In this document: in pieces, positions 1 through 64,000 of the stretch
Numbering within the stretch: the stretch's first letter is position 1
Layout of the letters: each line of letters starts with the position of its first letter
Source of the DNA: a virus
Lineage: Duplodnaviria > Heunggongvirae > Uroviricota > Caudoviricetes
Length of the DNA: 64,000 nt
Reading direction: 5' to 3' (one strand)
Virus record (IMG/VR): IMGVR_UViG_3300031993_000014
Span: 114,987 to 178,986 of that record
Position numbers and translations under genes: made by a program
The notes under the pieces: model-generated
The model's input: only the letters and a program-made list of their open reading frames with translations
Databases searched by the model: none
What the model was told of the DNA's origin: nothing

Positions 1-2884
1 AGACTTCCATGCGTTGACCGCACTGAGCAGAGAATACGCTATACCATGCCGTTTTAGTATAGTCTACTATGTCATATTTGAAATCTCCAGTGACGTTACG
101 AACGAACAAGAGTGTACCGCTATTATTGATACCACTGCTCATTTCGCTAGTATCGGGATACAGTTTCAGACTTCTGAAGTCATAGAATGAATAGACATTC
201 TGATTTGAGCCCTTCGGAAGATTTGCGACTGTAACATCTAAGTTAAGGTTGCCCTGAATAGCAAGAATACCAGAAGTATTCTGTTGACCAGTAGCCTCCC
301 AAATTTTCTTGGCATCAAGTGTAATATTAGAACCACCGTTTCCCAAGATATGAATAAGAATCGGATAGTTGCTATGTTCCACCTTGCTGATAGCTCTGTA
401 CAAACCTTTCGGAGTGCAAACAGGAGTCTTTTCTGAGAGACCGTCATTAAGATCGATAGATGTTACAGAGCTATACGGATGAATGTAGAATTCTCTAATC
501 AGCTTATGGTCAAACGTTGCTGTAATCTTGCCAGTAGGCTTAATGTTGCCATTAGTATCCAGCGGAGGCTGATAATCAACAGAGGAGCCGATAGAAGAAT
601 TACAGAATCCTAAGATAATAAAGTTATCCCACGGATAGAGACGGAGTTCGCCATTGAGGAAGATACCGCCAATACGACCTGCAATATTACCAGTAAAGTT
701 AACACTGCCGCCATTCGTATAGAAAGCGATAGGCTTATAATAGACACCGTAATAGTTGCTTCCATAGTTAAATACGCCGACGTCGATTAGCGCATACTGA
801 CCAGCTTTTTGATTACCATAAGGGCAAAGATGAAGCATGGTAGTATAGTTGTTCATCACATAGACTGAATCAGCGTTGATAATAGCACTATACTTTGTAT
901 CAGTGTTTATATCTTTAGTTTCCCATCCAAGACCTGCGATTTTGTCATTGACGGAGGAGTTGCCACCAACAATGATATAACCACCACCGCTACCTGTATA
1001 CAAGGATACGCAGTCAATCTTAAGGAACATAGCCGAGATATATGCACCAGTTGAAATACAGACATCACCATCAGAAGAAGAGTCATCTACACCAGTAGTC
1101 TTGATATAAATGGCATATGCCAGAACTTCATTGCCGCCATTTGCAACTTCAAACTTTCTGGCTCTAACATCCAAGAAGTCAAAATAGCTAATGCTGCTTC
1201 CATATGTCTTGGTACCAATCTTCTTGACGGATGAATTAAACTTAAGGTTTTCGCAAGTAATATGAACTGATCTGTTTGAAGCAGCATTTGCTGGGAGGAT
1301 GTTATTAATTTCAACATTTCCTTCAGACTTGATGATAACTTTCTTTCCGATAATATCAGGAAGATTTGTCGTGCCAGATCCGCTGTATGTATTAATTAGG
1401 ACTATTTTACCATTGATAGGCGGAACTGTTTCCCTAGAATTGGAGAATGTAATACGTTCCGCAGAAATTTTGATTCTTTCAGCACCAAGGATATATTCAT
1501 TTGATGCGTCATTATTATAGAAATAGATTTCGCCAGCTTCAGAAGTGATGTTGATATTGGCATAATTACCATCACCATAGTTTGTAATGGCAATTTGGTT
1601 CTGTATTTCAATATTACGGGTACTATGAATATTAACATCGCTATAAGAATCTATTTTAGGAAGATACCCAGATTCGCAAGTAAGATTAAATCTTCCGCAA
1701 GTAATAGCACTAGCCCTATGGGTCTGAAGCTTCCAGCAACTAACAAGACATTCACCAGTAACATTAATGGTATGATTGCCATTGTTATAAGAGAAGTAAA
1801 CTTCGGTACCAGCAGTATAGCCGCCAGTTCCAGTGAGATCAGTATAACCAATAGTGTCAGAAGTTACAGCTAAACGATAGCATGTAATATCTGCATCACG
1901 GAGGTCTATGACTACACCTCTTACAGTATGGAACTTAACTTCAGAATTTTCTCTGTTACATTGAATATTAGCGTTCTTAGCGTAAATATTAGCAAACGCT
2001 TTAATATTCACGAACTTAGAAGAAATATTCGTAGTATAGCCTTCATTGATAGTAATATAATTACCACTTTCAACGCTAAAGCTATTACCAGATACATCAA
2101 GATTCTTGATTAGAATATGGCTATAAGACTGAATCTTAATATTGCCATTGAGCTTGACTAGGTTAATGCTTGCAGTAGCATCGCTAAAGTTAAGGTCAAG
2201 ATAGCCTTCACAGAAAAGCGTAAAGTCCATAGCAAGAACTTTGTTGCTAGATCCATCAAGGCTTAAAATTCCTAAAGCATTTGCGCCATTAAGAGTATAA
2301 TCACCGCCAGCAAGTGCATAAATAGTAGCACCCTTGTTGTCTTTAAGAATACTCAAAGCCTTAGCAAACGTGGCAACTGGCTTCGCAGATGATAAACCAT
2401 TATTAGAATCATTACCGTAATTTCTGTCAAGATAGATAATCGGTGTCTGACCTTGAGGAGCAGGTGACATCCATGCGGGTACACCATTAACTACTGTTAA
2501 GACATCACCCGGGTTTCTTCCTGTTGTGCTCGGAACCGGAACTATAGCTCGTATCTTTTGCAACAAGACTGAGCTCAGAGACGGGTCGGCAAGCCACTTG
2601 CTTGCATCCCAAGCTCCGGCAGGAATATCCTCTTTAGCGCAATAGAACCTTCCCTCACGATAGACGAAGTCGTCTTTGATATAAGAAACGTCGTCTCTAA
2701 AGCCAAAGGCGATATCAAGAGAGGCGGCTACATCAGAGGCAGGAACGCTTTTGGATTCCTGCCCGAGACTAAGCACACCCAGATATCTGTCATCGCCACT
2801 AGACGACTTAGTAGTTCTGGCTTCTCTAAGACTAATCGTCTGTAATTCATTGGCGAAACATGAGTCAAATTCAGTATTCGGCAT
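1..2884 (-). CDS. tail fibre/tailspike-like protein with two right-handed beta-helix (pectin-lyase-like) segments; N-terminal 961 codons, C-terminus lies beyond the window start
   Basis: It is absent from the ORF track because the frame runs off the window without a stop. ATG at 2884 is preceded by GGAG at 2889-2892 on the minus strand. My translation reads MPNTEFDSCFANELQTISL... It contains two beta-helix entry signatures, ...IYLDRNYGNDSNNGLSSAKPVATFAKALSIL... and ...IDLNDGLSEKTPVCTPKGLYRAISKV..., followed by N/G/S/T-rich repetitive rungs. Its start lies 8 nt after the upstream gene's stop. Confidence 0.6.
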   Translation of the reverse strand, partial: MPNTEFDSCFANELQTISLREARTTKSSSGDDRYLGVLSLGQESKSVPASDVAASLDIAFGFRDDVSYIKDDFVYREGRFYCAKEDIPAGAWDASKWLADPSLSSVLLQKIRAIVPVPSTTGRNPGDVLTVVNGVPAWMSPAPQGQTPIIYLDRNYGNDSNNGLSSAKPVATFAKALSILKDNKGATIYALAGGDYTLNGANALGILSLDGSSNKVLAMDFTLFCEGYLDLNFSDATASINLVKLNGNIKIQSYSHILIKNLDVSGNSFSVESGNYITINEGYTTNISSKFVNIKAFANIYAKNANIQCNRENSEVKFHTVRGVVIDLRDADITCYRLAVTSDTIGYTDLTGTGGYTAGTEVYFSYNNGNHTINVTGECLVSCWKLQTHRASAITCGRFNLTCESGYLPKIDSYSDVNIHSTRNIEIQNQIAITNYGDGNYANINITSEAGEIYFYNNDASNEYILGAERIKISAERITFSNSRETVPPINGKIVLINTYSGSGTTNLPDIIGKKVIIKSEGNVEINNILPANAASNRSVHITCENLKFNSSVKKIGTKTYGSSISYFDFLDVRARKFEVANGGNEVLAYAIYIKTTGVDDSSSDGDVCISTGAYISAMFLKIDCVSLYTGSGGGYIIVGGNSSVNDKIAGLGWETKDINTDTKYSAIINADSVYVMNNYTTMLHLCPYGNQKAGQYALIDVGVFNYGSNYYGVYYKPIAFYTNGGSVNFTGNIAGRIGGIFLNGELRLYPWDNFIILGFCNSSIGSSVDYQPPLDTNGNIKPTGKITATFDHKLIREFYIHPYSSVTSIDLNDGLSEKTPVCTPKGLYRAISKVEHSNYPILIHILGNGGSNITLDAKKIWEATGQQNTSGILAIQGNLNLDVTVANLPKGSNQNVYSFYDFRSLKLYPDTSEMSSGINNSGTLLFVRNVTGDFKYDIVDYTKTAWYSVFSAQCGQRMEV

Positions 2885-2892
2885 AGAATCTC

Positions 2893-5838
2893 CTATTCAA
2901 TAATTCTATTTTCGGTTTTTAGGGCAAGAAGCACTGGGCCATTACCCGTTCGTAACACAGTTCCAGAAGGATTAACCTTGAGAAAATAGATTACGCTTAC
3001 TGGCGGTTTTATAAATCCTTCCCCACTTCTCAATGGGAATCTTTCATTAATCGCCCTGCGGCTAATAAAGCTAGCTTCCTTATAGAGAATGTAATCGAAG
3101 TCATATTCGCCAGGTTGTATATCACTAGCCGTGACGATATGAGCAAATACTTCTTCACGGAAATGAAGAATAGACTCTAAACCAGCTTCTCCAGTATCGT
3201 CATCGTCCCCATCAGGAATATCAAGATTCCTCAGAACTTCCGGTTTGTCCAATGGTGAGTTAGTGAAAGATTCAAGGATGGCATCTGTGCTACCAGTTAC
3301 TCCATCCTTGAACAAACTCGTGCTAGCCATCTCATTCATTGAGAAATGTGGAGAGTCCTTCAGAGTAAGACTGCCAAAGACAGCCATTCCGCTATCATCC
3401 AAAACAGAGCCGTCTAAGAGGATTCCCTGCTGTTCGGTCTCGTAGAAGAGACCGTCCATCAGGGTCATCTTATCTTCGCTGCCTTCATTGATCTCCACTT
3501 CGAGAGTGTTGTCAGCAGAGGATCTAATCTGAAGAGTGATACTCTTAATGAAAGCAATCAGGGACGAAGCGAATGCTGCAATAGCAAGGCTATCGAGAGA
3601 AGTGAAGCTGATATCATTCAGTTCATATCTACGGAAGATGGCATCGATCTCAGAAGCGAGACTGGAAGAAATCATTTCGATTTCCGGCAGAGGATCATCG
3701 CTTTCATTAATGATACGCATGATTCTGGCAGTAAACTCGGGCTGATTTTCCTTCAAGTACTTCTCATAGGTGTCTTCGCCAGCATAGTTCTCATTGGAGA
3801 TATTGTCTTCGGACGCAATGAGGGCTTCCTTAATATGAAGAGCGTTCTTCATTTCAAAGTAGTTATTAAGACCGTATGTCTTCAGTCTATTATAGAATAC
3901 TTCGGAGGCTCCGTCTCCTACACCATACTTGAGCAGGGTGTGCTCAGTATCACCAGAAGAGATTACACGAATGATATCTTTCTCTAATCTATCAATCGTG
4001 TTCGCACTGAACGTTGGAACATTACCGAACTTCTGCGAGAGGATACTGTAATCGATGGCATAATTACCATGCGGAGTCTTCTTCACAAAGTCCGGGCTAT
4101 AGTATTCAAGACCTTGTTCGATGTTCTCAACGGCATACTTCATGTCATCAAGGAATTCAGAGATAGATTTAAATTCTCTGATGAGATCCGGGATAGAGCT
4201 AATACGAGCGAAAAGTTCATCGCGATTCGGGAATTCTTCAGCACCGTATCCAGAAGAGTCTTCTACGGCACAGACCACAGAAGCAGCCTTGCTAATGGGA
4301 TCTTCGCTTGTAGGATCCGGTTGAATGATGTTCGTAACCTTCCTGGAAGCAAAGTCATAGAGCTTTAACGGATCGAGAGACGGGTTGTTAGGGTCATCAT
4401 TCGTCAAGATGCTGTTAAGCATGATGATGAAATGCTTAAACTCGCGGTTATTGGAGTATGGGTCTGTAGAGTAACAGTTACCAACAGCGATGTTCTCCGG
4501 ATTGAGCTTAGTGATAAGCAGTGCTCTGGTATAGACAAATGCTATCATGAGATCAAACAGAGAGACATTTCCTCTCATTGCAGAAGATTCCACATTGAGA
4601 CGAGCTGTATTAACATGATGAAGCATTGCGAAGAAGAGAGCAAGCTTCTCTGCCGAGCTCACAAGGTTATCATTCTTGTATGTGACAGAGATATACTTGG
4701 TCTCAAGAACACTAACATCCCTATTAGCCTTGAGCTGTGCTTCCCCTCGGTCATCTTCGTTAGGGAACCAGAATCTATCTTCAGATACGAAGTCACTGTA
4801 AGCAACTGGAGAAAGTTCGTCTTTGTGAGCTTTAATATACGCAATGCTGTCCTTAACACTGTAAGGAATCTTGTAGAACTTCAGGCTGACAGAATCCGGA
4901 TTCGGTTCATCGATAGTATCTTCAGAGAAGAACTTGCTCTTGTATTCGCTATCGGCGATTTCCTTAACAAGCACGTACTTGTATATCTTGATACTTTCAG
5001 ACTTGAAGATATCGTCAACTACAATGTCAAAAGCTGCATCAGTAGCTTTTGCGTTGATAAGTTTGTAGAGAGCCTTAGCCACATCTTCCTTGAAAGAAGA
5101 CGGGATGATACTATCATTAAAGAAACCGAAACTGTAGAAGAGGTTTCTAAGATCCTTGGCAGTGTAGTTCTTGTAGATGGTAAGATCCGCAAGTTTCTCA
5201 TCGAGGTATCTGGTAATAGTCATCACGATGAGAAGGAAGTTAACGAGCTCACGATAAGTGTTCGTATACTCGAAAGCCTTATTGAACAATCTCTCCATGA
5301 AGAGATTGCGGCATTCATCGTAGATCTTATTGAACCTGAAGAGGTCAATATTGGAAGTAACTGCGCCAGTGTTGTAAGCGATGATGGACATATCCTGAGC
5401 TCTACGAGCATCATACGGATCGCATCCATAGGTATAGAACAACATTCTGTAATACGAGTTAGCTTCGTACACATTGCCCCTATACGGAGCAGTGAGATTG
5501 CCATAGTTGGTGTTGAAGGCAGCTTCAGAAACTTCTTTCAATCTCCTATCATTGTTACCAATGTACAGGGAGTTTCTGCGATAGCAATCAATGAAGTAAG
5601 CAGTGTTATCCGGAATTGCGTTATATTCGCGCAATTCGCTTGTGGTAAAACACGGAACACCGTTTTCAATAGGAAGAGTACCTTCGATAGCGGAAATGTA
5701 GTTGTTCGCATAGGTAACAGACTTGACACTTTCATGCTGGTCTGCTGAAGTCTGGTCTTTGAGAATCAGCGTAGAGGCGAAAGTAATCAGTTCCTTTAGG
5801 ATCTTCGCATCTTGTTTCTGCTTTTCTGCCAAATACAT
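2893..5838 (-). CDS. large baseplate/tail structural protein, about 981 aa
   Basis: Long minus-strand ORF. The track start at 5970 overlaps the upstream gene. ATG at 5838 is preceded by AAGGAG (complement of 5848-5853), giving MYLAEKQKQ... It sits between the spike and the tail fibre. No catalytic motif was recognised. Confidence 0.7.
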   Translation of the reverse strand: MYLAEKQKQDAKILKELITFASTLILKDQTSADQHESVKSVTYANNYISAIEGTLPIENGVPCFTTSELREYNAIPDNTAYFIDCYRRNSLYIGNNDRRLKEVSEAAFNTNYGNLTAPYRGNVYEANSYYRMLFYTYGCDPYDARRAQDMSIIAYNTGAVTSNIDLFRFNKIYDECRNLFMERLFNKAFEYTNTYRELVNFLLIVMTITRYLDEKLADLTIYKNYTAKDLRNLFYSFGFFNDSIIPSSFKEDVAKALYKLINAKATDAAFDIVVDDIFKSESIKIYKYVLVKEIADSEYKSKFFSEDTIDEPNPDSVSLKFYKIPYSVKDSIAYIKAHKDELSPVAYSDFVSEDRFWFPNEDDRGEAQLKANRDVSVLETKYISVTYKNDNLVSSAEKLALFFAMLHHVNTARLNVESSAMRGNVSLFDLMIAFVYTRALLITKLNPENIAVGNCYSTDPYSNNREFKHFIIMLNSILTNDDPNNPSLDPLKLYDFASRKVTNIIQPDPTSEDPISKAASVVCAVEDSSGYGAEEFPNRDELFARISSIPDLIREFKSISEFLDDMKYAVENIEQGLEYYSPDFVKKTPHGNYAIDYSILSQKFGNVPTFSANTIDRLEKDIIRVISSGDTEHTLLKYGVGDGASEVFYNRLKTYGLNNYFEMKNALHIKEALIASEDNISNENYAGEDTYEKYLKENQPEFTARIMRIINESDDPLPEIEMISSSLASEIDAIFRRYELNDISFTSLDSLAIAAFASSLIAFIKSITLQIRSSADNTLEVEINEGSEDKMTLMDGLFYETEQQGILLDGSVLDDSGMAVFGSLTLKDSPHFSMNEMASTSLFKDGVTGSTDAILESFTNSPLDKPEVLRNLDIPDGDDDDTGEAGLESILHFREEVFAHIVTASDIQPGEYDFDYILYKEASFISRRAINERFPLRSGEGFIKPPVSVIYFLKVNPSGTVLRTGNGPVLLALKTENRIIE

Positions 5839-5914
5839 TAGATGACTCCTTATAAATTCATTATGAAGTTCCGCCATAAAAAGGTGCATAGGCTTTTGAC
5901 CTATGCACAATTTC

Positions 5915-6748
5915 TTAGAAACCCTTGAGATCTTTGATTCCGGCAGGAATACCACCGTGTACGAATCCACCTAGCGGACAGTTGGTAATGATATTGGGAG
6001 CCCACTTCTGAGAATCATTAGACTTTAGGCTGATGACCTTAGAATCTAGGTACGTCTCGTCGGCTGTCACATTTACCTTTGAAGCCTGAACATTGACTTC
6101 ATTGGCAATGATTTGGATCTTGTCATTATCGAGAGAGATAACAGCAGCATCTTCGGCTGTATTGATGACAATCTTCTTCTCCTTAGCGTCAACAAGCACA
6201 CCACTCTTGTCGCTCATCTGGAGGAAGAACTGCTGGTCGTCATTCTCGAATCCGATGGTATCGCCATTGATAGTCTCATGGATAAGATCTACGCCAGTGT
6301 CACCTTCAATGGTAGAATTCTTCAGAGTACTGCTTCCTTCAACAGCGGGGCCGAAAGGAAGATAGTACGGGTATCTGATGTCCTCATTGAGGAATATGAC
6401 AAACACCACAGCACCGATAGGCGGAACGATAAAGCTACCAGTCTCTGCTCTCTTGTTGGCCTCTTCATCGTGATACTCGAATCGATTGGAAGCACGGTTA
6501 CACCAAATGAAGTTCGTAGCTTTAAGACCTTGGCTAGTACCGCTGATATTGTCATTAGAGTCCTTGTTGTCATTTTTCACAACAGTCTCACGGTTTTCCA
6601 CTATCTTAGTATAGCTACCCGCAAATGGCATCAATCTCTTAATAGCAACACCTACACGACCCTGCTTCTTAGGGTCATCATTCGTGACTACGGTGCCTTC
6701 AAAGAATCCAGAAAAATCAAGAGGACTTCTCATTTTGTTATTGAACAT
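5915..6748 (-). CDS. baseplate central spike/hub protein, gp5/gpV/VgrG-like OB-fold N-terminus
   Basis: N-terminal GTVVTNDDPKKQGRVGVAIKRLMP matches the G-x-V-...-DP-x3-GRV-x-V-...-P signature of phage spike OB-fold domains. RBS AAAGGAGAG precedes ATG at 6748. Confidence 0.6.
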   Translation of the reverse strand: MFNNKMRSPLDFSGFFEGTVVTNDDPKKQGRVGVAIKRLMPFAGSYTKIVENRETVVKNDNKDSNDNISGTSQGLKATNFIWCNRASNRFEYHDEEANKRAETGSFIVPPIGAVVFVIFLNEDIRYPYYLPFGPAVEGSSTLKNSTIEGDTGVDLIHETINGDTIGFENDDQQFFLQMSDKSGVLVDAKEKKIVINTAEDAAVISLDNDKIQIIANEVNVQASKVNVTADETYLDSKVISLKSNDSQKWAPNIITNCPLGGFVHGGIPAGIKDLKGF

Positions 6749-6779
6749 AAGCTCTCCTTTCTATTGTGAAGTTTCGAGA

Positions 6780-6812
6780 ATATAAAAACCCGTATCTTGC
6801 GATACGGGTCTT
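6780..6812. terminator. rho-independent terminator, cUUGCg tetraloop hairpin
   Basis: acccgtatc-ttgc-gatacgggt is a perfect 9-bp stem at 6788-6809. A/T runs on both sides: TTTTTATATT follows on the minus strand, downstream of the sheath-like gene. Confidence 0.7.
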
Positions 6813-6819
6813 TATTACT

Positions 6820-9800
6820 TTAGCGTTCAACAATGAAGGAGAACACGAAGCGTTCCATGATGTCAACGAACGCCACAGCCACATCAATACGGCAGATTTT
6901 CTGCTGGACATCGTAGTCCGTAGAGGAGATCGTCGGAGTGATGTACTTGAATGCACCCTGAAGGATGTATTCAGCAGCACAAGAATTCAGTTCGCTCATG
7001 AGCTGAGCCTGAACAGTGCCGATAGCGTCCTCGCTGCGGTAGTTACGGCTAATCTTGAGGAAGTCTCTCTTGACAGCCAAGATAGCACGAACAGCATGGA
7101 TAAGCGTCAACGGAGTATTCTTCGTCTGAGAAGTCAGTTCGGTTGCGAAGAAGACACCTTGAGCGTCACGTTCAATGTAGTTGACCTGATGCTTGTAGAG
7201 TTCGCTCATTTCATAGGTCGTCGGCATGTAGGAAATGCTACGGAAGCCAGCGATCGTTCCACGGCGAGCGCCCACAAAGTTCTTGGTCTTACCATTTGCC
7301 ACATCGTTAGACGGGATCTTGGAAGACAAGAAGAACGTCGGAGTAACCTTGATGACCTTACCAGACCAGATATCATTCACAACCAGATGCTGGGTGAAGA
7401 TAGAGGCATAGAAGGTATCGTAGTTCTGTTCATTCTGTCTCTTATCGATAGCCTGAGTAGCGTTGGCAATAGACAAGCCTTGGTCGAGCAACACAATGCA
7501 GTCCTGACGGGTGACAGATGCAAGATCCACCATTGCCTTACGGACAGTTTCATCGTAGTTAGCGTCGAACATCAAATCGAACTCACAGAGGTTCACGTTG
7601 GTGATGAACGGATCAGTCGTACCATTGTAGGCACGGACAAGAGCCTGAGCCAAAGTGCTCGTGTAAGCAGGTTGACCTTCATCGTCTTCATATTCGAAGC
7701 CCCAACCATTACCATACGAACCACCACCGAGATACAGCGAGGTAGCCGGGGTGAGGGTATTGTAGAACCAGAAGGAGACAAACGGTTCAGTATACATCAA
7801 CAGATCAGAGTTATCTCTGGAGTAACGAGTCTGGTCGAGCGTGCAACCATCCACGTCAGCACCGATAGCACTCATGAGGGAAGTGAACGCATACTGTGCA
7901 AGTTCAGTCGTTTCGTACTTTTCACCGAACGTTCTGGTGTTGAATTCATCGAGATCGATACGGTTGAAGATGTACTTAATCACAGTGTCAACATCGACGT
8001 AGATTTCGTTATCATCTTCGTCAGTAACAACCTTGTTGTTAGCATCCTTCACTGCAAGCTTCGTTTCAATGAAGTTCTGGAGGTTGTCGTAGTTGACCAC
8101 GCAAGTCAAGTAAGAAGAGTAGGTGTTCACCACGTCTTCAATAAAGAGGCTTTCCTTAGTAGCAGCCACAGCATCCGGATCGAAGGATACAGAGAACTGT
8201 TCACGAACAATTTCTTCACCCTTGGATTTTTCAATCACGGAGAGCTTGAACATACTCCAATCAGGATAAGTACCATCAAAGTTGTCATCGTAGGTCAGAG
8301 ACACTGCGAGGTTGTTGTACCACTTACCAGAACCCTTCGGCAAGAAGCGGCAGAATTCAACAAAGTTAGCAGAGTTCAAAGTAGCCTGGTCTGCTTCCGT
8401 GATTTCGTCGCGGATTGCACCAACTACATAACCTTCCTTGGCATCTTCAATCTTATCCCAGATGTCGCTGTTCTTGACCTTGATACCGTCTTCGATACGG
8501 TATGCTTCATAGTCAGCAGCAGCTTCCGGAGAGAAGTCAGAGAATGTCGTAGCCACGAGACCGATCGTGTCATAAAGACGTTCGAGATAGTCGAAGTTGC
8601 CTTCGAAAGCACTACCATCGAATTCAACGATCTTGCGAACATAAGCAATCTTTTCACCCGGAATCTGAGATGCCGTGATGGAGGTCTTGCCTTCGTCAAC
8701 ATCGTCGTATGCACGAAGAGTCAGGTTTTCAAGAGAGTCAGAAACAAACGTGAGAGCAGCAGTACCATTGAAGCCAGCCACGGACATGTTACCAGAGAGA
8801 ACTGGAACAAGACCTGCGAACGTGAATTCAAAAGCAGTTCCATAGACGGTGTCGAGCGTAGCCGTACCAGTCGTAGCACCGTTGGCGAGCTTTTCCATCA
8901 CCTTGGATACCGGGATGTCAGAAACGACAATGTTCTGCAATCTGCCATTTTCTTCGGCAGTGAGGTAAGCCGCGATGACGTTCGGGACTTCAGTTGCGTC
9001 GATATCCGTTCTGAGCTTAATGGACGTAGTCGTCACATTGTCATTAGTCGTGGTCACCGTTGTAAACAGTTTACCATAGGACGTACCACGGATGGTGTTG
9101 AATTCATCGGCGGTGATAGCCTTAGTAGTATCAACGGTTACAGAAAGCTTACCTTCAGAAGCGGAAAGCGTATAGAGCGACGGAGTGGCGTTGAAGTAGT
9201 TGACATATTCAAGGTCATTGACAGCCAGCTTTCTTGCAGTACCGCCATCTACAGCAACTTTCCAGTTAGTTTCAGTGGAAACATCAGCACTGAAAGCAAC
9301 CCTCGTTCTCACGATGCTTGCATACTTGGTTTCCATTGCCTTGACCGGATAGGACTTATCGGTCGTCGGAACCATAGCTTCGCTGCTATCGCTCGGCTTG
9401 ATACGGTTGAAACGATATGCTTCCGGAATAGTCACGGCTTCAGAGAACACCGGAGAACCATCCACGATTCTCTTCACGTAGAAGAGGGAAACATTCTTCG
9501 TTGCGCCAGTTGTTTCTGCTGCATTAACGAGAGCTGTAGCGGTTACTTCATTACCAAGCTTGTAGTTGAGGGCATGGAGAGAGTTCCATTCGTCCACTTC
9601 AACCTTAGTGAATGCAGTGTTGTCGTTGATGAGATCCGAGGATACCGGAATATACTGACCGACAGTTGCTTCCTTGTAAACTTCGTAAGAGAAATCCCAA
9701 GATGCTTCATCAGCAGTACCAATCACGAGAGACAGACGGGTCGTAAGCTTTGCAGTGCCGTTCGTAGCGGAAGCGACAATTTCATCGCCACCGAAGAAAG

Positions 9801-10992
9801 TCGTAATATCGACATTTCTGAATACTGCGCGAGCATTGCCAGCAGCGGTTCTGTTATCCTGCAACCAGAGAGACGTGTGCTTTTCGTCCTTCTTGATTTT
9901 AGAACCGAACCCCGGCTTCTTTCCGGTTTCTTCGATTTCGCTTCCTTCAAGTTCAGCCTTGAACTGGTCTGCGGTAGTAGAACCAACGCGACCAAAGAGA
10001 GCTACAAGAGCGCCGTCAAGTGTCGTTGCGATGTCGGTGGTAGCAGCTGCTGCATAAATGCGAACCGTACCAGAGAAGATAAGAACATGAGAAGCCTTGT
10101 CGGCATCTGCGACATCCGGGTCAACAGCTGCAAGAGCCTGTTCATAGGTTTCATATACCTTGATGGAGGTAGCAGAACCAGCAGTTTCAGTTTCAATAGC
10201 CGTACCAACTTCGTCAGTAATGCAGAAATGGTCAGCAAGAATCGTTGCCACAAAGCTCGTAGCAGACGTCGGATCAGCAAAAGTTACACCGCCAACTTCA
10301 CCAACGAAGTAACCATTAGCATTGGAGACAAGCTTAATATCTTGGCTGAAGATACCAGAAAATTCGACATACGGATTGGAGTATGTAACGACATTCTTCT
10401 TAGCCACGGCAGTGATGGTCTTAGTCGTATCAGTGTTCTTGGCCTTGTAGAGTTCGATTTCATCGAGCGTCTGAAGACGGAGAGCAGTGTTGATAGTACC
10501 ATTTTCTTCCACGTAGAACAACGGGAGGATAGCGAAATTGCCGGAACGACCGTCAACAGCAACCTTCTGCTTGTCGTCAGTCTGAGCAAGATTCCAGAGC
10601 TTAATCTGGTCAGTCGTCATTTCGAGACGACGATACTTTTCCTGATCGTTGGTGAAAGCCTGTTCCTTACGGAAACCAATGCCAAGAGAAAGGGCAGCAA
10701 ATCTTTCATCATCCGGGACTACACGGATCACCCAAGCGCCGCCACCAGCATTGATATAATTGAGAGCGTTCAGAGCCGATTGACCGTACTTAGCGTAGGA
10801 CGGTTCACCGAAGTTGAAGATCCATTCACTCTGAGTAGTGATGTAAGTAGCTTCATTCGGCATACCCTTTTCGGCTTCCAAGGCAATGAACATGTTTGTC
10901 AAGCCGCTAGACGATACAGTCAGGACGGCATTATCGATAATACGAGCACTCGAGTGCGGGTGCATGTATTTCGGCAGAGAATCAGCAGCCAT
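6820..10992 (-). CDS. giant tail-sheath-like structural protein, 1390 aa
   Basis: Protein-like composition, whereas the 1416-aa plus-strand ORF over the same DNA is R/S/V-rich antisense noise. The C-terminal ~150 aa (...NFVGARRGTIAGFRSISYMPTTYE...GVFFATELT...AILAVKRDFLKISRNY...) resembles conserved sheath C-terminal domains. T4-like position after terminase. RBS AAGGAGT. The functional call is tentative. Confidence 0.6.
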   Translation of the reverse strand: MAADSLPKYMHPHSSARIIDNAVLTVSSSGLTNMFIALEAEKGMPNEATYITTQSEWIFNFGEPSYAKYGQSALNALNYINAGGGAWVIRVVPDDERFAALSLGIGFRKEQAFTNDQEKYRRLEMTTDQIKLWNLAQTDDKQKVAVDGRSGNFAILPLFYVEENGTINTALRLQTLDEIELYKAKNTDTTKTITAVAKKNVVTYSNPYVEFSGIFSQDIKLVSNANGYFVGEVGGVTFADPTSATSFVATILADHFCITDEVGTAIETETAGSATSIKVYETYEQALAAVDPDVADADKASHVLIFSGTVRIYAAAATTDIATTLDGALVALFGRVGSTTADQFKAELEGSEIEETGKKPGFGSKIKKDEKHTSLWLQDNRTAAGNARAVFRNVDITTFFGGDEIVASATNGTAKLTTRLSLVIGTADEASWDFSYEVYKEATVGQYIPVSSDLINDNTAFTKVEVDEWNSLHALNYKLGNEVTATALVNAAETTGATKNVSLFYVKRIVDGSPVFSEAVTIPEAYRFNRIKPSDSSEAMVPTTDKSYPVKAMETKYASIVRTRVAFSADVSTETNWKVAVDGGTARKLAVNDLEYVNYFNATPSLYTLSASEGKLSVTVDTTKAITADEFNTIRGTSYGKLFTTVTTTNDNVTTTSIKLRTDIDATEVPNVIAAYLTAEENGRLQNIVVSDIPVSKVMEKLANGATTGTATLDTVYGTAFEFTFAGLVPVLSGNMSVAGFNGTAALTFVSDSLENLTLRAYDDVDEGKTSITASQIPGEKIAYVRKIVEFDGSAFEGNFDYLERLYDTIGLVATTFSDFSPEAAADYEAYRIEDGIKVKNSDIWDKIEDAKEGYVVGAIRDEITEADQATLNSANFVEFCRFLPKGSGKWYNNLAVSLTYDDNFDGTYPDWSMFKLSVIEKSKGEEIVREQFSVSFDPDAVAATKESLFIEDVVNTYSSYLTCVVNYDNLQNFIETKLAVKDANNKVVTDEDDNEIYVDVDTVIKYIFNRIDLDEFNTRTFGEKYETTELAQYAFTSLMSAIGADVDGCTLDQTRYSRDNSDLLMYTEPFVSFWFYNTLTPATSLYLGGGSYGNGWGFEYEDDEGQPAYTSTLAQALVRAYNGTTDPFITNVNLCEFDLMFDANYDETVRKAMVDLASVTRQDCIVLLDQGLSIANATQAIDKRQNEQNYDTFYASIFTQHLVVNDIWSGKVIKVTPTFFLSSKIPSNDVANGKTKNFVGARRGTIAGFRSISYMPTTYEMSELYKHQVNYIERDAQGVFFATELTSQTKNTPLTLIHAVRAILAVKRDFLKISRNYRSEDAIGTVQAQLMSELNSCAAEYILQGAFKYITPTISSTDYDVQQKICRIDVAVAFVDIMERFVFSFIVER

Positions 10993-11149
10993 AATTGGAC
11001 TCCTTGTATTTGCTAAAGTTAATATTCATAAGACATTTATGAAATATCGATGCTCATTTTAGAGTTTCTGGAAGGATGATAAAATTGATAGTTTCTTCCT
11101 GAGTAAAATTCAGACTGCTGAGAGTATATTAAACTATGAGGTAAGATTA

Positions 11150-11269
11150 TGTTTATACTACCAGTCTTATTCATCATGCTTCTTTACGGCATCTTTACGA
11201 TGCGTAAGAAGATGCTTGTAGCATTTATCGTGGGGGTGCTATATGGCATTATATCCAGTTCCCACTAGC
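11150..11269 (+). CDS. 39-aa hydrophobic peptide (MFILPVLFIMLLYGIFTMRKKMLVAFIVGVLYGIISSSH)
   Basis: Not in the ORF track because it is under 60 aa. GAGGT 6 nt upstream of the ATG. Predicted single or double TM helix. Opposite strand to the flanking structural genes. Confidence 0.35.
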
Positions 11270-11287
11270 AGCTACAGGAGGCTGAAT

Positions 11288-11434
11288 ATGGCACAGGTAA
11301 TCATTGGGGGAATGATCCTCCTTATCTTATTGTTTGTTATGTTGATAGCAACATTCCTCATCCCCATTATCCTTATGGGCGGTGGAATCATGTTCTTGTT
11401 ATACCAGATAGCCTTGCACATGGGCTGCTTCTAG
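11288..11434 (+). CDS. 48-aa hydrophobic peptide (MAQVIIGGMILLILLFVMLIATFLIPIILMGGGIMFLLYQIALHMGCF)
   Basis: Strong RBS acAGGAGGctgaatATG. Followed immediately by a strong terminator. Two TM helices. Confidence 0.5.
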   Translation: MAQVIIGGMILLILLFVMLIATFLIPIILMGGGIMFLLYQIALHMGCF

Positions 11435-11440
11435 TATGAC

Positions 11441-11483
11441 AAAAAAAAAATAAGTGGTCTATACAACCACTTATTTTTTTTTT
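11441..11483. terminator. bidirectional rho-independent terminator
   Basis: A10, then ataagtggt-ctataca-accacttat (9-bp stem), then T10. Serves the plus-strand small peptide gene and the minus-strand gene ending at 11482. Confidence 0.8.
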
Positions 11484-12213
11484 AACAGTGAATGACTTTC
11501 TCGAACGGAGAGTCAATACCCTTGATGCCCTTCTTTCCGGCTACACAACCCACAGACACAGCTGAGGTAACATCTTCGAATGCAATACCGGAGAATGTTG
11601 AGGTAACTCTCGGTAATTCCTGAATTCGGATGTTCGTATAGTCAGAATCAGAGCCAGTTCTACCAGCGATCTTACGATACGGAGTATAGATGTCTTTAGA
11701 GCTTCGACACATTTCCCCGATCATAGCTTCAGTAACCGACATAGGCACACCCAAGGCAGTGCCATTGAGAGATGACACTTCTTTCAGGAAGTTTGCGATA
11801 TCGGAGTACTTCAGGTTATCAGGGAGCTTACCGCCAAGCAGGAAGTTCAGGAAGAGTTCAGAGTTCTTTCCGTTCTGCACATTGAGAGCTTCTTGGAACA
11901 TGACAGAATTACCTTTGATGGTAAATGCCATGTACTCATCCTCTTCGTGAGTACCCTTGAATTTTTTCTTCTCTTTTCTAGATTCAGCAAAGGGAATAGT
12001 AAGCTTCAAAGGGCAATCAAGCTGCCAGAGTTCCGGCTTGGATGTAGGTGTCTTGTAAATCTCAATGAAAATGAATCCTATGGTCTTAACCAGTTCGCCT
12101 TCGACAACAGAGATTCTCTCATTATCGAAGAAGTACAGAGGGACGTACACCACAGCTTGCGGAGCTGTAAGATAGTAGTCATTCTCAACACGTTTCAGAA
12201 ATGGTAATGCCAT
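11482..12213 (-). CDS. hypothetical virion-module protein, 243 aa
   Basis: ORF with RBS GAGGA before the ATG. Immediately upstream of the sheath-like gene; a tube-like role is possible but unsupported. Confidence 0.65.
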   Translation of the reverse strand: MALPFLKRVENDYYLTAPQAVVYVPLYFFDNERISVVEGELVKTIGFIFIEIYKTPTSKPELWQLDCPLKLTIPFAESRKEKKKFKGTHEEDEYMAFTIKGNSVMFQEALNVQNGKNSELFLNFLLGGKLPDNLKYSDIANFLKEVSSLNGTALGVPMSVTEAMIGEMCRSSKDIYTPYRKIAGRTGSDSDYTNIRIQELPRVTSTFSGIAFEDVTSAVSVGCVAGKKGIKGIDSPFEKVIHC

Positions 12214-12240
12214 AGGATATCCTCACTTTCATATTGGAGT

Positions 12241-13116
12241 TTACTTAGATTCGCTGACATACTGGCCGAGGAGCTTATCAAAGTCTTCGACAGCATGGGC
12301 GAATTCTTCAACGATGCTCATATCAAGACGTTCGAAGACATCTTTCGGCAGGGATCTAGAAGCCATAGCAGCCACGGAAATGGTACTGAGAGTCTTTGCC
12401 AAACCCTTGACGAACTGTCTGGAGTCATAACCGCCGAGTTTGTGGCAGTAATTGGCTACAGCGATGGCGAAGCAACGATAGAGAGATTCCATCGGAGTCT
12501 TCACACAGAAGCGAAGAGCAAGGAGAAGATTCTTGAATGCTGGCTTACCAAGAATTTCGTCAACGTACTTGACAGAGGCTTCGAATTTGTCCTTATCATT
12601 CCATACGTTGACGATAGCAGACGGACGGACATTTTCTTCTTCGAAGAAGCCCATCGTCACTTTCTTCAGCGTAATGCTTTCTTGGAACTGGATATGGTTA
12701 CGGTGAAGCTTCTGGAATTCGATCTTAAGCTTGTTCTTAAGGGAACTCTTACGCTTCGAGCCCTTGTATTCCTTCATCTTTTCGTTGATGAACTTATCGA
12801 GACCAACGGCATACGGTTGTGCAAGGAAGGCACGGGAGACCTTATGGGCAAGATTGAAACCCTTGAGAGTTTCGCCAACGAGAGCCACAGCAGCAGCTTC
12901 ACGCATGGCAGCAGCTTCTTCCTTTTCATCCTTTCCGCTAGCAGATTCCATGATCTCCTGAGCTTTGTCAAGAGCGATGGTTTCATCTTCGCTCATCTGA
13001 GAACGGAGTTCAGCGTTGTCCTTAGCAATTTCTTCGGTTTTCTGTTCAAACGAGTTGATAGCTTCAAGAGCCTGTTCAGCTTGTTCTTCAATTTTCGGTT
13101 CCTGAGTTTCGCTCAT
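12241..13116 (-). CDS. hypothetical acidic helical protein, 291 aa
   Basis: ORF with RBS TAGGAGT. Coiled-coil-like N-terminus. The overlapping plus-strand 278-aa ORF is judged antisense. Confidence 0.65.
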   Translation of the reverse strand: MSETQEPKIEEQAEQALEAINSFEQKTEEIAKDNAELRSQMSEDETIALDKAQEIMESASGKDEKEEAAAMREAAAVALVGETLKGFNLAHKVSRAFLAQPYAVGLDKFINEKMKEYKGSKRKSSLKNKLKIEFQKLHRNHIQFQESITLKKVTMGFFEEENVRPSAIVNVWNDKDKFEASVKYVDEILGKPAFKNLLLALRFCVKTPMESLYRCFAIAVANYCHKLGGYDSRQFVKGLAKTLSTISVAAMASRSLPKDVFERLDMSIVEEFAHAVEDFDKLLGQYVSESK

Positions 13117-13124
13117 GGTTACTC

Positions 13125-13943
13125 CTATTGATTTTTGATAGCGATCTCGCTCAACTGTTGGTATACAGAGAGCGTAATTAAATGCTTTGCTTCAATGTTA
13201 GATTGATCATTCACAGATTTGATAAGGGAATCAAATGCTGTCGGAAGCACAACCAGTTCCAACTTATCAAGAAGAATAGCGTTCTGCCATTCGTCTTCAT
13301 TGTCGGCACAGTAGACTTCGAGTTCCTTGTAGAAGTCCGTAGAAGCGGTGGTTCCTTCAATCACGTCATTGACGACATCTTCAAGACAGTCAAGCAACAC
13401 GAGAAGACCTGTATCTGTAGCCCCAGTATACTTCTTCTGTGCGCCGATATTCTTTCTCGAAGACTTCGATTTATATGTATTTATGAATTCCTTCTTGTGT
13501 TTGAGAATGGATTTCACGATGTAGTTAGCCAGACCTTCCTTGCGGTTAATAACAAGGAACGAGTAGAAAGCTTGAACTAGATCGGCGAAGTCAGCTCCAC
13601 TTCCTTCAGTGCTACCGAAGGCATTGCTAGCTGCATCGATCCCAAAGAATTCCTTAAACTTGGTGAGAAGCCTGATGCGGATGTCATAAAGGTATTCCGT
13701 AAGGAAGTTAGCCTTATCGGTGCATCCTTGTTCTCTGGCTCTTTCCCTGAGAGCCATCACAGTGTTAGTAACGGCTGTAAGGGCATCCTCCTGAGTTTCG
13801 GTAGGAATCTTCTTCAGATCGTCCATCTGCTGAAATAGTCTCTCTTCAAGAGCCAACACATTGTCGTCCATTCGGAACTCTGAATTCCCTGTTCCGAACT
13901 CAAGATCTTCTGTATCGGTCATTAAATCGTTGTACTTGCCCAT
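13125..13943 (-). CDS. hypothetical protein, 272 aa
   Basis: RBS GAAGGA plus 8 nt before ATG at 13943. Overlaps the terminase 3' end by 44 nt. Confidence 0.65.
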   Translation of the reverse strand: MGKYNDLMTDTEDLEFGTGNSEFRMDDNVLALEERLFQQMDDLKKIPTETQEDALTAVTNTVMALRERAREQGCTDKANFLTEYLYDIRIRLLTKFKEFFGIDAASNAFGSTEGSGADFADLVQAFYSFLVINRKEGLANYIVKSILKHKKEFINTYKSKSSRKNIGAQKKYTGATDTGLLVLLDCLEDVVNDVIEGTTASTDFYKELEVYCADNEDEWQNAILLDKLELVVLPTAFDSLIKSVNDQSNIEAKHLITLSVYQQLSEIAIKNQ

Positions 13944-15888
13944 AGAACGTATCCTTCATGGTTTTCATTGAAAAGTTCGGCTCATTCCCGAAATTGAGAG
14001 AAAAGATCTTCCTCATTTTCAGGTCGTCGTGAACCACGTTTTCTTCAGAGCTAATGATATGTTCAGTGATTGTCGTCATCTTCTCTTCCGGTACTGCAAC
14101 ACTCTTGCGTTCCCTGAGAGACGATGCACAGACTCTTCGCTTAAACATCTTAAAGCTATCGAACGATGCGGCATATCTGCCGATGAGCATGGACATAAGG
14201 AAGTCGTCATGAGCGCCGTTAGAATGTTCAACCTTTCCGTTGCTCTTGCGTTCCAGTGTCTTAAGCTCTTCATAGGTGAATCTAGACCGGATTGTATGCG
14301 GTTCTTCTTCAACATACATGAACAGATTAGCAATCATGATATCACGAGATCCGGAAGTAGTGTCAATACCGTAGACCTTCTGTACCTTGTTACCCTGTCC
14401 TGGGATCGGGTTATTGATAGTACGATAGAAGACTTTATTGGCAGTGACAGAACTCTCGAGCAATGTCGTAATCACGTCTAGACCATAGCTGTTTCTTTCA
14501 ACCACTAAGAGCGAGTTATAGAACAGGTTACGGACTACTTCAATCAGAATTCTAGCAAACGGGATTGGGTTAATCCTATTCGAAGAGAAGTAACCCTTCT
14601 CGTGGAAATCATCAATATCAAGCATATGAATGACAGAGAAGTCAGTGCCGACACCACCGCCAACGTCAACAGAGAGGATGACAGGATCATGGAAGTCCAC
14701 TGGTTCAAGCATAGTGAACTTGTGGTTTCCTTGGTCTCCGATTCTAAGATAGGTCTCTTGTTCCTTACGGACAACAAAGTTGCTAACCCTTTCAAGACAG
14801 TCTTCGGTGAACGGAGACTTATCGGAAGAGAGCGTCCATTCAAGGTCAACTTCACGCTTAATCTTCTGTCTATCGTACTGAAGATCACGGCACTGCTGTT
14901 CGTACCACTTTTCATCACGACCGAGTTCTCTCCATGTGAATTCAATGTGGACGAAGTTATTGGTAGATCTTTCGTAGACATAATCCCTAAGCTTGTCAGC
15001 CGGAACGTCATACATTTCTTCAGTAAAGTCACAAGCAGCTTCAATAAGGTTATGCTTAGCCCATCCGCCTTCATCAGTATCGATAGAGTTCGGCGTAGTG
15101 GTAAACATCTTGAAATGAGGCACACCATTCTTCTCAGCTTCGATAGCAGCCTGAGATACAGCCGGAGCAGCAGCTGCATAGATGATGTTATTATATTTGG
15201 CGAACGCAATTTCATCGAAGAACCAGCACGGCATCGTAAGACCACGACCAAGCTTGTCTGCTTCTTCAGGGGATGTAGCAGCTGGCATAGCCGTGATTAT
15301 ATTCTTCAATAGCTTGTTACGAGAGAAAGTCGTAGAAGATTCTTGGTCTTCTCTGGACTGCTTCGGTTCAATCATCCATGCCGGAATCAATTCAACGATG
15401 TTCTTGAATCTCTTAAGGTTCACTTGTGCATCGCCATATTTCTTGTTCATGAACGTTGACTGCGTGTTTTTTGTTCCGAAGAAAAATAGCCAAGAAAATA
15501 AAGACACAGCACCGATGGTCTTACCGTGTTGACGAGGCATCAATGTGATCGTGTCTATGTTATGAAGGCTCATGTAAGTCAGAGCAAGGTTTCCGCGATG
15601 GAGATTATAGGGGATAGAGCCACCCGGAACAGGAATTCGTACTACCTCTCTAAAATAGTACCAAGGATTTATCTTGCACTCCGTAATTATTCGAGCCTTT
15701 ATCTCTGTAGAAAGTCCTTCAGCTCTAGGATCAACAAATCTTAATCCTTCATCATACAATGCTAAGAAAAACTTGTTGTTCTTGATTCCTTTTTCCTTCA
15801 GGTATTGGTGCATCTGAAGGAAGCTGGTATTTTTAGTTAGCTGGTAGGATACTTTCCGTTGAGTGAGATCGGAAAGTTGTGCTGCCAT
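13900..15888 (-). CDS. terL: terminase large subunit, T4 gp17-like
   Basis: Walker A variant ...ITLMPRQHGKTIGAV... matches T4 SRQLGKT. C-terminal RNase-H-like nuclease acidic residues (DVGGGVGTDFSVIHMLD...). 662 aa. RBS TAGGAGT. Confidence 0.85.
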   Translation of the reverse strand: MAAQLSDLTQRKVSYQLTKNTSFLQMHQYLKEKGIKNNKFFLALYDEGLRFVDPRAEGLSTEIKARIITECKINPWYYFREVVRIPVPGGSIPYNLHRGNLALTYMSLHNIDTITLMPRQHGKTIGAVSLFSWLFFFGTKNTQSTFMNKKYGDAQVNLKRFKNIVELIPAWMIEPKQSREDQESSTTFSRNKLLKNIITAMPAATSPEEADKLGRGLTMPCWFFDEIAFAKYNNIIYAAAAPAVSQAAIEAEKNGVPHFKMFTTTPNSIDTDEGGWAKHNLIEAACDFTEEMYDVPADKLRDYVYERSTNNFVHIEFTWRELGRDEKWYEQQCRDLQYDRQKIKREVDLEWTLSSDKSPFTEDCLERVSNFVVRKEQETYLRIGDQGNHKFTMLEPVDFHDPVILSVDVGGGVGTDFSVIHMLDIDDFHEKGYFSSNRINPIPFARILIEVVRNLFYNSLLVVERNSYGLDVITTLLESSVTANKVFYRTINNPIPGQGNKVQKVYGIDTTSGSRDIMIANLFMYVEEEPHTIRSRFTYEELKTLERKSNGKVEHSNGAHDDFLMSMLIGRYAASFDSFKMFKRRVCASSLRERKSVAVPEEKMTTITEHIISSEENVVHDDLKMRKIFSLNFGNEPNFSMKTMKDTFYGQVQRFNDRYRRS

Positions 15889-15948
15889 AGATACTCCTAT
15901 AGTTCAATAGGTAGTTAGGGCAGAACTCAATAATGAAAAGGAGTATTT

Positions 15949-16680
15949 ATGAGTACAGGCAAAAGAAAGAAGGTCGAAGACCTCGTGTACAGCGTGATGG
16001 ATGCCCTAGACAAGACTGGTGAAAACACTGACAAGTATCGCAAGATGTTCAACAAGATGAGCGATACTCAGTTCAATACTTGGATGAGCAAGTTCTTGTC
16101 GGATCCTACAGCCAACTTTAGACTTGAAGTTCTCCCTCATAAGAACGAACCGGAATTCGACCAGATAGAGAAAGCCCTGAAGATTCTCAATATTCCGCTA
16201 GAAGAATATGTCTATTTTCGTGACCAGAAGGATACTAACGGTAATCCGGTCAGAACAGCTACCCGTGTTCCGGTGTTCTATCTTTCCATCAAGCGATTGG
16301 AGCAGGTCGTTACCCATAAGTCTGGTGTTACTCTCGACATTGATAAGAGAAACCAGCTTACTGGTACTGTGACTTCTGACTCCAAGGTCGCTAGAAACTC
16401 TGACGTGGAATCCTACGCTCTGTTGCTTCAGCAGAATGAAGACTCTATGAAGGAATTGAATGGTGCTCGAAGCGACAACATGGGTGCTAAGAGAGTTCTC
16501 TATTCTAAGATTCAGGCTGACGGATTCGTTAATCTGAAAGATGTCGAAGAAGGTTCTTCTGCATTTGAAAAGGTTGCCCTCAATACCTTCGATGCTTATA
16601 TGCTTGGAGCTGGTGTCAAGACCGATACCATTACGGATTCCAATCTGCTCCCAGTGTCTCTTATCCCAGACATTGACTAA
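15949..16680 (+). CDS. hypothetical protein, 243 aa
   Basis: Plus-strand ORF between terminase and the portal candidate. It ends at a bidirectional terminator. Confidence 0.6.
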   Translation: MSTGKRKKVEDLVYSVMDALDKTGENTDKYRKMFNKMSDTQFNTWMSKFLSDPTANFRLEVLPHKNEPEFDQIEKALKILNIPLEEYVYFRDQKDTNGNPVRTATRVPVFYLSIKRLEQVVTHKSGVTLDIDKRNQLTGTVTSDSKVARNSDVESYALLLQQNEDSMKELNGARSDNMGAKRVLYSKIQADGFVNLKDVEEGSSAFEKVALNTFDAYMLGAGVKTDTITDSNLLPVSLIPDID

Positions 16681-16681
16681 C

Positions 16682-16720
16682 AAAAAATTCAGTATACTTG
16701 CGTATACTGAATTTAATTTT
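16682..16720. terminator. bidirectional terminator, cUUGCg tetraloop
   Basis: aattcagtatac-ttgc-gtatactgaatt is a perfect 12-bp stem at 16686-16713. A6 upstream and T-rich downstream. Lies between convergent genes. Confidence 0.8.
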
Positions 16721-19514
16721 ACGATACGAACTGGATGAAGATATCGTTCTCTTTCTTGAGGGAACGGCTTTCATTCAATACACCAAGGTTCACAGTCGGG
16801 AAAGACGGAACGAAGCCAGTGTTGCTCTGTTCACTATCCAACAGTGTCTTGTAATCAGGATCCGGCACGATGTACTTGACATGGTCGATCCCATTGATAG
16901 ACTTGATGTTGATTGAATCACAGTCCGTAATCTGATTCTCCAATTCCTTGAGAAGATTGCTAAGAGAGATTCTCTCGGTGATGAGGACATTATTGTACAC
17001 GAGATTGAACAACTGCTCAGTCCAATCTCTGACAATAGTGGAGATCTTCTTTTCCACTTCCTCATCGTAACCGTTCTGACGGTCAACAACGATCTCGTAA
17101 TACAGGTTCGGTTTGTAGAACTTCTGTACTTCCGTGGCTGAATCTTCTGAAGTCTTGAGCAGTTGTGCTCCCCAGAAGTTCGTACGCCCGTAGGTATTGA
17201 AGAATTTAATGTTGAGTCTGGTGTTGTTATGCAATCTCTTAGCAGCATTACGGATTGCTTCGATAACACTCTTAAAGAGAGTCATAAAGCTATCGTAGAC
17301 AGAGTTAGAGAAGAGCATACGACCACCGACAACCGGAAGCATATAGAGACATCTTGCACTGTCTTGTACGGTTGTTCCGATGGTAACAACATCGTTAAGG
17401 TTTTCGAAGAACTTGAAACCGCCATTGATAGTGCTAATAGACTTCAGACGGTACTCATTGAGACCACGAGGGGCTTCAGAGCTGCTATTGATAGCACTAA
17501 GTTCCTTGTATTCGTTCTTATTGTCGTCGATGAGGTTGTTCTCATCTATCGGCTCCATGCAGTAGATGAAAGCTTCGGCATTGCTAAGGAAAGAAACATT
17601 CTCCAATGCAGACCACTTGCCATTGGAATCGTAAGTAGCATAGAACTGGTTTAGACCCTTGCTCTTTACGCTCATAGTGTACTTTTCGTCGCTTTGAATA
17701 CTGCCAATCTCAACAGTCGGGATAGCACATTCGAAACATCCTTCATCTTCGTTTCTCTGCATTTCAATGGCTACAAGCTTGTCGTTGGAGTCCTTGACCA
17801 TAAGGAAATATCTGTTACGGGCAAGTTCACCTTCGGTCACATAAGCGTAGACATTAATAAGCTCACCGAGCGCAGGATTCCTCTTAGCCTTAACATAGTT
17901 CACGATCGGTGTATCGACAGATTCTGAAGTGAGTGTCTTGATATAGACAGAGTAAGTCTCATCAACATTTTCGTCAAACACATAAGTATGAACCGTATCT
18001 CCGCCGTTGTCTACATAATAAGAAAATGGTGAGAAATAGATGAACTCATTGCGATCAAGCAAACATTCCTTAATGTCTTGTATTGGGTTCGTTTCATCAA
18101 TGACTTTTCCCACAGTAAGGAAGTGTTCTTCATCCACCGGAGTAGAGCTGTGCCTGTCTTCATAGCGAATAGGCATGTATGGAAGAATCTTTACTAAGGT
18201 TGTTCCATCTTGAGAAGGCGGGATCTTTACATACGGGATAGTATTAGTTTCATACGTACAAGTATCATCGGACATCATACAGAAGGCATTGAATTCACGG
18301 GTGATGATATCATCACGTTCTTTGAATACGATAACCTTCGTCTTTTCATTTCCGACGGAGGTACTAGCAAAATACTCGTTAAGGTCATTCTCAGATCCGA
18401 GAAGCTTTGCTCTAGTTCTATTGGTATAAATGTCCTTCTTGTGGGTCATCAGAGAATCTTCGTCAGATCCACCTGCCGGAGAAGAGAACACCCAAGAAGA
18501 AAACTCAGAAGCATAGTCAACCTTGTCTATACTGATAGCAGGAGTACCCTTAAAAGTGAAGTTACCTGCTTCGCCGTCGGTAGTAGCAACAATGAATCTA
18601 AGGTTCGTTCCATTATTCGGAATGTAAGATCTGTCGCCACGACCAAAGTAAAACAATACGGTATCGCTGTCAAGTCTCTTCAGGAAGACACTCGGATCTT
18701 CACCTGCGCTCTTCAGAGCCGATGTAATGATCTTCAGTTCACTCCATTCGAAGCTATCATTGACACGCTGAAAGGCTGTAGCACCGACATACTTCCTTCC
18801 AAAATCAATCATGTATTTACTGATACTGGAGTTCGAGGTATCGGTATACACGTCCTCATGGTATTCATAGATGACGTTAAAGACTACAATGGAAAAAGAA
18901 ATCATCGTAGCTTTTCTGGTGTCATCATAGTATTCCTTAATCGGAACATAGAAGTTGCTCTTGAAGTCGTAGACCGTATCGAACAGCGGTGTTTCGCTTG
19001 TGATAGTCATACTTCCATTAGTGATAGGAACGCTCTTATAGAGACCACGAACACCATTGGCATTACGGCTGAAGATAAGAGAATACGGAAGTCTGAATTC
19101 CGTTTCGTCTAACTTAACAAGGAAGTCTTCTCTGTCAATGGTAAGCCAACCGTTCTCATTAGCATCAATGAGGCTGAGAAGCTTAGCCTTTTCAATTTCC
19201 ATGATGATGGTACAAGAAGCCGGACGAGAAGCCTTGAGTTCAACGCCTTCAGATTCAGCCGTGTTATAAATGGTAGACGGCATCATGGCGGTATTAAGGA
19301 AGAATTCGTTGAAGAGCATGTTTCTGTGGAACTGTGCGCTCTTAGACGAATGGGCGGCTATCTCAGTGAGATAGCCGAACATACCAAGCTTATTGGTTTC
19401 GTTAGTACCCGGAACCTGTGTGAAACACTTCTCGGCAAGCTTCATGAAAGCTTCCATAAATCCATACTGGTCATTACTTATTGTATTGAGGGCAGCATCA
19501 ACTTCATTTGCCAT
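16719..19514 (-). CDS. large virion protein, 931 aa (portal candidate)
   Basis: Long ORF with RBS AAGAGG, adjacent to terminase. Size fits jumbo-phage portals, but no diagnostic motif was recognised, so the function is low confidence. Confidence 0.75.
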   Translation of the reverse strand: MANEVDAALNTISNDQYGFMEAFMKLAEKCFTQVPGTNETNKLGMFGYLTEIAAHSSKSAQFHRNMLFNEFFLNTAMMPSTIYNTAESEGVELKASRPASCTIIMEIEKAKLLSLIDANENGWLTIDREDFLVKLDETEFRLPYSLIFSRNANGVRGLYKSVPITNGSMTITSETPLFDTVYDFKSNFYVPIKEYYDDTRKATMISFSIVVFNVIYEYHEDVYTDTSNSSISKYMIDFGRKYVGATAFQRVNDSFEWSELKIITSALKSAGEDPSVFLKRLDSDTVLFYFGRGDRSYIPNNGTNLRFIVATTDGEAGNFTFKGTPAISIDKVDYASEFSSWVFSSPAGGSDEDSLMTHKKDIYTNRTRAKLLGSENDLNEYFASTSVGNEKTKVIVFKERDDIITREFNAFCMMSDDTCTYETNTIPYVKIPPSQDGTTLVKILPYMPIRYEDRHSSTPVDEEHFLTVGKVIDETNPIQDIKECLLDRNEFIYFSPFSYYVDNGGDTVHTYVFDENVDETYSVYIKTLTSESVDTPIVNYVKAKRNPALGELINVYAYVTEGELARNRYFLMVKDSNDKLVAIEMQRNEDEGCFECAIPTVEIGSIQSDEKYTMSVKSKGLNQFYATYDSNGKWSALENVSFLSNAEAFIYCMEPIDENNLIDDNKNEYKELSAINSSSEAPRGLNEYRLKSISTINGGFKFFENLNDVVTIGTTVQDSARCLYMLPVVGGRMLFSNSVYDSFMTLFKSVIEAIRNAAKRLHNNTRLNIKFFNTYGRTNFWGAQLLKTSEDSATEVQKFYKPNLYYEIVVDRQNGYDEEVEKKISTIVRDWTEQLFNLVYNNVLITERISLSNLLKELENQITDCDSINIKSINGIDHVKYIVPDPDYKTLLDSEQSNTGFVPSFPTVNLGVLNESRSLKKENDIFIQFVS

Positions 19515-19555
19515 ATCAGCCTCTTGAATGATTTTTTCATTAGAAAGTTCCCATA

Positions 19556-19587
19556 GGCAAAAAATAAAAGCTCCCTTTCGGGAGCTG
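19556..19587 (-). terminator. rho-independent terminator
   Basis: agctccc-tttc-gggagct, followed on the minus strand by TTTTATTTTTTG. Confidence 0.7.
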
Positions 19588-19601
19588 GAAAATGGTCTAG
19601 C

Positions 19602-20777
19602 TTATGCCGACAACAGGATGCAGTAGTCTTTAAGCTCTTCATCCATGTCTTTATAAGCCTGGCTGTAGTCATGACACATAGTATCAATTTCCATTCTGGG
19701 AATAAGTCTTCCTTTAGAGTCATGCTTGAGCACAACCGCAGGAAGGTTGCGATACTTGTAAGCCGGAAGTTCCGGAGCCATTTCACAAGGCCAGACGATA
19801 TACGGCGTTTCTGTGGAGTCGATAGTGCGTACATACTTCACGAACTTTTCCGGTTCTCTGATGAGATCACGGAATTTCACGATCGTACCAGAACCTACAC
19901 TGAGCTGAACATGGGTGTATCCATCCTTGTCAACCCAAACCATCTTGGACTTGTTATAGCCTGCCATACGCCAGATAACCGGAATATCGCGAGTATAGAA
20001 CAAGCTAAGATAAGTGTTAGAGTTACTCTTACGGAACGCATCAGCACTAGTAAACAACGGTTCATAGTCTTTCGCATTTTCAAGATTCCTGAACAAGTCT
20101 TCTGCATTGACATCAACAATAGAAACTCGATCTCTCCAGTATCCCGCAATGTCAGTGCTTTCACCTGCAACTAGCAAGAGCAGAGTATAATCTTCATACC
20201 CCGGCTTACTAACATCAAGCGGTTCAGGCTCAAGAGTATCTTTATTGAGAGCGAAGTACCATGCTGGAACATCCATTGTATTATTGTCCGTATCCGTGAT
20301 CATGATAGAATTATTTTCTGTACCTTTGATGATAGCATCAAGACATGTTCCAACGTAGTCATAGCCTTGAGCCATCTTCTGTCTCATCTTGCTCACATAA
20401 CGGAACAGAGACTTATGCTTAACAAATTTAGCAAACGGGTCTTCCTTGGCAGGTTCAACTTCTACCTTCGGGGCTTCTGGAGCAGGTGCTTCTTCCGTAG
20501 CCGGAGGAACTGCAACTAGAGCTTCTTCAGTCGGTGTTTCAGAAGCCGGAGCTTCTTCTGCAGCGGGAGTTTCTGGTGCAGGTGCTTCTTCAGCCGGAGC
20601 TTCGTCAAATTCAGGAGCTTCATCGGTAGCTTCGGGAACTGTCGTAGGGCGGATTCCAGCTTCTTCCTCATCAAGAACATCCACTGGGCCTGTCGGAGCC
20701 GGGTCAAAGTCTGCACGGATTCCGGTATCAGCCGGAGCTTCTTCGATTTCGGCTTCTTCTACTTCATTATTCTCCAT
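19602..20777 (-). CDS. protein with acidic Pro/Glu/Ala-rich repetitive N-terminus (EAPAPE-type repeats) and ~250-aa globular C-terminus
   Basis: 391-aa ORF. The N-terminal 110 aa are low complexity. The C-terminal part contains K-x3-SLFRY ... ITDTDN, spaced like PolB motifs B and C but degenerate. Confidence 0.6.
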   Translation of the reverse strand: MENNEVEEAEIEEAPADTGIRADFDPAPTGPVDVLDEEEAGIRPTTVPEATDEAPEFDEAPAEEAPAPETPAAEEAPASETPTEEALVAVPPATEEAPAPEAPKVEVEPAKEDPFAKFVKHKSLFRYVSKMRQKMAQGYDYVGTCLDAIIKGTENNSIMITDTDNNTMDVPAWYFALNKDTLEPEPLDVSKPGYEDYTLLLLVAGESTDIAGYWRDRVSIVDVNAEDLFRNLENAKDYEPLFTSADAFRKSNSNTYLSLFYTRDIPVIWRMAGYNKSKMVWVDKDGYTHVQLSVGSGTIVKFRDLIREPEKFVKYVRTIDSTETPYIVWPCEMAPELPAYKYRNLPAVVLKHDSKGRLIPRMEIDTMCHDYSQAYKDMDEELKDYCILLSA

Positions 20778-20924
20778 AAACTACCTCTCTGAAGAGCATA
20801 TTGACTTCTTCATTCAATTCTTCCTTGGATTCCGCTTCCACTTCTTCAAATGTCTTCGGCTTTTCCTCGGTTTCTTCTGTCTGTTGTGTACTCATTTGTT
20901 TGCTTCCTTATGGTTAAGGTCATT

Positions 20925-20970
20925 TCTTTATATAAAATTATCTGCCAAGCCTTTAAGCTTGGCAGATAAT
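20925..20970 (-). terminator. rho-independent terminator
   Basis: ttatctgccaagc-ctttaa-gcttggcagataa is a 13-bp perfect stem. TTTTATATAAAG follows on the minus strand, directly after the stop of the PolB motif-A fragment. Confidence 0.75.
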
Positions 20971-20974
20971 GTGT

Positions 20975-21286
20975 TTATGCGAGAGAGAGAATTCGTTTTG
21001 TCCACTCGGTATGTGACGGAAGTCCGAAGTACTGCTCGCCGATCTTAATATCATTTCTCGTCATGATATAATTGGCAAGCGTAGCGGAGTACTCGATATC
21101 GTTCGTGTTATTCTTCGGAAGAATCTTCCCAAGCATCGTAGTGATAAAGAGATTCCATGCAATCTTGATGGACGGATACAGTGACGACAAGTCAGAGTCA
21201 CAGACAAAGTCATAGATAAGAGTACTGACTTCACCAAGAATCTCAACACCGTTAGCGATAAGAAGATTAGGATCAGCTACAACATT
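20975..21286 (-). pseudogene. family-B DNA polymerase fragment carrying motif A (…YDFVCDSDLSSLYPSIKIAWNLF…); no ATG start; candidate downstream exon or remnant
   Basis: Open frame from a TAA at ~21289 down to the stop at 20975. It contains the exact PolB motif A core SLYPSI. The track ORFs 20975..21190 and 21061..21249 are TTG-started pieces of this region. Confidence 0.5.
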
Positions 21287-22072
21287 ATGTTACGAATGTT
21301 CGCTACACATTCTCTCTATATCTCTATAGAGTTCAGACTATATTATACGCTAAAAGCGCTCATGTCTTTCGGTCTCGCTTGAGACCTACTCCCTTACGGG
21401 ATAGTCGTTGAACGTTCTCACTTTTCGCTAAGAATATTAAGCTCTCTTTCCTTCATGGCACGATACTCAGATGCTTGTTTAAAAGCCTCTTCGTAGCCTA
21501 AATCTCTTATAGAGAAACACTTGCAGAAATGTCTATCGTTCTCATTCCACTGTGCTATAAAGAGATCAGACCTATTTCCCTGTGCCTTTTTGAAGTATAC
21601 TCCTGTCCTTCCGCTAGAGTTATTTCGTGATTTTCGGCAGTTCAGATTATTCTCTGTCGAAGATACAATACGAAGATTCTCTCTTCGGTTATCAAGAGTA
21701 TTGCGATTAATATGGTCAACAATATCTGTTCGTGACATGGCATTAAGGACGTATCTATGCAACTTGCAAGTCTTTCCGTTCATTTTGCAAGCCACATAAT
21801 GATTCTCATTTGTTGAATCCTTTATGTACCATTGTCTAGAAGACACTCGTTCAAGATCTTCTCTTGAGATGAGCACTTCGCCATCGATTTTGTTGCCTGT
21901 AATCACAAGCTTAACAGTCTTGCTATCTAAGATTTCAAATTTATTCATATTGAAAAGTTAGATGTAAGCTTCGCTGCTGATTGTCCAATCCCAAAGATTG
22001 TCACCATTTGGTACTTTGGGCTCTAAGGAGTTTCCAGCAATTAACATGATTTAACGTGCGCATGTAGATTGT
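21287..22072 (-). mobile_element. putative group-I-intron-like insertion carrying a homing endonuclease gene within the DNA polymerase gene
   Basis: ~785 nt between the PolB exo-domain ORF stop and the motif-A frame. It holds the HNH ORF plus ~120 and ~170 nt of non-coding flanks. This resembles intron-encoded HNH endonucleases in phage DNA polymerase genes (SPO1/SP82 type). No ribozyme secondary structure was verified. Confidence 0.3.
21418..21948 (-). CDS. HNH homing endonuclease with C-terminal AP2 DNA-binding domain
   Basis: ...HRYVLN...VDHINRNTLDNRRENLRIV... is an HNH_3 motif. ...SGRTGVYFKK...WNENDRHFCKCFSIRDLGYEEAFKQASEYRAMKE is an AP2 domain. Confidence 0.85.
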   Translation of the reverse strand: MNKFEILDSKTVKLVITGNKIDGEVLISREDLERVSSRQWYIKDSTNENHYVACKMNGKTCKLHRYVLNAMSRTDIVDHINRNTLDNRRENLRIVSSTENNLNCRKSRNNSSGRTGVYFKKAQGNRSDLFIAQWNENDRHFCKCFSIRDLGYEEAFKQASEYRAMKERELNILSEK

Positions 22073-23683
22073 TTACGCACCCTTGAATTTGACCTTCTTT
22101 TCAGCCTGAATGTTAGCAACTTGAGATTCGACTTCCTCAAGATTGTCATTAACCAATTCTTCGTCTTCTTCGTTCTCAGCTTCACCCACTTCAGTATAGT
22201 CTACAGCCGTCTTGTCAGAGCGATACGGCTCTAGTTCAGGATACTTGATTGGGTTATCACCATTTGCTCGTTTCTTGTCATAAATCTTATTGAACAATCT
22301 GGTACGGTTGTTAGACAATACTAGACCGCATTTCGTAATGAAGAACCACTCGATGAAGTTGCGAAGCATGGTTGTCTTTGTAAGCACTTTATTTTCACGA
22401 GTATGGGTCAACCCACGGAACAACATGATAGTATCAACGTCACTGACCTTCTCTTCAATCCAGTACATGACAAGAGTATCTTGCCCAGAGTATTTACAGA
22501 ACAACGGATAATTTTCATACGGAAAGTCAGCCATTTCGATATCATCATGTTCAACCTTACGAACCTTGATGACATTCTCAGCCAACCAGTCAAGAGAGTA
22601 GTCTTCAGGGCTAGAGTTACGGATGGCGTAATAGTTCTGCTGCATGTCTATGATAGAATAGAAAGCAGGAATATAGTAACCATCGTGCTTCTTCTTGATA
22701 TCCTTAGCGAAGCGGTCAGCCTTATAGTATGCTCTGCGATAGTCCTTCGGGAATTCCTTCGGAGCAATGATATCACCAGGATCGTACCCGAGATTCTCCA
22801 ATCTTCTGATGGTGAAACCCCAGTCGAAGCCGTGGTTGAAAGCGATGACAACATCTGCTGCAAACCTGTAGTTGAGATCATTGAAGTGATCCGTAATCAA
22901 GTCAATTTCTTTTCCATAGAACTTGATTTCAACATTGATGTGCGGTTTCGGAATTTCCTTAAAGATAGATTTCTGAATAGCGTTCCACTCGTCTTCGTAT
23001 TTCTTACGAATGTTCTCAATGTCTGCCTTGAATTCGTTAATCTGCGGATTCTTTTCCACATACTGGCCGTCAACAGAGTCATCGAGGAATCTCAACACAA
23101 GCGTAGATGTTCTTGTATCGAAGCAAGAGATAGCGTTAATCGGAGTGATGGCTTCATCTGCTTCCACGAAACGACGAATCTTTCTGTTATCGCATTCGAT
23201 ATCCCAAAAGACTTTGTTAAGGCGAATGGATTTATCTTCGCCACCATTCGGTTCGAGCTTAGTATCGAAGAATCTACGAATATAGTGGTCAGCCAAGTCA
23301 ACATCTGCACCGTGAACGAACGGACAGAGGAAGAAGTTCTCAGGACTGACTTTGTTCTTTCTAAATCTGTCTAAGAGAGCATAGTTGGCATCTGCCTTTT
23401 CCTTATCGAAGGTGGCTTGATAGTCAATGATGGCTTCATAAATGTTCTTATACTCGCACTCAATCTCTTCCGTTTCGTTAACCGGAACGACATACGGGTT
23501 ACTACCATGCTTCTCAACAAACTCAGGCTTCGATACATGGAACCTGACTGTCGGATTGTCATCGAAGTCGAACTTGCGTACACCATTCTCATAATAGACA
23601 GTGAGAACGCCAGTATTGTATGGCTTCACGTCCGTCTTAGTAACGAGCTTCTTTACTGAAATAAGCTTGTACTTCTTTTCCAT
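22073..23683 (-). CDS. family-B DNA polymerase N-terminal/3'-5' exonuclease domain protein, 536 aa
   Basis: Exo I KVFWDIECD, Exo II IAFNHGFDWGFTIRRL, Exo III KYSGQDTLV. No polymerase motifs A-C. Acidic C-terminal tail. Confidence 0.8.
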   Translation of the reverse strand: MEKKYKLISVKKLVTKTDVKPYNTGVLTVYYENGVRKFDFDDNPTVRFHVSKPEFVEKHGSNPYVVPVNETEEIECEYKNIYEAIIDYQATFDKEKADANYALLDRFRKNKVSPENFFLCPFVHGADVDLADHYIRRFFDTKLEPNGGEDKSIRLNKVFWDIECDNRKIRRFVEADEAITPINAISCFDTRTSTLVLRFLDDSVDGQYVEKNPQINEFKADIENIRKKYEDEWNAIQKSIFKEIPKPHINVEIKFYGKEIDLITDHFNDLNYRFAADVVIAFNHGFDWGFTIRRLENLGYDPGDIIAPKEFPKDYRRAYYKADRFAKDIKKKHDGYYIPAFYSIIDMQQNYYAIRNSSPEDYSLDWLAENVIKVRKVEHDDIEMADFPYENYPLFCKYSGQDTLVMYWIEEKVSDVDTIMLFRGLTHTRENKVLTKTTMLRNFIEWFFITKCGLVLSNNRTRLFNKIYDKKRANGDNPIKYPELEPYRSDKTAVDYTEVGEAENEEDEELVNDNLEEVESQVANIQAEKKVKFKGA

Positions 23684-23742
23684 AATGTTCCTCTCTAGTT
23701 TTCTCGCATTTATTAGTTCGGAATATAAAAAGATAGAGAGTC

Positions 23743-24489
23743 TTAGCTCTCTATCTCTACGACTTCAATATCCTTGCCACGGAATTTAGCCTTGGGAATG
23801 ATACCGGACGAGTCAATCACGGCTTTCTCGTCGGCTTCAATACCGAGCAGATCCTTATCCATAAGAACTGTTCCGGCGTCGCTGCTGGCTGTAAGGTCAA
23901 TGACAAAGATCTCGCCATCTTTATTGGCAACAATCTCGTACTCATCGGTAGTAACTGGGATGTCTACAAGTTCTTCAATACCTTCGCTCTCGGGGTCTGC
24001 TTCAGGTTCAGGCGGAACATAGGCTTCCTGTTTAAAGTCAGGGGCTTCATTTTCTGCCTGGGATACCTTGGCAACTTCCTTAGACTTCTCTAGCTGTTCC
24101 TTTGCTTGGGCCTCAAAGTCTTCCTCATCAAGCACTTCGGCTTCTATGGTTTGCTTAGGACGATACCCAACGCCATTCTGCGATAGGATATCGACAAGCT
24201 CGCCGACATTGAAACTTCCGCCACCGCCATCGAGAAGCTGCTTTTGAAGTTCTTGCTTGTACTTCTTTTCCTTCAGGGTCATGATACCCTTAATAGCAGA
24301 TATCTTGGCATTCTTGATAGCGATAAGATTACCAGTCTGAAGATGGGTGAATGCTAGACTTCCTCTAGACCTAGAGTTTATCACATTCTGAAGCATAGCC
24401 TTGGAGTTGTTATACAGAGCGTCCAACTCGGCTGCTTCATTCTTCAATGCGTTAATCTCTTCATCAAAATTGGATCCTTGAACTTCCAT
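23743..24489 (-). CDS. hypothetical acidic protein, 248 aa
   Basis: ORF with a coiled-coil N-terminus and an acidic middle region. Function unknown. Confidence 0.6.
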   Translation of the reverse strand: MEVQGSNFDEEINALKNEAAELDALYNNSKAMLQNVINSRSRGSLAFTHLQTGNLIAIKNAKISAIKGIMTLKEKKYKQELQKQLLDGGGGSFNVGELVDILSQNGVGYRPKQTIEAEVLDEEDFEAQAKEQLEKSKEVAKVSQAENEAPDFKQEAYVPPEPEADPESEGIEELVDIPVTTDEYEIVANKDGEIFVIDLTASSDAGTVLMDKDLLGIEADEKAVIDSSGIIPKAKFRGKDIEVVEIES

Positions 24490-24539
24490 ACATTAATCCT
24501 TCGGTTAGAAAATAGTGTCTCCGTTAAGAGACACTGTAT

Positions 24540-24935
24540 TTATTTCAGGTGGAGAGCCTTGTTGACAGCTTCTCCTAGGTTCTCGGCATTGACACCACCA
24601 TTGGATAACACGATGGCCCTAGCACGACCGCCGTACTTCTGTCTGAGTTTCTCTCTGAAGAATCTCCACTTATCGCGGAATATCTTGAATTTTCCGTAGA
24701 GAGGATCGCCGTTAGCCTTGGCAAGTAGGACGCACACCTTTGAGACCTTCTTATCGATGACACCTTGGGTAGTCCAGTTCATACGCTTAACCATCAAGCC
24801 TTCGTTAGCGGTGTCTTCTTCGTTTCCATAGTCTTCACGGAATACATCCATAGTGTCATTCATAATCTCCGTGAAGATCTCTCTATCTTCTACAGAGAGC
24901 TTGTCCATAAATTCTTTGATTTCAGATGCTTCCAT
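24540..24935 (-). CDS. hypothetical protein, ~131 aa
   Basis: Start moved to the ATG with GAGGA RBS (MEASEIKEF...). Confidence 0.55.
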   Translation of the reverse strand: MEASEIKEFMDKLSVEDREIFTEIMNDTMDVFREDYGNEEDTANEGLMVKRMNWTTQGVIDKKVSKVCVLLAKANGDPLYGKFKIFRDKWRFFREKLRQKYGGRARAIVLSNGGVNAENLGEAVNKALHLK

Positions 24936-25031
24936 AGTATCCTCATTATTTTTCAATCATGAGTTAAGGGAAAAATAAACCTATAAGGTTTTACCCTTAT
25001 AGGTTTACGAAACACTAGAAACGAAGCCGAA

Positions 25032-26102
25032 TTAGTCTTCCTTATAGTCGTCCTTTTCCATCGAGCCAGCCATAGAATAGAGGCGCATAACGAGGGCAGT
25101 AGCCTTCTTGTAAGCACCGAGCTGACGACGGCAGAAGAGTGTAGCAGTCGTACCGACCTTAGACACAGCCTTCTGAATCTTCTTGATGCGCTTGAGTTCA
25201 CGAGCACCAGACTTGCCAGCATCAGCAGCGAGCTTCTTAGCGAGGTTCACTTCGGTGTCGAGGAGCTTGATAGCATCGTAGCACTTGAGGATCGGATCAG
25301 CTTGCATCTTGCCAACGAGGAGCTTTGCAGCAGCCAAGGCAGAGCGGATGATCTGTTCGTTGTTCTGGTCACTATTGAGAGTCAAAGCGCCGATAAAGTT
25401 GCCGTCAAGACGTTCGAGCCACTTGCTGTTTGCACCCTTGGTTTCAACATCAGCGTGCAACTTGTTTGCGTAACCCGGCGTACTGCCATTTTCATCCTTA
25501 ATCTTCGGAATTTCGTCAAGGATGGATTCGAGTTCGCCAACATTGTCATTCTGGCTGTCGCTGTAGCTGCCACCGAATGCTTCGGACTTGCCCATCTGGG
25601 TATTAAGCTTCTTGAAAGCCTTGTCAGTCTGGGTAAGGAACTTGTCCACAGCAGTCTTGGTGATAAACCAAATGCCGTTGGCGGCCTTCTTGACTTCAAC
25701 GTTCCACTTGGTCACACGTTCCGGCTTCGGAGCATTTTCCTTCCAGTCATCATTCTTAGCCTTGGCAGTAGCCTTAGCGATGATACGCTTGAGAGCGCTT
25801 GCGATAGCACCAGAACGGAGGGACACGATAGCCTGAGACACGAAGGCACGAACCTTACGAGCAAATTCAACGAGCCATTTCCAGATCTTAGTACCAACTT
25901 CTTTTGCCTTGTCAGCCACAGCTGCCATAGCGTCACCGATAGCTTCGGCACCAACGGTCATGCAAAGACGACCATCTTCTTCGATGAGAGCGACTTCTGC
26001 TTCACCGCAGAATTCAGCACCTTCGCAGGCCATCGTAAGAATGTCGACGTGAGAGACGGGTTCAACAGAAGCACCGCCGTTTGCGAATTGTTCAAAGTAC
26101 AT
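25032..26102 (-). CDS. Ala/Lys-rich helical protein with strong high-expression codon bias (scaffold-like or internal virion protein)
   Basis: Start at ATG 26102 with AAGGAA RBS (MYFEQFANGG...). GC3-rich codons (ggc/ctt/aag/ttc/cgt) differ from neighbouring genes. Confidence 0.6.
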   Translation of the reverse strand: MYFEQFANGGASVEPVSHVDILTMACEGAEFCGEAEVALIEEDGRLCMTVGAEAIGDAMAAVADKAKEVGTKIWKWLVEFARKVRAFVSQAIVSLRSGAIASALKRIIAKATAKAKNDDWKENAPKPERVTKWNVEVKKAANGIWFITKTAVDKFLTQTDKAFKKLNTQMGKSEAFGGSYSDSQNDNVGELESILDEIPKIKDENGSTPGYANKLHADVETKGANSKWLERLDGNFIGALTLNSDQNNEQIIRSALAAAKLLVGKMQADPILKCYDAIKLLDTEVNLAKKLAADAGKSGARELKRIKKIQKAVSKVGTTATLFCRRQLGAYKKATALVMRLYSMAGSMEKDDYKED

Positions 26103-26197
26103 AATTATGTTCCTTGTTTGAAAAGTTTTACATAGAATTACGGATTTTCTTCGGTCATGACCCGTATTCAATGCTTAGTTAAAAATATCACTCAATT

Positions 26198-26611
26198 TTA
26201 AAGCGAATTTTCTATATCTTTTACAGTGAGACCATTGAAGTCTCCTTCGGCTATAGTTACGAGATTAATCTTCCTTGAGAGTATTTCTTCCCGTATCTTA
26301 TCTGGGAATGCGCCAAATGCACCGCCGGAGAGTCTAGCCCAAATATTATTCCCCATTATAGCAATCCTTTCAGAGACAAACCATATGAGAATCTTTAACT
26401 CCTGTTGAAACCCAATCTCTCTACCGAGTCTCTTTCCTATGATGGAGACTAGTTTCGTATCCTTATTCTCCAATATCTTCAGAACAAGAGTGGAAAGCAT
26501 TTCCTTATTGCCTACTGGTGTCTTGGAAACAAACTGCTTGGCAACGTCATTATATTTATTTAGAAAGTCTTTCAGTGTGATTTCAGTAACATCGACAGAT
26601 ATTTCTTCCAT
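26198..26611 (-). CDS. hypothetical protein, 137 aa
   Basis: ORF in an operon-like arrangement with its neighbours. Confidence 0.55.
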   Translation of the reverse strand: MEEISVDVTEITLKDFLNKYNDVAKQFVSKTPVGNKEMLSTLVLKILENKDTKLVSIIGKRLGREIGFQQELKILIWFVSERIAIMGNNIWARLSGGAFGAFPDKIREEILSRKINLVTIAEGDFNGLTVKDIENSL

Positions 26612-26664
26612 CAGAACCCCACTATATAAATATAGCTGAAGATTTCTCTTCAGCTATGAGTTCA

Positions 26665-27384
26665 TTACTTGATGCAGTGATCAGGCTGTGTAAGACCGAA
26701 TCTGCCGAGCTTACGGTTTTCTTCGAGGAACGGAGAGAGGGTCTGCATAAAGTCCACGAGGAGCTTTTCGACTTCGTCAGGAACAATATAACGACCACGC
26801 TTGATCTGTGTATAGAACCACTTAATCGGGTCTACACCGAGTTCTTCAGCGACAGAACACCAGTCAGCTGCCATTTCCATGAGAGAATAGTAGTTGTATC
26901 TGTACGGCTTATGGTCTTCGCCAAACATGGTGCAACGAGCCAAATGATACATACCGCATTCAACATGGTGATCATTGTTGCGACGGTGAAGCATCATGTA
27001 GTATTCACCCATTTCACGTTCTTTTTCAGTGATTTGGAATTCGCCGTTAGTAGCGTGATTGAAGTGACGAAGAGCAAGATAACGAAGTGCTTCAGGATCC
27101 TTGAACTTGTCTTCATCGTGATGCTTGACAACATTTTCAAAGTGTGACAATGCTGCTGCTTCAAATCCCGGAATAGGATGCTTGCCAGACAAGTCTGTAC
27201 GCTTCTTGAGTTCGTAGTAAAGCGTCTTGTAATAGGAACGAGTGACCTTGGCATGTTGGATGGTTTCAGCCTTGTAGATTTCAATGATCTTATCTACATC
27301 AATCGTTTCCTTTTCGGGAGTTGCAACCTGTGCTTCTGCCTGTTCAGTTTCTTTGAGTTCTTGAGACTGTGTTTCTTCAGCCAT
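26665..27384 (-). CDS. hypothetical His-rich protein, 239 aa
   Basis: Contains HFENVVKHHDEDKF...HRRNNDHHVE. Possibly a metal-dependent hydrolase, but not a clear HD motif. Confidence 0.6.
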   Translation of the reverse strand: MAEETQSQELKETEQAEAQVATPEKETIDVDKIIEIYKAETIQHAKVTRSYYKTLYYELKKRTDLSGKHPIPGFEAAALSHFENVVKHHDEDKFKDPEALRYLALRHFNHATNGEFQITEKEREMGEYYMMLHRRNNDHHVECGMYHLARCTMFGEDHKPYRYNYYSLMEMAADWCSVAEELGVDPIKWFYTQIKRGRYIVPDEVEKLLVDFMQTLSPFLEENRKLGRFGLTQPDHCIK

Positions 27385-27699
27385 AGTGTTTCTCCATTGT
27401 TAGGTGGTTTCCATTCCTTAGTTCGGTATATCGTAGAATTACCACTGGCGATCGTATATAATTATAGGCTATTAACCACTAAAAAATAACAGGAGTAAAA
27501 ATGAAACTAGATTACAAATCACTTTGCCCGGTATACACATTTGGCCCAATTTTTAAGATTCCGATAGGGAGCTCACAGTTCCCGAAGATTCCGAAAAAGT
27601 AAAATACCGTGCAACGAGCGGTGACCACAAGGGCGGTATGACATTTGTCATATCGCTCTTATTTTTTTGTTGAACTATAAAATGAAAGGAGTAAAATAA
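27385..27699. promoter_or_regulatory. divergent intergenic control region with repeats
   Basis: 315-bp gap between divergently transcribed genes. Direct repeat AAGATTCCGA at 27559-27568 and 27590-27599. Perfect palindrome ATGACATTTGTCAT at about 27640-27653. TATAAAAT with an AT-rich tract just upstream of the RBS of the 27700 gene. Confidence 0.4.
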
Positions 27700-28413
27700 A
27701 TGGAAAATATTGAAGAGATTATAAATGCTCACATTGAGAAGGAAAACCAGATTAATGTGAAGCATCATGACGGAACCGTCACTGCGGATTATTTTCGCGA
27801 GACTTTTAAAAGAGAAAAAATTTTAGACTCTAGAGACTACAACACATTCATTAAAGCATGTGAGCGTATGGTGCGTCAGTCTGACGAGTATAAGACCTTT
27901 ATTTATAAAGTGCATAATGAACTCGGTGGCGAAGGCATTAAGTCATGCAATATTCTTGGAATGGTTACTGGGGAAGAAGCTACGCTTGAGGTAGACCACT
28001 ATCCGTTTACTCTCTATGAGATCTGCTCTGCCGTTACCAATAAATTTATCCGCCAGAAGATACCTTTTAATACTTTCATGGTTGCCGATGAAGTCATGCG
28101 TCTGCACTTCGACCTGAAGGTAGGCTTTACTGTTCTCGCTAAGACTGTGCATCAGCTCCGCCATAGTGGAAAGGTATTTATCCCATTGAACAATGTTGCA
28201 GGTCACTTCATGGAATTCTTTAAGGAATACAAAGAAGACCTTGAACCGGAGACTCTTACCAGCTTTACTAAGCTCATCGATATGACACAGAAGGGATACA
28301 GAATGAATAAGGATGAGAACTTCCTAACGGTTAAACAACAGGAGATCTATTCTCCAGACGAAATCCCGCAGATAGGTTTCAATGGAACGTCCGATCTCTC
28401 TAATGATGATTGA
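27700..28413 (+). CDS. hypothetical protein, paralog A of a two-gene family
   Basis: Shares LEVDHYPFTLYEICSAV and VHQLRHSGKVFIPLNNVAGHFMEFFKEY with the next gene. Confidence 0.7.
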   Translation: MENIEEIINAHIEKENQINVKHHDGTVTADYFRETFKREKILDSRDYNTFIKACERMVRQSDEYKTFIYKVHNELGGEGIKSCNILGMVTGEEATLEVDHYPFTLYEICSAVTNKFIRQKIPFNTFMVADEVMRLHFDLKVGFTVLAKTVHQLRHSGKVFIPLNNVAGHFMEFFKEYKEDLEPETLTSFTKLIDMTQKGYRMNKDENFLTVKQQEIYSPDEIPQIGFNGTSDLSNDD

Positions 28414-28421
28414 GGTAAACA

Positions 28422-29189
28422 ATGAAATTGCCGACAGACTTGATAGAAGAAGAAAAACAAAAATCACAAGAGAATTCCTTACAGAAAGTAACGATTAAAG
28501 ATACGGACAAATTTGAGGGTTACGCTTCATTCGCGAATCTTGAATACCTGAAAGATGACTACAAAGCCAAGGCTAAGTATATAAAATATTTAGAGAGGCT
28601 TGTAAGAGGATCTCAGGAGCTGAAGGATTATCTCTCATTCCTGAAGGAAAATGCAGAGATGAATGATTGTGCCATCCTTGCGGGCGTCAACCGTGAAGAT
28701 TGCCGTATCGAGATCCATCACTTCCCGTTTTCTCTATTCGATATTACCCGTATTGTATTGGATGATGCTCTCGCTAATAACGAAGATGTATCGAGCTTTA
28801 CTATTGTAGGGAGAGTGGTGCTGGAGCACTACTTGGGCCATGTTGGTCTCATTCCTCTATCCTTAACGGCTCACGAGCTTGCTCACAGTGGTTCCATTAC
28901 TCTATCACTGAAGAATGTGACCGGAGACTGGCAAGCGTTTGTGAAGAAGTTCGCCTATGTGATGACCAAAGATGACAGTGAGAGACTTCAGTTTCTCATT
29001 AGAGCATCGGCATCACCTGCACTTCAGACTACAAACATCCGTAAGCTTAGGATTATCCCTAGGAAGATAGAAACTATCACAGCAATAACCAACCAAACCG
29101 GAGAATCAAATGTTTCAGTGGATACGAAACTACCTGAAGAAGAGAAGAGAGAAGAAGCAGCAGTTGATGGCTGCGAACTTCCGTTCTAG
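28422..29189 (+). CDS. hypothetical protein, paralog B
   Basis: IEIHHFPFSLFDITRIV and AHELAHSGSITLSLKNVTGDWQAFVKKF align with paralog A. Confidence 0.7.
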   Translation: MKLPTDLIEEEKQKSQENSLQKVTIKDTDKFEGYASFANLEYLKDDYKAKAKYIKYLERLVRGSQELKDYLSFLKENAEMNDCAILAGVNREDCRIEIHHFPFSLFDITRIVLDDALANNEDVSSFTIVGRVVLEHYLGHVGLIPLSLTAHELAHSGSITLSLKNVTGDWQAFVKKFAYVMTKDDSERLQFLIRASASPALQTTNIRKLRIIPRKIETITAITNQTGESNVSVDTKLPEEEKREEAAVDGCELPF

Positions 29190-29532
29190 CTACCTAATGA
29201 AATACGGTCTCAACCAGGAGCGTGACTTCTCACTCCTGAAAGACCTTATTAATAAGCACACGAAGCACTATGTATCAGTGCTTACAGCCGTAGCCAAGAA
29301 CCGTGAACAGACCGAGCTAGTGAACTCCACCAAGAGTATGGAAGACATTACTAATCTCGTCTCGCAGACGGTAGGCGAGATTTCCGAATCATATAGGAAT
29401 ATCTTGTTCATCTACTTCGGAACTATGGACAACCTTGTCAACTACATTACACTTGAATACAATGTAATTCAACACGCTGTAATTGAGTGCAATAAAGCTA
29501 AGATAAGCCAGATAAAAGGCTTTCCCATCTAA
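29167..29532 (+). CDS. hypothetical protein; start uncertain
   Basis: The track ORF begins at 29110, overlapping the upstream gene by 80 nt. An internal ATG (MAANFRSSY...) is more plausible. Confidence 0.45.
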   Translation: MAANFRSSYLMKYGLNQERDFSLLKDLINKHTKHYVSVLTAVAKNREQTELVNSTKSMEDITNLVSQTVGEISESYRNILFIYFGTMDNLVNYITLEYNVIQHAVIECNKAKISQIKGFPI

Positions 29533-29544
29533 AAATCGAAAGAA

Positions 29545-29577
29545 CTCCTTGTTGAGAACAACAAGGAGATTTTTATG
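29545..29577 (+). terminator. terminator hairpin whose 3' arm contains the SD of the next gene
   Basis: ctccttgttg-agaa-caacaaggag is a 10-bp stem followed by ATTTTTATG. AAGGAG at 29563-29568 lies inside the stem. Confidence 0.55.
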
Positions 29578-30123
29578 TACGATAAAGTAGAAGAGACCGT
29601 CTTAATCTTGCCGAAGTCTGGCATTAGAATGTCTTTATTGGTGAGAACCGATGAAGAGACATTCCGTGAGACGACTACAAACAACGGAGACAAGTGTCTG
29701 AGAGTCATGACGAGCGATTACATCATGATTTCATTGAGGGATCGTGATGTCTACGCTTCAGTCTCTATTTCCTATTTCTGTCTGGAGACTTTCAAAGAAG
29801 GTCTGAAGGAATGTTTGCAGTTCATTCAAGATTCTATCATTGATGACGGCAGCTCTTACAGCGTGGATCCTAAGAAAGCAGCTGGGTTTAAGATCGAGAA
29901 TCTGTGTAACAACCGTTCGCTTCTGTTCACTCCATACATTGATGCGGACGAAGACGGCAACCAGACTCCGGGTGTAACAATCTGGTTCTCAGATGAAATC
30001 TCGGCGTTCGTGGCTTACAATGACTTTGAAGCATTGGTGAATACCTGTTTGCACTTCGATCTCTATATGGCTTCGAAACTGTTGCTAAATAATGCCATGC
30101 TGTACGAAATGCAAAAGAAATAA
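29575..30123 (+). CDS. hypothetical protein, 182 aa
   Basis: RBS AAGGAG plus 7 nt before the ATG. Confidence 0.65.
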   Translation: MYDKVEETVLILPKSGIRMSLLVRTDEETFRETTTNNGDKCLRVMTSDYIMISLRDRDVYASVSISYFCLETFKEGLKECLQFIQDSIIDDGSSYSVDPKKAAGFKIENLCNNRSLLFTPYIDADEDGNQTPGVTIWFSDEISAFVAYNDFEALVNTCLHFDLYMASKLLLNNAMLYEMQKK

Positions 30124-30165
30124 AAAAAAAAACATAGGCGAAAGCCTATGTTTCTATTTTTATTT
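30122..30165. terminator. bidirectional terminator, GAAA-loop hairpin
   Basis: A10, then acataggc-gaaa-gcctatgt, then a T-rich tract. Lies between convergent genes. Confidence 0.75.
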
Positions 30166-31332
30166 TAGTCTGTCAACATCGATGTTACGGACGTGGTCAA
30201 TAGCGTCCAATATCACATCGGTCAATGAGATATTGCAGAACCAGTCTACCTTTTCGATATACATGTCGTCCCTAGCTTCAGGCTCAAGGATTCTACGGAT
30301 ACTGTCGGGAAGTCTTCTAATAAGGAACCCGAGTACAGCTTTAGCATTATCCGTGAACTTGCAATCTTCAAAGACTAACGGGCCAAGATCGTATGAAACG
30401 ATTTGGTCGTATGCACAATCGAAATTGGTAACATAAGGTTTAAAGTTCGTGTAGAAGGTCTCGGATTTCCCATCCTTGACTTTCTCACGTATTTCCTTCA
30501 TGCGTTCGAGAGGCGTAGGGTCAAGCTTGTCACCGCCTTCTGCGTTTTCTCTCAGGTAGCTGAGGATCTCAATCATACCGTCAAGAGTCATCAGAGAGAC
30601 ATAATAAGGCTTTTCCATTATCTCGCGATTGGTAAGACTGATGGCAAGAGTTATGCCACTGGTGTTATTATCCAGAGAGATAGTAGTGCCACGCTCAGGA
30701 TTCTTCTTAGCCATACGGTCTGCATAAGCTTGCGCCACCTTGTAATCGGAGAATCTCAGAATGTCAGACAGGCATCCATTGATGTCCATTTCATCGGCTG
30801 TTTCAACACCGTTTCTTAGCATGATGTTAAGCAGCTTGGTAGTCATGGTGCAATCCGGATCATCCTTGAGATTGAACATCTCCGGGTTTTCTTTAGCCAT
30901 CCGCTGTATGCGTTCAACACCCTTAGAATTCCAGTATGTGATCTGCCCAAGAGTAGCCATCATTCTGGCAAAGCCATCAGTCTCGTTCTTAACCATGAAG
31001 CAGATTGCGGAATCGATGTATGCTGTAAGAACGAGGGCTTTTCCTGTTAGTGTCTGGCTTATTTCCATCTTTCGCTTTGCAAATACGTTGAGAGTTCTTA
31101 CAATACTCTCTGACATGTTTCTTGCGTTTATAACCCAGACATCGTCGTATGCCTTGTATGTCGTTCTCGTCGATACAACGATGGCGGCATTCAGCATAGC
31201 TTCAAAATTCTTTTCAGTTTCTTCTTTGGTATCGGAAGAGATAGCCTTGATCATGTTCTCATTGAACGAGGTCATGGCTACCGCTACCGAGAGTCTTCCT
31301 GATGTAGTATTAGGCAGACTGTCTATTTTCAC
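30160..31332 (-). CDS. hypothetical protein, 390 aa
   Basis: ORF translationally coupled with the rusA-like gene upstream. Confidence 0.65.
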   Translation of the reverse strand: MKIDSLPNTTSGRLSVAVAMTSFNENMIKAISSDTKEETEKNFEAMLNAAIVVSTRTTYKAYDDVWVINARNMSESIVRTLNVFAKRKMEISQTLTGKALVLTAYIDSAICFMVKNETDGFARMMATLGQITYWNSKGVERIQRMAKENPEMFNLKDDPDCTMTTKLLNIMLRNGVETADEMDINGCLSDILRFSDYKVAQAYADRMAKKNPERGTTISLDNNTSGITLAISLTNREIMEKPYYVSLMTLDGMIEILSYLRENAEGGDKLDPTPLERMKEIREKVKDGKSETFYTNFKPYVTNFDCAYDQIVSYDLGPLVFEDCKFTDNAKAVLGFLIRRLPDSIRRILEPEARDDMYIEKVDWFCNISLTDVILDAIDHVRNIDVDRLK

Positions 31333-31859
31333 TTTTTCGGCTCCCTGAATTTGATATGGAATAATACCCTAGGAGTAGCAGAGTAATACTTATCGCAACC
31401 TTCGTTTACAACAAGCTTATCATCATCCCAGAGTACGTTGTTAGCCGCATCCATGAACAACTTTGCGTAGTTATCCACGTCCGGCTTCGTAAGCGGACGG
31501 AGTAATCCTTCTTCATACAAAGGCATCTCGTAATCCTTAACGGTCTTAGGAGCTTTCTTGTATGAATCCATCTTGAAATAGATGGCTGTATCGCGAATCA
31601 TGGAGACCCCAGCATCTTTCATCGCATCCAGAATGTAATCCCTAAAGATCTTCTTGGTAGAAGTATTGGGGTCATACATGGACAGGAACTTACCGTTCTT
31701 ATCCATTCTGGCACGTTCGCGTTGCCAAGCCTTCGGTTCTCCCATAATCTCTATCGTGATTTCCTTCCACTGGAAGTCATTGATGAGATGGATGCGGAGT
31801 TCCTTAGTCTTCTGAGCTATCTTCTCTTCTTTAGTAAGGGTGCTAGCCATAATTTCCTC
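31329..31859 (-). CDS. rusA: RusA-family Holliday junction resolvase
   Basis: ...GEPKAWQRERARMDKNGKF... and KPDVDNYAKLFMDAANNVLWDDDKLVV match RusA motifs. Start moved to the ATG with AAGAGGAAA RBS (MASTLTKEE...). Confidence 0.75.
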   Translation of the reverse strand, partial: EEIMASTLTKEEKIAQKTKELRIHLINDFQWKEITIEIMGEPKAWQRERARMDKNGKFLSMYDPNTSTKKIFRDYILDAMKDAGVSMIRDTAIYFKMDSYKKAPKTVKDYEMPLYEEGLLRPLTKPDVDNYAKLFMDAANNVLWDDDKLVVNEGCDKYYSATPRVLFHIKFREPKK

Positions 31860-32093
31860 TTTGTTAGATTGTGAATTATAATCTATAAAAAGTTCATTTG
31901 ATACATGAATTATTCGTCCTTGATATAATATGGCGTCCAAATTTGCACTGAAATTATAGTCTTTTCCGGAGGCCCATCTAACTATACATTGAAAATGTCT
32001 AGGATCCTAGTACAGTAGACATTTCTCTTGGAGCTAGGATAACATTAAGTCCTGGTTCCGTTTTCTCACAATCAAAAATAAAAGGATACAATT

Positions 32094-33986
32094 ATGTCCG
32101 TTTCTTACATGCAACCTTCTCAGAAGATGGCTGCTTGCAATGACTCGTTCACCTCCACTCTTCGCGAAGTGGCTGAAGAATTCAGCGCAAGCAATGTTAA
32201 CATCTTCAACGCCGATGACTTCAAAGACGTCTTGGGCGATGATGGCCTCTTTGGTCGTTATTCTGAAATGCTCGCTGCTGGCCTTGATGAAGCCGAAGCA
32301 GAACAGTTCAAGACTATTGCACAGTCTTCTCGTATTGAAGCTCTCGAAGCTGCCTCCCTTGGTACAGTTGCTCCGATGTCCTTCCTCCAGACCCCGATGC
32401 TCCGTAAGTCTTGGGCTCGTACGGCTATGAACAAGGCTATCCCGACGGAAGCTGTTGAAAAGCCGAAGTTCACCATTAACTACCTCCATCCGTGGCTCAA
32501 GGATCTTCAGGGCAACAAGCACTATGTGCCGGAAAACCTCATGGACATCGATACCGCTGTCTCTAAGGTTCGCCTTGCTGAAGATGTGAAGTTCTATTTC
32601 GGCGCAGGTAACTGCTTCTCCATGAATCTCCTCACTGGTCTTGATGTTGACGAATTCGGCAACGACATTGCTAATTCTAAGAACTACAAGACTCCGACTG
32701 GCGGTACTGCGGATTCTACTCCGAAGTATGATGCAGCTATCGGCATGGTCAACCATGAAAATGACGAAGTTGACGTGAACGTTTCTGTCATTACGGCTGG
32801 CTTCGATTCTTCGAAATATGTTGCCAATGCTGGTGTTCTCGTTAACGGTGTTTCGAGAAAGCTCTTGGCTCCGGCTTCCGGAACAGTCGCTCTTACTCTT
32901 AACGGCACCGCTCTCACCGATGCTGATCTCGTCAAGAACTGCAAGATCGAATGCGGCACCCGTCGTGGTGGCATCAAGGGTGTTGTGACCCTCGACGTTG
33001 AAGTTGATGCAGCTTGCATTGATTCTGGTGCAACTGGTACCGTCATCGTGACGCTCGTTGACGCTATCTACGGTGACGTTGATGTGAAGACTGGTCGTCT
33101 CACTCTCATGCAGCAGCATGGCAACCTCAAGTTTGTCATGATCAAGGCATTCGTGTCCTCTGTCATGAACAACAGCACTCTTCAGGTTGGCTTCGATATC
33201 CGCGACAAGGAAATCCACATCGGTACTGGTGAACACCTTGAAGCTCCGGTTCCGAACGAATACATCACGGACTTGCTCCGTATGTTTACGCTCAACGGTG
33301 TTTCCAAGCTCGTGGAAATCCTCTCCAGCTTCCTCGCTCAGAAGATGGACTTGGATGGCGTTAACTTCATGGATGAAGTTATTGATGACGCTATCGAACA
33401 GGCTCCGAATGGCGACTTCGTTCGTGCATTCTCTGCAAAGCCGGTGGGTAACTACCAGCTGAACCCGGCAGAATGGCCCAAGATGCTTACCAAGGTGCTC
33501 GACCACCTCTCCATGAGCATCATCAACATGTACCATTACGAACAGGGTTACTTCGTTGCGGCTTGCAACCCGCTCGATGCAGCTCTCATTCCGGACATCA
33601 ACTGGGTGTTCCACGGTAATGGTCAGTCCGAATATGCTGGCGTGAATGCTAACATTGCCTTCGGTCAGTATCAGGGTATCAACTCTTGGAAGGTTGTCTC
33701 CTCTCCGAACATCCCGCAGGGCGCTATCCGCGTTCTCTTCATCCCGACTGTTCAGGATCAGATGACTTACAAGCTCTATACCTACAGCTTCATGCTCGAA
33801 CAGGCTGGCTCTGGCTACAACAGCCCGAAGAACACTTACGTTCCGACCATCCTCACCTCTCGTCGTTACGCCTATGTTGACGTGATGCCGGGCGCAGGTC
33901 GTGTGACGATCACGAACAACAGTGCAAACTTCTACAGTTTTGCAGGCGTGTCGCCTTATTTGCCGACTGAAACGTTCATCCACTAA
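32094..33986 (+). CDS. abundant virion structural protein, candidate major capsid protein, 630 aa
   Basis: Strongly optimised codon usage (ggt/ggc/cgt/ctc/ttc/aac). Lone plus-strand gene among minus-strand genes. Followed by a perfect UUCG terminator. The 649-aa minus-strand ORF over the same region is judged antisense. No HK97 motif can be verified by eye. Confidence 0.8.
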   Translation: MSVSYMQPSQKMAACNDSFTSTLREVAEEFSASNVNIFNADDFKDVLGDDGLFGRYSEMLAAGLDEAEAEQFKTIAQSSRIEALEAASLGTVAPMSFLQTPMLRKSWARTAMNKAIPTEAVEKPKFTINYLHPWLKDLQGNKHYVPENLMDIDTAVSKVRLAEDVKFYFGAGNCFSMNLLTGLDVDEFGNDIANSKNYKTPTGGTADSTPKYDAAIGMVNHENDEVDVNVSVITAGFDSSKYVANAGVLVNGVSRKLLAPASGTVALTLNGTALTDADLVKNCKIECGTRRGGIKGVVTLDVEVDAACIDSGATGTVIVTLVDAIYGDVDVKTGRLTLMQQHGNLKFVMIKAFVSSVMNNSTLQVGFDIRDKEIHIGTGEHLEAPVPNEYITDLLRMFTLNGVSKLVEILSSFLAQKMDLDGVNFMDEVIDDAIEQAPNGDFVRAFSAKPVGNYQLNPAEWPKMLTKVLDHLSMSIINMYHYEQGYFVAACNPLDAALIPDINWVFHGNGQSEYAGVNANIAFGQYQGINSWKVVSSPNIPQGAIRVLFIPTVQDQMTYKLYTYSFMLEQAGSGYNSPKNTYVPTILTSRRYAYVDVMPGAGRVTITNNSANFYSFAGVSPYLPTETFIH

Positions 33987-34004
33987 TCTGGAAATGGGTT
34001 TTAA

Positions 34005-34036
34005 ATGGTCTAGACTTCGGTCTAGACCATTTTTAT
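34005..34036 (+). terminator. rho-independent terminator, UUCG tetraloop
   Basis: ggtctagac-ttcg-gtctagacc followed by ATTTTTATA. Confidence 0.85.
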
Positions 34037-34063
34037 AACTCGCTAATGAAAGGAGATTCTTCT

Positions 34064-34522
34064 ATGAACACAACAGCTAATGAAAGTGTTATTTCCGAAA
34101 TTTCTGACCTCTGGGAGCGTTACGAGGACTACATGGCTCCTAAGCTTAAGGAAGGTACAGATTCTATCATTGAAGAGCTTAAGAAAGCAAAGACAGCACC
34201 TGAAATTAATGCTATTGATGACCGTATCGATAAAGCCATCAATCAATGCACGAAGCTCTCTAATGCTCATGCCTATACTCTCGAACACCTAATCGTTGAT
34301 ATTAAGCAATGCCTCATTTTCCTTATCCCAGTCTTATGGCTTCCAAGTATCGTTGCCGCTATAATCAGTGACTTCTACAAGCATGGCCCGTTACTTAAAG
34401 AGAATCTGGACAAGTCGCTCTATTTCCGTATCGCTAAAACGGCTAAAGAGTGTCTTCCCAGACTCAAAAAAGCTAAGGCTGAAGCTACGGCTAAACTCGC
34501 CAAGGCTAGGGCACAAAAATAA
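34064..34522 (+). CDS. small membrane protein, ~152 aa
   Basis: Start at ATG 34064 with AAAGGAG RBS (MNTTANES...). Central hydrophobic segment CLIFLIPVLWLPSIVAAIISDF. Lys/Ala-rich C-terminus. Confidence 0.6.
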   Translation: MNTTANESVISEISDLWERYEDYMAPKLKEGTDSIIEELKKAKTAPEINAIDDRIDKAINQCTKLSNAHAYTLEHLIVDIKQCLIFLIPVLWLPSIVAAIISDFYKHGPLLKENLDKSLYFRIAKTAKECLPRLKKAKAEATAKLAKARAQK

Positions 34523-34532
34523 AATAACCTTT

Positions 34533-34566
34533 ACGGTCTAGACTTCGGTCTAGACCATTTCTTATA
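34533..34566 (+). terminator. second copy of the identical UUCG terminator
   Basis: ggtctagac-ttcg-gtctagacc again, followed by ATTTCTTATA. Confidence 0.75.
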
Positions 34567-34612
34567 CAAAAAAGAACAGGTATCTTGCGATGCCTGTTCT
34601 CTTCTTGTTTCT
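34566..34612. terminator. bidirectional cUUGCg hairpin
   Basis: gaacaggtatc-ttgc-gatgcctgttc with A6 upstream and a T-rich tract downstream. Confidence 0.6.
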
Positions 34613-34620
34613 TGTTCTCG

Positions 34621-34914
34621 TTACTTCAGGGTCACACGCAACCACTTGAAAGAGAATCCTTCGGGAAGGGTAGTAGAACCTTCCGGAAGTCTTCCTCCAG
34701 TGAGTTGTGCTACGATGACAGTATCGTCCTTGTTGAGCTTGACATTTTTGCGAACGCAAGCAACGCCAAGGACATTGGCTGTATCATTATGACCGACGGC
34801 GCTATCAAAAGAACTAAGTTCTTCCTTGCTTGGTTCAGGGATCTCAGTGATCTCGACCATTGCAGGGAATTCCCCAATCATTTGAAGGCTGAAAGCATTG
34901 CAGAGAAAAGTCAT
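34621..34914 (-). CDS. hypothetical small protein, 97 aa
   Basis: ORF only, with no RBS check made. Weak call. Confidence 0.4.
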   Translation of the reverse strand: MTFLCNAFSLQMIGEFPAMVEITEIPEPSKEELSSFDSAVGHNDTANVLGVACVRKNVKLNKDDTVIVAQLTGGRLPEGSTTLPEGFSFKWLRVTLK

Positions 34915-34969
34915 GTTTTTATCTCCTATAAGAGTGGTTAAGCTGGTCTACGGGCCAGAACGTTTATGA

Positions 34970-35419
34970 CTAAAAATCAAAGATAAGCTTGCCAAATCTC
35001 AGTTGAGCTTCCTCAACTGTGATTAATTCGTATCCTCTGCCATTACCCAAGCACAGTTCCTTTATTAGATCATCGGAACTGTTAATCTTAGCCGCTTCTT
35101 CCTCCTTTAGAAAGATATCAGTATGATTAATTTCGAGCTTATGCTCAGCTTGGTTTGTGCGTCTTTCGACGAATGTTCTGCAGAAGTTTACTCGAATATA
35201 CGACACATCCTTGTCGAGGAAGTCGTATGCGGCGAGCTCTCTTTCGTTGGGCTTGCGAGGATTATAGAACACGCAACTAAGAGCGAGCGATACCGCCCAC
35301 TTGTAACTGTACATGTCATCATACTCCTCTCCCTCCTTGAAGAGGGCAAGACCGACGCCTCTTTTCTTTTCGTATTCATGATAGATTTTTTCAAGCTTTT
35401 CTACAATTTCTACTGTCAT
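34970..35419 (-). CDS. hypothetical protein, paralog of 35528..35998
   Basis: Shares KRGxGLALF, LAAYxFLxKDxSY, CRTFVERxTNQ and EAQLRxGKLIF blocks with the upstream gene. Confidence 0.65.
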   Translation of the reverse strand: MTVEIVEKLEKIYHEYEKKRGVGLALFKEGEEYDDMYSYKWAVSLALSCVFYNPRKPNERELAAYDFLDKDVSYIRVNFCRTFVERRTNQAEHKLEINHTDIFLKEEEAAKINSSDDLIKELCLGNGRGYELITVEEAQLRFGKLIFDF

Positions 35420-35477
35420 TTTTATCTCCTGTTTAATTATGGCACTTTTTAATATACCATCGGATCACAGAAATTTA

Positions 35478-35516
35478 CAAAAAAGAAAGGGCATCTTGCG
35501 ATACCCATTCTTTTGA
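35478..35516. terminator. cUUGCg hairpin terminator between paralogs
   Basis: gggcatc-ttgc-gataccc (one G-U or mismatch) with T-rich tracts on both strands. Confidence 0.55.
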
Positions 35517-35527
35517 ACATATCTAGA

Positions 35528-35998
35528 TTAGCAAGCGAAGATGAGCTTTCCAATTCGCAATTGCGCTTCATCTGCGGTTAGTATTTCATACTCTCTGCCA
35601 TTGCAAGAGCATAAAGCCTTTACAAGCTTTTCAATACTGTCAATCTCTTTGGCTTCTTTATCTGTCAAGAAAAGACAAACAGTGTTTATTTCAACCTTAT
35701 GAATTGGTTGATTTGTCTGTCTTTCAACAAACGTTCTGCAAAGTGTTATCTTGACATAAGAAGTATCTTTGCATAAAAATGGATATGCCGCGAGTTCTCC
35801 TTCCGTTGGTTTAGAGACATTTTGCAGTATACTGCTAGATAGAGACATCGCCACTGCCCATCTGTAGTTGCGTATACCGTCATGTTCCTCATTCTCGGCG
35901 AAGAGCGCAAGACCAGTGCCACGTTTATTAATGAATTCGCGGATAAGGTCTGCTAGTTTAGACACAGTTTCACTTGCTGTTTTCTTGTTCATTGTCAT
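35528..35998 (-). CDS. hypothetical protein, paralog of 34970..35419
   Basis: See the paralog entry at 34970..35419. Confidence 0.65.
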   Translation of the reverse strand: MTMNKKTASETVSKLADLIREFINKRGTGLALFAENEEHDGIRNYRWAVAMSLSSSILQNVSKPTEGELAAYPFLCKDTSYVKITLCRTFVERQTNQPIHKVEINTVCLFLTDKEAKEIDSIEKLVKALCSCNGREYEILTADEAQLRIGKLIFAC

Positions 35999-36050
35999 TT
36001 TTCTCCTTTAAAAAGAGAGTATGCTTTCGCATACCCTCCTATGAAATAGG

Positions 36051-36578
36051 CTAGAGAACGACACATTCACTAACATTGGTGACATGGCGTTTCCTGCCGT
36101 TGGGTAGATGACAGTATCCGCTAACGTGATACTGGTCATCGATTTTACCCACAAATTTATAACCGTCTTTCTCGGCTACATATTCATCGCATCCCTTCTG
36201 AAAGAAGAAATTTTCTCTACAGCCATAATCAGCCGTGGAGATTAATTCAATCAGATTATCTGCCGAGAAGCTGTTCTCACGAATTTTTGCAAACCCGTAA
36301 GTTAATTCTACCTTCCCGTTAGATAGGACTTCAACCTTGTCTACATGACGGCATACAATACCGTCATAAGACTTGGTCTTTCGCATCGGTACGCCATTGA
36401 TGCGAATATTGAGGGTCTTATATACCACGCCCTCTTCCTGACGACAGCTCATGCTATCAGCGGTAATATTGGGTACCACCTCCAAGACTTCATGATCGCA
36501 GGATCTAAAGTCGTAGCATCCTTCTCCTGCCTGAAGTAATGCCGCCATAGCGAGAATGAATAAAAGAATTTTCTTCAT
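36051..36578 (-). CDS. secreted Cys-containing protein with N-terminal signal peptide
   Basis: MKKILLFILAMAALLQAGEG signal peptide, then a mature protein with six or more Cys. Confidence 0.65.
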   Translation of the reverse strand: MKKILLFILAMAALLQAGEGCYDFRSCDHEVLEVVPNITADSMSCRQEEGVVYKTLNIRINGVPMRKTKSYDGIVCRHVDKVEVLSNGKVELTYGFAKIRENSFSADNLIELISTADYGCRENFFFQKGCDEYVAEKDGYKFVGKIDDQYHVSGYCHLPNGRKRHVTNVSECVVL

Positions 36579-36758
36579 CCTGTTGTTTTTGATGCTAGTA
36601 ACGGAATTGTCACTAGGATGTGTCTCCTAATTATCACACCATCGTTTAATATAATGTTAGACCCATTCTAAAATACGCTGCAATTTTTTTCTGTAAGTTT
36701 AAATAAAATAAAAAAAAAATAAAATATAAAAACTAAGCCTTAACTATAGGAGAATCAA

Positions 36759-37073
36759 ATGTTACTAGAACTCAAAGCATCCCAAGCCAGACTAATCTCA
36801 GATACCAGCTTCTACAGATATGGAAAGACTCCGCATAGAGCTACTGTTCTTACAATGGCTATCGCTTTCATTAGCGCAAAGATTTTCGAGCATGCTTCTA
36901 AGAAAGAGAAAGTATACTCTATTGAGCTGCCTAGGCTTTACATCTTAGAAGAAAATCTCGAAAAGGAAGAACGTGAAGAAATGGTAAAAGAGCTTAAAGC
37001 ATACTTTACAACCCTCGGTTACATGGTTACCGAAGATACAAATGGTTTTACATATTTCCACTGGGAATTGTAG
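36759..37073 (+). CDS. hypothetical protein, 104 aa
   Basis: RBS TAGGAG. Preceded by an extremely A-rich tract at 36690-36740. Confidence 0.55.
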   Translation: MLLELKASQARLISDTSFYRYGKTPHRATVLTMAIAFISAKIFEHASKKEKVYSIELPRLYILEENLEKEEREEMVKELKAYFTTLGYMVTEDTNGFTYFHWEL

Positions 37074-37124
37074 GATCATAGAAAAATATAAGAGGAGCGA
37101 CTGTGTGTCGCTCTTCTTTTTTTT

Positions 37125-37550
37125 TTATTCTGCAATGAGATCGTGGTCTGTGTTCTCCGATAGAACATTGGGCAGATCTCTCGTAACTTTGTACAAGAAG
37201 TTGAATCTCTTGCTGTACTCGAACAAGTCATCATCCGATGGGATATCATCCGGATTATCCCCACGGTCTTTTAATCTTGCTTTGCTCTTAGGCGTAGTAC
37301 AAAAGAGAATCACAAACATCGTATCACTAGCAGCTTTTACCTTTTCTCTGAACGCTTCGGCAAATGCCTGAAGCCTGTCAGGATTGTTAGCATCTTCTAA
37401 CGAGATATAATTTTCGTCACTTACCTGGTCTGTGTACAATCCTTCGTCAATGATCGTACAATCAGGAAACATTTTCTTTAACATTTCAGCTCGGAAGGTC
37501 TTTCCAGTACCGGGAATACCGTCCAACTCTATCTTCTTAATTTGTTCCAT
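37125..37550 (-). CDS. P-loop nucleoside/nucleotide kinase-like protein
   Basis: Walker A GIPGTGKT near the N-terminus. 141 aa, typical of dNMP or nucleoside kinases. Confidence 0.65.
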   Translation of the reverse strand: MEQIKKIELDGIPGTGKTFRAEMLKKMFPDCTIIDEGLYTDQVSDENYISLEDANNPDRLQAFAEAFREKVKAASDTMFVILFCTTPKSKARLKDRGDNPDDIPSDDDLFEYSKRFNFLYKVTRDLPNVLSENTDHDLIAE

Positions 37551-37637
37551 GTGTCTCCTTGGATAGAAGCTTATCTTAATATATGACTGTATATTAATCT
37601 ATGCTTTAACCATAAATTTTTAAATCAAGGAGGTTTA

Positions 37638-38252
37638 ATGGCTGAAGAAAAAGTAGAAATCACTCTAGACAACATTGACAAAATCGTTGATGACCGTATT
37701 AACGAATGCTATGCAAAAGCTGAAGCTGGATCAGCCTTTGTTGCCAAACAGAGAGAAGAAATAGCAAAACGTTCTTTTGCAGTGGAGATCCCGAAGGAAG
37801 AACCCAAAGAAGAACCTAAGCCCAAACCGAAGGTTGTAGAACAGCCGAAGGTGGTTAATAGACGCAGCTATGAAGAGATATTTAAGAAGATCGCTACTAG
37901 CTTTGGCTTTAAAGTCCGTAAAGAAGAAGACGGCTTAGTCTCTGCTTACGACGATACATTCTACTTTATAGCAGGCGATGGTTCTAAACGAAAGCTTGAA
38001 CGAATTGCCGCACAACTTGGACATAACGGTCTAACCACTTGCTGTACCAGATTCGTCTCCGATCCAGAAGGTAAGATGATTATAGACAGATGTCCGAGAC
38101 CAGTCGGCAATACATTGTTCGATCTTGACAAAGAGGAAGAAGCCTTAAAGGAAACTTTCGCAAAGCTCACTCTATCTCGTAAGAACGCTCTCTTAGGGTT
38201 TAAAGCTCCTAGAGAACGGAGTTCGCATGGTAGAATGGGCTGGTCTGGCTAA
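37638..38252 (+). CDS. hypothetical protein, 204 aa
   Basis: RBS AAGGAGG. Lys/Glu-rich middle region. Confidence 0.6.
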   Translation: MAEEKVEITLDNIDKIVDDRINECYAKAEAGSAFVAKQREEIAKRSFAVEIPKEEPKEEPKPKPKVVEQPKVVNRRSYEEIFKKIATSFGFKVRKEEDGLVSAYDDTFYFIAGDGSKRKLERIAAQLGHNGLTTCCTRFVSDPEGKMIIDRCPRPVGNTLFDLDKEEEALKETFAKLTLSRKNALLGFKAPRERSSHGRMGWSG

Positions 38253-38346
38253 TAACTTTATGGAATGATATTATTCTATGAATCCGGGGATAGTGTCATT
38301 CTTTTAACCACAAACGGATTCAACAATCACAACAAAAGGAAACCTA

Positions 38347-40077
38347 ATGGAACTTACTCCAATGCTTATTGTAGGACTGGCAGTTGCTGCGCTCGTCTTG
38401 CTTCTTTTAATTATCTTCCTGGCTGGATATGTTAAGGCTCCGCCTAACACGGCTTTTGTCATCTCTGGTATCCGCAAGGAACCGCGATTCCTCGTTGGTC
38501 GTGCTGGCTTGTGCATCCCGTTCCTTGAACAGAAAAACTCTCTTACTTTGTCTGTTGTTACGATCGACGTTAATACAACGGAAGCTATTCCCACAGCCGA
38601 CTGTATTAAGGTTCAGGTTGACGCTAATGTGAACGTCCAAGTTGACACAGAAGAAGATGTTGAAGAAGACAAACGCAAGGGATACATGAAACTTGCTGCT
38701 AAGAACTTCCTAGATCTTAGTAACGATGACATTATCAAGATCGTTCAACCTGTCCTCGAAGGTAACATCCGCGAAATTGTTGGTAAGATGAAGCTTAAGG
38801 ATATGATTGGAGATCGCCAACAGTTCGCTAAGCTCGTATCCGACAATGTTGCTCCAGATCTTCATAACATGGGTCTGAAGCTCGTATCTTTCAATGTTCA
38901 GAATTTCCGCGACGACGTGAAGGGAAACGGTACAAGTATCATTGATGATCTCGGTGCTGATAATACTGAAGCTATCCGTAAGACTGCTCAGATTGCACGC
39001 GCAAATGCTACTCGCGATATCGCTATTGCAAAAGCTGCTGCAACGAATGAAGCCAACGAAGCTGAAGTTAAAGCAAATACCATTATCGCCGAACGCAACA
39101 ACGCTCTCGAAATCAAGCAATCTGACCTTAAGAAAGCTGCTGATACCCAGAAGGCAGTTGCTGCTAAAGCATACGAAATCGAAATTGCCAAACAGCAGAA
39201 GACGATTAACATTATCAACGCTGAAGCAGAAACTGCAAAGCAGGAAAAACTCATCGACGTCCGTAAGAAAGAAGTAGATGTTACGGAACAGGAACTCGAA
39301 GCTAAGGTTACGAAACCTGCCGATGCAGCTAAGAAGGCCAATATCATCAAGGCTGAAGGTATTGCACAGGCTCGGATCATCGAAGCCGAAGCCAATAAGA
39401 AGACTGCAACTATCAACGCCGAAGCTGACTTGATTGCTAAACAGAAATATGCCGATGCCGAAAAGTACAAGGCTGAAACCGCTGCTGCTGCTGAACTTAC
39501 ACAGAAGCAGAAGACCGCAGATGCTGAACGCTATAACAAGGAACAAGAAGCAGAAGCTCTTAAGGCTACTGCTGCTGCCGAACTTGTCAAACAACAGAAG
39601 GAATCTGAAGCTAAACAATACGATCAGACTTGCCAAGCCGAAGGTATCAAAGCTCTTGCAGCTGCTAATTTGGAATCTGCCCAAGCTGAAGCTAAGGGTA
39701 TCGAAGCCAAGGGTACGGCTGAAGGTGCTGCTATTGCTGCTAAGGGTCTTGCAGAAGCAGAAGCCAAGGACAAGTTGGCAGATGCCCTCAAGAAATATGG
39801 CGAGGCAGCATTGCAAGATATGAACCTTGCAGCTGTCAAGGAACTCATTCACGTATTGCCGGATATCGCTGGCAATGTAGCAAAGCCGCTCGCTGGCGTG
39901 AAGGAAATGAAGCTCTACGGCGAGGGCAACATTTCTCAGATGACTGGCGATATCACGAAGTCTATGATGAAAGTCATCGACGGTGTTCAGGACGCAACTG
40001 GTCTCAATGTAGGAAACTTCCTCAACAGCTTCCTCGGAGCCAAGGCTGCCCAGATCACTGCCGATAAGAAAGAATAA
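38347..40077 (+). CDS. flotillin/SPFH (band-7) family membrane protein
   Basis: N-terminal TM helix LIVGLAVAALVLLLLIIFLAGYV, SPFH core (NTAFVISGIRKEPRFLVGRAGLCIPFLE...), then a ~300-aa Ala/Glu/Lys-repeat coiled-coil flotillin tail. The 459-aa minus-strand ORF over the same region is judged antisense. Confidence 0.85.
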   Translation: MELTPMLIVGLAVAALVLLLLIIFLAGYVKAPPNTAFVISGIRKEPRFLVGRAGLCIPFLEQKNSLTLSVVTIDVNTTEAIPTADCIKVQVDANVNVQVDTEEDVEEDKRKGYMKLAAKNFLDLSNDDIIKIVQPVLEGNIREIVGKMKLKDMIGDRQQFAKLVSDNVAPDLHNMGLKLVSFNVQNFRDDVKGNGTSIIDDLGADNTEAIRKTAQIARANATRDIAIAKAAATNEANEAEVKANTIIAERNNALEIKQSDLKKAADTQKAVAAKAYEIEIAKQQKTINIINAEAETAKQEKLIDVRKKEVDVTEQELEAKVTKPADAAKKANIIKAEGIAQARIIEAEANKKTATINAEADLIAKQKYADAEKYKAETAAAAELTQKQKTADAERYNKEQEAEALKATAAAELVKQQKESEAKQYDQTCQAEGIKALAAANLESAQAEAKGIEAKGTAEGAAIAAKGLAEAEAKDKLADALKKYGEAALQDMNLAAVKELIHVLPDIAGNVAKPLAGVKEMKLYGEGNISQMTGDITKSMMKVIDGVQDATGLNVGNFLNSFLGAKAAQITADKKE

Positions 40078-40170
40078 TTCATTCACCACCTAAACATCAA
40101 GTGTCAGAGCAATCTGGCACTTTCTTTTTTGTATATTAAAGAAGGCCATCTTTAACAATAGGAGACAACA

Positions 40171-40653
40171 ATGGCTAAGAAATACGAAGACTTTACGTAT
40201 ACTAATAAGCAAGAAGCTGTCAGAAGGGAAATTGAGAAGTGCGACTCAAAGTCCACCGGGTTGCAGGTTATTAAAGTATCCGAATCTAGCAAGGAAGTCA
40301 AGAAGCTCCTCGACGAATACACGTGTGAACTCGCCAAGACCGAAGCATGGAAGGAAGTTACAGATAGCTACCAGTATAAGCGTGCTGTAGAAACAAGCTT
40401 CCGTTGCATCCGTAGCAAGATTAGCATGGATCCGCTGAAGACATCCGAAGAATATATGGTATGGAACTTCTTGTACAGGTACGCAATGGTTGTCCGCGAC
40501 AGACTGTACAATATGAAGCTCCTGTGTCCTGAACTCGTAATCACACAGCTTGACAAGATTGGCGGTGGTTTCTATGATCCGGATATCCGTACGCTCACCA
40601 GTATTATCAATGAAACTGATCGCGAAAGAAGATCGATGGAAAGCTATGTCTGA
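40171..40653 (+). CDS. hypothetical protein, 160 aa
   Basis: RBS AGGAG before the ATG. Confidence 0.6.
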   Translation: MAKKYEDFTYTNKQEAVRREIEKCDSKSTGLQVIKVSESSKEVKKLLDEYTCELAKTEAWKEVTDSYQYKRAVETSFRCIRSKISMDPLKTSEEYMVWNFLYRYAMVVRDRLYNMKLLCPELVITQLDKIGGGFYDPDIRTLTSIINETDRERRSMESYV

Positions 40654-41158
40654 CGAAATTAATAGACCTCCTTTTACACAACACCCGCTTCATGGCTTCA
40701 TCATGGGTCTTGAACAGAGACGCTGTTATGATGCTAAGGAAGTGGACGACTACATTACAAAACTCCAAGATACAATTGCTGGACAGAAGACCGTTCATGA
40801 TTGTTATCGTATGACGATGGATATGGCGATGACAAACTATCTTTTCCAGATTGACAAGCAAAGACAGGCTCTCTTCAGGAAGAGATTAGAAGCGGCAGAA
40901 TGGCAAGTGAGATACTGGTCTCTATTGTCTACTAAAGAGACGGATATCTATTACGATGTGAGAAACCGTAGAGTTTCAACTTCACGGAATAAACTCAGGC
41001 CAAGTGCATGGGTTCATATCTGGCTTACGGTAAAACATAAGCTCGAAGCCTATATAGAAACATTCAATGCTCCGATAGAACTACGGCTGAATAAGATTAT
41101 TTCGCCGGAAATGTTTAAGACTCTTTGGAAGCTTAGGGAACAATGTTTGAAAGGTTAA
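40647..41158 (+). CDS. hypothetical protein, ~170 aa
   Basis: ATGTCTGA overlap with the previous stop (MSDEINRPP...). The track start at 40550 is rejected. Confidence 0.55.
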
Positions 41159-41349
41159 GACAGCTTTTTACTAAGAAGAATTCTCCATGCCGTCATAAGT
41201 GGGTTGCCTGTCATGATCCGTACAAACCAGAGCTAGGTATACATTACCGATGTTCTAAATGCGGCGAAAGACGGGAATCCATGTTTGAAGGACAGGAGAA
41301 TGGAAGCTTTTACTCATTAGATCATTACATGATTCACAGAGGAAGATAA
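41143..41349 (+). CDS. small Cys/His zinc-ribbon-like protein, 68 aa
   Basis: CRHKW...CHD...CSKCG pattern. Confidence 0.5.
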   Translation: MFERLRQLFTKKNSPCRHKWVACHDPYKPELGIHYRCSKCGERRESMFEGQENGSFYSLDHYMIHRGR

Positions 41350-41351
41350 CT

Positions 41352-41921
41352 ATGGGGCTATTCTCTTTTATATTCGGTAAACCAAAGACTAAAGAAGAAC
41401 CAAAGAAAACAGCCTTTGAGCCAAGAGTAAAGACCGACTACTTTACCACAAGGACTGTTAGAGCAGATTGCCAGAACTGTTGTCATAGACGTTCCGTTAC
41501 TGGAAGCTTCTTCGAGTGCGATAAGGGATTCCCTGAAGAATGTCTTGCACCCGAGCCTAAGAGCCCAAGGTCATGCCGAGAGATTGGAAGGGTTACGACA
41601 ACCCTTACCTTTGACGAGCGTAACTTTGATGAGGAAATCACTATCCCGTGCCTCTTAGCTTGTAGACTCGAAGAAGAATTGAAGCCGTATGAATGGTGTC
41701 AACATATTAAAGAAGACATTGACGTCATACTTTATGATAGAGAAGTCATCTTTAAGGTGATGATTTATTTGGCTTCGGAAACAGTTTATGACGGCGGTGA
41801 TTACGGTATATTCATGGCTGATGTTGCAGAGAAGATAAAGAGAGACAAAGATCTCATGCGATACATCGGCAAGAAGTACGGTACAGCTAAAAAACCATTT
41901 TACCTTGAAGAAGAGGAGTAA
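41352..41921 (+). CDS. hypothetical Cys-rich protein, 189 aa
   Basis: RBS GAGGAAG. Contains CQNCCH...C...C. Confidence 0.6.
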   Translation: MGLFSFIFGKPKTKEEPKKTAFEPRVKTDYFTTRTVRADCQNCCHRRSVTGSFFECDKGFPEECLAPEPKSPRSCREIGRVTTTLTFDERNFDEEITIPCLLACRLEEELKPYEWCQHIKEDIDVILYDREVIFKVMIYLASETVYDGGDYGIFMADVAEKIKRDKDLMRYIGKKYGTAKKPFYLEEEE

Positions 41922-41924
41922 ATC

Positions 41925-42500
41925 ATGGCAGAAGAACTTGACATGGAAGAAGTTCTTACAGTAGAACGTCTTTCAAGATTCATTGATATGAAAGGCTTAT
42001 CAGAGGAGTGCAACGAATTCTGCATTAATCTGTATAAGAAAGACTTGAAGAAAGCCGCTGCCGTTCCAGTGGGTGACAGATTCTTCGCTTGGGAAGGATG
42101 CTACTCTAAGAGAGCATATGAACTCGCAGGAGAAGACTTCGACCGTGGCGGTGACTTTGGCTACATTTGTGCTAATCAAGAATTCTTCCCGTTTGGGTTT
42201 ATCGACCCGAGTTCCAAGGATACTAAGCCCGAGGAACTTGAAGGCGAATTCATGACTATCGACGATATGACTAAGATCAATCCGGCTATTACCGTTGATT
42301 CTGTCTTCGAACAGTATAGAGCAATTCGCGATGGAGAATATACTCCCGGTGATGGGAGATATAACTTCAGCGATTTTGGATTCTCCGAAAGGGATGAGCC
42401 TACTGATGACCAGATGAAGGCATGGCTTGCTCAGCTTAAGTTCGAGAAGCTTACGGATGAAAGAATCCTGAAACTTGGCCCAGAAGACTTCTTTGGTTAG
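41925..42500 (+). CDS. hypothetical protein, 191 aa
   Basis: RBS GAGGAG. Confidence 0.6.
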   Translation: MAEELDMEEVLTVERLSRFIDMKGLSEECNEFCINLYKKDLKKAAAVPVGDRFFAWEGCYSKRAYELAGEDFDRGGDFGYICANQEFFPFGFIDPSSKDTKPEELEGEFMTIDDMTKINPAITVDSVFEQYRAIRDGEYTPGDGRYNFSDFGFSERDEPTDDQMKAWLAQLKFEKLTDERILKLGPEDFFG

Positions 42501-42507
42501 GTTGCTC

Positions 42508-42858
42508 ATGAATCTAATTATCAGCGTAAGTGCTGCTAATGTCTTCGGTTTGGTTACGGAGATCATGCAGAAGATATCGCATGACCATATGATCAATCTC
42601 AAGTACTTTTCTAACAAGCCAAATCCGAACGGAGGTTATATTCTCGAATTCGAGGATATCGACCGTGGAGAAGGCCCTGTCACTGTAGAGTACTCTAATG
42701 TAGAAGACTTTGCTCGGAACTTTGCCGAAGCGTATAATGACATGACGAAATACTCTGATGGTTTTGAGCTTGTAACAGAAGTAATAGGACTGTTGGCTAC
42801 AACAGTAAAAGAAGCGGAAAAGAGCGAGGTTACTCATGGAGATAAGAATAAAGCTTAA
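42508..42858 (+). CDS. hypothetical protein; start uncertain
   Basis: Internal ATG chosen to avoid overlap with the previous gene. Confidence 0.45.
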   Translation: MNLIISVSAANVFGLVTEIMQKISHDHMINLKYFSNKPNPNGGYILEFEDIDRGEGPVTVEYSNVEDFARNFAEAYNDMTKYSDGFELVTEVIGLLATTVKEAEKSEVTHGDKNKA

Positions 42859-43177
42859 CCTTGATAGTCTTCAGGATCTCGTTAATGAAGCCTTAAAAAT
42901 CATGGCTGGTTATGGGCGTATCAGCGGTTTTTCAAATATAAGGAACGATGATGGTCATTATACCGCGAGACTATTATCTCCTTATGGCCCTGCCGATACT
43001 ATTTGCTATAGCAATATCTTTGAATTCATCGATGGATGCAATTTTAATGGGCTCGGGATGGACGCCAAGGATGCTGTTGTAAGAGCCATTTTAGAACATG
43101 CTCACAGAGACGATATTCTAGATGAAGAAGATGCCTTCTATAAAGGCGCAAAAATAGAAAAGACTTTGTGTCTCTAA
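42836..43177 (+). CDS. hypothetical protein, 113 aa
   Basis: RBS GAGGT. Confidence 0.55.
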   Translation: MEIRIKLNLDSLQDLVNEALKIMAGYGRISGFSNIRNDDGHYTARLLSPYGPADTICYSNIFEFIDGCNFNGLGMDAKDAVVRAILEHAHRDDILDEEDAFYKGAKIEKTLCL

Positions 43178-43278
43178 GTAATAATGGTATCTGAAAGGAT
43201 ACCATTTCTTTTTTTGCGAATTTTGTATGACGAATTGTATATTAAAGTATGTTCATATTAACCATAAGGAGGTACAAA

Positions 43279-43566
43279 ATGAACAAAAATATCTTGCAGT
43301 TATGGATGCAGGACAACTTTACTCCACCTGTCGGAGTGCTCGATGAGTACTACGATAAACAGAAGGAAAAGACGGATATTATGCTTCGTTTTAAAGGCTG
43401 GCTCCCATTCTTTCTCTTCGATGAAATCCGTATAGATTCCGGACGTATTCCAAAAGACATTCCGCATGTCGAAGACAGGATTTCGATATGGAAAAATATC
43501 GAGATTTTAAGAAAGTATTACGGACTAGAACCTCTTCCAAGGATAGAGGTACCATCATGTCTTTGA
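43279..43566 (+). CDS. hypothetical protein, ~95 aa
   Basis: ATG with AAGGAGG RBS (MNKNILQLW...). Confidence 0.55.
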   Translation: MNKNILQLWMQDNFTPPVGVLDEYYDKQKEKTDIMLRFKGWLPFFLFDEIRIDSGRIPKDIPHVEDRISIWKNIEILRKYYGLEPLPRIEVPSCL

Positions 43567-43880
43567 AAATAGATCTCTACAATCGTGACGGCTGGTGTGG
43601 AAGAGCTGACAACATTTCATGCGCAGATGACTGGGCAGAAAACGCCAGTGGTAAAGTCTACACTACAACTCTGACGGAAAATGGATCTGCTGTAGGTCTT
43701 CCCAAGCTATGGGGATCATCGTTTTATAATCTGGGTGCCATCGAGTCCTATTGGGTTCATTCCAAGACTCGCGGTGACATCCTTAGAAGCGAATTGAAGA
43801 AAGACGAAGAGTTCGAGCCTGTGACCATTCCGGAAGGTTACAGGAAGGACTACGAACGTCGTCTCGAAGACGATGATTAA
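43557..43880 (+). CDS. hypothetical protein, ~107 aa
   Basis: ATG overlapping the previous stop (MSLKIDLYN...). Confidence 0.5.
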   Translation: MSLKIDLYNRDGWCGRADNISCADDWAENASGKVYTTTLTENGSAVGLPKLWGSSFYNLGAIESYWVHSKTRGDILRSELKKDEEFEPVTIPEGYRKDYERRLEDDD

Positions 43881-43883
43881 AGA

Positions 43884-43918
43884 ATAAGCCCAGTGACAGT
43901 GGGCTTTCTTTTTTCTAG
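43884..43918 (+). terminator. rho-independent terminator
   Basis: aagccca-gtgacag-tgggctt followed by TCTTTTTTCT. Confidence 0.75.
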
Positions 43919-43969
43919 TATATTATAAAAAAGAAAAATAAACCTTAAAAACCAAGGAGAACAAGACTG

Positions 43970-45202
43970 TTGGAAACGCTGTTGAAATTATTGACCGAAA
44001 GATCCGTGAAAAGACTAGCTCTAAGTGATCTCGATAAGACCATAGTCGATTTCATTGAAAGTAGTACGAATATCAGGGGAGACCTGAGCTTTGAACTTCA
44101 AGAAATCGACTTTAGGGTTCCACATTTTAATGTGGAGAATCTCTCTGTGTTTGGCAATCAAGATCATACTCGTTTTGATAGTATGATACGCCAGCATGGG
44201 ACTATCTATACCTCAATGTTCGGACAGTTCGTTAGAGAATCCGGTGCCTCTGGTTGTCTATGGCAATTTGACAGAATCGATATGACTAGCGAAGCTGTCA
44301 GAGAGGCTACCAAAGAATTCGGACACAAGGAATTTGATGGAACCATTGAAATTGACAGAAGTGGCAGAGAAGAAGCCTTCGACAGAGTACTCAAGGCATG
44401 TCACTATAGAGAGATGGATTTCGGCATCAAAGTATACTTCAAGAGCAGTATAGGCTTAAGAAGCACTATCAATGGGAGCTTCGATGCAGAATCTTATTAC
44501 GAAGCTGTTTTGTCGAACATCAAGTTCGTTAACAGAATGAAAAAAGTGGGTTACGATAGAGCTATAGTAACCCTCAGACATATAAGATACTGTCTGGAAA
44601 AGCCGCCTTCATGTTTAGAGAAGATGGCTATGTTTCCTGCTGGATTCCAGACCGAAAACGCATATCGCGATGACATTAAGTTTACGGCTTGGCAACTTCA
44701 AGTACTGTATTGGATATTGCAGGATCCCAATAACTTCTATATAACCGGAGACGGCTCTCACTACTTTACAGTACATAACAGGCGTCTGGAGGCCAAGATG
44801 ACAAAGGACGAAGTCATGATACAAACCGTTGGTAACTCCTTCAAGAGTCTGACCAATGTCTTGCATGAAGTGAACTTTCCGGGTATCTCTGAAGAAGAGA
44901 TGGGTGTATTTAATGCTATCTATAATCCAGAATACAATCAGACAGAGTTAAATGTCGACAGGGATGCTGCGATCATCGATGGTATTGATACAACAATAGA
45001 AGCTCTTGAGAAGACTATGGTCACATTGAAGATGGCCCAGAGTATGAATCGAGAGACGCTCGAAAAGTATCGTTATGATGTATCGGCAGTTATCTACGAA
45101 AAGATAAAGAACGATCCGATGACTTACAGTGTACAATCAAATAACGAAACCATCAAGAAATTAGCTAACAGTCTACTTTCCAAAATCGAAGAGGAAGAAT
45201 AA
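43970..45202 (+). CDS. hypothetical protein, 410 aa (TTG start 10 nt after AAGGAG)
   Basis: Long ORF. The track start is TTG; the true start could be a downstream ATG. Confidence 0.6.
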   Translation: METLLKLLTERSVKRLALSDLDKTIVDFIESSTNIRGDLSFELQEIDFRVPHFNVENLSVFGNQDHTRFDSMIRQHGTIYTSMFGQFVRESGASGCLWQFDRIDMTSEAVREATKEFGHKEFDGTIEIDRSGREEAFDRVLKACHYREMDFGIKVYFKSSIGLRSTINGSFDAESYYEAVLSNIKFVNRMKKVGYDRAIVTLRHIRYCLEKPPSCLEKMAMFPAGFQTENAYRDDIKFTAWQLQVLYWILQDPNNFYITGDGSHYFTVHNRRLEAKMTKDEVMIQTVGNSFKSLTNVLHEVNFPGISEEEMGVFNAIYNPEYNQTELNVDRDAAIIDGIDTTIEALEKTMVTLKMAQSMNRETLEKYRYDVSAVIYEKIKNDPMTYSVQSNNETIKKLANSLLSKIEEEE

Positions 45203-46029
45203 TGTCTATACCCGAATTGCTTGAAACAAAGACCCATCAAATCATTGACGAAGTCACTAAAGAATTCAAAGACCTGCCATTTGCTGTTTGTACGAAATTT
45301 GTGAATCGCGTCTATTGCAACGAAACATTTGATGGAAAGAAAAAGCCAGTCGAATACGAAGAACTGCCCTTCTCTGTATACGTTGATGGGATATTCACTG
45401 CTGATGGACACCTTATCTACAAAGGTAAGGGTTACAGTGTGCAAGTGGGTGATACTGTCGAAACTGAGACAAGGCGTTTGTTCGGAATCAAAGTCTTGAA
45501 AGAAGGCGAAGACCTTATTCTCCTCTATAACCGCAGGGGAGAAAAGCTTAAGGTTCAACTCGGTAAGGTTGGCAAATTCAACAACACTGAACAATGGGAA
45601 AGCATTATTAATAGCGATCTCTTTAGACGTGTTATGTCCGGAACCATTGCCGACATGATTTACGAGTGCGACAATCTTTACTACTCTTTCAAATCCGAAG
45701 CGTTCATCAATAATGTTGAACGATGGGTTAATCCACCTCAAAATGAGGTTCGTGGCCCTAAAGAATGGAAAGGTCTCTACGGAATTCTGTCATTTTCTGG
45801 CAACAAAATCGGTGTTGTCGGCGAAGGCAATTTCAAGTATGACGAAGCTGTAAACAGCGTCAAGAGGGCTTGTAATTGCGTGACTAAAGCCATTGGAGCC
45901 GAACCAGTCTATGATACAAACAGTTATAAATGCCTTAAGGCAGTAATCGAGTTCGGAAATGAAAGACATACATGGGAAGTTATTCCTATGGAAGTCTTGC
46001 TTAACATTGCCGACGAAAGAAAAGCTTAA
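45202..46029 (+). CDS. hypothetical protein, 275 aa
   Basis: RBS AGAGGAAG. Confidence 0.65.
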   Translation: MSIPELLETKTHQIIDEVTKEFKDLPFAVCTKFVNRVYCNETFDGKKKPVEYEELPFSVYVDGIFTADGHLIYKGKGYSVQVGDTVETETRRLFGIKVLKEGEDLILLYNRRGEKLKVQLGKVGKFNNTEQWESIINSDLFRRVMSGTIADMIYECDNLYYSFKSEAFINNVERWVNPPQNEVRGPKEWKGLYGILSFSGNKIGVVGEGNFKYDEAVNSVKRACNCVTKAIGAEPVYDTNSYKCLKAVIEFGNERHTWEVIPMEVLLNIADERKA

Positions 46030-46052
46030 CTTAACCAACCAAAGGAGAAATA

Positions 46053-47057
46053 ATGTTCATTATTTTCAGAAGAGCTAAGATCGAATTCACCGTCTCGGAA
46101 TTCGAAGATATGCTTAACAATCATATGAGCATCTTTGCTCGTATTGAAAGCGAAAGTCTGGGAGAAACAAAGGGAGACCTTGATCTTTCCTTCCCAGACA
46201 AGAAAGAATCGGGCGGTGATATGAGTTTGGGAGACATGTCGGAAGACATGAGCCTTCCCTTTCTCGACAAGGGAGAAACAAAAGAAGACACTCCCAAAGA
46301 CCCTTTCGGTGTATGTGACCAATGCAGAAATGAACCTGCTAAAGAGCCGCACCACATCGGCCTCGATGATATCATTGCAAAGAAGGCAAAGCGCACCTCT
46401 AGGAAGAAATCTGCTCCTAAAGATACGCCTGTTGAAGTAAAGGAAGAACCCGTAGAAGCCGTCAGCACTCCAAGGGAAATTCCTAATTGCAATATGTTCC
46501 TTATCGCTTTCGCTATTAAGGCAGCAAGCCACCATGTCTTCTATAGCATCTATATGACGGAAGATGAGTATAGCCAGCTTGACTATCTCTTCTCTAAGTT
46601 CGGCGAACATCCGTTGTATTCTGACGCTCCGGCATTCGCTATCCGTGATGTTCAGTCTGTTCGCGGTCACAAGGATGAAGTCAAGACAGAAATTACTTGG
46701 AGCGAACTGAAGCAAATTTTCAATGCTCCGTTCGTTGAAGGTAATGGTTCCACGTTTGACAGCCATTTCGACAGAAATGCTGTCTGCATTGAACGCTGTG
46801 AAAGTGTCCTCAAGGCTCTCTGCTACAACCTCGGCAGGTCTCCCTCTGGCTTAAGCCTCGAAGAAGAAACAGCGAATGATAGACTTCTTCGCCGTGATAG
46901 GGAAGGACTTCTCAGTTATGTCTGTATACGTTCTGCATTCAGGGATCTTCTCAAGGTCTCTAGCGATACGGACAATCTCGAAGTTGCACCTGACCCGCGT
47001 GCTATCTTTACCACCACGCTCGGACTGGACGAAGATCTCGTCAAGGTTAATTCCTAA
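46053..47057 (+). CDS. hypothetical protein, 334 aa
   Basis: RBS AAAGGAG. Cys/His cluster near residue 90 (CDQCRNEPAKEPHH). Confidence 0.65.
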   Translation: MFIIFRRAKIEFTVSEFEDMLNNHMSIFARIESESLGETKGDLDLSFPDKKESGGDMSLGDMSEDMSLPFLDKGETKEDTPKDPFGVCDQCRNEPAKEPHHIGLDDIIAKKAKRTSRKKSAPKDTPVEVKEEPVEAVSTPREIPNCNMFLIAFAIKAASHHVFYSIYMTEDEYSQLDYLFSKFGEHPLYSDAPAFAIRDVQSVRGHKDEVKTEITWSELKQIFNAPFVEGNGSTFDSHFDRNAVCIERCESVLKALCYNLGRSPSGLSLEEETANDRLLRRDREGLLSYVCIRSAFRDLLKVSSDTDNLEVAPDPRAIFTTTLGLDEDLVKVNS

Positions 47058-47077
47058 CAGTGTTTTATAAAAAAAAG

Positions 47078-47112
47078 GAAGGCTACCGCAAGGTAGTCTT
47101 CTTTTTTTTTTC
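47078..47112. terminator. bidirectional terminator, GCAA loop
   Basis: A8, then ggctacc-gcaa-ggtagtc, then T12. Confidence 0.8.
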
Positions 47113-47117
47113 GGATC

Positions 47118-47426
47118 TTAGAAATTCCATTCTAAAAGCCAAGTATCTGTCACTTCGTCTACCCACTCCTTTCCCTCCAAGCGAGGACTGACGAATGACG
47201 TGATCTTAGTAAGCTTATAACCAGCTTCTTCCATCTCTGCCTTGAACTTTAGGCTAGAAGAAGATCTCACTTCTATGGAAGTATGGGTCAGACCCATCTT
47301 TATAGCCATAATGATGAACTTCTCAAGCTTATCTTTCAGTCTAGAGTAGTATTCGCTGTAGAACGGATAATCGTCTTTAACAGCTCTCATTTTCTCAATG
47401 GAGCGCAGATCTTTTGGGCTTAGCAT
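47118..47426 (-). CDS. hypothetical small protein, 102 aa
   Basis: ORF downstream of the NAD operon terminator. Confidence 0.5.
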   Translation of the reverse strand: MLSPKDLRSIEKMRAVKDDYPFYSEYYSRLKDKLEKFIIMAIKMGLTHTSIEVRSSSSLKFKAEMEEAGYKLTKITSFVSPRLEGKEWVDEVTDTWLLEWNF

Positions 47427-47446
47427 TTTCTCTCCTTCTTATGGGA

Positions 47447-47484
47447 ATCACAAAATAAAAGGGCTACCATTTGGTAGCCCTCTT
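47447..47484 (-). terminator. rho-independent terminator after nadE
   Basis: gggctacc-attt-ggtagccc is a perfect 8-bp stem, with TTTTATTTTGTG on the minus strand. Confidence 0.75.
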
Positions 47485-47502
47485 TACTCGTGCTTTGATG
47501 TT

Positions 47503-48270
47503 TCAACCAGAGAAGGCAGGAAGATATGCCGGAATATTAAGCATCTTGCGCTTGTATTCCATACGCTTCATGCGATCTGCCAGAGCAGTACGAACACCTT
47601 CGGACAATTCGTTAATGCCACCACGGATGAACGTATCAATCTGTTTGTAGGTGAACCCCATTTTCTCTTCATCAGACTGGCCAGTCAAGCCATCAGACGG
47701 AGTCTTGAGAACAAGGTCTTCAGGCAACCCAAGAGCGATACCGAGTTCACGGACTTCGGTCTTGGTCAAATTAGCCATCGGAGCGATGCTTCCCATGTCA
47801 GCCCACATGGTGAAATATCCTATCATGAGCTCAGAGAGATTTGCAGTACAGATGATCAGAGAATCGCCAATAGTCTGTGCGATAGCAGTTTCAACAGCCG
47901 TTCTTACATGCGGAGTGATATTGGTATTAGCTTGGACGCTGAGATCTTGCTTAGCCGGAAGAGCAAGCCTTACAGTCGCCTTAGCCGCAAGCACAGCCAT
48001 AGCAAGGTTAGCTTCGATAGTGTTGACAACGCCAGCAGCCTTGGCAGCACGCTTTGCGTCATCGAGGTCAACTTGAACACCGTTAGGCATGAAGATACCG
48101 TAAACATGTTCCGGGCCGACAGCCAAGGTAGCAACCTTAGCAAGAACGGTGGAGTCGGCACCGCCACTGATACCGAGAACGAGGTTCTTCATTCCGGCAT
48201 CTGCAACGACCTGTGCCGTCCAGTCTACGATTTCTTTTTTGACGATGTTAATGTCGTGAATCTTTTTCAT
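47503..48270 (-). CDS. nadE: NH3-dependent NAD+ synthetase
   Basis: PP-loop LGISGGADSTV. 255 aa, the short ammonia-dependent form. TGQSDEEKMGFTY motif. Confidence 0.85.
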   Translation of the reverse strand: MKKIHDINIVKKEIVDWTAQVVADAGMKNLVLGISGGADSTVLAKVATLAVGPEHVYGIFMPNGVQVDLDDAKRAAKAAGVVNTIEANLAMAVLAAKATVRLALPAKQDLSVQANTNITPHVRTAVETAIAQTIGDSLIICTANLSELMIGYFTMWADMGSIAPMANLTKTEVRELGIALGLPEDLVLKTPSDGLTGQSDEEKMGFTYKQIDTFIRGGINELSEGVRTALADRMKRMEYKRKMLNIPAYLPAFSG

Positions 48271-48286
48271 TTTTGTATACCTTTGG

Positions 48287-48856
48287 TTATTCGATCACTT
48301 CAATTTGTTGTGCACGGGCAACAGCCTTAGCTGCTTCATGACCCGGTTGTTCACCATGTTCGTTAGGTAATCCTGCCGAGCAGGTGCTGTCCCAAATGAT
48401 TCGCTTGTCTGGGAACATAGCTCTGAGGATAATAAGGTTGGCAATAACACAGATTTCAGAAACGAACCCGATGACGGTAATAGTTTCCGCTTGCTCAAGA
48501 ACTCTACGCATTTCTGGGAGATAGTTTTGGTCATCTTTTTCAAGTCCCCAATTAAGGCAGCCGAAAGTGTGCTTTTCTACAATCTGAATGAGCTTCGGCT
48601 TTGCAGCTCTATAGATGCTCGGTTCGATTTCGTAGCCCTGATCCTTAGCATAGACATCACAATGTTCCGGGATATGCTGGCCTTCGAGCGAGAACTTGTA
48701 GTAACGACCATCGTGCAAGTCTTCGGTCAGGATGACAGGCCCCTGATGGTTTTCGATTTTCTTAACGGCCTTTTCCAATACCGCTTGTGCCAACGGATTA
48801 GCGAGTCTTCCGTTGATGAAGTCTTTGTCAAAGTCAATACCAATAAGTGTATTCAT
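48287..48856 (-). CDS. pncA: nicotinamidase (isochorismatase-fold cysteine hydrolase)
   Basis: MNTLIGIDFDKDF (catalytic Asp), ...VIGFVSEICVIANLI (catalytic Cys). Start moved to the ATG at 48856 with AGGT RBS. Confidence 0.75.
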   Translation of the reverse strand: MNTLIGIDFDKDFINGRLANPLAQAVLEKAVKKIENHQGPVILTEDLHDGRYYKFSLEGQHIPEHCDVYAKDQGYEIEPSIYRAAKPKLIQIVEKHTFGCLNWGLEKDDQNYLPEMRRVLEQAETITVIGFVSEICVIANLIILRAMFPDKRIIWDSTCSAGLPNEHGEQPGHEAAKAVARAQQIEVIE

Positions 48857-48863
48857 TGTATAC

Positions 48864-50162
48864 CTACTTCTTGTGGGGGTTGAGATCAGATTTGATGAAA
48901 TCATCAATAATCTTTGTATGGTGGAAAGCGAGGACTGGCAGATCGTAGATGGGGAACCATCTAGCTTCAGCCGCATCATCGCCAGCTGTAATCATATCTT
49001 CTTCGTCAGGATCAATCTTTACAAAGAAGGCAGTATCGACAATCCGCATACGAGGATCGAACTTGCAGCTGTATGTCTTGATCTGATGGAAGTTGTTAGA
49101 GCAGAAATGCAATCCAACTTCTTCAGAGAATTCTCTAGCTGCGGTAGATTCAAGGCTTGGATCGTTTTCGACATCAAAGAATCCACCCGGAAGAGCCCAG
49201 TAGTCTTTATAAGGGTAATCCTTACGGCGGACAAGGAGGACTTCTTCGGACTGGTTCACAGCCACGATGTCAACAGTCGCAGAAGGCTCGCCATATGCCT
49301 TCATGATAGAATCTTTGAGCATAGCCATACCAGCCGTAGCAAAGACAGCTGAGCCAGTCTGTTCATTGGCAGGTTCATTGACCTTTATACAATTATCCTT
49401 GTATAAAGCCAGTGCTTGATTACCAGCATCGTTGTAGATTTCGTCAAAGTGTTCGCGGATATACTTGACAGTATTCTTCTTATACTTTTCAAGGAAGATT
49501 TCTTCGCCTCGTCTGTATTCCTGAAGACGGTGCTGATGATACAGAGATCTGGAAAGAATGTAGTTAGCTGCTGCATCAGGCAATCCGAGTGCCTTGAACT
49601 TCTCCGGATGATTTTCAAGGATGAATGGATGCAGTTCAAGCAATTCACGGATTTTAGTAGAGGAAACCTTCTTTGTAAGCAGGGAGTCGTCACCGAGCTC
49701 AAGCCTGATAAACGGCTTGGATTGCGGAACTTTCTTCCAGAGTGCTTCAAGAGTATCGTATTTTCTAAATCCACGTTCTGCTACGATAAAGTTAGCGTAG
49801 TGCATGAGAGCATTGCTGTTACGCCATTTTCCATTGGCGATGTTCATTGCCTGATCCATCCCGACAACGATATAAGCATCTTCGATGTTGAGCTTAAGCG
49901 TTTCCGTAATATAGTCATACATACGGGCATCTTGTTCCGCAATTCTGAAGGACTTATGAAGCGGAGCAAAAGCTCTTCTTACCATTTCCATGCGGTCTTC
50001 GTAAGAGGAATTATATACCTTTTCGTCATTGCAGGAAATGAGAACGATGGCTTCAAAGCCATCAGTAAAGTTCTTGAAGGCATAGTCCAATGCTTTTTCA
50101 AATACGGCTCTGTGACCGATAGTGACAGGGTCAAATGCCCCGCCATAGATCAATGTCCTCAT
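48864..50162 (-). CDS. bifunctional NMN/NaMN adenylyltransferase with C-terminal Nudix hydrolase (NadM/NatV-like)
   Basis: IYGGAFDPVTIGHRAV is the (H/T)xGH motif. KVSSTKIRELL is the ISSTxIR motif. Nudix box GGFFDVE...AAREFSEEVGL. Start ATG overlaps the pncB stop (TAATG). Confidence 0.85.
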   Translation of the reverse strand: MRTLIYGGAFDPVTIGHRAVFEKALDYAFKNFTDGFEAIVLISCNDEKVYNSSYEDRMEMVRRAFAPLHKSFRIAEQDARMYDYITETLKLNIEDAYIVVGMDQAMNIANGKWRNSNALMHYANFIVAERGFRKYDTLEALWKKVPQSKPFIRLELGDDSLLTKKVSSTKIRELLELHPFILENHPEKFKALGLPDAAANYILSRSLYHQHRLQEYRRGEEIFLEKYKKNTVKYIREHFDEIYNDAGNQALALYKDNCIKVNEPANEQTGSAVFATAGMAMLKDSIMKAYGEPSATVDIVAVNQSEEVLLVRRKDYPYKDYWALPGGFFDVENDPSLESTAAREFSEEVGLHFCSNNFHQIKTYSCKFDPRMRIVDTAFFVKIDPDEEDMITAGDDAAEARWFPIYDLPVLAFHHTKIIDDFIKSDLNPHKK

Positions 50163-51442
50163 TAATAAGCCCTCCACAAGCGTTGCGAGTTATGTTTCTC
50201 AATGATAGTCTTAACGAATTCCGTGATTGCTTCCGGATTATCCTTAAGATAAGCAAGCTCGCTCAGAGGCTGATAGTTAAAGTCATTCTTGACTCTGATG
50301 ATCTGTTCTTCGTCGTCATGGTTGCACTTGCCAGCAACATCGCTCAGCTTGATAGCCGAGATACCGTTACCGCTATAGAGCTTCATGACCATATTGAGAG
50401 GATCACCACCAACGGTATTGGTGAGGAATGTGCCTTGTCCGATGGCAACATTGATAACATGAGCAAACATCTTAACGAGCATTACCACATCATCATCCTT
50501 CAAACTGTCGCTAAAGCAAGCGGTCTTAGTAAGAGGATTGATCTTGAGCTGCTTGTAGAATTCGATAAGGATCTGGCACCAGAGTACTGGATCGCCACTG
50601 TCATGGCGAACACCGTCGGCGAGCTTGGCATAGAGCAAGTCGAAGTCTTCGAGGAAGGCCTTGAAACCATAGGTGTCGCTGAGGAAGATACCGAGATTGC
50701 CACGATATTCACGAAGCCATGCATCGAAGGTTGCACGCTGCGATTCCGAGAGACGGAACTTAGAAATCGTCTGGAGAAGCATGAACATCTGATGGGCCAT
50801 TGTACCCATGTCCTTCACGCCGTTGATCATTGCCATATAGACATTACTTGTACCAACGAAAGCCTTGCAGTTTTCGATAAGGTACTTGACAACGAACATC
50901 TGCCAATCAAAGCTTGCACGGCGACGAGTACCGAAGTCGCTGAGAGTAAACTTGTAGCCCTCGTCGTAGATCTTGTTATACTTGTCTACGGCTTCCTTCA
51001 AACGCTTCTTGCCGAATTCATAATCGGTAGGCTGGTCAATCATCCACAGTTCCTGAATGATCTCAAGGACGTAGATTTCAAACCAATGGTCACGTTCTTC
51101 AAGACCATTAGTCCATACTCCAAGGACATCACCATCACGGGCGACATGGATGTCTTCACGAGGGAGACGGAAGTCACGGAGCCAACGAATGTAGTCTTCG
51201 CTGTACCAATTGTGACTTGCGATAAAGGAGAGTTCATCTTCTCCGTGCTTAAGTTCACAGAGATGATTGAGCTGATACTCAAGTTCATCTTTCAGGTAAG
51301 CAGTCTTCTTACCTTGCGAACGGATTGTCAACTTCCACTGCGAACGTTCGTTCGGGAACTGGTGATGAAGTACCTGACCCATCGAATACTTGTAAGCATC
51401 CGTGTCGGTAAGGTGATTGACGATGCACTTATAGTGACCCAT
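50162..51442 (-). CDS. pncB: nicotinate phosphoribosyltransferase
   Basis: Blocks align to E. coli PncB: HLTDTDAYKYSM (LLDTDAYKLHM), LSDFGTRRRAS (MDFGTRRRFS), AFVGTSN, GVRHDSGDP, KLSDVAGK. Confidence 0.85.
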   Translation of the reverse strand: MGHYKCIVNHLTDTDAYKYSMGQVLHHQFPNERSQWKLTIRSQGKKTAYLKDELEYQLNHLCELKHGEDELSFIASHNWYSEDYIRWLRDFRLPREDIHVARDGDVLGVWTNGLEERDHWFEIYVLEIIQELWMIDQPTDYEFGKKRLKEAVDKYNKIYDEGYKFTLSDFGTRRRASFDWQMFVVKYLIENCKAFVGTSNVYMAMINGVKDMGTMAHQMFMLLQTISKFRLSESQRATFDAWLREYRGNLGIFLSDTYGFKAFLEDFDLLYAKLADGVRHDSGDPVLWCQILIEFYKQLKINPLTKTACFSDSLKDDDVVMLVKMFAHVINVAIGQGTFLTNTVGGDPLNMVMKLYSGNGISAIKLSDVAGKCNHDDEEQIIRVKNDFNYQPLSELAYLKDNPEAITEFVKTIIEKHNSQRLWRAY

Positions 51443-51445
51443 GTT

Positions 51446-51631
51446 TTACCTCGTTGAGAGTTTTAGGAGTGTATAGAGAACCATTAGGAACAGTATCACA
51501 GGTGTTCCCAGATAGATTATTACTGCAATGAGTATAATCTTCCACATTGGTAAATGTCTCTTAGGATTTACCAATAGCATAAACAATACTATAAAGAATG
51601 TAGCTAGAATAGTCCATGTTATCAGAATCAT
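51446..51631 (-). CDS. small 2-TM hydrophobic protein, 61 aa
   Basis: MILITWTILATFFIVLFMLLV...IILIAVIIYLGTPVILFLMVLYTLL. Confidence 0.5.
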   Translation of the reverse strand: MILITWTILATFFIVLFMLLVNPKRHLPMWKIILIAVIIYLGTPVILFLMVLYTLLKLSTR

Positions 51632-51736
51632 CCACCGCCTCCGGTGATGACCATATACACCACCACGGCAATGATTCCAATGAAAGCTAGACAGCCAATA
51701 CAGCTCTTGCCTTCAGAGGTTGTTTGTTTTTCCATG
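51632..51736 (-). CDS. 34-aa hydrophobic peptide (MEKQTTSEGKSCIGCLAFIGIIAVVVYMVITGGGG)
   Basis: Not in the track because it is short. Its TGA overlaps the ATG of the next peptide gene (ATGA). Confidence 0.35.
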
Positions 51737-51796
51737 TTGTTTCCTTTTGCAAAAGAAATAAGTATATGACCATTTAGCCATATACTGTAAAAAATA

Positions 51797-51876
51797 ATAT
51801 ACGGCTTTACTTAGAGTAAAGCCGTATGATTTATGAATAAAACTATTCACGCCCAGCTTTACCCAGAGAGTAAAGC
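51797..51876 (-). terminator. two tandem hairpins GCTTTAC-N7-GTAAAGC; the first has a U-tract
   Basis: acggcttta-cttagag-taaagccgt (51801-51825), followed on the minus strand by ATATTATTTTTTAC. A second similar hairpin lies at 51856-51876. Confidence 0.55.
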
Positions 51877-51950
51877 GGAAGAAGAAGCGAGAAGAATGAT
51901 TTGATTCATATAGCAACCACCAAAGAGAAGAAGTATGTTTCATTTTAAAG

Positions 51951-52967
51951 TTAGTACGGGATTGCTTGGATTGAGCCGTCTTCGTTAACTTGAGGCGGTT
52001 GCGGATCGGACGATGCCGGAGTAGACACACGCTGAGTGGTTTCGCCATCGCTATGAGCATGCTCCAATGCTCCAAGAGAATCCAAGGCAAATGTCATGTT
52101 AGACGGATCCTCTTCAGATCTTGGCGCTACTGTGGCTATCACACGAATCGCATCAGAAACAGATTGTGGCATGTGTCTGCTAAACATTGTATCAAGCCGA
52201 TCGTGGATTTCTCTCACAAGACGTTCAGTATGGACTCGGTTAAGAGCATTGTCTCTAATAACGCTCTCAGCTTCTCTGAAAACAAGATCAGAACTAAGGG
52301 TTTGATTGGCTGTCCTGAAGGTATGCTCGTTGTTTGCAGTATCCAGCGTAGTATTCCGCAAGATGTTATTGCTTAAACTCACCCAGTTGTTCATAAGAGA
52401 ATATGCCGTTGCGTAATCGTAAGACACTTCCGGGCTGAGAGTACGTCCGTTTCTAGATTCAGTTAAGTCAGTTACAGGAACGGTGATTTGTTGCAGACTT
52501 TCTTCTGTTGCTCGAATGTCCGGATCTTCATCACGCAAGTCTTGCCATTCAGCAGTAACGTTATGGCGGTCTTCTTCTTCGGTTATATCCGCCACCTGAT
52601 TTGCACATGGAGCTAAAATCACCTTCTTCAGAGTCTCTTCCAGAATTCCGAAAGCGTATTTACTTATATCACCATCCGCGAAATGCTTTGCATAAGCATT
52701 CTCGCTCTTAGTTTTAATGGGGCCATTATCAGATTCTGGATAGAAGACAACAGAACCCATGTCAGTTAATAACACACGGTTGTAGATATAGCAATCATTC
52801 GTGAATCTTTGAAACTCGATGGGATAATGGTGTTCACCGGAAACGTTTAATATGTTTCCGCTAATCTGATCAAACTCGGGTATAAGACATGCAAAGGACT
52901 TATTACTGGGTCTATCTATGAAACAAGAGACAAACCCGATAGTATTAAGAATTGTTAGACCAGTCAT
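51951..52967 (-). CDS. paralog-array member, long form: family domain plus ~200-aa acidic C-terminal extension
   Basis: N-terminal TILNTIGFV and KYAFGILEETLKKV match the family motifs. Most promoter-distal gene of the array. Confidence 0.6.
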   Translation of the reverse strand: MTGLTILNTIGFVSCFIDRPSNKSFACLIPEFDQISGNILNVSGEHHYPIEFQRFTNDCYIYNRVLLTDMGSVVFYPESDNGPIKTKSENAYAKHFADGDISKYAFGILEETLKKVILAPCANQVADITEEEDRHNVTAEWQDLRDEDPDIRATEESLQQITVPVTDLTESRNGRTLSPEVSYDYATAYSLMNNWVSLSNNILRNTTLDTANNEHTFRTANQTLSSDLVFREAESVIRDNALNRVHTERLVREIHDRLDTMFSRHMPQSVSDAIRVIATVAPRSEEDPSNMTFALDSLGALEHAHSDGETTQRVSTPASSDPQPPQVNEDGSIQAIPY

Positions 52968-53377
52968 TCCATTACTCCTACCTTGTATTTTCTAGCTATT
53001 TCGATTGCGCCAAAGGCTTGTTTCTTTAGTGCCTCAACACGATTACGAGTTAAAAGTCTATGGCGATCTTCTTTCGTATTGCTCCATCTTCGTGTTGCCG
53101 GATCATAGATAGACATAGAAGTTACAGACCAGATAGTAGGCTCGTACATGCTCTTATCTTTTCTGGACACCTCTGAGAAGACAAATGTGGCGTTGTTGGT
53201 ATGGACATCAACCGTATAGCAATCAAGACCGGGTATTCCCCACATCTCTAGAGCAAGCAAATCTAGCATACGCAAGATTTCGAAATGCTCTTCTTTTGTT
53301 GCCATACGGTCTTCTTGTCTTCTACAACGCTCCATGTCCTCTTTGAGGTTAACTACGCTGTCATCAAGCTCGCTCAT
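52964..53377 (-). CDS. small-protein paralog family member
   Basis: C-terminal KQAFGAIEIARKYK. Stop and start overlap with neighbours. Confidence 0.6.
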   Translation of the reverse strand: MSELDDSVVNLKEDMERCRRQEDRMATKEEHFEILRMLDLLALEMWGIPGLDCYTVDVHTNNATFVFSEVSRKDKSMYEPTIWSVTSMSIYDPATRRWSNTKEDRHRLLTRNRVEALKKQAFGAIEIARKYKVGVME

Positions 53378-53777
53378 GGCCTATACCAACTTCTTTCGCA
53401 AGCTTCTCTAGAAATCCGATGTTCCACTTCATTATACTATTGGGTGTTTCGTCATTTAGACTCTTGCGAACAAAATCATATTTCCAGTCTGTGTTTAAAT
53501 GAATAAAGTCCGGTTCTTTTACTATCTCCGAATACGAATACAGACGGAGCATACCCTCGCTACTTTCCCGAACTAAGAGCATAGCAGTATTGGTGCCAGG
53601 CCCGAAACCAGAGAAGGCGAAAGCCGCATCTTCCTTTCTCTCGAAGCAAACTCTATCGTTCATTATAAATCTAGTATGCCGCCCTATATCTTCAGCGCTT
53701 ATAGCATTATTGAATCTTCTATGCAACAACTCAGCGCCCATAGTTGCTACTAGTGTTCCAAATCCTGATGGACTCAT
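53364..53777 (-). CDS. small-protein paralog family member
   Basis: C-terminal WNIGFLEKLAKEVG. Confidence 0.55.
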   Translation of the reverse strand: MSPSGFGTLVATMGAELLHRRFNNAISAEDIGRHTRFIMNDRVCFERKEDAAFAFSGFGPGTNTAMLLVRESSEGMLRLYSYSEIVKEPDFIHLNTDWKYDFVRKSLNDETPNSIMKWNIGFLEKLAKEVGIGHERA

Positions 53778-53794
53778 TAAACCTCCCTGTTAGT

Positions 53795-54190
53795 TTATAA
53801 AAGTTCATATCCTTCATTCGTTAATCTACTGCCCCCATTTGTACGATTCTCCATTAAGCCTTGCACAAGGACAATCAATTTACTTCCGCAGACCAAATGT
53901 AACGGCTCAAGTTTTAGATCACGGCTTCGATTACACCATAGACAGCAGCCCTCGTCTTCGCCACCGTTCCAAGTAAAATTGGTGTAAGTGCTTATCTTAA
54001 TGCCGTCCTTGCTCTTCCAGAGATTTACAGCTGCGGATCCTAACCCTCCAACAAAAGTGAAATCAAAGTCAATGAAATTCAATCTGTTAAGTGAAGATTC
54101 CACGTCACGAACACCTTCTCCGACGGTATCATAGCTATCTAAGAATAATCCTAAAGTCAAAAGAACGTGAGATACAAACTCAGTCGTCAT
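53795..54190 (-). CDS. small-protein paralog family member
   Basis: Start at the ATG with AAGGAG RBS (MTTEFVSHVLLTLGLF...). C-terminal LIVLVQGLMENRTNGG. Confidence 0.6.
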   Translation of the reverse strand: MTTEFVSHVLLTLGLFLDSYDTVGEGVRDVESSLNRLNFIDFDFTFVGGLGSAAVNLWKSKDGIKISTYTNFTWNGGEDEGCCLWCNRSRDLKLEPLHLVCGSKLIVLVQGLMENRTNGGSRLTNEGYELL

Positions 54191-54614
54191 CGTCTTCTCC
54201 TTCGTTCTTTGAGAAGTACATAAGCATCTCAGCATTGCCTAGTACAAGATTCATGAGCTTTTCGTCGGACAATTCAGCGATGTTGTGGTCACAGATATCG
54301 TGATCTCCAGACATAAGATTACCGAGTCTGCTCATGCGTGAATAAGAAGAAAGAGTGATTACGGTATGGTGTGTCCCGTCGGCAATAACTTTATTCGACG
54401 TATCAAACAAGAAAGCAGAGTCTATGAAACCATACAACATTCCTCTCATAAAAGAAGCGGTATGTGTCTTCACATGATTCTCTATCTGTCCCGCTATGAT
54501 CTCCACAGCATCCTCGTCTTCGGTTATACCGATTCTCGTTCTTACGTAACCCATAGATTCAAAGTCATACCCGAGAGATAGGAGTATCATGCTAATGTAC
54601 TTGGTGTGTCTCAT
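54180..54614 (-). CDS. small-protein paralog family member
   Basis: N-terminal MILLSLGYDF. C-terminal LVLGNAEMLMYFSKNEG. Confidence 0.6.
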   Translation of the reverse strand: MRHTKYISMILLSLGYDFESMGYVRTRIGITEDEDAVEIIAGQIENHVKTHTASFMRGMLYGFIDSAFLFDTSNKVIADGTHHTVITLSSYSRMSRLGNLMSGDHDICDHNIAELSDEKLMNLVLGNAEMLMYFSKNEGEDDDD

Positions 54615-54975
54615 GGTACTTCCTCCCGTAATACAGTAATGTTTCAGCTTGCCCGAACAATACCCTCATCAATTTCTCAATGCGTATTTCCATAACGGTT
54701 TCATTATTGAAGTCATAATTGTTCTTTACAAAATTGTTGGTGCTGAATTCACGCGAATATGTGTTCAGCTTATGGGTACCGCTTGGAACATAGGCTATGA
54801 CGACTGTATCCGTAACCCCGAAGATCCTACCGTTGAAGTGGCAACGCTTACAGTCCAACATGCTTCTTGCGACTCGCCTCAAGCTTTCTTCCATACTTGC
54901 TTCTGTGACGGTGCCTTCATATGTATTGTGAAGGCCCATCAGCAGCATCATTCTGTAACATCTAAGAGGCATCAT
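54592..54975 (-). CDS. small-protein paralog family member
   Basis: C-terminal RVLFGQAETLLYYGRKY. Confidence 0.6.
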   Translation of the reverse strand: MMPLRCYRMMLLMGLHNTYEGTVTEASMEESLRRVARSMLDCKRCHFNGRIFGVTDTVVIAYVPSGTHKLNTYSREFSTNNFVKNNYDFNNETVMEIRIEKLMRVLFGQAETLLYYGRKYHETHQVH

Positions 54976-55348
54976 TGTCTAATCCTCTCCTTATTATCAT
55001 AAGAGATTCTAGATTTCCGAATAAGCACCGTACGAGATCAACTTCTTGCATGTCCTTTATCGGTTCTTCTCTAGCATCCCCATCACGGGAGAGCAAAGTC
55101 GTAGAACCAGATGTAGAACGTCTAGAAAATGTCTCTATCCGGTATCCGTATTCTTTGTGCTTAGTGATGAAAACTGCCGTGTCGTCATGATAGGCGATAA
55201 ACTTGAATCCAAAGATCGTACGCTTCATTGCCAATAATGACACGACTCTGGCAGTATCCATAACACTACTGATACTGTTCGCTGGCAGACCTAAGCGATG
55301 CTCCTGTCCTAGAGTGAGGAGAATAATTACGCTATCGAGAAGCTGCAT
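54962..55348 (-). CDS. small-protein paralog family member
   Basis: N-terminal IILLTLGQEH. C-terminal RCLFGNLESLMIIRRGLDN. Confidence 0.6.
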   Translation of the reverse strand: MQLLDSVIILLTLGQEHRLGLPANSISSVMDTARVVSLLAMKRTIFGFKFIAYHDDTAVFITKHKEYGYRIETFSRRSTSGSTTLLSRDGDAREEPIKDMQEVDLVRCLFGNLESLMIIRRGLDNDAS

Positions 55349-55739
55349 GGGCTATTCTTCTCCCTACGGACAAGGTGCATTCTATATTTCCAAACATGTA
55401 TCTAGTGAAATCCTCTTTCGTCATGTAGTATATATTAACGCCTTTGGCATCATCTTTACAAGAGAGCATGAAATAAGCTCCACTAGTAGTGAATCTCGAA
55501 AAGGTCTTTAAAAGGAAGCCCTCATGTCGGTAGTCTTTAATCCTTTCTCTGATGATGTAAGCGGTTATATCGCTCACCCCGTATATGTTAGGCGAAAACC
55601 CAAGGCATGTGAAGTCATTGAACCATGTGATTAAGCCACTAGCGATAGAATTAACACCGCTAGTATTGATCAATATGTGTCCTGCACCATTGTCTAGCCC
55701 CAGAGAGAGCATCGTGCTTATGCTATCGAGCAGCCGCAT
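55332..55739 (-). CDS. small-protein paralog family member; start uncertain
   Basis: The track ORF extends to 55820 and overlaps the upstream gene by ~100 nt; internal ATGs at 55739 or 55712 (MLSLGLDNG) are more plausible. C-terminal RYMFGNIECTLSVGRRIA. Confidence 0.5.
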   Translation of the reverse strand: MRLLDSISTMLSLGLDNGAGHILINTSGVNSIASGLITWFNDFTCLGFSPNIYGVSDITAYIIRERIKDYRHEGFLLKTFSRFTTSGAYFMLSCKDDAKGVNIYYMTKEDFTRYMFGNIECTLSVGRRIAHAASR

Positions 55740-56112
55740 TAAAGTTTCCCCGATGGTTTTGCCAAAGCCGTTCAATATAGCCGAAGACAAACTTGCAGTA
55801 TTCATAGCTTTCAATGCCATTCAGCAACTTGTGCCTAAAGAAATCTCTAGGAATCTTCCTGTTGCCGATCAAGTCTCTGTCGGCAGATACATAGAAAGAA
55901 TCACCGTCCCTTTCGAACATGAAGACTTCATCATAGTGTCTGCCGTCTAAAAGCAGCTCAGATGAGAAATATCCAGTGTGGTTATCGTCAAACCATTGCT
56001 GAACCCTCTCATCAGCAGCGGAGACCGTAGGCCCAATCTCTTCACCGCCAAGAGGGAATCCTGCTCCATTAGTCAATAATACTTTCCAACAAAATGTTTT
56101 AAATAAAGCCAT
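55723..56112 (-). CDS. small-protein paralog family member
   Basis: LLTNGAGFP...WFDDNHTGYFSS...FVFGYIERLWQNHRGN. Closest to the next gene. Confidence 0.65.
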   Translation of the reverse strand: MALFKTFCWKVLLTNGAGFPLGGEEIGPTVSAADERVQQWFDDNHTGYFSSELLLDGRHYDEVFMFERDGDSFYVSADRDLIGNRKIPRDFFRHKLLNGIESYEYCKFVFGYIERLWQNHRGNFNAAAR

Positions 56113-56476
56113 AAGTCGTTCTCCTGTGTTTATCTAAAAGGTATTCATCAAACGCGAATATGAGCCTTACAAAATCCGTTTCATCAATTCTGGAAAAGCT
56201 GGTGACACGATGAGCATCGTCCACTTCTCTGCCTAGACTGCCGTCGTCGATCTCCATGAAGAAATCGCACTTTTTGCTGTCATAGTACAATGACAAAACT
56301 GATCTTATACAAAGGTCAAACATCACAGCGGAAAAGTATCCTTGAGAGTCACTGTTAAACCAGTTCATCACAAAATCGAAGGCTCCGGTGGCTGTTTCAC
56401 CGACTTCTCCAGCGGTATACGGGAAACCGAATCCGCTTGTTAACAAAATCTTAAATGCTGTTTCAGGCTGCAACAT
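56099..56476 (-). CDS. small-protein paralog family member
   Basis: LLTSGFGFP...WFNSDSQGYFSA...IFAFDEYLLDKHRRTTYG. Clearly homologous to 55723..56112. Confidence 0.65.
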   Translation of the reverse strand: MLQPETAFKILLTSGFGFPYTAGEVGETATGAFDFVMNWFNSDSQGYFSAVMFDLCIRSVLSLYYDSKKCDFFMEIDDGSLGREVDDAHRVTSFSRIDETDFVRLIFAFDEYLLDKHRRTTYGFI

Positions 56477-56966
56477 TTGGTAACATCCCCAGCTTACGGC
56501 TGTATTTCAAAAGCTCCTCAACTTGTCCAAAGAGGATCTTAGAAAACTTATCCCGTTCTCTTACGTTGAAGTTCTCGCCATGATCTCCGAAAACAAAGTC
56601 ATCATCGAAACCAAAGTCCTCGTTACCACTGCTGTTAACAAGAACGCCATTTAGAATTTCGAATCGCGAATATGTAGAAACAGCATCGCCTACTTCGTAC
56701 TCTTCCGGTTCGTAGTAGTTTACGAGCGTCGAACTTGGGAAGCCATACAGACTTCCGCAAAGATCAACATTAGACTCATCCTCCATGATCCTATTCACGA
56801 CCGCTGAAGCACGATCCACAAATTTGTTAAGATCAACTTCATCACCACTGTCAACATACTCTAAGATGGTTTCATCATCAACATCGATACCGAGAACAGC
56901 GGAAGAGTAGTAAATATGGTCAAATATACCGTCGTTTGTCATTTTAACCTCCTGACAAGTAAACAT
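56463..56966 (-). CDS. small-protein paralog family member
   Basis: C-terminal KILFGQVEELLKYSRKLG. Confidence 0.6.
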   Translation of the reverse strand: MFTCQEVKMTNDGIFDHIYYSSAVLGIDVDDETILEYVDSGDEVDLNKFVDRASAVVNRIMEDESNVDLCGSLYGFPSSTLVNYYEPEEYEVGDAVSTYSRFEILNGVLVNSSGNEDFGFDDDFVFGDHGENFNVRERDKFSKILFGQVEELLKYSRKLGMLPNVAA

Positions 56967-57399
56967 CTTCTGGAAGAACTAATGGAACGATTTCCGGATC
57001 TCTCGCTGCATGAGCCCAGTGTATCTTCATATCTCCCATCTCTTGCTCCAATGCTCCAATCATGGTTGTGATAACCATGTTTAGGGTTTCATTGATACTT
57101 TTTTGGTCATTGATATTGTTGGCTACTATGCGCGGTTTGTAGTGTCTCACTCCGTCTACATAGATAAGCCTTCGTATAGAGATTACACAATCGTCTTCGC
57201 TCCTATACAAGTCCAAAGGATTTCCAAAGAGAAGCGTAACGTCATAGCTACAATGTCTGTTAACAGCTATATTATTACGGAAATTATTGGCGCATTGCCG
57301 AATGGGATGAGAGTCAGTTTCACATGCAAATGCTGCCATCGTCTTGGCTATAATATAGGCATGATGCATGACTGTTACAGCTATTTTAAAGCTCATCAT
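56944..57399 (-). CDS. small-protein paralog family member
   Basis: C-terminal TMIGALEQEMGDMK. Confidence 0.5.
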   Translation of the reverse strand: MMSFKIAVTVMHHAYIIAKTMAAFACETDSHPIRQCANNFRNNIAVNRHCSYDVTLLFGNPLDLYRSEDDCVISIRRLIYVDGVRHYKPRIVANNINDQKSINETLNMVITTMIGALEQEMGDMKIHWAHAARDPEIVPLVLPEDVYLSGG

Positions 57400-57796
57400 A
57401 AACCTCGATAATTTGGGGTGTGAGACCTCGTTTTCTGTACTCTAGGGCTACATCTTCTAATAGCCCTATGCACAGCTTGGCTAGATCTGTCTTTTTCATG
57501 ACAGTGATTCTACGTTCAACGTAGTCATCGTGTTCCGTACTGTGATTGAGCTTCATAAACTGGCCACATGCAACAAGGGCAGTATAAGTGCTGATCTTAT
57601 GATCATCAATCATGAAAGCATAGTAATCCATGAAGAATGGCTCTTCCGGAAGAACTACGAAGTTAATGCAGCGTGTACTTGCCAAGACTTCGAGTCTGAT
57701 GCTCTCTTCAGGGGCAGTAGTCATACCCATAGCAAAGAGAGCTTTACATGCCTCCAGCTTTCCTTTAAGATATTCAGTCATAATCCTCCTTTGCAT
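57386..57796 (-). CDS. small-protein paralog family member
   Basis: N-terminal ALFAMGMTT. C-terminal KLCIGLLEDVALEYRKRG. Confidence 0.55.
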   Translation of the reverse strand: MQRRIMTEYLKGKLEACKALFAMGMTTAPEESIRLEVLASTRCINFVVLPEEPFFMDYYAFMIDDHKISTYTALVACGQFMKLNHSTEHDDYVERRITVMKKTDLAKLCIGLLEDVALEYRKRGLTPQIIEVYDEL

Positions 57797-58189
57797 CTAA
57801 GATATAATATCCCAAAGAAAACCGTTCTTTCTGTCCAACTTTGCTATGCCTTCCATTAGCCCAATGATAAGCATCACTATCCTTCTCTTATCGAGATGCT
57901 CAAGCTGCTGATAGCGTATGTCCTGTGTTCCTTGTATAAAATTGTACATCTGATAAAGAACAGTGCCGTGGTCAAGCTGTGGCATACACGCTTTTGCCTC
58001 AATTTGCGTTGCTGTGCAAAAGGCAAGATTGGATACAGTTATTACTGTATTGTTAAAGATGTAGTCACGGTCTACGAAAAAGGTAAGATGACCGCTGCTT
58101 TTTAATCCCATAGACTGAGCAGCGCTCTCTATGTATTGATAATTCGCTACACAAAGAGCACCATTTCTCATAGCATCTTCGGTATTCAA
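57797..58189 (-). CDS. small-protein paralog family member
   Basis: C-terminal MLIIGLMEGIAKLDRKNG. Confidence 0.55.
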   Translation of the reverse strand: MNTEDAMRNGALCVANYQYIESAAQSMGLKSSGHLTFFVDRDYIFNNTVITVSNLAFCTATQIEAKACMPQLDHGTVLYQMYNFIQGTQDIRYQQLEHLDKRRIVMLIIGLMEGIAKLDRKNGFLWDIIS

Positions 58190-58629
58190 AACGGTATATC
58201 CCCCTCTGGAATATTCCCATTCCAGTTAATGTCTTTTAGGCGGTCTATCTCAGCTAATCTTTCCATGAAGCCAAACAGTCGCTTGCTTATTTTCTCTATC
58301 GTAAGTTCAGAGTAATGAGCATTGAGAAAGTCGCCTTGGCCCTTTTCCAGATGAAAAAGCAGACTCGGGTATCTTTCATCAATGTTATCTGCAAAGTCAG
58401 TATACGAATTGAGGTATGGGCCACTTATAAGAAACGCAGGATTCCTCAGTTCCAGATATCCCCTAGTAGGCAAAAAGGGAATGATTTGTCCCATTACGTT
58501 AGTAAGACCCATAGACTCGCATAGACGAATACAGACTCTAGACATATCTTCGGCGTCACAGAAATCAGTCTCCTCTGCGAGTGGCTCATGCACATATTCG
58601 TACTGCGTTAAGTATGTGGTGAAATCCAT
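58186..58629 (-). CDS. small-protein paralog family member
   Basis: C-terminal KRLFGFMERLAEIDRLK. Confidence 0.6.
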   Translation of the reverse strand: MDFTTYLTQYEYVHEPLAEETDFCDAEDMSRVCIRLCESMGLTNVMGQIIPFLPTRGYLELRNPAFLISGPYLNSYTDFADNIDERYPSLLFHLEKGQGDFLNAHYSELTIEKISKRLFGFMERLAEIDRLKDINWNGNIPEGDIPF

Positions 58630-59024
58630 AGGTTCCTGTCTATCTTGTTGAATTCGTGTTTAAAGACTTCTTCTAACGCGCCAAAGGCTGTAGCTAGAAG
58701 TTCGCTCGGTTCTACGGATTCCATTTCGAAGCAGTCATAGTCGTCGATTTGAGATGCTGTTTCATACCTAGGTCTATACAAGCCGAGACGTACCTCTGGC
58801 TGTGTCGTTTCTACTTTCTTGAAGTTTAGTTCTGTAAAAGACCAGAGATAGTCCTGATCCTCTATGAAGACAATATCACCGGGAAAGGTAGTATTGAGCT
58901 GTATGCCGTATGATATCGCCACCTCAGAATATTCGTCTTCGTCTCTGTTAAAGGTTCTCTCGTCAAAGAGAAGTGATTTAACGGTTGAATCAAAATTGTA
59001 AAATTCCATCAGAGAATTCTCCAT
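58608..59024 (-). CDS. small-protein paralog family member
   Basis: C-terminal LLATAFGALEEVFKHEF. Confidence 0.55.
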   Translation of the reverse strand: MENSLMEFYNFDSTVKSLLFDERTFNRDEDEYSEVAISYGIQLNTTFPGDIVFIEDQDYLWSFTELNFKKVETTQPEVRLGLYRPRYETASQIDDYDCFEMESVEPSELLATAFGALEEVFKHEFNKIDRNLWISPHT

Positions 59025-59371
59025 TGTGAGCGTATGTTTCTCACGGTTTCCATCATGCCATATACATACCAGAGCATATCGTCAATGTTATCTGGAACGC
59101 AATAGTCCGGTATCTTCAATCCAAACACAGATCTCCATATGGAATTGGTTTGAAGAATGAACGAGTCATCAGACCAATCGGTAAATGTAAAGTCAAAGAA
59201 GCTTCCATCATTGAGAGTATTGGGGTCTTCGCCACTAGCGCGAAGACCGCTTTCATCGTCTCCGAAGAATGTAAGATCGCTCCAACTATCGTCGTCATAT
59301 CCAATACTTCTTAGGAAGGCATAGCAAACGCCCCTTTCATTTCTAGTCATTACTCCTCCAGTTAGTTGCAA
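59009..59371 (-). CDS. small-protein paralog family member
   Basis: N-terminal FLRSIGYDDD. C-terminal WYVYGMMETVRNIR. Confidence 0.55.
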   Translation of the reverse strand: MQLTGGVMTRNERGVCYAFLRSIGYDDDSWSDLTFFGDDESGLRASGEDPNTLNDGSFFDFTFTDWSDDSFILQTNSIWRSVFGLKIPDYCVPDNIDDMLWYVYGMMETVRNIRSQWRIL

Positions 59372-59669
59372 CAGCTTTCACAACTTCTGCAATACCAAAC
59401 AGGTATGCTATTAAAACATCATTACTAATGGCGCAGCAGAAAGCTTGAGCTGTCCTTTTATCTCTTATAACATGCGAACTTGTAACAATGCGCAAACCAC
59501 CCAAGCCGTCAGACAGGCCGAAGTCTTCATTTATCACGTCACGACGCTCGTCCATAAAGAACATATAGTCGTCTGTGATGCCATTATCTTCAAATCCCAT
59601 TATCTTTAGTATTTCATACGGTCTGAAGTCAGTTGACTTCTCTTGTACGGACTCTCTGCTAAAACTCAT
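59343..59669 (-). CDS. small-protein paralog family member; start uncertain
   Basis: The track ORF to 59768 overlaps the upstream gene by 100 nt; an internal ATG (MSFSRESV...) is chosen. KIMGFEDNG...AYLFGIAEVVKAV. Confidence 0.5.
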   Translation of the reverse strand: MSFSRESVQEKSTDFRPYEILKIMGFEDNGITDDYMFFMDERRDVINEDFGLSDGLGGLRIVTSSHVIRDKRTAQAFCCAISNDVLIAYLFGIAEVVKAVATNWRSND

Positions 59670-60025
59670 TCTACCCTCACGGGAAGATAAACTCCACCAA
59701 AAGTCCTTAACAACTCGAAGTATCTTTTCAGTCTCTTTTCGAGAATTCCGAACATAGCCGGTGTACATTCTTCTATACGCTTCTTTCGTATAATGCTTCT
59801 CGGAGAGTCATCTACACAAGTATACTTCTCCGGAAGAACATTGACGTTGTAATAGAAGTGCATTGTCTTGCAGTATATATCCATGCCAACATTAAGTCGT
59901 AATTCTGCATTAAACTCGTCACGAAGACTTCCAAATGCAGCGAACGAGTTATCAAATCTGACTAGTTCAAAGCCAAGTGACAACAAGGCTCTGAACCCAA
60001 ATTTTTCTGCGTCGCTTCCTGTCAA
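59666..60025 (-). CDS. small-protein paralog family member
   Basis: N-terminal LLSLGFELV. C-terminal AMFGILEKRLKRYFELLRTFGG. Confidence 0.6.
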   Translation of the reverse strand: MTGSDAEKFGFRALLSLGFELVRFDNSFAAFGSLRDEFNAELRLNVGMDIYCKTMHFYYNVNVLPEKYTCVDDSPRSIIRKKRIEECTPAMFGILEKRLKRYFELLRTFGGVYLPVRVE

Positions 60026-60357
60026 GGATTCCTCCTTATTCGTTCTTCCTGTCTCTTTTCTATCACTCCATAGATAGCAATAGCCAGAGATCGGAGTTCT
60101 TCCGTTCCTTTTATCTTGTAATACGGCTTATACTTTTCTTGTTTTCCAAATTCTTCATTGAGCCATACAGTATGCTTAAATAAATCTTTGCTAATGCCAG
60201 TAAAGTAATAATTAAATTCATACATGCCGTCTACTGGCGGACGAAACTGTAACGCATCACCCGCAAAGAGAAGGCCACTACCTGCTACTGGCACAAAACC
60301 CATAGCCGCAAAGATCTTTATTATGTCTGCTGGCCCATGAGCGCTCATTATAATCAT
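60022..60357 (-). CDS. small-protein paralog family member
   Basis: N-terminal IFAAMGFVPV. C-terminal IAIYGVIEKRQEERI. Confidence 0.55.
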   Translation of the reverse strand: MIIMSAHGPADIIKIFAAMGFVPVAGSGLLFAGDALQFRPPVDGMYEFNYYFTGISKDLFKHTVWLNEEFGKQEKYKPYYKIKGTEELRSLAIAIYGVIEKRQEERIRRNP

Positions 60358-60665
60358 AGGTCTCTCCTGAACGGCTTGTTCATTCGCACTTCGAGCAAGC
60401 TGAAGAAGATAAAGACTATCTCTTCTTCATTAGTTCCTACGAACTGTGTTACGTTGCCATGAAGCTTAAAGGCTTCCTTAGCGCCTTCGCCAAAATCCGG
60501 TCTATACTTTCCGGACTGATTGCTGAATATAAACTCCACTAGACGGTCACTGGAGTATTCTTCAAGCACTTTCAAGCGAAGATCATCGTTTCCTGGTGTC
60601 ATAGCTGTCATGTATCCCATCGAGTGGAACATAGAAACAAAGTCAGCTCCATTTATTCGTCCCAT
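60354..60665 (-). CDS. small-protein paralog family member
   Basis: N-terminal MFHSMGYMTA. C-terminal FIFFSLLEVRMNKPF. Confidence 0.5.
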   Translation of the reverse strand: MGRINGADFVSMFHSMGYMTAMTPGNDDLRLKVLEEYSSDRLVEFIFSNQSGKYRPDFGEGAKEAFKLHGNVTQFVGTNEEEIVFIFFSLLEVRMNKPFRRDL

Positions 60666-60970
60666 TTCTTACTCCAGTCATAGCCCATATAGTATTGTGT
60701 AGCACTTATCTTTTCCAGATGACCAAAAACAATCTTCAGAAAATCCTCTTTTAATATAAAAGAATCTGTGTCGATGTCATGATCACCTCTTCTAAAAGTA
60801 AATGTGCCGGGTGAACATAAGGCAACTTGTGTACATGATGTTATACGTATACTATTTGTATATGCGAAGTGAAAGTTTATTCTTGGTATAATAAGCGGCG
60901 TGTTTATGAAGGCAGCGTCGGCTCCAACTTCATAGCCGAGAGATTTAAGCGTCCATCGATAAAAGAGCAT
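60653..60970 (-). CDS. small-protein paralog family member
   Basis: N-terminal TLKSLGYEVG. C-terminal KIVFGHLEKISATQYYMG. Confidence 0.55.
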   Translation of the reverse strand: MLFYRWTLKSLGYEVGADAAFINTPLIIPRINFHFAYTNSIRITSCTQVALCSPGTFTFRRGDHDIDTDSFILKEDFLKIVFGHLEKISATQYYMGYDWSKKWDE

Positions 60971-61286
60971 AAGAGTCCTTCTCTATTAGAATTTGTACGG
61001 CACGTTCCATAGTGCCAAATAAATTCGCAACAAAATTCTCTCTAGGATCATATGAATACAGCTCTCGTTTGAGTTCGCCATTGTACCTATAGAGCATTCC
61101 TACATCATTATCAGAAAAGTCGAACCTCATTTCCACACTTCCAAATTCAAACTTAAATAGGAAGAAGTATCTTTTGAAAGCCGAGGTCAGACCAAAAGAA
61201 GCTGCGCAAAGAGCTATGCCCTCGGCGGACATTAGCTCTACTCCACGCCTCTCTCTGTCTGGTCTTAAGTTAGGCATAAACGTCAT
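60945..61286 (-). CDS. small-protein paralog family member
   Basis: N-terminal CAASFGLTS. C-terminal ANLFGTMERAVQILIEKD. Confidence 0.55.
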   Translation of the reverse strand: MTFMPNLRPDRERRGVELMSAEGIALCAASFGLTSAFKRYFFLFKFEFGSVEMRFDFSDNDVGMLYRYNGELKRELYSYDPRENFVANLFGTMERAVQILIEKDSYALLSMDA

Positions 61287-61633
61287 ATAATATAATCCTT
61301 TTTGTACTTATAAGCTGTTTCTAAACATCCGATAGCCAAAGTCGAGAAGTCGCACTGTACAAACCCTCCGATCGGATAGGACGAGTGCGCATAGTCACCG
61401 CACTTTGGTTTACAACCATATCTTCCATAAACATGAATCCTATACAACGGATACGGATTTCTTCCCGTTGTGTTAAGCCTGATTAGAGTATCACCAAGAC
61501 TCCTTCTAAAGTCTAAACTGTATGTTCTACAGCTGTAATCGCCTTGTCTTGTGTTGACGAAACACAAAGAATCCAAAACCTTGGCTGCTTCGGTTATAGT
61601 TATCAAAGGTGAGTATCTTGATTCTTCTGCCAT
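61283..61633 (-). CDS. small-protein paralog family member (promoter-proximal end of array)
   Basis: C-terminal LAIGCLETAYKYKKDYII. Confidence 0.5.
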   Translation of the reverse strand: MAEESRYSPLITITEAAKVLDSLCFVNTRQGDYSCRTYSLDFRRSLGDTLIRLNTTGRNPYPLYRIHVYGRYGCKPKCGDYAHSSYPIGGFVQCDFSTLAIGCLETAYKYKKDYII

Positions 61634-61707
61634 ACATTTCTCCTTGTATACTCTTTATTATATACTATGAAAAAATAAAGCTCATGGACGAATCCATGAG
61701 CAATTCT

Positions 61708-62136
61708 TTAGTCGTAGCGTCCTGCGCTAATGAGACGACTTCCTAGCTGTGCTATCTTTGAAACATATTCCTGATATTCTTTTGCACCGCCGCTGAAGTT
61801 ATACCTGTCTATTCTTACTTCAATGGAGTCATAGAAAGAGATAAGGAGATATAGATCATGCGCATACTGGGTGATAGTTATACGACCAATGTCATCATCT
61901 TCCTTCTGGTAATTGATGCATAAGGTTGTAGGCATTTCCTTACTGAAATTGGCATGAAGGAAATACGTATTATTGAAGATATTAGGTTTTCCGAAGAAAT
62001 CCATCAGGTCTTCTATCTTGAGACTTTTTAAGTAGTCTTCATTCTTCATTGTCATCTTCAATGCTTCTTCGTATCTAGCATGACTACAGTCTTTGTTAAA
62101 TTCGTCAAGTCCAGTTAGGGTTTCCTCTAAGAGCAT
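61708..62136 (-). CDS. hypothetical protein, 142 aa
   Basis: ORF. The family motif is not evident. Confidence 0.5.
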   Translation of the reverse strand: MLLEETLTGLDEFNKDCSHARYEEALKMTMKNEDYLKSLKIEDLMDFFGKPNIFNNTYFLHANFSKEMPTTLCINYQKEDDDIGRITITQYAHDLYLLISFYDSIEVRIDRYNFSGGAKEYQEYVSKIAQLGSRLISAGRYD

Positions 62137-62185
62137 TTTTCTCCTTTTTATTTTTTATTTTTAATAATACTTCAGAAAAAAGTCG

Positions 62186-62545
62186 TTAGAGCCATATAAG
62201 AATGGTTCGATCTCGTAGTTCTACATTATTGAATGGAAATTTCATTTCTTTTGTAAAAATGCGCATTATAGAATTTAAGAAATTACTTGTGTCTGTATAA
62301 TCCTTAAAGGACGTTCCTAGCAAGATATGAATCTCCGTTCTTAAGGGAGATTTGGAAAACTCGTATAAGAACTTGTGGAACATTAATTGAACACAGCCGT
62401 TAGCTTGTATGACTTCGCAAGCTTTATTCAAGTATCTTTTCTTAAATTCTTCTATAGTCGTAACAGCGTCTTTGTTATGAATAAGCGTCAACTGTTCGAA
62501 TGTCATCATTTGTCTTTTCTCCGTTTGGATTTGAATTGAAGCCAC
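62186..62545 (-). CDS. hypothetical protein, 119 aa
   Basis: ORF. Confidence 0.5.
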   Translation of the reverse strand: MASIQIQTEKRQMMTFEQLTLIHNKDAVTTIEEFKKRYLNKACEVIQANGCVQLMFHKFLYEFSKSPLRTEIHILLGTSFKDYTDTSNFLNSIMRIFTKEMKFPFNNVELRDRTILIWL

Positions 62546-62769
62546 ATTATCAGATCATGGAACTCGTCTGTAACATAGACAAGAGACCATGCGTCTTTCT
62601 TCTTCTTAGGTTCATATACCATCCAACCGTGATAAATATTAAAAGTCACAGACCATCCATGCCACCATCCAACGATCATGGCAGTAATGATGGAGAAAAG
62701 TGCGGAAAACGAGAAGACCGCTACAAGAGTTAGGGCTACCGCTACTATAAACAAGAATACGTCTAGCAT
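62506..62769 (-). CDS. small membrane protein, 87 aa
   Basis: Two hydrophobic helices (FLFIVAVALTLVAVFSF, IITAMIVGWWHGW) and a basic C-terminus. Confidence 0.5.
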   Translation of the reverse strand: MLDVFLFIVAVALTLVAVFSFSALFSIITAMIVGWWHGWSVTFNIYHGWMVYEPKKKKDAWSLVYVTDEFHDLIMWLQFKSKRRKDK

Positions 62770-62779
62770 AAAACCTCTA

Positions 62780-62818
62780 CAATAAAAAGAGGCGGGAATT
62801 GCTTCCCACCCCCTCTCT
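62780..62818 (-). terminator. terminator with cUUGCg-loop bipartite hairpin
   Basis: agagg-c-gggaa-ttgc-ttccc-acc-cctct, followed by TTTTTATTG on the minus strand. Downstream of the PspA-like gene. Confidence 0.55.
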
Positions 62819-62834
62819 TCTTATGGCAACAATA

Positions 62835-63479
62835 TTATGCCTCGTCGCGGAACTTAGCGAATTCGTCATCGATGGAAGCATCCTTTGTTTCAACTTCATC
62901 GATATCGTCTTCGCGAAGAATTTCCTGAACGTGTTGTTTAGCCTTAACGCTATGTTCATATCCGGCGATTTCTTCTTCAATAGCCTTGAGCGTAGCATTG
63001 TCAGACGGGCTGATGAGCTGTTCAAGAGTCTTATTAGCCTTGAGGTTATCAATGATGAACTTGAGCTGTTCTGTACGGCTTTCGAGGCTGTTCTTCTTTT
63101 CATTCATGATACGAAGATTGCGCTCGGCTTCGGTCTTGAATCCAAGAGCTGTATTATACTGTTCTTCGTATGTCTTGACCTGGCTTTCCCAGTCTTTGTA
63201 CTTCTTGAAGAACTTCTTGGACTTGTCTTCATCTTCCTTCAAGAGAGCCTTAGCCTTTTCCTTGTACATGTCGCGATTCTTCTTTGCGTCTTTGAGCTTT
63301 TCATCAACTTCATCGAAATTAGCGAAGATTCTTTCAGAATCCTTCTTATACTTGTCGAACTGGTTCTGATATTCTTGCTTGGAATACTTGAGACGCTTTT
63401 CCAAGTCGATCGTTTCTTCAAGTTTGGAAGAGAAGTGGAACACGTTAATCTTTATCCATTTGATGATTGCTTTAAGCAT
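62835..63479 (-). CDS. PspA/IM30/Vipp1-like coiled-coil protein, 214 aa
   Basis: Length and all-helical K/E-rich composition fit the family. The N-terminus IIKWIKINVFHFSSKLEE resembles PspA's IFSRFADIVNANINALLEK, and the C-terminal SIDDEFAKFRDEA resembles SLDDQFAELKADDA. The plus-strand 240-aa ORF over the same region is judged antisense. Confidence 0.6.
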   Translation of the reverse strand: MLKAIIKWIKINVFHFSSKLEETIDLEKRLKYSKQEYQNQFDKYKKDSERIFANFDEVDEKLKDAKKNRDMYKEKAKALLKEDEDKSKKFFKKYKDWESQVKTYEEQYNTALGFKTEAERNLRIMNEKKNSLESRTEQLKFIIDNLKANKTLEQLISPSDNATLKAIEEEIAGYEHSVKAKQHVQEILREDDIDEVETKDASIDDEFAKFRDEA

Positions 63480-63483
63480 TTTA

Positions 63484-63981
63484 TTATTTCTCCTGTGAGT
63501 GTTTGGTTAAGATACTGCTAATTTCGTTAACAGTGTTTGGTTGAACAATTGCGTAGAAAGCGACGCTTTCACGCGGTTTATTGAGGAAAGTGTTGAGCTC
63601 ATCCTTGCAGATGACTTGTCCATTTTCCTTAATAAGAGTGAAGTCTGAAGTGTTAAGGAAGAATCCATCGATATGGCATTCTCTAATGTTGAGTCTTGCA
63701 AAGACGATTTCGTTTATGCCTTTTGAGACATCGTCAAAGAGAATGGTATGGATTTTCGTTCCTGCCTTCAGATGAACAATATAGGGCCTGTAGCTTATAG
63801 GATTATGACCTTCGTAAACTTCTTCAAAGAGATAAATGGCAATCATCTTATCCATTATCGCTTTGTGAAGTCTTGTGATCTTGTCATCACAATCGTAGGT
63901 TTCCTTTGCAGCTTGAACCCTATATCTGAATTTCAGCTTGGCTAATGCGCATGACAAGGCTAATGCCATTATTAACATCAC
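63484..63981 (-). CDS. hypothetical protein with N-terminal signal/TM segment, 165 aa
   Basis: MMLIMALALSCALAKL N-terminus. 4 nt upstream of the PspA-like gene, so likely co-transcribed. Confidence 0.55.
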   Translation of the reverse strand: MMLIMALALSCALAKLKFRYRVQAAKETYDCDDKITRLHKAIMDKMIAIYLFEEVYEGHNPISYRPYIVHLKAGTKIHTILFDDVSKGINEIVFARLNIRECHIDGFFLNTSDFTLIKENGQVICKDELNTFLNKPRESVAFYAIVQPNTVNEISSILTKHSQEK

Positions 63982-64000
63982 GCCAGCTAGAACAAGTAAC

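Follow-up and report, generated by a model that had tools for sequence, protein, structure and literature searches.

The 64-kb window (the whole 64,000-nucleotide stretch of viral DNA analysed here) very probably contains the N-terminal subunit gene of a two-subunit family-B DNA polymerase (PolB) of the AR9/phiKZ jumbo-phage type, interrupted by a 792-nt group I intron with an HNH-AP2 endonuclease gene in its L6 loop. The interrupted gene is a single one on the minus strand, in which exon 1 (23683..22075) and exon 2 (21282..20975) together encode a 638-aa protein. The features of the locus are:

22075..23683, minus strand: exon 1 of the PolB N-terminal subunit gene (N-terminal domain and 3'-5' exonuclease), codons 1-536 and the first base of codon 537
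21283..22074, minus strand: predicted group I intron, 792 nt, IA2-like; boundaries match intron-less alleles, with Rfam partial matches, covariation and a minimum free energy (MFE) fold
22056..22080, minus strand: P1 and internal guide sequence, read directly off the sequence, with P1 also in the MFE fold
21960..22049, minus strand: 5' half of the intron core, with P3 (UCAUG), P4 (UGCUGG), P5, P5a/b, P4' and the 5' strand of P6 (CUUAC), from fold coordinates and covariation
21418..21948, minus strand: intron-encoded HNH-AP2 homing endonuclease, 176 aa, predicted from Pfam, PHROG and PDB matches
21283..21421, minus strand: 3' half of the intron core, with P6', J6/7, P7 (GACUA), P7.1 (UCCC-GUAA-GGGA), P7.2, P3' (CAUGA), P8, P7' (UAGUC), P9, one more hairpin and the terminal G at 21283, from Rfam, covariation and the MFE fold
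20975..21282, minus strand: exon 2, with motif A (DSDLSSLYPS); last two bases of codon 537, codons 538-638 and the stop
20937..20970, minus strand: intrinsic-terminator-like hairpin, a 15-bp stem with 6 G-C pairs, then TTTTATATAAA

The hairpin (20970..20937 as transcribed) lies 5 nt past the exon-2 stop codon, its stem followed by TTTTAT, where a terminator had been predicted just beyond the motif-A frame. The endonuclease ORF has non-coding flanks, as originally described, but of 126 nt (22074..21949) and 135 nt (21417..21283) rather than about 120 and 170 nt. No tRNAs were found in the 64-kb window. Public gene calls for this phage (L008, a contig with the same insertion) list the locus as a "hypothetical protein" of 536 aa and an HNH gene, with a stretch left uncalled.

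The 536-aa ORF that contains exon 1 (22073..23683, minus strand) matches phrog_3011, "DNA polymerase" (E 6.4e-31), and is similar by tblastn to AR9 g132 (E 2.5e-41) and phiR1-37 g170 (E 1.6e-27). Exon 2 finds the same two proteins (AR9 g132 residues 451-545, E 6e-11; phiR1-37 g170, E 3.7e-6) and Pfam DNA_pol_B (E 0.0014); along the 576 positions of phrog_3011, exon 1 covers 43-454 and exon 2 covers 481-562 (E 1.5e-6). Exo I (D161-I-E163), Exo II (N283/D287) and Exo III (Y398/D402) are invariant columns of the family alignment, in keeping with the original prediction that this ORF encodes the PolB N-terminal and exonuclease domains, and the motif A column D-x-D-x-S-S-x-Y-P is invariant in the 12 aligned proteins. 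A Pfam search with the exon-1 ORF alone gave no match, and a PDB sequence search with exon 1 no meaningful one; assignment as an N-terminal subunit is based on PHROG, AR9 homology and fold similarity, without direct recognition by Pfam. The fold comparison used an AlphaFold model of P0001, an 88%-identical intron-less homologue, which has the N-terminal and exonuclease fold of RB69 gp43 and resembles RB69/T4 gp43 over ~465 columns (Foldseek E 1.5e-18).

The ATG-less frame carrying motif A, previously placed from about 21286, is indeed present and PolB-like, although its limits differ: it is open from 21289, and the true exon 2 begins at 21282 and bears CDSDLSSLYPSIKIAWNLF. There is no ATG or GTG in this frame upstream of motif A, the first in-frame start being a TTG inside the motif itself, at 21190. 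The frame is not the orphan fragment it was taken for: the protein ends 60-90 residues past motif A in 12 of 12 aligned proteins, and AR9 g132 (554 aa) and phiR1-37 g170 (576 aa) are N-terminal subunits that end at the same point, ~70 residues past the motif. As foreseen, motifs B and C are missing from the spliced 638-aa product. AR9 and phiR1-37 have a separate gene for the catalytic subunit (g152 and g167, with 34% identity to each other, E 3e-53), and this subunit (Pfam PF20286, divDNApol) is present in AR9, PBS1, BpSp, phiR1-37 and Staphylococcus jumbo phages; the split polymerase of such phages has been described (PMC5312081, PMC5105663). Two separately encoded PolB subunits are the norm in the clade, and the absence of motifs B and C from one of them is normal. 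The spliced product is orthologous to gp132 of the AR9 gp132 + gp152 pair and to g170 of the phiR1-37 g170 + g167 pair, with the same domain content and C-terminal end; unlike them, it carries, immediately ahead of the intron site, an acidic insert of ~50-80 residues that is specific to its clade.

The exon boundaries are given by alleles that lack the insertion. The intron-less L005 allele reads AAGTTCAAGGGAGCGT followed directly by TCGTGGCTGATCC; in the window, exon 1 ends in ...AAGGGTGCGT at 22075 and exon 2 starts with TTGTAGCTGATCC at 21282. Intron-less relatives with 83-88% amino acid identity encode KFKGAFVADPN uninterrupted and are base-for-base collinear with both window exons, and K-G-A-F-V-x-x-P runs across the junction in the alignment of P0001-P0008, AR9 and phiR1-37. 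The insertion separates GCGU from UUGUAG (KFKGA from FVADPN in the protein), 27 codons ahead of motif A, and the predicted ligated junction is GGUGCGU joined to UUGUAGCUG. The insertion is present in the window and in L008, and precisely absent from L005-L007, L011/L012 and P0001-P0003 (83-88% identity), supplying the uninterrupted gene that related phages might have been expected to carry; one of these, L012, is a 235-kb IMG/VR contig with 83% identity. The 5' splice site falls within the TAA stop of the 536-aa ORF, the T of which (22075) is the last base of exon 1. At the 3' splice site, cleavage after G21283 gives KGAFVADPN and the better P10; an alternative after G21280 gives KGA-LADPN, one residue shorter than all homologues, and is rejected by the alignment. 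No co-conversion signature was seen, identity of the exons to intron-less alleles showing neither dip nor peak at the junction.

From its sequence, the insert appears to be a group I intron with the endonuclease gene in loop L6, and self-splicing is predicted. In P1, exon GUGCGU (22080..22075) and intron A22074 pair with UGCGCAC (22062..22056), which includes a U.G wobble at the splice site (U22075 with G22061). CUACA (22067..22063), which immediately precedes the P1 part of the guide, pairs with UGUAG of exon 2 (21281..21277), forming a 5-bp P10; the 3' end of the intron is ...AUAAUG, with 21283 as the terminal G. The window sequence allows full pairing of P3, P4, P5, P6, P7, P7.1, P8 and P9, including the P3/P7 pseudoknot, and an unconstrained MFE fold recovers P1, P3-P6, P7.1, P7.2, P8 and P9. 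The IA2-like subgroup call is based solely on the presence of P7.1 and P7.2.

The Rfam group I model (Intron_gpI, RF00028) matches partially on both flanks of the endonuclease gene, at 21314..21577 (24.5 bits, E 0.0011) and 21913..22039 (19.2 bits, E 0.044). These are the best matches on the two halves; none in the window reaches the gathering threshold of 50 bits, nor does any other Rfam family reach its own there. A sub-threshold score is expected, because the model is interrupted by the 531-nt ORF in L6; introns that have the same 27-nt core but no ORF score 57-117 bits. When the intron, with its ORF removed, was aligned with nine introns scoring above the Rfam threshold (57-117 bits), 93.7% of pair cells were paired, with compensatory changes in 26 of 40 pairs; none of 500 shuffles reached the observed value, and slid controls were 35-45% paired. 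The core 27-mer, GTTCAACGACTATCCCGTAAGGGAGTA, occurs exactly in 93 IMG/VR stretches and also in PhiPA3, inside a 71.7-bit Rfam group I intron. A polymerase subunit is encoded at none of the 93 IMG/VR loci, so the same intron in the same gene was not found there, and an exact 33-mer of the core had no match in IMG/VR. The matches on both flanks, though sub-threshold, and the intron-less alleles of close relatives bear out the original suggestion that a group I intron with a homing endonuclease gene has invaded a phage polymerase gene.

Another possibility is that an endonuclease cassette has split the gene without splicing, so that the 536-aa protein and a ~100-aa motif-A fragment are translated separately and form a three-piece polymerase with the catalytic subunit. 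There is precedent in T4-related Aeromonas phages, in which nrdA or gene 43 is split by a free-standing endonuclease gene; the exon-1 ORF does have its own stop codon, the Rfam score at the locus is under threshold, and a polymerase in pieces is already viable in this clade. Nevertheless, this is very unlikely: exon 2 offers no start codon earlier than the TTG within motif A, the stop codon of exon 1 straddles the splice site, and a group I core that is complete, backed by covariation and equipped with P1, P10 and a terminal G brackets exactly the inserted DNA. The earlier idea of a polymerase of several separately translated pieces holds in a different sense, that of the two subunits usual in the clade.

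The ORF within the proposed intron had been read as an HNH-AP2 homing endonuclease. Its HNH part is above the Pfam cut-off (HNH_3, 30.3 bits against 24.8, residues 76-101) and it matches phrog_99, "HNH endonuclease" (E 2.8e-24); the AP2 part has an E of 1e-5 but, at 26.1 bits, is under the cut-off of 33.3, and a solved AP2 domain (PDB 9fi8) matches residues 110-174 (E 0.002). The UGA stop of the gene sits within the 3' strand of P6 (GUGAG, 21421..21417). Its codon usage is unlike that of phage genes, TCA accounting for 4 of 15 serine codons, compared with none of the 97 in the sheath gene. The predicted homing target, in intron-less alleles of the L005 type, is AAGTTCAAGGGAGCGTTCGTGGCTGATCC.

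No catalytic subunit was detected in the 64-kb window, whether by tblastn with phiR1-37 g167 and AR9 g152, by a two-sequence HMM, or by a 103-sequence catalytic-subunit HMM run with filters off on six-frame ORFs of at least 30 aa. None was found in the flanks of the related contigs L005, L008, L011, L012 and L186, or in the ~8 kb beyond the right end of the window, where the product of a 694-aa gene is no polymerase. Catalytic-subunit alignments run against IMG/VR in two scans likewise gave none in this clade; 80 loci of 210-248 relatives were kept, and with the 235-kb relative IMGVR_UViG_3300031992_000008 outside those 80, this outcome is uninformative. The contigs P0112 and P0131 yielded no catalytic subunit of the window's clade, and have no genes in common with the window. 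The partner gene presumably lies outside the 64-kb window, its existence in this genome being suggested by relatives.

With no catalytic subunit found in the window, and exon 2 uncalled in the public contig's gene calls, the locus might be a decaying pseudogene, its N-terminal gene inactivated by the insertion and a working polymerase encoded elsewhere, as the original prediction had allowed. This can be given almost no weight. Exon 1 and exon 2 are each intact and in frame, every Exo and motif-A residue is conserved, every core helix of the intron is intact, and no second polB-like sequence was found in the window. Exon 2 differs from that of intron-less L005 (83% nucleotide identity) by 35 synonymous and 6 non-synonymous codon differences; by this comparison it is under purifying selection, and the pseudogene reading is therefore rejected. 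No more credible is the suggestion that the 391-aa ORF directly downstream on the same strand (19602..20777) is a highly diverged C-terminal part with motifs B and C: hhalign does pair its ITDTDNN with motif C (VVDTDSN) of the catalytic-subunit profile, but over 23 columns and with a probability of 0.9%, the ORF has no Pfam or PHROG match and none to the 103-sequence HMM at E<=1 with filters off, and a true catalytic orthologue should be detectable because these subunits are so strongly conserved between AR9 and phiR1-37.

With an intron in the N-terminal subunit gene as the preferred reading, expression might proceed as follows. The pre-mRNA would adopt the group I core fold, and exogenous guanosine would attack after U22075, at the U.G pair of P1; P10 would align exon 2, and the exons would be ligated after the terminal G 21283. 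The ligated mRNA, ending at the terminator, would be translated into the 638-aa protein, which unites the N-terminal domain, a 3'-5' exonuclease for proofreading and, with motif A, the first segment of the palm, while translation of unspliced RNA would end at the UAA straddling the 5' splice site. For an active polymerase, the 638-aa product would have to pair with the catalytic subunit from a gene elsewhere (PF20286), which holds the fingers with motif B, motif C of the palm, and the thumb. In relatives infecting the same cell, alleles that lack the intron would be expected to be cleaved by the endonuclease at the insertion site or close by, and repair would then copy the intron in (homing).

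In architecture, the intron resembles the IA2 introns of T4 td, nrdB and sunY. In these, too, P7.1 and P7.2 separate P7 from P3', a peripheral helix loops out a homing endonuclease ORF, the reading frame meets a stop at the 5' splice site or directly past it, and the host gene, one of nucleotide or DNA metabolism, is interrupted where the protein is highly conserved; the T4 introns differ in encoding the GIY-YIG enzymes I-TevI and I-TevII and in their host genes. The polymerase introns of SPO1 and SP82 (I-HmuI/I-HmuII) are also group I introns in a phage DNA polymerase gene with an HNH-family endonuclease, but those polymerases are single-chain and of family A, and I-HmuI has no AP2 domain. 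I-HmuI was not among the PDB sequence matches of the endonuclease. The same host gene family, the N-terminal/exonuclease subunit of a split PolB, is interrupted in Staphylococcus phages Madawaska and Machias and in Bacillus phage vB_BpuM-BpSp (gp207/gp206), intron-disrupted polymerase subunit genes having been described in the related Staphylococcus jumbo phages (bioRxiv 10.1101/2020.12.14.422802). There too a short insertion is found in some phages while close relatives are uninterrupted, and the genomes abound in group I introns and homing endonucleases. The insertion sites differ (between GA and FV here, before residue ~286 in Madawaska, near residue ~318 in BpSp), the intron described here carries a full HNH-AP2 ORF, and its host phage belongs to an uncultivated clade only 25-30% identical to these three.

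The element is a clear but ordinary selfish one in an essential phage gene; the polymerase is not broken, and no new kind of system is involved. Two further ideas are speculative, and improbable as they stand: that the intron is not a mere passenger, since splicing efficiency could set the ratio of free 536-aa exonuclease protein, made from unspliced mRNA, to polymerase-competent 638-aa subunit, able to complete the palm together with the catalytic subunit, and, separately, that the HNH-AP2 protein could home to a target not described before (the GA/FV site in the exonuclease subunit of the split PolB) and play a part when gut or rumen jumbo phages that infect the same cell compete. The value of the finding is mainly in annotation: correctly read, the locus encodes one polymerase subunit of 638 aa, and its splice junctions are defined. 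The two sharply delimited alleles, with and without the intron, also yield a predicted target for the HNH-AP2 homing endonuclease, itself uncharacterised. For the family, both the two-subunit PolB and its colonisation by group I introns are extended from cultured AR9-like phages to a distant, uncultivated clade of jumbo phages.

The gene for the N-terminal/exonuclease subunit of this phage's family-B DNA polymerase (PolB) is interrupted by a group I intron carrying a homing endonuclease ORF. The elements described at the locus (PolB ORF, HNH-AP2 ORF, ATG-less frame with motif A, terminator hairpin) are all present; the endonuclease ORF does have non-coding flanks, but they measure 126 and 135 nt rather than the original estimate of about 120 and 170.

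Features of the polymerase locus (exon and intron limits from alignment to uninterrupted alleles)
23683..22073, minus strand: 536-aa ORF (ORF call), PolB N-terminal/exonuclease part
23683..22075, minus strand: exon 1
22074..21283, minus strand: group I intron, 792 nt
Between the 536-aa and 176-aa ORFs, minus strand: ORF-free stretch, 126 nt
21948..21418, minus strand: 176-aa ORF (ORF call), HNH-AP2
Between the 176-aa ORF and the ATG-less frame, minus strand: ORF-free stretch, 135 nt
Stop at 20975, minus strand: open frame without ATG, carrying motif A
21282..20975, minus strand: exon 2
20970..20937, minus strand: strong hairpin and T-run, 3' of the ATG-less frame
20767..20895, minus strand: 42-aa acidic ORF overlapping the 391-aa ORF
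19602..20777, minus strand: 391-aa protein, N-terminal third rich in Pro/Ala/Glu

The two coding pieces fall on one profile, PHROG 3011 “DNA polymerase”: the 536-aa ORF, which alone has no Pfam match, covers positions 43-454 of 576 (E 6.4e-31), and the ATG-less frame covers 481-562 (E 1.5e-6). That frame has a Pfam match as well, to DNA_pol_B in the region of motif A (E 0.0014). The stop codon of the 536-aa ORF straddles the 5' splice site.

Uninterrupted polB genes, sought in relatives as the original prediction proposed, were found. A search with the joined exons returned the metagenomic proteins P0001 (638 aa, 88% identity; the length of the predicted spliced product), P0002 and P0003 (83-85%) and P0005-P0008 (42-63%), all uninterrupted, and the gene is likewise continuous in a 235-kb IMG/VR relative. 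In P0001-P0003 and P0005-P0008, as in phages AR9 and phiR1-37, the alignment has K-F-K-G-A-F-V-A-D-P-N spanning the junction. The syntenic contig L005 carries an intron-less allele reading AAGTTCAAGGGAGCGT|TCGTGGCTGATCC across it, where the window has AAATTCAAGGGTGCGT ending at 22075 and TTGTAGCTGATCC starting at 21282; the exon/intron boundaries follow from the collinearity of the window's exons with the uninterrupted homologues and this allele.

Five lines of evidence, all read from sequence, identify the insertion as a group I intron, as had been suggested from its resemblance to intron/endonuclease invasion of other phage polymerase genes. The last six exon bases (GUGCGU) and intron A22074 can pair with UGCGCAC (22062..22056) as P1, where the U at the splice site forms a U.G wobble; CUACA, immediately 5' of the guide segment, can pair with UGUAG of exon 2 as P10; and the last intron base is G. 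No Rfam family reached its gathering score in the whole window. When the proposed covariance-model check was run at higher sensitivity, nothing stood out except Intron_gpI, which matched each of the non-coding flanks below that score (24.5 bits, E 0.0011; 19.2 bits, E 0.044). A 32-nt stretch of the core recurs unchanged in Pseudomonas phage PhiPA3, in a region that lacks annotation and scores 71.7 bits as an Rfam group I intron, and a core 27-mer, GTTCAACGACTATCCCGTAAGGGAGTA, is found in 93 IMG/VR stretches, lying inside Intron_gpI matches of 62-117 bits at no fewer than 10 of 20 scanned loci.

With its ORF deleted, the intron aligns full-length with nine Intron_gpI-matching introns, its P3, P4, P5, P5a, P6, P7, P7.1, P7.2, P8 and P9 all fully paired. 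Standard pairs fill 93.7% of pair cells, with compensatory changes in 26 of 40 pairs; none of 500 shuffled controls equalled this, and pairing fell to 35-45% when the 3' partner was shifted 1-3 columns. The covariation is carried by P3, P5, P6, P8 and P9, P7 and P7.1 being invariant and hence uninformative. An unconstrained minimum-free-energy fold of the ORF-deleted precursor recovers P1, P3-P6, P7.1, P7.2, P8 and P9. The architecture, with both P7.1 and P7.2, suggests subgroup IA2. Members of the family with this 27-nt P7/P7.1 core can be closely spaced: some IMG/VR phage contigs have two or three within a few kb, and two contigs each have a pair separated by 296 nt.

Contigs with members of this intron family
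L116, 171..2908
L142, 902..1224
L160, 3288..3610
L104, 767..1308

The 176-aa ORF lies in loop L6, its UGA stop within the 3' strand of P6. It matches Pfam HNH_3 above cut-off (30.3 bits), and its C-terminus is AP2-like (Pfam AP2, E 1e-5, below cut-off; a solved AP2 domain, E 0.002). Codons avoided by the phage's genes are far commoner here (TTA 2 of 13 Leu, TCA 4 of 15 Ser), as would fit a gene that is foreign or arrived recently.

Two other readings of the interrupted gene fare less well. Separate translation of the motif-A frame is argued against by the absence of a start codon upstream of motif A in exon 2. The suggested decaying pseudogene is ruled out by selection on exon 2 (102 codons; 35 synonymous and 6 non-synonymous differences from L005, 83% nucleotide identity) and by retention of every catalytic residue in Exo I-III and motif A.

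A spliced product would, as originally noted, lack motifs B and C, but this is no defect. The N-terminal subunits AR9 g132 and phiR1-37 g170 (576 aa) end 60-90 residues past motif A, and motifs B, C and the thumb are carried by a separate protein (AR9 g152, 641 aa, encoded 17 kb away; phiR1-37 g167, 420 aa, on the opposite strand). Since the separation holds throughout the clade, their absence at the locus is the normal state. Catalytic-subunit homologues, which match Pfam PF20286 “Divergent Family B DNA polymerase” (148 bits), occur in all related phages; gp132 and gp152 are described as two continuously expressed AR9 genes (PMC5312081), and a “split subunit DNA polymerase” is described for phiKZ-related phages (PMC5105663). 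For P0001, AlphaFold predicts residues 1-460 with confidence, and the model has Foldseek matches to RB69 and T4 gp43 (E 1.5e-18 over about 465 columns). Confidence is low for the acidic insert and motif-A segment (residues 482-609), as would be expected if the latter folds only against its partner subunit. The insert (…EVGEAENEEDEELVNDNLEEVESQV…; about 22240..22080, minus strand, residues ~482-535; pLDDT below 50) is low-complexity and clade-specific, sits immediately before the intron site, and is missing in AR9 and phiR1-37.

Neither tblastn nor HMMs made from 2 or 103 family members detected a catalytic subunit in the window, and none was found in related contigs, IMG/VR or just past the window, where part of the searches was uninformative; its occurrence in every sequenced relative suggests that this genome would encode one. 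The 391-aa ORF, proposed as a diverged polymerase C-terminus, must be rejected in that role: it matches no Pfam or PHROG family, and its one alignment to the profile of the catalytic subunit is at ITDTDNN/VVDTDSN (hhalign probability 0.9%). The overlapping 42-aa ORF has no Pfam or PHROG match either. L005 keeps both ORFs beside its polymerase gene (410 aa, 52% identity; 45 aa). In another uncultivated jumbo phage (L188, JGI 3300042922, 239-kb contig; 10001..12584) the catalytic subunit also falls into two pieces, ORFs of 411 aa and 248 aa, about 600 nt apart with a small reverse-strand ORF between, probably another intron or insertion.

Neighboring genes encode a tail sheath, large terminase and baseplate/portal-region protein. 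Among sequenced phages, relatives of the polymerase ORF (23-31% identity) are confined to the AR9/PBS1/vB_BpuM-BpSp group, Yersinia phage phiR1-37 and jumbo phages of Staphylococcus (S6, MarsHill, others), Fusobacterium and Listeria. The ORF itself is recorded on two metagenomic contigs, 242,489 and 195,304 bp long; together this indicates an uncultivated, distantly AR9-like jumbo phage. Its sheath (6820..10992, minus strand; 1390 aa) is about double the usual length even among jumbo phages, and aligns end-to-end with phrog_19666 for its last ~280 residues only. Phage genes make almost no use of TTA, CTA and TCA, the sense codons that read as stops on the complementary strand (sheath: 0 of 93 Leu, 0 of 97 Ser). 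Very long ORFs run antisense to real genes, including one of 1416 aa (6766..11016, plus strand) opposite the sheath.

Other long antisense ORFs
32094..33986, plus strand
50135..51457, plus strand
12295..13131, plus strand
22403..23374, plus strand

A gene pair at 48864..51442 (minus strand) resembles NAD+ salvage enzymes; one product is like nicotinamide phosphoribosyltransferase (phrog_448, E 1e-15), and the other joins a cytidylyl/adenylyltransferase to a NUDIX domain (phrog_395, phrog_1198). The minus strand at 52964..62136 is densely filled by about 24 ORFs of 100-165 aa, many of which overlap; neighbors show only weak similarity (10 non-self blastp matches), and Logan contig L270 carries the same array.

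Essential phage replication genes are a classical site for group I introns with homing endonucleases. For AR9-like phages, introns are on record in “DNA polymerase subunits” (bioRxiv 10.1101/2020.12.14.422802). The polymerase-gene insertion sites in Madawaska and BpSp differ from this one, and in MarsHill, AR9 and phiR1-37 this gene is uninterrupted; none of the 93 IMG/VR loci sharing the core 27-mer lies in this gene. The kind of system is thus already known, and what is new is the insertion site, the host clade and the HNH-AP2 enzyme. The significance is modest, the main value lying in a correct annotation of the gene and in a well-defined pair of predicted endonuclease and target.

Follow-up and report, generated by a model that had tools for sequence, protein, structure and literature searches.

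Flotillins and the cages built by SPFH proteins are among the least understood membrane organizers, and how a phage handles the integrity of its host membrane is a growing question, since many defence systems kill through membrane damage. We analyzed a 64-kb stretch of phage DNA (termed below the window), in which a preliminary description had noticed a protein of the flotillin/SPFH family. The locus raises the question of whether a complete and functional flotillin is encoded by a phage and, if so, what such a membrane scaffold would contribute to an infection.

The window carries the hallmark genes of a tailed phage, including the tail sheath (6820-10992), large terminase (13900-15888), baseplate wedge (16719-19514), DNA polymerase (22073-23683) and major head protein (32094-33986). 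The last of these is the 630-aa highly expressed gene that we had considered as a candidate phage-nucleus shell protein and rejected in this role. Among the 99 ORFs of the window, 16 Pfam families were recognized, none of them a cellular housekeeping family, and no tRNAs were found. Two proteins of the window, a PspA-like protein and an NAPRTase, have identical copies on a 242,489-bp contig; the flotillin is carried by a tailed jumbo phage whose genome measures at least 242 kb. As in the AR9/PBS1-type (phiKZ-related) jumbo phages, the genome exceeds 200 kb and the large terminase is related, being 40-42% identical to those of the Bacillus phages BpSp, Goe21, AR9 and PBS1 and 35% identical to those of the Staphylococcus S6-type phages. 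No RNA polymerase subunit was recognized among the scanned ORFs of the 64-kb window, and a megablast comparison of 30-50 kb of the window with deposited phages gave no match.

The flotillin-family gene occupies positions 38347-40077 on the plus strand, exactly as first described, and encodes 576 amino acids; its start codon is ATG, preceded at 7 nt by an AAGGA ribosome-binding site. The product is a complete flotillin, in which a hydrophobic anchor is followed by an SPFH domain, then by a long parallel coiled coil and finally by a Flot domain. The predicted membrane anchor (residues 5-27, 38359-38427) is a helix in the AlphaFold2 model; 19-residue Kyte-Doolittle windows within residues 1-34 reach 3.38, and a hydrophobic N-terminus is present in all 15 aligned homologs. 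The N-terminal transmembrane helix that had been proposed is thereby recovered as a predicted hydrophobic helix, which may either cross the membrane or form a re-entrant hairpin. The SPFH/Band-7 domain follows at residues 28-220 (38428-39006). It is matched by Pfam Band_7 (PF01145) over residues 31-220 with E=8.8e-18 and 65.4 bits against a cut-off of 23.6, which places the N-terminal 200 residues inside the SPFH family, and it is modeled at residues 28-189 as an alpha/beta domain of strands and helices with pLDDT of about 80-90. An acidic insert within this domain (residues 105-112) is specific to the window protein in our alignments. The Flot C-terminal oligomerization domain (PF15975; residues 446-527, 39682-39927) is likewise above its cut-off (E=6e-7, 30.0 bits versus 27), and the C-terminal domain is collinear with residues 306-418 of human flotillin-1.

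Comparisons with known proteins and structures agree with this domain assignment. Human flotillin-1 and flotillin-2 match the protein with E~1e-35 in two collinear stretches. The Foldseek list for the AlphaFold2 model is occupied by SPFH structures, headed by the flotillin cages 9bq2 and 9l3g (E from 1e-19 to 1e-17) and continuing with HflK/C, prohibitin, stomatin, QmcA, erlin and vault; the confidence of the monomer model is low past residue 480. The NCBIfam FloT equivalog NF058507 reaches 215.6 bits over residues 10-402, far under its curated cut-off of 700, and hence the protein is a flotillin but not a FloT ortholog. No PHROG family matched it. A 459-aa antisense ORF (38710-40089) overlaps the gene; a codon model favors the plus strand, and this ORF is most likely a shadow of the biased sequence composition.

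The coiled-coil region (38938-39882) comprises two predicted helices, residues 198-318 and 324-512, separated by a conserved break at residues 319-323. Its total of about 310 helical residues and the composition of residues 221-445 (25% Ala, 14% Lys, 13% Glu) bear out the tail of some 300 Ala/Glu/Lys-rich residues that was noticed at the outset. The region includes a segment of expanded hendecad repeats with QKxAEAxxY-type units (residues 340-418, 39364-39600), where the protein has inserts relative to most homologs at residues 340-361, 369-379 and 402-418. The copies of this motif, from one to five among the homologs, are spaced by 11, 22 or 29 residues, and homologs differ in length by steps of roughly 11 residues; a motif regular expression detected these internal repeats, whereas a BLAST self-comparison did not. 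About 50 coiled-coil residues of the phage protein are missing from most cellular homologs. The wall of a flotillin complex is a right-handed barrel of parallel helices, and the size of the complex is set by helix length (PMC11260169). With wall helices that exceed those of its cellular relatives by about 50 residues, the phage protein is predicted to build a taller or larger cage, and the natural variants in 11-residue steps offer a possible test of how helix length sets cage size.

The closest cellular counterparts are the bacterial FloT/YuaG-type flotillins (NF058507) and their relatives in Firmicutes, Fibrobacter and Treponema, which share the same architecture, including the QKxAEAxxY units, and align with the phage protein end to end with 90 invariant columns and 39-43% identity. 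The phage protein differs from them in its longer coiled coil, in the acidic SPFH insert, in its position in a phage-only clade and in the apparent lack of an NfeD/YuaF partner. In cells, an NfeD-family membrane protein (YuaF/YqiJ) is encoded in one operon with flotillin; we found no NfeD family member among the 99 ORFs of the window at E<=1e-3, nor among the top 25 of the 64 neighbor families at viral flotillin loci. By both sequence and fold, the best solved relative is the human flotillin-1/flotillin-2 cage (9bq2, 9l3g). It has the same order of SPFH, CC1, CC2 and C-terminal domains, and the Ala/Glu-rich wall helices of the phage protein match the wall helices that PMC11260169 describes. 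However, the human wall measures 186 residues versus about 310 helical residues in the phage protein, and the human proteins are anchored by lipidation rather than by a hydrophobic helix. As the phage has a single flotillin gene, its assembly, predicted from 9bq2/9l3g and PMC11260169, is presumed to be a homo-oligomer, in contrast to the human hetero-44-mer.

Flotillins are rare among deposited phages: only 8 of 50,697 records match the window protein (tblastn, E<=1e-3), which fits its initial characterization as unusual cargo. This characterization holds only in part, since an alignment-based search revealed 206 IMG/VR stretches encoding flotillin relatives (a scan with the single protein gave no matches), a full-length homolog had already been annotated in a cultured phage, and RaK2-like as well as Erwinia jumbo phages were known to encode SPFH proteins (PMC7760394, PMC6034870). 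The cultured-phage homolog, KIT04_048 of Vibrio phage KIT04 (Demerecviridae, 114.9 kb), matches human flotillin-1 with E 5e-24. It has 473 aa, is 26% identical to the window protein over residues 24-361 and, close to an RNA ligase, has small unknown genes as neighbors; we found no functional study of it in the literature. KIT04 belongs to an unrelated phage family with a proteobacterial host, and its flotillin is therefore attributed to a separate acquisition. The function of the SPFH-superfamily proteins of RaK2-like and Erwinia jumbo phages is stated as unknown (PMC7760394, PMC6034870). These proteins, which were reported from virion proteomes, differ from the window flotillin in being too divergent for a tblastn match to it at E<=1e-3, and no flotillin coiled coil or Flot domain is described for them.

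In a neighbor-joining tree, the window protein falls within a phage-only clade (bootstrap 100), and its best identity to any cellular protein in 185,579 reference species is at most 43%. Other viral flotillins pair with cellular ones of Romboutsia (bootstrap 100), Agathobacter (100) and Lachnospiraceae (97). These separate pairings point to repeated capture and suggest that large phages acquired flotillins several times independently.

Within the lineage of the window, the gene is conserved and its substitution pattern is that of a functional gene under strong purifying selection. Compared with a 94%-identical ortholog in locus L169, dN/dS is 0.079 for the whole gene, 0.069 for residues 221-445 and 0.035 for residues 446-576. 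Across syntenic phage loci, the flotillins retain 53-63% identity, while the product of an adjoining gene has drifted to 25-28%. This conserved upstream neighbor (37638-38252, plus strand) encodes 204 aa with no recognized domain and no transmembrane segment. Its homologs lie immediately upstream of flotillin in loci L001 and L007 and upstream of it in L008 and L169; it has no Pfam, PHROG or PADLOC match. A census of genes around phage flotillins found nucleotide-metabolism and ordinary large-phage auxiliary genes and no constant partner. PADLOC detected no defense system. Tad2-like, Gad2 and NAD-salvage genes occur near flotillins in some lineages, the sole and anecdotal hint at a possible protection of the membrane from abortive-infection effectors, and we rejected an anti-defense island as the general neighborhood, given that the census is made up mostly of auxiliary genes. 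Also discarded was a gene family with a transmembrane segment and a coiled coil (cluster 0), located just downstream of flotillin in about 24 viral loci, which looked PspA-like by eye and found no support from Pfam or BLASTP.

Several features suggest how the gene is expressed. By a CAI-like index with four structural genes as the reference set, flotillin scores 0.679 and ranks 10th of the 74 genes ranked in the window (top 14%); GAA makes up 96% of its Glu codons, and GCT and GGT dominate. Its description as codon-optimized is supported by this rank and by the GAA, GCT and GGT bias; the claimed preference for AAG is not, as AAG use (70%) does not exceed that of ordinary genes. Upstream of the gene lies a promoter-like or 5'-leader element, ATATTATTCTATG ... 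TTTTAACCACAAA (38268-38314, plus strand), which is kept in L169 despite a different gene upstream there and which would act as a promoter. The sequence ATATTAWTCTATG occurs four times, against an expectation of 0.25; the copies at 37591 and 38268 are exact. The motif TTTAACCA was also searched for. A second promoter-like element, TGTATATTAA / ATATTAATCTATG plus CTTTAACCATAAA, precedes the 204-aa gene (37588-37616, plus strand) and is identical in L169. Three exact copies of TGTATATTAA occur, each on the plus strand and each just upstream of a gene. The early promoter consensus of AR9 is AAATATATATTAT-(6N)-G (PMC5312081), and the TATATTA motif of the second element bears a resemblance, and only that, to its core. 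The AR9 late-promoter motif AACA-N6-TA/G was not evident by eye upstream of flotillin. Downstream, a hairpin that resembles an intrinsic terminator and has a T-run and the loop AGCAAT (40099-40132, plus strand) starts 22 nt past the stop codon; its position is kept in L169, L001 and L008, and its stems covary.

A second gene with a predicted membrane-related product lies 23 kb from flotillin, at 62835-63479 on the minus strand, where a PspA-like protein had been pointed out. This 214-aa protein is probably a divergent member of the PspA/IM30/Vipp1 family of the ESCRT-III superfamily. Pfam PspA_IM30 (PF04012) aligns collinearly with residues 16-204 at E=1.3e-6, its 28.6 bits being under the cut-off of 33.9, and phmmer comparisons with PspA and Vipp1 proteins of the PDB give E of 0.1-0.9. 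The AlphaFold2 model (pLDDT 75.7) shows helices at residues 2-78, 83-147, 157-187 and 203-212, that is, the long helical hairpin followed by shorter helices of an ESCRT-III-like fold. In Foldseek, all of the first nine matches are Vipp1 or PspA over the full length; their scores are modest (E from 2e-3 to 1e-2, TM 0.45-0.56), and the assignment is therefore graded as probable only. The gene ranks 4th of 74 by the CAI-like index (0.753). Small predicted membrane proteins, also mentioned in the preliminary description, do exist in the window, and one of 87 aa is encoded directly downstream of the PspA-like gene.

A YTTAACCA 5' motif is common to flotillin and the PspA-like gene, and the two may be co-regulated, judging from such shared sequence elements. 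The window contains just two hairpins with an AGCAAT loop, that of flotillin and one directly after the PspA-like stop codon (62784-62817, minus strand), a link noticed post hoc; the second hairpin is identical in L172 and has the loop AGCGAT in L173. In cells, modules of PspA and SPFH genes (pspA-ydjGHI of B. subtilis; CesT/Tir-PspA-flotillin-YqiJ/YuaF) form one operon, and a B. subtilis SPFH protein brings PspA to the membrane (PMC8581546). In contrast, 23 kb separate the two phage genes, the PspA-like protein scores under the Pfam cut-off, and no YqiJ/YuaF, AAA+ or CesT partner was detected. A weak test, with the PspA-like protein of the window and an E. coli PspA sequence as probes, detected no PspA-type gene in flanks of 8-10 kb around other phage flotillins; the E. 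coli probe missed even the window's own protein.

The best overall explanation of these data, to which we give an even chance, is a selected phage flotillin that forms a membrane cage and serves the upkeep of the host membrane together with the PspA-like protein. [quoted passage not shown] By analogy with solved SPFH proteins, it would then self-assemble into a closed cage of many subunits and so separate a patch of membrane from its surroundings. Its role may tentatively be seen as keeping the host membrane intact, energized and organized while a large phage passes through its long infection cycle, probably with the help of the PspA-like repair protein; we consider this particular role somewhat less than evenly probable. 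A special case of such upkeep would be protection from host suicide systems that damage the membrane. A bolder and unlikely version is that large phages of gut and rumen bacteria carry a membrane-remodeling kit, in which an extended-wall flotillin cage and an ESCRT-III-like PspA, co-regulated by RNA elements common to both (the hairpin with the AGCAAT loop and the YTTAACCA leader) and acquired repeatedly and independently, actively build or shield a specialized patch or compartment of the host membrane. Such a compartment might, for example, withstand abortive-infection effectors that form pores, or accommodate phage replication or assembly, and the kit, if true, would be a previously unrecognized class of phage counter-defense or host-takeover function.

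Among the alternatives to membrane upkeep, the one that survives best, although still improbable, is that the cage encloses holins or other phage or host membrane proteins and thus delays or schedules membrane permeabilization. SPFH cages do enclose client membrane proteins, as HflK/C does around FtsH, and HflK/C-FtsH and QmcA-YbbJ are among the Foldseek matches; moreover, L008 has an Amidase_2 gene about 6 kb downstream of flotillin, and this family is also found among the neighbor families. However, no holin, endolysin or spanin family was recognized in the 64-kb window, linkage to lysis genes is inconsistent across lineages, and the promoter-like motif resembles the early rather than the late class.

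An early-type promoter motif would fit superinfection exclusion or control of DNA entry, in which inner-membrane cages block or organize injection sites. A similar guess was published for the SPFH lipoprotein of phage GIB1 (PMC13239085), and the SPFH proteins of Erwinia jumbo phages were detected by virion mass spectrometry (PMC7760394, PMC6034870). We regard this explanation as quite unlikely, as the protein has the architecture of a cytoplasm-facing flotillin and not a lipoprotein signal, and no feature of the window speaks to exclusion. In bacteria, flotillins act as scaffolds for complexes of membrane proteins. The phage protein might, as an HflK/C-like or FloT-like scaffold, regulate the host protease FtsH, secretion or the cell-wall machinery and so redirect host physiology, with which the presence of HflK/C-FtsH structures among the fold matches would agree. 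We rate this just as low, since no FtsH-related or client gene is linked to flotillin and the closest family is flotillin rather than HflK/C.

It is very improbable that the gene is a passenger, a host flotillin that was acquired recently and plays no part in the phage. Many IMG/VR flotillins do group with those of likely host lineages. However, a dN/dS as low as about 0.08 across the protein regions, the distance of the phage-only clade from all reference species, and the conserved and phage-like synteny, terminator and codon usage argue against it. Finally, bacterial MAGs also include some of the IMG/VR contigs that carry a flotillin (e.g. L053, a 185,517-bp contig of an Acetatifactor MAG), but an origin of the window flotillin from a bacterial contig or from host DNA beside a prophage is scarcely credible, given its location (the capsid gene at 32-34 kb on one side, further phage-type genes on the other, and the sheath, terminase and baseplate upstream), the lack of tRNAs and of housekeeping families among the recognized Pfam families, and the near absence of gene families shared by viral and cellular flotillin neighborhoods.

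The flotillin thus appears as a conserved, selected gene of a jumbo-phage lineage, with a longer predicted cage wall and with the usual NfeD partner not detected. A single phage protein that is predicted to self-assemble provides a testable entry to the question of whether SPFH cages shield membranes against holins or effectors that form pores. As for the host of this phage, the NAPRTase gave no signal, its cellular relatives at about 40% identity being assorted Proteobacteria; the sole hint is that Fibrobacter flotillins are the only cellular members of the larger flotillin clade.

The 576-aa ORF at 38347-40077 on the plus strand, preceded by an AAGGA ribosome-binding site, has exactly the position assigned to it in the preliminary description, and its product is a flotillin by both identity and architecture. 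The Pfam Band_7/SPFH domain covers residues 31-220 (E=8.8e-18; 65.4 bits against a cut-off of 23.6), thus the SPFH core proposed at first reading is present in the first 200 residues, and the Flot C-terminal domain covers residues 446-527 (30 bits against a cut-off of 27). The sole real NCBIfam match is the FloT model at 215.6 bits, which is far below the 700-bit equivalog cut-off, so the protein is a flotillin and not a FloT ortholog. Its best matches among solved structures are human flotillin-1 and -2 (E~1e-35), aligned in two collinear stretches that take in the SPFH domain, the coiled coil up to its midpoint and the C-terminus. The N-terminus is strongly hydrophobic over residues 1-34, and the AlphaFold2 model (15-sequence alignment, mean pLDDT 67.7) places a helix at 5-27. 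This helix is followed by an alpha/beta domain at 28-189 (pLDDT about 80-90), a helix at 198-318, a short break at 319-323, a helix at 324-512, and C-terminal helices. The top two Foldseek matches of the model are flotillin cage structures (E 1e-19 to 1e-17), with HflK/C, prohibitin, stomatin, QmcA, erlin and vault proteins ranked lower. A long antisense ORF at 38710-40089 is most likely a composition shadow.

The window flotillin has additional residues at 340-361, 369-379 and 402-418 that most homologs lack, and two further inserts, an acidic one at 105-112 and a small one at 191-195. The coiled coil contains QKxAEAxxY/F units with 11-residue spacing, which are present in 1 to 5 copies among homologs, so its length varies in roughly 11-residue steps. 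In the solved flotillin cage, parallel helices make up a right-handed barrel that serves as the wall, and complex size was proposed to follow helix length (PMC11260169); by analogy, the window flotillin may form a cage that is taller or larger. NfeD (YuaF/YqiJ), with which cellular flotillins are usually partnered, was not detectable in the window. The upstream gene (37638-38252, plus strand) encodes a 204-aa protein with no known domain or transmembrane segment, which is found 5' of the flotillin gene in all syntenic phage loci (L001, L007, L008 and L169, relatives of the window phage) with 25-28% identity; in L169, the two are separated by an additional gene.

We propose that the flotillin would insert in the host inner membrane, self-assemble into an SPFH cage with a wall longer than in cellular versions, and help to keep the membrane intact and organized through a long infection, probably together with the PspA-like protein described below. 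Protection against membrane-damaging host defence, as suggested in the preliminary description, would be one special case of this role. Among rival functions, the protein could control lysis timing or sequester client proteins, serve superinfection exclusion, or regulate a host protease. The neighbourhoods hold hints, none of them general, for the defence reading. Thoeris anti-defence Tad2-like genes abut flotillin immediately upstream in four viral contigs of 223-252 kb (L009 6633-7196; L083 7289-7597; also L079 and L086; Pfam E about 1e-19 to 1e-23), and both L007 and L008 have an anti-Gabija Gad2 gene at a distance of about 3-4 kb from flotillin. NAD-salvage genes occur near flotillin in the window, in L001 and in the 160-kb type of phage. 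The window cluster (47503-51442, minus strand) encodes NAD synthase (47503-48270), an NMN/NaMN adenylyltransferase-NUDIX fusion (48864-50177) and nicotinate phosphoribosyltransferase (NAPRTase; 50162-51442), and may counter NAD-depleting defence systems. The L001 locus has the same NAD-salvage genes and adds isochorismatase-like and radical-SAM proteins, and the ~160-kb IMG/VR phages have NAMPT and NadE right beside flotillin. The neighbour census of 148 families is dominated by ribonucleotide reductase, RNA ligase, ThyX, PhoH and homing endonucleases, and this prevalence of ordinary auxiliary genes counts against the defence reading.

A further contextual hint for the defence reading, likewise not general, is a LemA-family gene (E=8.8e-28) that adjoins flotillin in viral contigs of 348-411 kb (L074 6661-7218; L075 7218-7958; L025, L055, L058, L080). 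There, LemA and a 246-aa protein that has a hydrophobic segment at each end precede flotillin, forming a distinct three-gene membrane module. About 24 viral contigs of some 154-166 kb (L030-L050; e.g. L031 9455-10189) have, just 3' of flotillin, a gene whose 244-aa product carries a transmembrane helix at its N-terminus and contains a long coiled coil; the PspA-like appearance of this product by eye had no Pfam or BLAST support.

The gene at 62835-63479 (minus strand; 214 aa), initially described as PspA-like, probably encodes a divergent PspA family member. Pfam PspA_IM30 matches over its full length (E=1.3e-6), although its score of 28.6 bits is under the gathering score of 33.9. The AlphaFold2 model (pLDDT 75.7) consists of a long helical hairpin and two shorter helices, and each of its top nine Foldseek matches is a Vipp1/PspA protein with a full-length alignment (E 2e-3 to 1e-2, TM 0.45-0.56). 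In cellular genomes, PspA is linked with proteins of exactly the architecture of the window flotillin (PMC11237479), and in B. subtilis an SPFH protein brings PspA to the membrane (PMC8581546). No PspA-type gene was found beside other phage flotillins within the short flanks searched, which constitute a weak test. Two genes without family matches surround the PspA-like gene on the same strand: a 165-aa gene 4 nt upstream (63484-63981), and, after the hairpin, a gene for an 87-aa protein (62506-62769) with hydrophobic residues 1-35, a possible partner in the membrane for the PspA-like protein.

Hairpins that combine an AGCAAT loop with a stem of 6 bp or more occur twice in the 64-kb window (shuffle mean 0.12), directly after the stops of the flotillin (40099-40122, plus strand) and PspA-like (62784-62817, minus strand) genes; the loops of the window's other terminator-like hairpins are of the tetraloop type or of other kinds. 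The hexaloop is invariant and the stems covary across the window and the syntenic loci (L001 11696-11719; L008 7893-7916; L007 6973-6992; L169 11753-11776). In 1.97 Mb of loci, strong hairpins of this type were found only in relatives of the window phage, almost always right 3' of flotillin and with different stems. They may represent a lineage-specific RNA element. In addition, a YTTAACCA leader motif is common to the 204-aa, flotillin and PspA-like genes (7 matches against 1.7 expected; 5 of the 7 just upstream of starts). Taken post hoc, the hairpin and the leader motif hint at co-regulation of flotillin and the PspA-like gene.

The flotillin gene is under purifying selection. Against the L169 ortholog (protein 94% and nucleotide sequence 88% identical), the gene as a whole has a dN/dS of 0.079; by region, the value is 0.089 for the anchor and SPFH domain, 0.069 for the coiled coil, and 0.035 for the C-terminal region. 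A mere passenger gene is disfavoured. The claim of codon optimization is partly supported by a CAI-like index of 0.679, rank 10 of the 74 genes ranked with four structural genes as the reference (the PspA-like gene is 4th).

Transcription-unit signals are recognizable around the gene. A terminator-like GC-rich hairpin with a T-run is located 22 nt 3' of the stop codon, and the same position holds hairpins in four related loci with compensatory stem differences (GTGTCAG/CTGGCAC, GCGGTAG/CTACCGC, GGGGGTGAG/CTCACCCC). Upstream, ATATTA[AT]TCTATG has two exact copies in the window, 5' of the 204-aa gene (37591) and of flotillin (38268), each followed by TTTAACCA[TC]AAA; allowing one mismatch gives 4 matches against 0.25 expected. 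Exactly three copies of TGTATATTAA are found (37588, 40130, 43236), all on the plus strand and each just 5' of a gene. From this placement, we infer a separate promoter for flotillin, belonging to the class that precedes the 204-aa gene. The class is possibly early, by resemblance of TGTATATTAA to the AR9 early (virion RNA polymerase) promoter AAATATATATTAT-(6N)-G (PMC5312081). A (G)TATATTA(A/T) motif, similar to the AR9 early-promoter core, recurs between genes in the correct orientation at 35449-43245, as well as at 11123, 43919 and 51801, often on both strands between divergent genes (e.g. 37583, minus, and 37590, plus), and the four syntenic loci show the same pattern.

Flotillins are recurrently present in large phages. 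Among 3,750 relatives found in the protein database, identity is highest at 94%, 62%, 55% and 53%, with a group at about 47% next, and every close relative examined has a phage-type context; besides the syntenic loci, these include contigs of 366-424 kb and a T4-like contig of 132 kb in which T4 portal, neck and RegA genes are present. The latter also encodes a Cpn60/GroEL-like chaperonin and, directly 5' of flotillin, an IS605-type TnpB/Cas12f-like gene (L003 8464-9726). No cellular flotillin above about 43% identity was found among 185,579 reference species, the best being from Acetatifactor and other Lachnospiraceae, Fibrobacter, Treponema and Ruminococcus. Only 8 of 50,697 deposited phage records match, among them T5-like Vibrio phage KIT04, whose already annotated 'flotillin family protein' is a full-length homolog with 26% identity to that of the window. 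IMG/VR contains 206 stretches with relatives, many on 100-424 kb contigs, including a group of >20 contigs of about 154-166 kb with a common neighbourhood; some of the contigs may be bacterial (e.g. L053 is also binned in an Acetatifactor MAG). Viral and cellular flotillin neighbourhoods have almost no gene families in common.

In a distance-based, bootstrapped neighbour-joining tree (63 sequences, 478 columns), the window flotillin belongs to a phage-only clade (100% bootstrap) within a larger clade whose sole cellular members are from Fibrobacter (100%). Several separate, strongly supported viral-cellular pairings involve Romboutsia (100), Agathobacter (100), Lachnospiraceae (97) and Erysipelotrichales (76). 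The simplest reading is repeated independent capture by large phages, then long retention in the window lineage. SPFH-domain proteins of 'function unknown' were noted in RaK2-like and Erwinia jumbo phages (PMC7760394, PMC6034870) and in phage GIB1 (PMC13239085). SPFH, flotillin and PspA are not mentioned in a large comparative jumbo-phage review, and a full-text literature search of incomplete coverage turned up no work on the function or evolution of phage flotillins. New at the descriptive level are a clade restricted to phages, repeated capture, expansion of the coiled coil by hendecads, the missing NfeD, and the RNA elements common to flotillin and the PspA-like gene. The finding is real, broader than initially thought and readily testable, with a putative membrane role.

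A non-phage origin of the gene is disfavoured, as the window is phage DNA. It encodes a virion structural protein (2893-5970), a tail sheath of 1390 aa (6820-10992, minus strand), the large terminase (13900-15888), a baseplate wedge protein (16719-19514), DNA polymerase (22073-23683) and the major head protein (32094-33986; PHROG 20655, PDB 7x30). The 16 Pfam families recognized among 99 ORFs include no cellular housekeeping families, and no tRNAs were found in the window. The terminase is nearest to those of Bacillus jumbo phages BpSp, Goe21, AR9 and PBS1 (40-42% identity), followed by Staphylococcus S6-type phages (35%); deposited phages show no DNA-level similarity to the window. A 242,489-bp contig encodes proteins 100% identical to the PspA-like protein and NAPRTase, and relatives are on contigs of 243 and 260 kb.

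The tail sheath is of unusual length; sheath profiles match only its C-terminal ~280 residues and a central stretch, so that most of the protein is unassigned insertions. A pooled Pfam scan gave one ORF each with HNH_3, AP2, RusA, STIV_B116-like and Phage_base_V; the RusA ORF is probably 31329-31940, judging by synteny with L001 and L169. Two adjacent paralogous pairs have no assigned function (27700-28413 / 28422-29189, 32%; 34970-35419 / 35528-35998, 54%). Finally, an unbroken array of about 30 small, tightly packed or overlapping genes (about 100-165 aa) occupies 51951-62545 on the minus strand, with no Pfam or PHROG match and with detectable paralogy in three adjacent pairs alone (54180/54592, 54962/55332, 55723/56099); in loci L172 and L173, this array likewise comes after the PspA-like gene.

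Follow-up and report, generated by a model that had tools for sequence, protein, structure and literature searches.

A jumbo phage with a genome of ~242 kb, a distant relative of Bacillus phage AR9/PBS1, encodes four adjacent genes that probably provide a complete Preiss–Handler route to NAD+ as one transcription unit, likely for the survival of NADase-based defence and for general NAD+ supply. Sequence, predicted structures, and gene context give the pathway reading good support, through the gene identities, the near restriction of a NadD-Nudix fusion to phages, the recurrence of the gene set, and the lack of Nampt beside the fusion at the IMG/VR loci.

Organization of the operon

The window, the whole 64-kb stretch of this genome that was analyzed, is marked as phage DNA by genes for a tail sheath, a large terminase, a DNA polymerase, and a baseplate protein. 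Four minus-strand ORFs had been claimed at 47503-51442 in the initial annotation, and reading of the sequence located four adjacent co-directional genes there, in the order pncB, nadD-nudix, pncA, and nadE along the strand. The features of the unit are as follows.

51799-51827, minus strand: upstream terminator-like hairpin of 13 pairs plus a T-run, which ends the upstream gene (consensus scan and sequence reading)
51628-51735, minus strand: 35-aa ORF with one hydrophobic helix (MEKQTTSEGKSCIGCLAFIGIIAVVVYMVITGGGG) and a AAAGGAAA motif upstream
51446-51631, minus strand: 61-aa ORF with two hydrophobic helices, ending 3 nt ahead of the pncB start
50162-51442, minus strand: pncB, 426 aa, predicted to convert nicotinic acid and PRPP to NaMN in an ATP-coupled reaction
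48864-50162, minus strand: nadD-nudix, 432 aa, Pfam CTP_transf_like and NUDIX
48287-48856, minus strand: pncA, 189 aa, isochorismatase fold, predicted to convert nicotinamide to nicotinic acid and NH3
47503-48270, minus strand: nadE, 255 aa, single-domain, predicted to convert NaAD, ATP, and NH3 to NAD+
47457-47484, minus strand: intrinsic-terminator-like hairpin of 12 pairs (6 G-C) with a T-run, beginning 19 nt past the nadE stop

The ATG of nadD-nudix shares its A with the TAA of pncB, which gives the TAATG junction noted earlier. The other junctions had been given as 8 to 17 nt; counting just the nucleotides that separate stop from start corrects them to 7 nt (nadD-nudix TAG to pncA start) and 16 nt (pncA TAA to nadE start). 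In the mechanical ORF list, two genes begin further upstream, at a GTG at 50177 and an ATG at 48979. The cassette genes are preceded by Shine–Dalgarno-like motifs, and the internal ATGs behind such motifs are the starts that agree with gene calls on other contigs.

The unit extends a little beyond the four genes, with two small membrane ORFs before pncB and terminator-like hairpins on either side. The stop of the 35-aa ORF overlaps the start of the 61-aa ORF (ATGA). The 35-aa ORF is possibly the first gene of the operon; it was also predicted by gene calling on an independent contig and has a clear homologue at the same position in the related phage contig L005. That contig also carries a two-helix ORF of similar size at the position of the 61-aa ORF, and no counterpart of the two-helix ORF is present in more distant cassettes. 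The 61-aa ORF alone is too short to form a transporter.

The hairpins at 51799-51827 and 47457-47484 were taken as the upstream and downstream boundaries of the unit, and a second upstream hairpin lies at 51786-51761. The region contains 6 terminator-like sites against 3.9 +/- 1.9 in shuffles, which is not clearly higher; therefore, the argument for the upstream hairpin is its position and not statistics. Sub-threshold Rfam matches in the region fell only on the downstream hairpin.

PncB and NadE

Catalytic motifs are kept in all four proteins of the cassette. The pncB product matches Pfam NAPRTase_N and NAPRTase as well as the NCBIfam models NF003704 (380.5, cut-off 379) and TIGR01514 (313.9, cut-off 269.55). 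Of the six PDB entries matched at E<=1e-5, every one is a NAPRTase, the best being 1yir (1.7e-66), and the candidate phospho-histidine is His217 within GTMAH. Identity as Nampt was considered and rejected, as similarity to phage Nampt is not significant (E 0.022). These results uphold the earlier assignment of the phosphoribosyltransferase to PncB.

NadE has the P-loop SGGADS and no glutaminase domain. Its description as an NH3-dependent NAD synthetase is borne out by agreement among Pfam NAD_synthase (6e-45), TIGR00552 (162.6, cut-off 63.65), PHROG 11189 'NAD synthetase', and the best PDB match, 2e18 of P. horikoshii (5.8e-29, 104.6 bits). It is very improbable that the steps follow the Francisella order, in which the NadE homologue would be an NMN synthetase (NaMN to NMN) and the adenylyltransferase would then use NMN. 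In length the phage NadE resembles the short F. tularensis NadE 3fiu (249 aa, 79.8 bits), and its Gln132 and Arg236 align with Francisella Gln133 and Arg236, positions that Sorci et al. in 2009 reportedly identified as setting NadE specificity. However, the first position is Asn in 2e18, the closest solved NadE, and the second is Lys in the NAD synthetase of P. aeruginosa, so the two residues are not diagnostic. In addition, M. jannaschii NadE, of the same archaeal subfamily as P. horikoshii NadE, has been shown to be a true NAD synthetase, and the adenylyltransferase of the phage is of the NadD type, whereas NMN synthetase is accompanied by the NadM type. NMN synthetase itself occurs in Francisella (PMC3376133).

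The NadD-Nudix fusion

The N-terminal part of the fusion (~residues 1-205) is a NadD-type (Na)MN adenylyltransferase with the motifs GGAFDPVTIGH and SSTKIR. It is followed by a helical linker (~residues 213-289) bearing a lineage-specific insertion, and by a C-terminal Nudix domain of the ADP-ribose-binding clade (~residues 294-425, REFSEEVGL). The family alignment is invariant at G7, D11, P12, H17, R172, G326, G327, R343, E344, E347, and E348. In profile comparisons with the PDB, the adenylyltransferase domain matched NadD structures (5llt at 68.5 bits, and 2h29) and the Nudix domain matched 2fml, 2qjo, and 2qjt. The AF2 model (pLDDT 88.7) aligned in Foldseek with NadD structures at TMt 0.72-0.74 and with an NrtR Nudix carrying ADPR at an rmsd of 2.1 A. 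The NadD domain is divergent, scoring 57.7 with TIGR00482, under the cut-off of 112.45.

The protein had been described as a bifunctional adenylyltransferase-Nudix enzyme, with NadM/NatV as the family to compare it with. The fusion is confirmed, whereas the NadM/NatV type is not: the adenylyltransferase has no detectable pairwise similarity to NadM, its PDB profile and Foldseek matches point to NadD, and only the Nudix half is homologous to the NARP2 enzyme.

Another function of the Nudix domain is conceivable, such as the destruction of immune signals derived from ADPR, the decapping of NAD-capped RNA, or the hydrolysis of NADH. Sequence is a poor guide to Nudix specificity, the weak PDB matches include NADH pyrophosphatases, and a 2026 preprint reportedly describes phage enzymes that break down Thoeris signals based on ADPR and supply NAD+ synthesis. 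Such a role is nevertheless unlikely, given that the ADPR pyrophosphatase domains of NadM-Nudix proteins and the ADPR-binding NrtR Nudix are the top matches by sequence and structure, and that identity to the Nudix half of a phage NARP2 enzyme reaches 38% (E 7e-18).

PncA and the probable nicotinamidase step

PncA is divergent, with a Pfam Isochorismatase score of 30.3 (cut-off 27) and no NCBIfam match. Motif alignment to P. horikoshii PncA (1ilw) places a triad at Asp8/Lys95/Cys136 and a metal site at Asp46/His48/His65, and all six residues are invariant across 9 homologues. An Asp-x-His...His metal site is typical of nicotinamidases. The AF2 model has a pLDDT of 84.6, with the loop carrying His65 modelled at low confidence, and its Foldseek matches include PncA of S. 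aureus, B. subtilis, S. mutans, S. pneumoniae, and M. tuberculosis. The earlier claim of a nicotinamidase is thus maintained for a predicted, divergent PncA.

If the protein instead acted on another amide or ester, the route would start from nicotinic acid and have only three steps. The Pfam score just over its cut-off, the missing NCBIfam match, and the Foldseek placement of carbamoylsarcosine amidase, biuret hydrolase, and maleamate amidohydrolase alongside nicotinamidases would fit this alternative, as would the published cluster of Li et al., which names pncB, nadD, and nadE only (PMC11662467). It is quite unlikely, however, because the metal site is invariant together with the Asp/Lys/Cys triad, and the place of pncA between or beside nadD-nudix and nadE is kept across lineages of only 30-40% identity.

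Recurrence of the gene set

A survey of related phage contigs for the four-gene cassette, suggested with the initial annotation, found it in many divergent viral metagenome contigs, always co-directional. The set, arranged in either of two gene orders and spanning 3.8-9.8 kb, occurs in 12 of 25 IMG/VR loci with a full-length NadD-Nudix, and further metagenome contigs carry it with identities of only 30-42%. NadD-Nudix, PncA, and NadE are adjacent in two more lineages. A run of four genes from one pathway is not a chance arrangement, and many unrelated contigs show this set again. RNA ligases are encoded close to the cassette at 4 of 13 loci, and in a 431-kb phage a microbial PARG gene overlaps the cassette start.

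Nampt was never found beside a full-length NadD-Nudix at the IMG/VR loci; it stands only beside three loci (L038-L040) that match the Nudix half alone. In cellular genomes (185,579 species genomes), one full-length fusion was found among the best 80 of 135 confirmed matches, on a 26.5-kb MAG contig. Judged by these searches, the fusion appears nearly confined to phage contigs.

At about half of the NadD-Nudix loci, none of PncB, PncA, and NadE lies within 8 kb. These missing partners are a point against the reading of a complete route.

Proposed pathway and possible role

All four families of the previously proposed route from nicotinamide through nicotinic acid, NaMN, and NaAD to NAD+ are present, and the Nudix domain adds a predicted conversion of ADPR to AMP and ribose-5-phosphate. 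PncA would first deamidate nicotinamide to nicotinic acid, freeing NH3, after which PncB would couple nicotinic acid to PRPP to yield NaMN, with ATP coupling through the phospho-histidine. The NadD-type domain would adenylylate NaMN, rather than NMN, to NaAD, and NadE would amidate NaAD, rather than NaMN, to NAD+ using ATP and NH3; this NH3 would balance the PncA release one-to-one. The Nudix domain would presumably act on ADP-ribose, and host PRPP synthetase (Prs) may return the ribose-5-phosphate to the PncB step. Neither a PRPP synthetase nor a niacin or nicotinamide transporter was found in the 64-kb window. The route would rebuild NAD+ from both products of NAD+ cleavage, and the net effect would be to raise or restore NAD+ in infected cells without reliance on the salvage genes of the host. 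Four steps are costlier in ATP than the two-step Nampt route, a point against the main reading.

The selective advantage would most likely be survival of NAD+-depleting abortive infection, together with NAD+ supply during a long jumbo-phage infection. An anti-defence role is plausible; no sequence feature separates counter-defence from plain metabolic support. It is quite possible that the operon gives general support with no specific link to NADase immunity, keeping NAD+ high for long and demanding jumbo replication or making up for missing niacin salvage in the host. No sensor or inhibitor is part of the cassette, its enzymes are ordinary housekeeping types, and phages with NAD+ pathways often carry NAD-dependent enzymes and complement the pathways of their hosts (Li et al. 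2024, PMC11662467). In contrast, no NAD-consuming enzyme was seen among the scanned window ORFs (64 kb of the ~242-kb genome), and the ligase near one cassette is ATP-dependent. The cassette would also handle exactly the two NADase products, nicotinamide and ADPR, and a PARG-type ADP-ribose-processing gene precedes one cassette.

Comparison with known systems

The route had been proposed as a distinct architecture. It does differ from NARP1, NARP2, and the later NARP3, but it was not undescribed, and the novelty claim for a four-enzyme phage route was overstated. Li et al. 2024 (Microbiome, PMC11662467) reported pncB-nadD-nadE Preiss–Handler clusters in gut 'NAD-jumbo phages', e.g., Kuafu_71, and proposed self-sufficient NAD+ synthesis and possible counter-defence. 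The two systems share a jumbo-phage genome, clustered pncB, nadD, and nadE, and the nicotinic-acid route. That work was at the level of annotation, and its main text describes no nicotinamidase in the cluster, NadD-Nudix fusion, or operon structure. Most members of the Kuafu clade have Bacteroidota as their assigned hosts, in contrast to the AR9/PBS1-like phage here, which uses Shine–Dalgarno motifs.

Among isolated jumbo phages, Sinorhizobium phage Phosso (PV764938.1) clusters genes for NadE, PncB, Nudix, an adenylyltransferase, and an isochorismatase-fold hydrolase in a stretch of ~6.5 kb, but the adenylyltransferase and the Nudix are encoded separately there, the cluster is interrupted by other genes, and its PncB shares only 32% identity with the one here. 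Agrobacterium phage Atu_ph07 has PncB and a nearby Nudix, with neither NadE nor an isochorismatase in the 17-kb stretch examined.

NARP2 (KVP40 NadV-NatV, that is, Nampt and NadM-Nudix) also starts from nicotinamide and PRPP and uses a bifunctional adenylyltransferase-Nudix enzyme with a homologous Nudix half. It proceeds in two steps via NMN, whereas the present route would take four via nicotinic acid, NaMN, and NaAD, with PncB in place of Nampt and a NadD-type domain in place of NadM. The predicted domain arrangement of the fusion also differs, with an rmsd of 17-20 A over both domains. NARP1 (Adps and Namat) likewise rebuilds NAD+ from both NADase products, ADPR and nicotinamide. It re-joins ADPR-PP and nicotinamide directly, whereas here ADPR would be broken to ribose-5-phosphate and the dinucleotide rebuilt stepwise; Pfam and NCBIfam found no PRPS-like or Namat-like gene in the cassette. 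NARP3, which is also a phage-encoded restoration of NAD+, consists of a PnuC-like transporter and a NadR-like enzyme (Sci Adv 2026, PMC13464706). Its nicotinamide riboside import, NR kinase, and NMN adenylyltransferase are not encoded here.

Bacterial Preiss–Handler salvage (PncA, PncB, NadD, NadE) comprises the same four reactions and enzyme families. In bacteria these genes are usually dispersed and NadD stands alone, whereas in the phage they form one operon in which NadD is fused to Nudix.

Organization of the NAD+ operon

A six-frame ORF listing gave four successive minus-strand ORFs between 47503 and 51442, and their limits were read directly from the strand. The four-gene minus-strand operon that the initial annotation had proposed at this place was thus confirmed. 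The genes and the features that flank them, in the direction of transcription, are as follows.

51827-51799 and 51786-51761, minus strand: two similar hairpins behind an upstream 338-aa gene
51628-51735, minus strand: small hydrophobic ORF of 35 aa, between the upstream hairpins and pncB
51446-51631, minus strand: small hydrophobic ORF of 61 aa, between the 35-aa ORF and pncB
50162-51442, minus strand: pncB, 426 aa
48864-50162, minus strand: nadD-nudix, 432 aa; its own ATG overlaps the pncB stop as TAATG
48287-48856, minus strand: pncA, 189 aa; 7 nt behind the nadD-nudix TAG
47503-48270, minus strand: nadE, 255 aa; 16 nt behind the pncA TAA
47484-47457, minus strand: hairpin 3' of nadE, 12 pairs with a T-run, starting 19 nt past the nadE stop

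Independent gene calls on another contig with identical proteins gave identical limits for the cassette genes. A Shine-Dalgarno-like motif lies 5' of every cassette start, and such motifs precede 54 of the 82 window genes compared with 13% of random positions; this usage argues against a Bacteroidota-like host. Because the two small hydrophobic ORFs sit between the upstream hairpins and pncB, are coupled to each other by an ATGA overlap and are joined to pncB by a 3-nt spacer, the transcription unit probably comprises six genes, from about 51735 to 47457. Both small ORFs are kept in the nearest related contig (L005) and are absent from more distant cassettes. An Rfam search of the whole window returned nothing at gathering thresholds; neither an NAD+ riboswitch nor any other known RNA was detected in the operon or ahead of it, and sub-threshold matches within 47000-52300 fell only on the terminator hairpin.

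Several neighbouring features were also recorded. The NAD unit is directly preceded by an array of about 25 small ORFs that share one orientation (52964-62769, minus strand; about 90-165 aa); their stop and start codons mostly overlap, and none of those scanned has a Pfam match. BLASTP revealed paralogy between some neighbours only, for example 54180-54614, 54592-54975 and 56463-56966, and a similar array of small ORFs flanks the L005 cassette. A 576-aa SPFH/Band 7-flotillin protein is encoded at 38347-40077 on the plus strand, about 8 kb from the cassette, and is also found near the cassette in L005. In Vibrio phage vB_ValS_X1, genes for an SPFH/band 7 protein, a calcineurin-like phosphoesterase and an RNA ligase likewise lie near the NARP2 pair, and the neighbourhood may be one that recurs. 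Very long antisense ORFs mirror real genes (plus-strand spans 50135-51457, 47398-48330 and 6766-11016); the one facing pncB has 440 aa and the one facing the tail sheath gene has 1416 aa. ORFs of about 630-650 aa occur on both strands at 32034-33983 (minus) and 32094-33986 (plus), neither with a family match, so that either strand could be the coding one.

The phage genome

Two further genes of the window bear on the phage that carries the operon.

6820-10992, minus strand: tail sheath, 1390 aa, unusually large; PHROG 19666 matches in three stretches
21418-21948, minus strand: HNH-AP2 homing-endonuclease-like gene, directly downstream of a 536-aa DNA polymerase ORF (region 21418-23683)

Other phage proteins in the window are a large terminase, a baseplate-like protein, RusA and a baseplate spike OB domain. 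The remaining ORFs are mostly without a family match, and no tRNAs were found in the window. On account of these structural and replication genes and of the 242-kb contig, a bacterial or prophage origin of the window was rejected. The terminase is nearest to that of the Bacillus jumbo phages BpSp, AR9 and PBS1 (40-42% identity), followed by Staphylococcus jumbo phages. No near-identical DNA was found among 50,697 phage records, where no deposited phage was similar at the DNA level, and an exact-sequence search with the tail sheath protein gave no match. A protein identical to the NadD-Nudix fusion is encoded on a contig of 242,489 bp. Judging by the lack of DNA-level relatives, the affinity of the terminase and the length of this contig, the genome belongs to a jumbo phage that has not been cultured and is a distant relative of the AR9 group. 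The polymerase ORF that the HNH-AP2 gene adjoins is a family-B-like fragment, and the terminase of AR9/PBS1 relatives matches in two stretches, which suggests that mobile elements interrupt core genes in this phage group.

PncB, PncA and NadE

PncB carries the N-terminal and catalytic barrel domains of nicotinate phosphoribosyltransferases (Pfam PF17767 and PF04095). It scores 313.9 against TIGR01514 (cut-off 269.55) and marginally exceeds the cut-off of NF003704 (380.5 against 379). Its GTMAH motif (His217) aligns with GTMAH/GTQAH of 1yir and 3os4; the histidine of this G-T-x-A-H motif is presumably the autophosphorylation site, with the role that it has in Salmonella PncB. Each of the six PDB matches at E<=1e-5 is a nicotinate phosphoribosyltransferase, with 1yir as the best (1.7e-66). 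Assignment as Nampt/NadV was rejected, with no Nampt structure matched in the PDB at 1e-5 and a BLASTP E value of 0.022 against phage Nampt. A weak match to PHROG 448 (1e-15) is expected from the common superfamily. The enzyme is thus PncB, as had been claimed, and does not cluster with Nampt.

PncA is the lowest-scoring assignment of the four (Pfam Isochorismatase 30.3 against 27; no NCBIfam match). Its motifs IDFDKDF, TEDLH, IPEHC and SEICV align singly with the P. horikoshii nicotinamidase. The triad Asp8/Lys95/Cys136 is invariant in nine homologues, and the motifs of Asp8 and Cys136 align with P. horikoshii PncA. The metal ligands Asp46 and His48 (in TEDLH) and His65 (in IPEHC) are invariant in the same nine homologues, and their motifs correspond to TRDWH and WPRHC in 1ilw. 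In the predicted structure (pLDDT 84.6), which matches nicotinamidases of five bacteria and also other amidases of that fold, the His65 loop has low pLDDT. No catalytic residue was missing, in keeping with the nicotinamidase originally annotated. The present analysis adds evidence that the third cassette gene is probably a real nicotinamidase, and the strongest argument for this identity is its preserved position in the cassette.

NadE exceeds the cut-off of TIGR00552 (162.6 against 63.65), has the ATP-pyrophosphatase loop GISGGADS and consists of one 255-aa domain without a glutaminase domain. It is nearest to NH3-dependent NAD+ synthetases, in keeping with the function proposed for it. The protein is a divergent member, because it falls below the cut-offs of the full-length equivalog models (NF010587, 151 against 255).

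The NadD-Nudix fusion

The N-terminal domain of the fusion carries the nucleotidyltransferase motifs GGAFDPVTIGH and SSTKIR. Across 40 homologues, D11, P12, H17 and R172 are invariant, and T14, S167 and S168 are nearly invariant. In searches with a profile of 40 sequences, the best whole-domain matches of the adenylyltransferase were NadD enzymes (5llt, 68.5 bits; 2h29, 59.5 bits), and Foldseek also placed this domain with NadD structures (TMt 0.72-0.74). The score against the NadD equivalog TIGR00482 is 57.7, below the cut-off of 112.45, so the domain is a divergent relative.

The initial annotation had described an NMN/NaMN adenylyltransferase of the NadM/NatV kind, and this part of it was overturned, since both profile and fold match NadD. 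NadM type was rejected for the adenylyltransferase because NadM-Nudix enzymes match the fusion by their Nudix half alone, in profile and pairwise comparisons. For the PRK05379 models, for 2qjo/2qjt and for 87 phage records, the match is confined to the Nudix part, and the pairwise alignment with phage NadM-Nudix covers residues 294-421 only. Superposition of both domains on NadM-Nudix was poor (rmsd 17-20 A).

The Nudix core REFSEEVGL is intact, with R343, E344, E347 and E348 invariant, and the best matches of this domain are 2fml, 2qjo, 2qjt and 3gz8. Read from the sequence, the spacing from the glycine pair to RE is 2-3 residues longer than in the canonical GX5EX7RE. Foldseek matched the second domain to the ADPR-bound Nudix domain of NrtR (rmsd 2.1 A). 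In the AlphaFold model (pLDDT 88.7), a linker of three helices joins the adenylyltransferase to the Nudix domain, and an insertion in this linker is modelled with lower confidence. On these sequence and fold comparisons, the NadD-Nudix protein is distinct from NadM-Nudix; its recognition as a phage-restricted fusion is new here.

Distribution and linkage of the cassette

The fusion family comprises 180 clusters at 90% identity in a word-indexed search, and about 40-60 full-length clusters at 50% identity among 1.84 billion representatives, as counted from the listing. In the deposited phage collection no record covered 80% of the fusion, and 87 of the 87 matching records corresponded to the Nudix part only. 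In 185,579 species-representative cellular genomes, one full-length fusion occurred among the best 80 of 135 confirmed matches, on a contig of 26.5 kb that had been assigned to a MAG. An IMG/VR scan with the fusion as a single protein gave no confirmed relative. Of the 28 loci that the alignment-based scan of IMG/VR gave, 25 (L013-L037) encode the fusion in full length and three match the Nudix half only. Nampt lies beside these three NadM-type loci alone and never beside the NadD-type fusion.

PncB, PncA and NadE are encoded within 8 kb of the fusion in 12 of the 25 full-length IMG/VR loci. With other metagenome contigs included, 17 loci (some mutual duplicates) hold the complete four-gene set, which is always co-directional, in two gene orders, with spans of 3.8-9.8 kb. 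Other genes can be inserted in the cassette; in L005, the closest related one, a gene for a 371-aa radical-SAM protein (9206-10321) separates nadD-nudix from pncA. PncB, PncA and NadE are all missing from the 8 kb around the fusion in about half of the NadD-Nudix loci (L008, L018, L023, L027-L031, L033-L035, L037 and L041), several of which sit on contigs of 230-424 kb; the partners may be encoded elsewhere in those genomes, or the fusion may work by itself. In two more lineages, whose contigs measure 220 kb and 431 kb, NadD-Nudix, PncA and NadE are adjacent and PncB is not nearby. The linkage persists through rearrangement and at 30-42% identity, which is good evidence for a joint function of the four genes and also favours NaMN as the substrate of the fusion. 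A preference for NaMN over NMN would likewise fit the context of the fusion, which is partnered with PncB and NadE and never with Nampt.

On the 431-kb contig (L122, 9181-9999), a microbial-type PARG gene lies directly upstream of NadD-Nudix, PncA and NadE, and its end overlaps the start of the fusion, which ties ADP-ribose processing to the cassette. RNA ligases were found near 4 of 13 cassette loci. In the neighbour screen of these 13 loci, two proteins had BRCT and HHH_5 domains, which occur in NAD-dependent DNA ligases; they were not located among 30 follow-up ORFs. Two near-identical contigs (L011 and L012, 4259-5482) differ in pncB, which is intact in one (407 aa) and split in the other into ORFs of 110 aa and 279 aa beside a GIY-YIG endonuclease gene. 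A frameshift, an assembly error or decay could account for the split.

Proposed order of reactions

The four-enzyme route from Nam through NA, NaMN and NaAD to NAD+ is the best-supported model. The full route had been put forward at the outset and is supported by the families, the motifs and the recurring four-gene linkage. PncA would convert Nam to NA and NH3, PncB would convert NA and PRPP (with ATP) to NaMN, the NadD domain would form NaAD from NaMN and ATP, and NadE would convert NaAD, ATP and NH3 to NAD+. The Nudix domain would cleave ADPR to AMP and ribose-5-P, and the ribose-5-P could be recycled by the host PRPP synthetase. The gene identities and their linkage are observed, and the preferred substrates, the involvement of host Prs and the role in physiology are inferred.

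A Francisella-like order would run from NaMN to NMN to NAD+, with NadE acting as an NMN synthetase. The phage NadE has the Gln and Arg of the Francisella NMN synthetase at two positions that may be specificity determinants, but true NAD synthetases vary there (Asn or Lys), so this residue comparison is not diagnostic. Given this variation and a partner adenylyltransferase of the NadD type, the Francisella-like order is held at low probability, and the route through NaAD is preferred.

Counter-defence or metabolism

The route through NaAD, together with the Nudix activity, would consume exactly the two products of NADase effectors. This consumption, the RNA ligases and PARG near cassettes, and the finding that none of about 44 window ORFs scanned encodes an NAD-consuming enzyme lead us to lean towards counter-defence, on circumstantial grounds. 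Counter-defence and metabolic roles may also go together. We tentatively suggest, as a possibility held at somewhat below even confidence, that the cassette is a fourth phage NAD+ reconstitution pathway. In this proposal, a five-activity operon built around a phage-specific NadD-Nudix would rebuild NAD+ from both NADase products via deamidated intermediates, so that jumbo phages escape SIR2-, TIR- and SEFIR-type depletion, and routing through NA, NaMN and NaAD might evade host measures directed at NMN or ADPR-PP.

Anti-phage NAD+ depletion is widespread in bacteria. At about 4.3 kb, the cassette is a compact natural operon; its gene limits are clear, its catalytic residues are intact, and divergent homologues are numerous. 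It is directly clonable as a putative counter-defence module and is a candidate part for therapeutic phages or NAD+-overproducing strains. The enzymes belong to ordinary housekeeping families and the idea is published, and therefore specialists will find little surprise; the interest would be considerably greater if the cassette defeats NADase immunity.

Comparison with known systems

In the literature consulted, three phage NAD+-rebuilding pathways have been experimentally demonstrated so far, and the nicotinic-acid route has been noted in annotation surveys only. Our literature search found no experimental test of this route in a phage. A survey from 2022, which covered NAD+/ADPr systems across 21,191 viral proteomes, listed NadV, NadM and NadR as the main enzymes of NAD+ synthesis in phages, with no mention of PncA or NadE. 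PncA, PncB and NadE are also absent from the preprint of Osterman et al. on NARP1 and NARP2, and NARP3 consists of PnuC and NadR (PMC13464706). No match to the NARP1 (Adps and Namat) or NARP3 families was found in the four cassette proteins or in the other window ORFs scanned. The cassette differs from NARP2 in that its phosphoribosyltransferase lies outside the nicotinamide phosphoribosyltransferase family of Nampt/NadV.

Among the 668 gut jumbo phages that were assembled by Li et al. (2024), 174 were reported to encode a complete salvage or Preiss-Handler pathway (PMC11662467). Kuafu_71 has a pncB-nadD-nadE cluster, phage pncA is mentioned, and counter-defence against NAD+ depletion was proposed (PMC11662467). 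Clusters of this kind combine pncB, nadD and nadE on a phage genome of >200 kb, and the present cassette, whose fusion protein occurs in identical form on the contig of 242,489 bp, agrees with this pattern. Within 6.5 kb, Sinorhizobium phage Phosso, an isolate, also has genes for NadE, PncB, a Nudix protein, an adenylyltransferase and an isochorismatase-fold hydrolase. The distinct architecture claimed for the cassette therefore stands against NARP1 and NARP2 but not against the jumbo-phage clusters of Li et al. (2024); this kind of cassette is already published, and the basic idea is not new. The present analysis adds the exact gene limits and operon structure, the evidence for a putative nicotinamidase as the third gene, and the apparently phage-restricted NadD-Nudix fusion. 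This fusion is analogous overall to KVP40 NatV, with homology confined to the Nudix half. In it an NAD adenylyltransferase and an ADP-ribose hydrolase are paired for a second time, and its adenylyltransferase half has no detectable similarity to the NadM-Nudix counterpart, which argues that the coupling of ADPR breakdown to NAD+ synthesis is under selection in itself.
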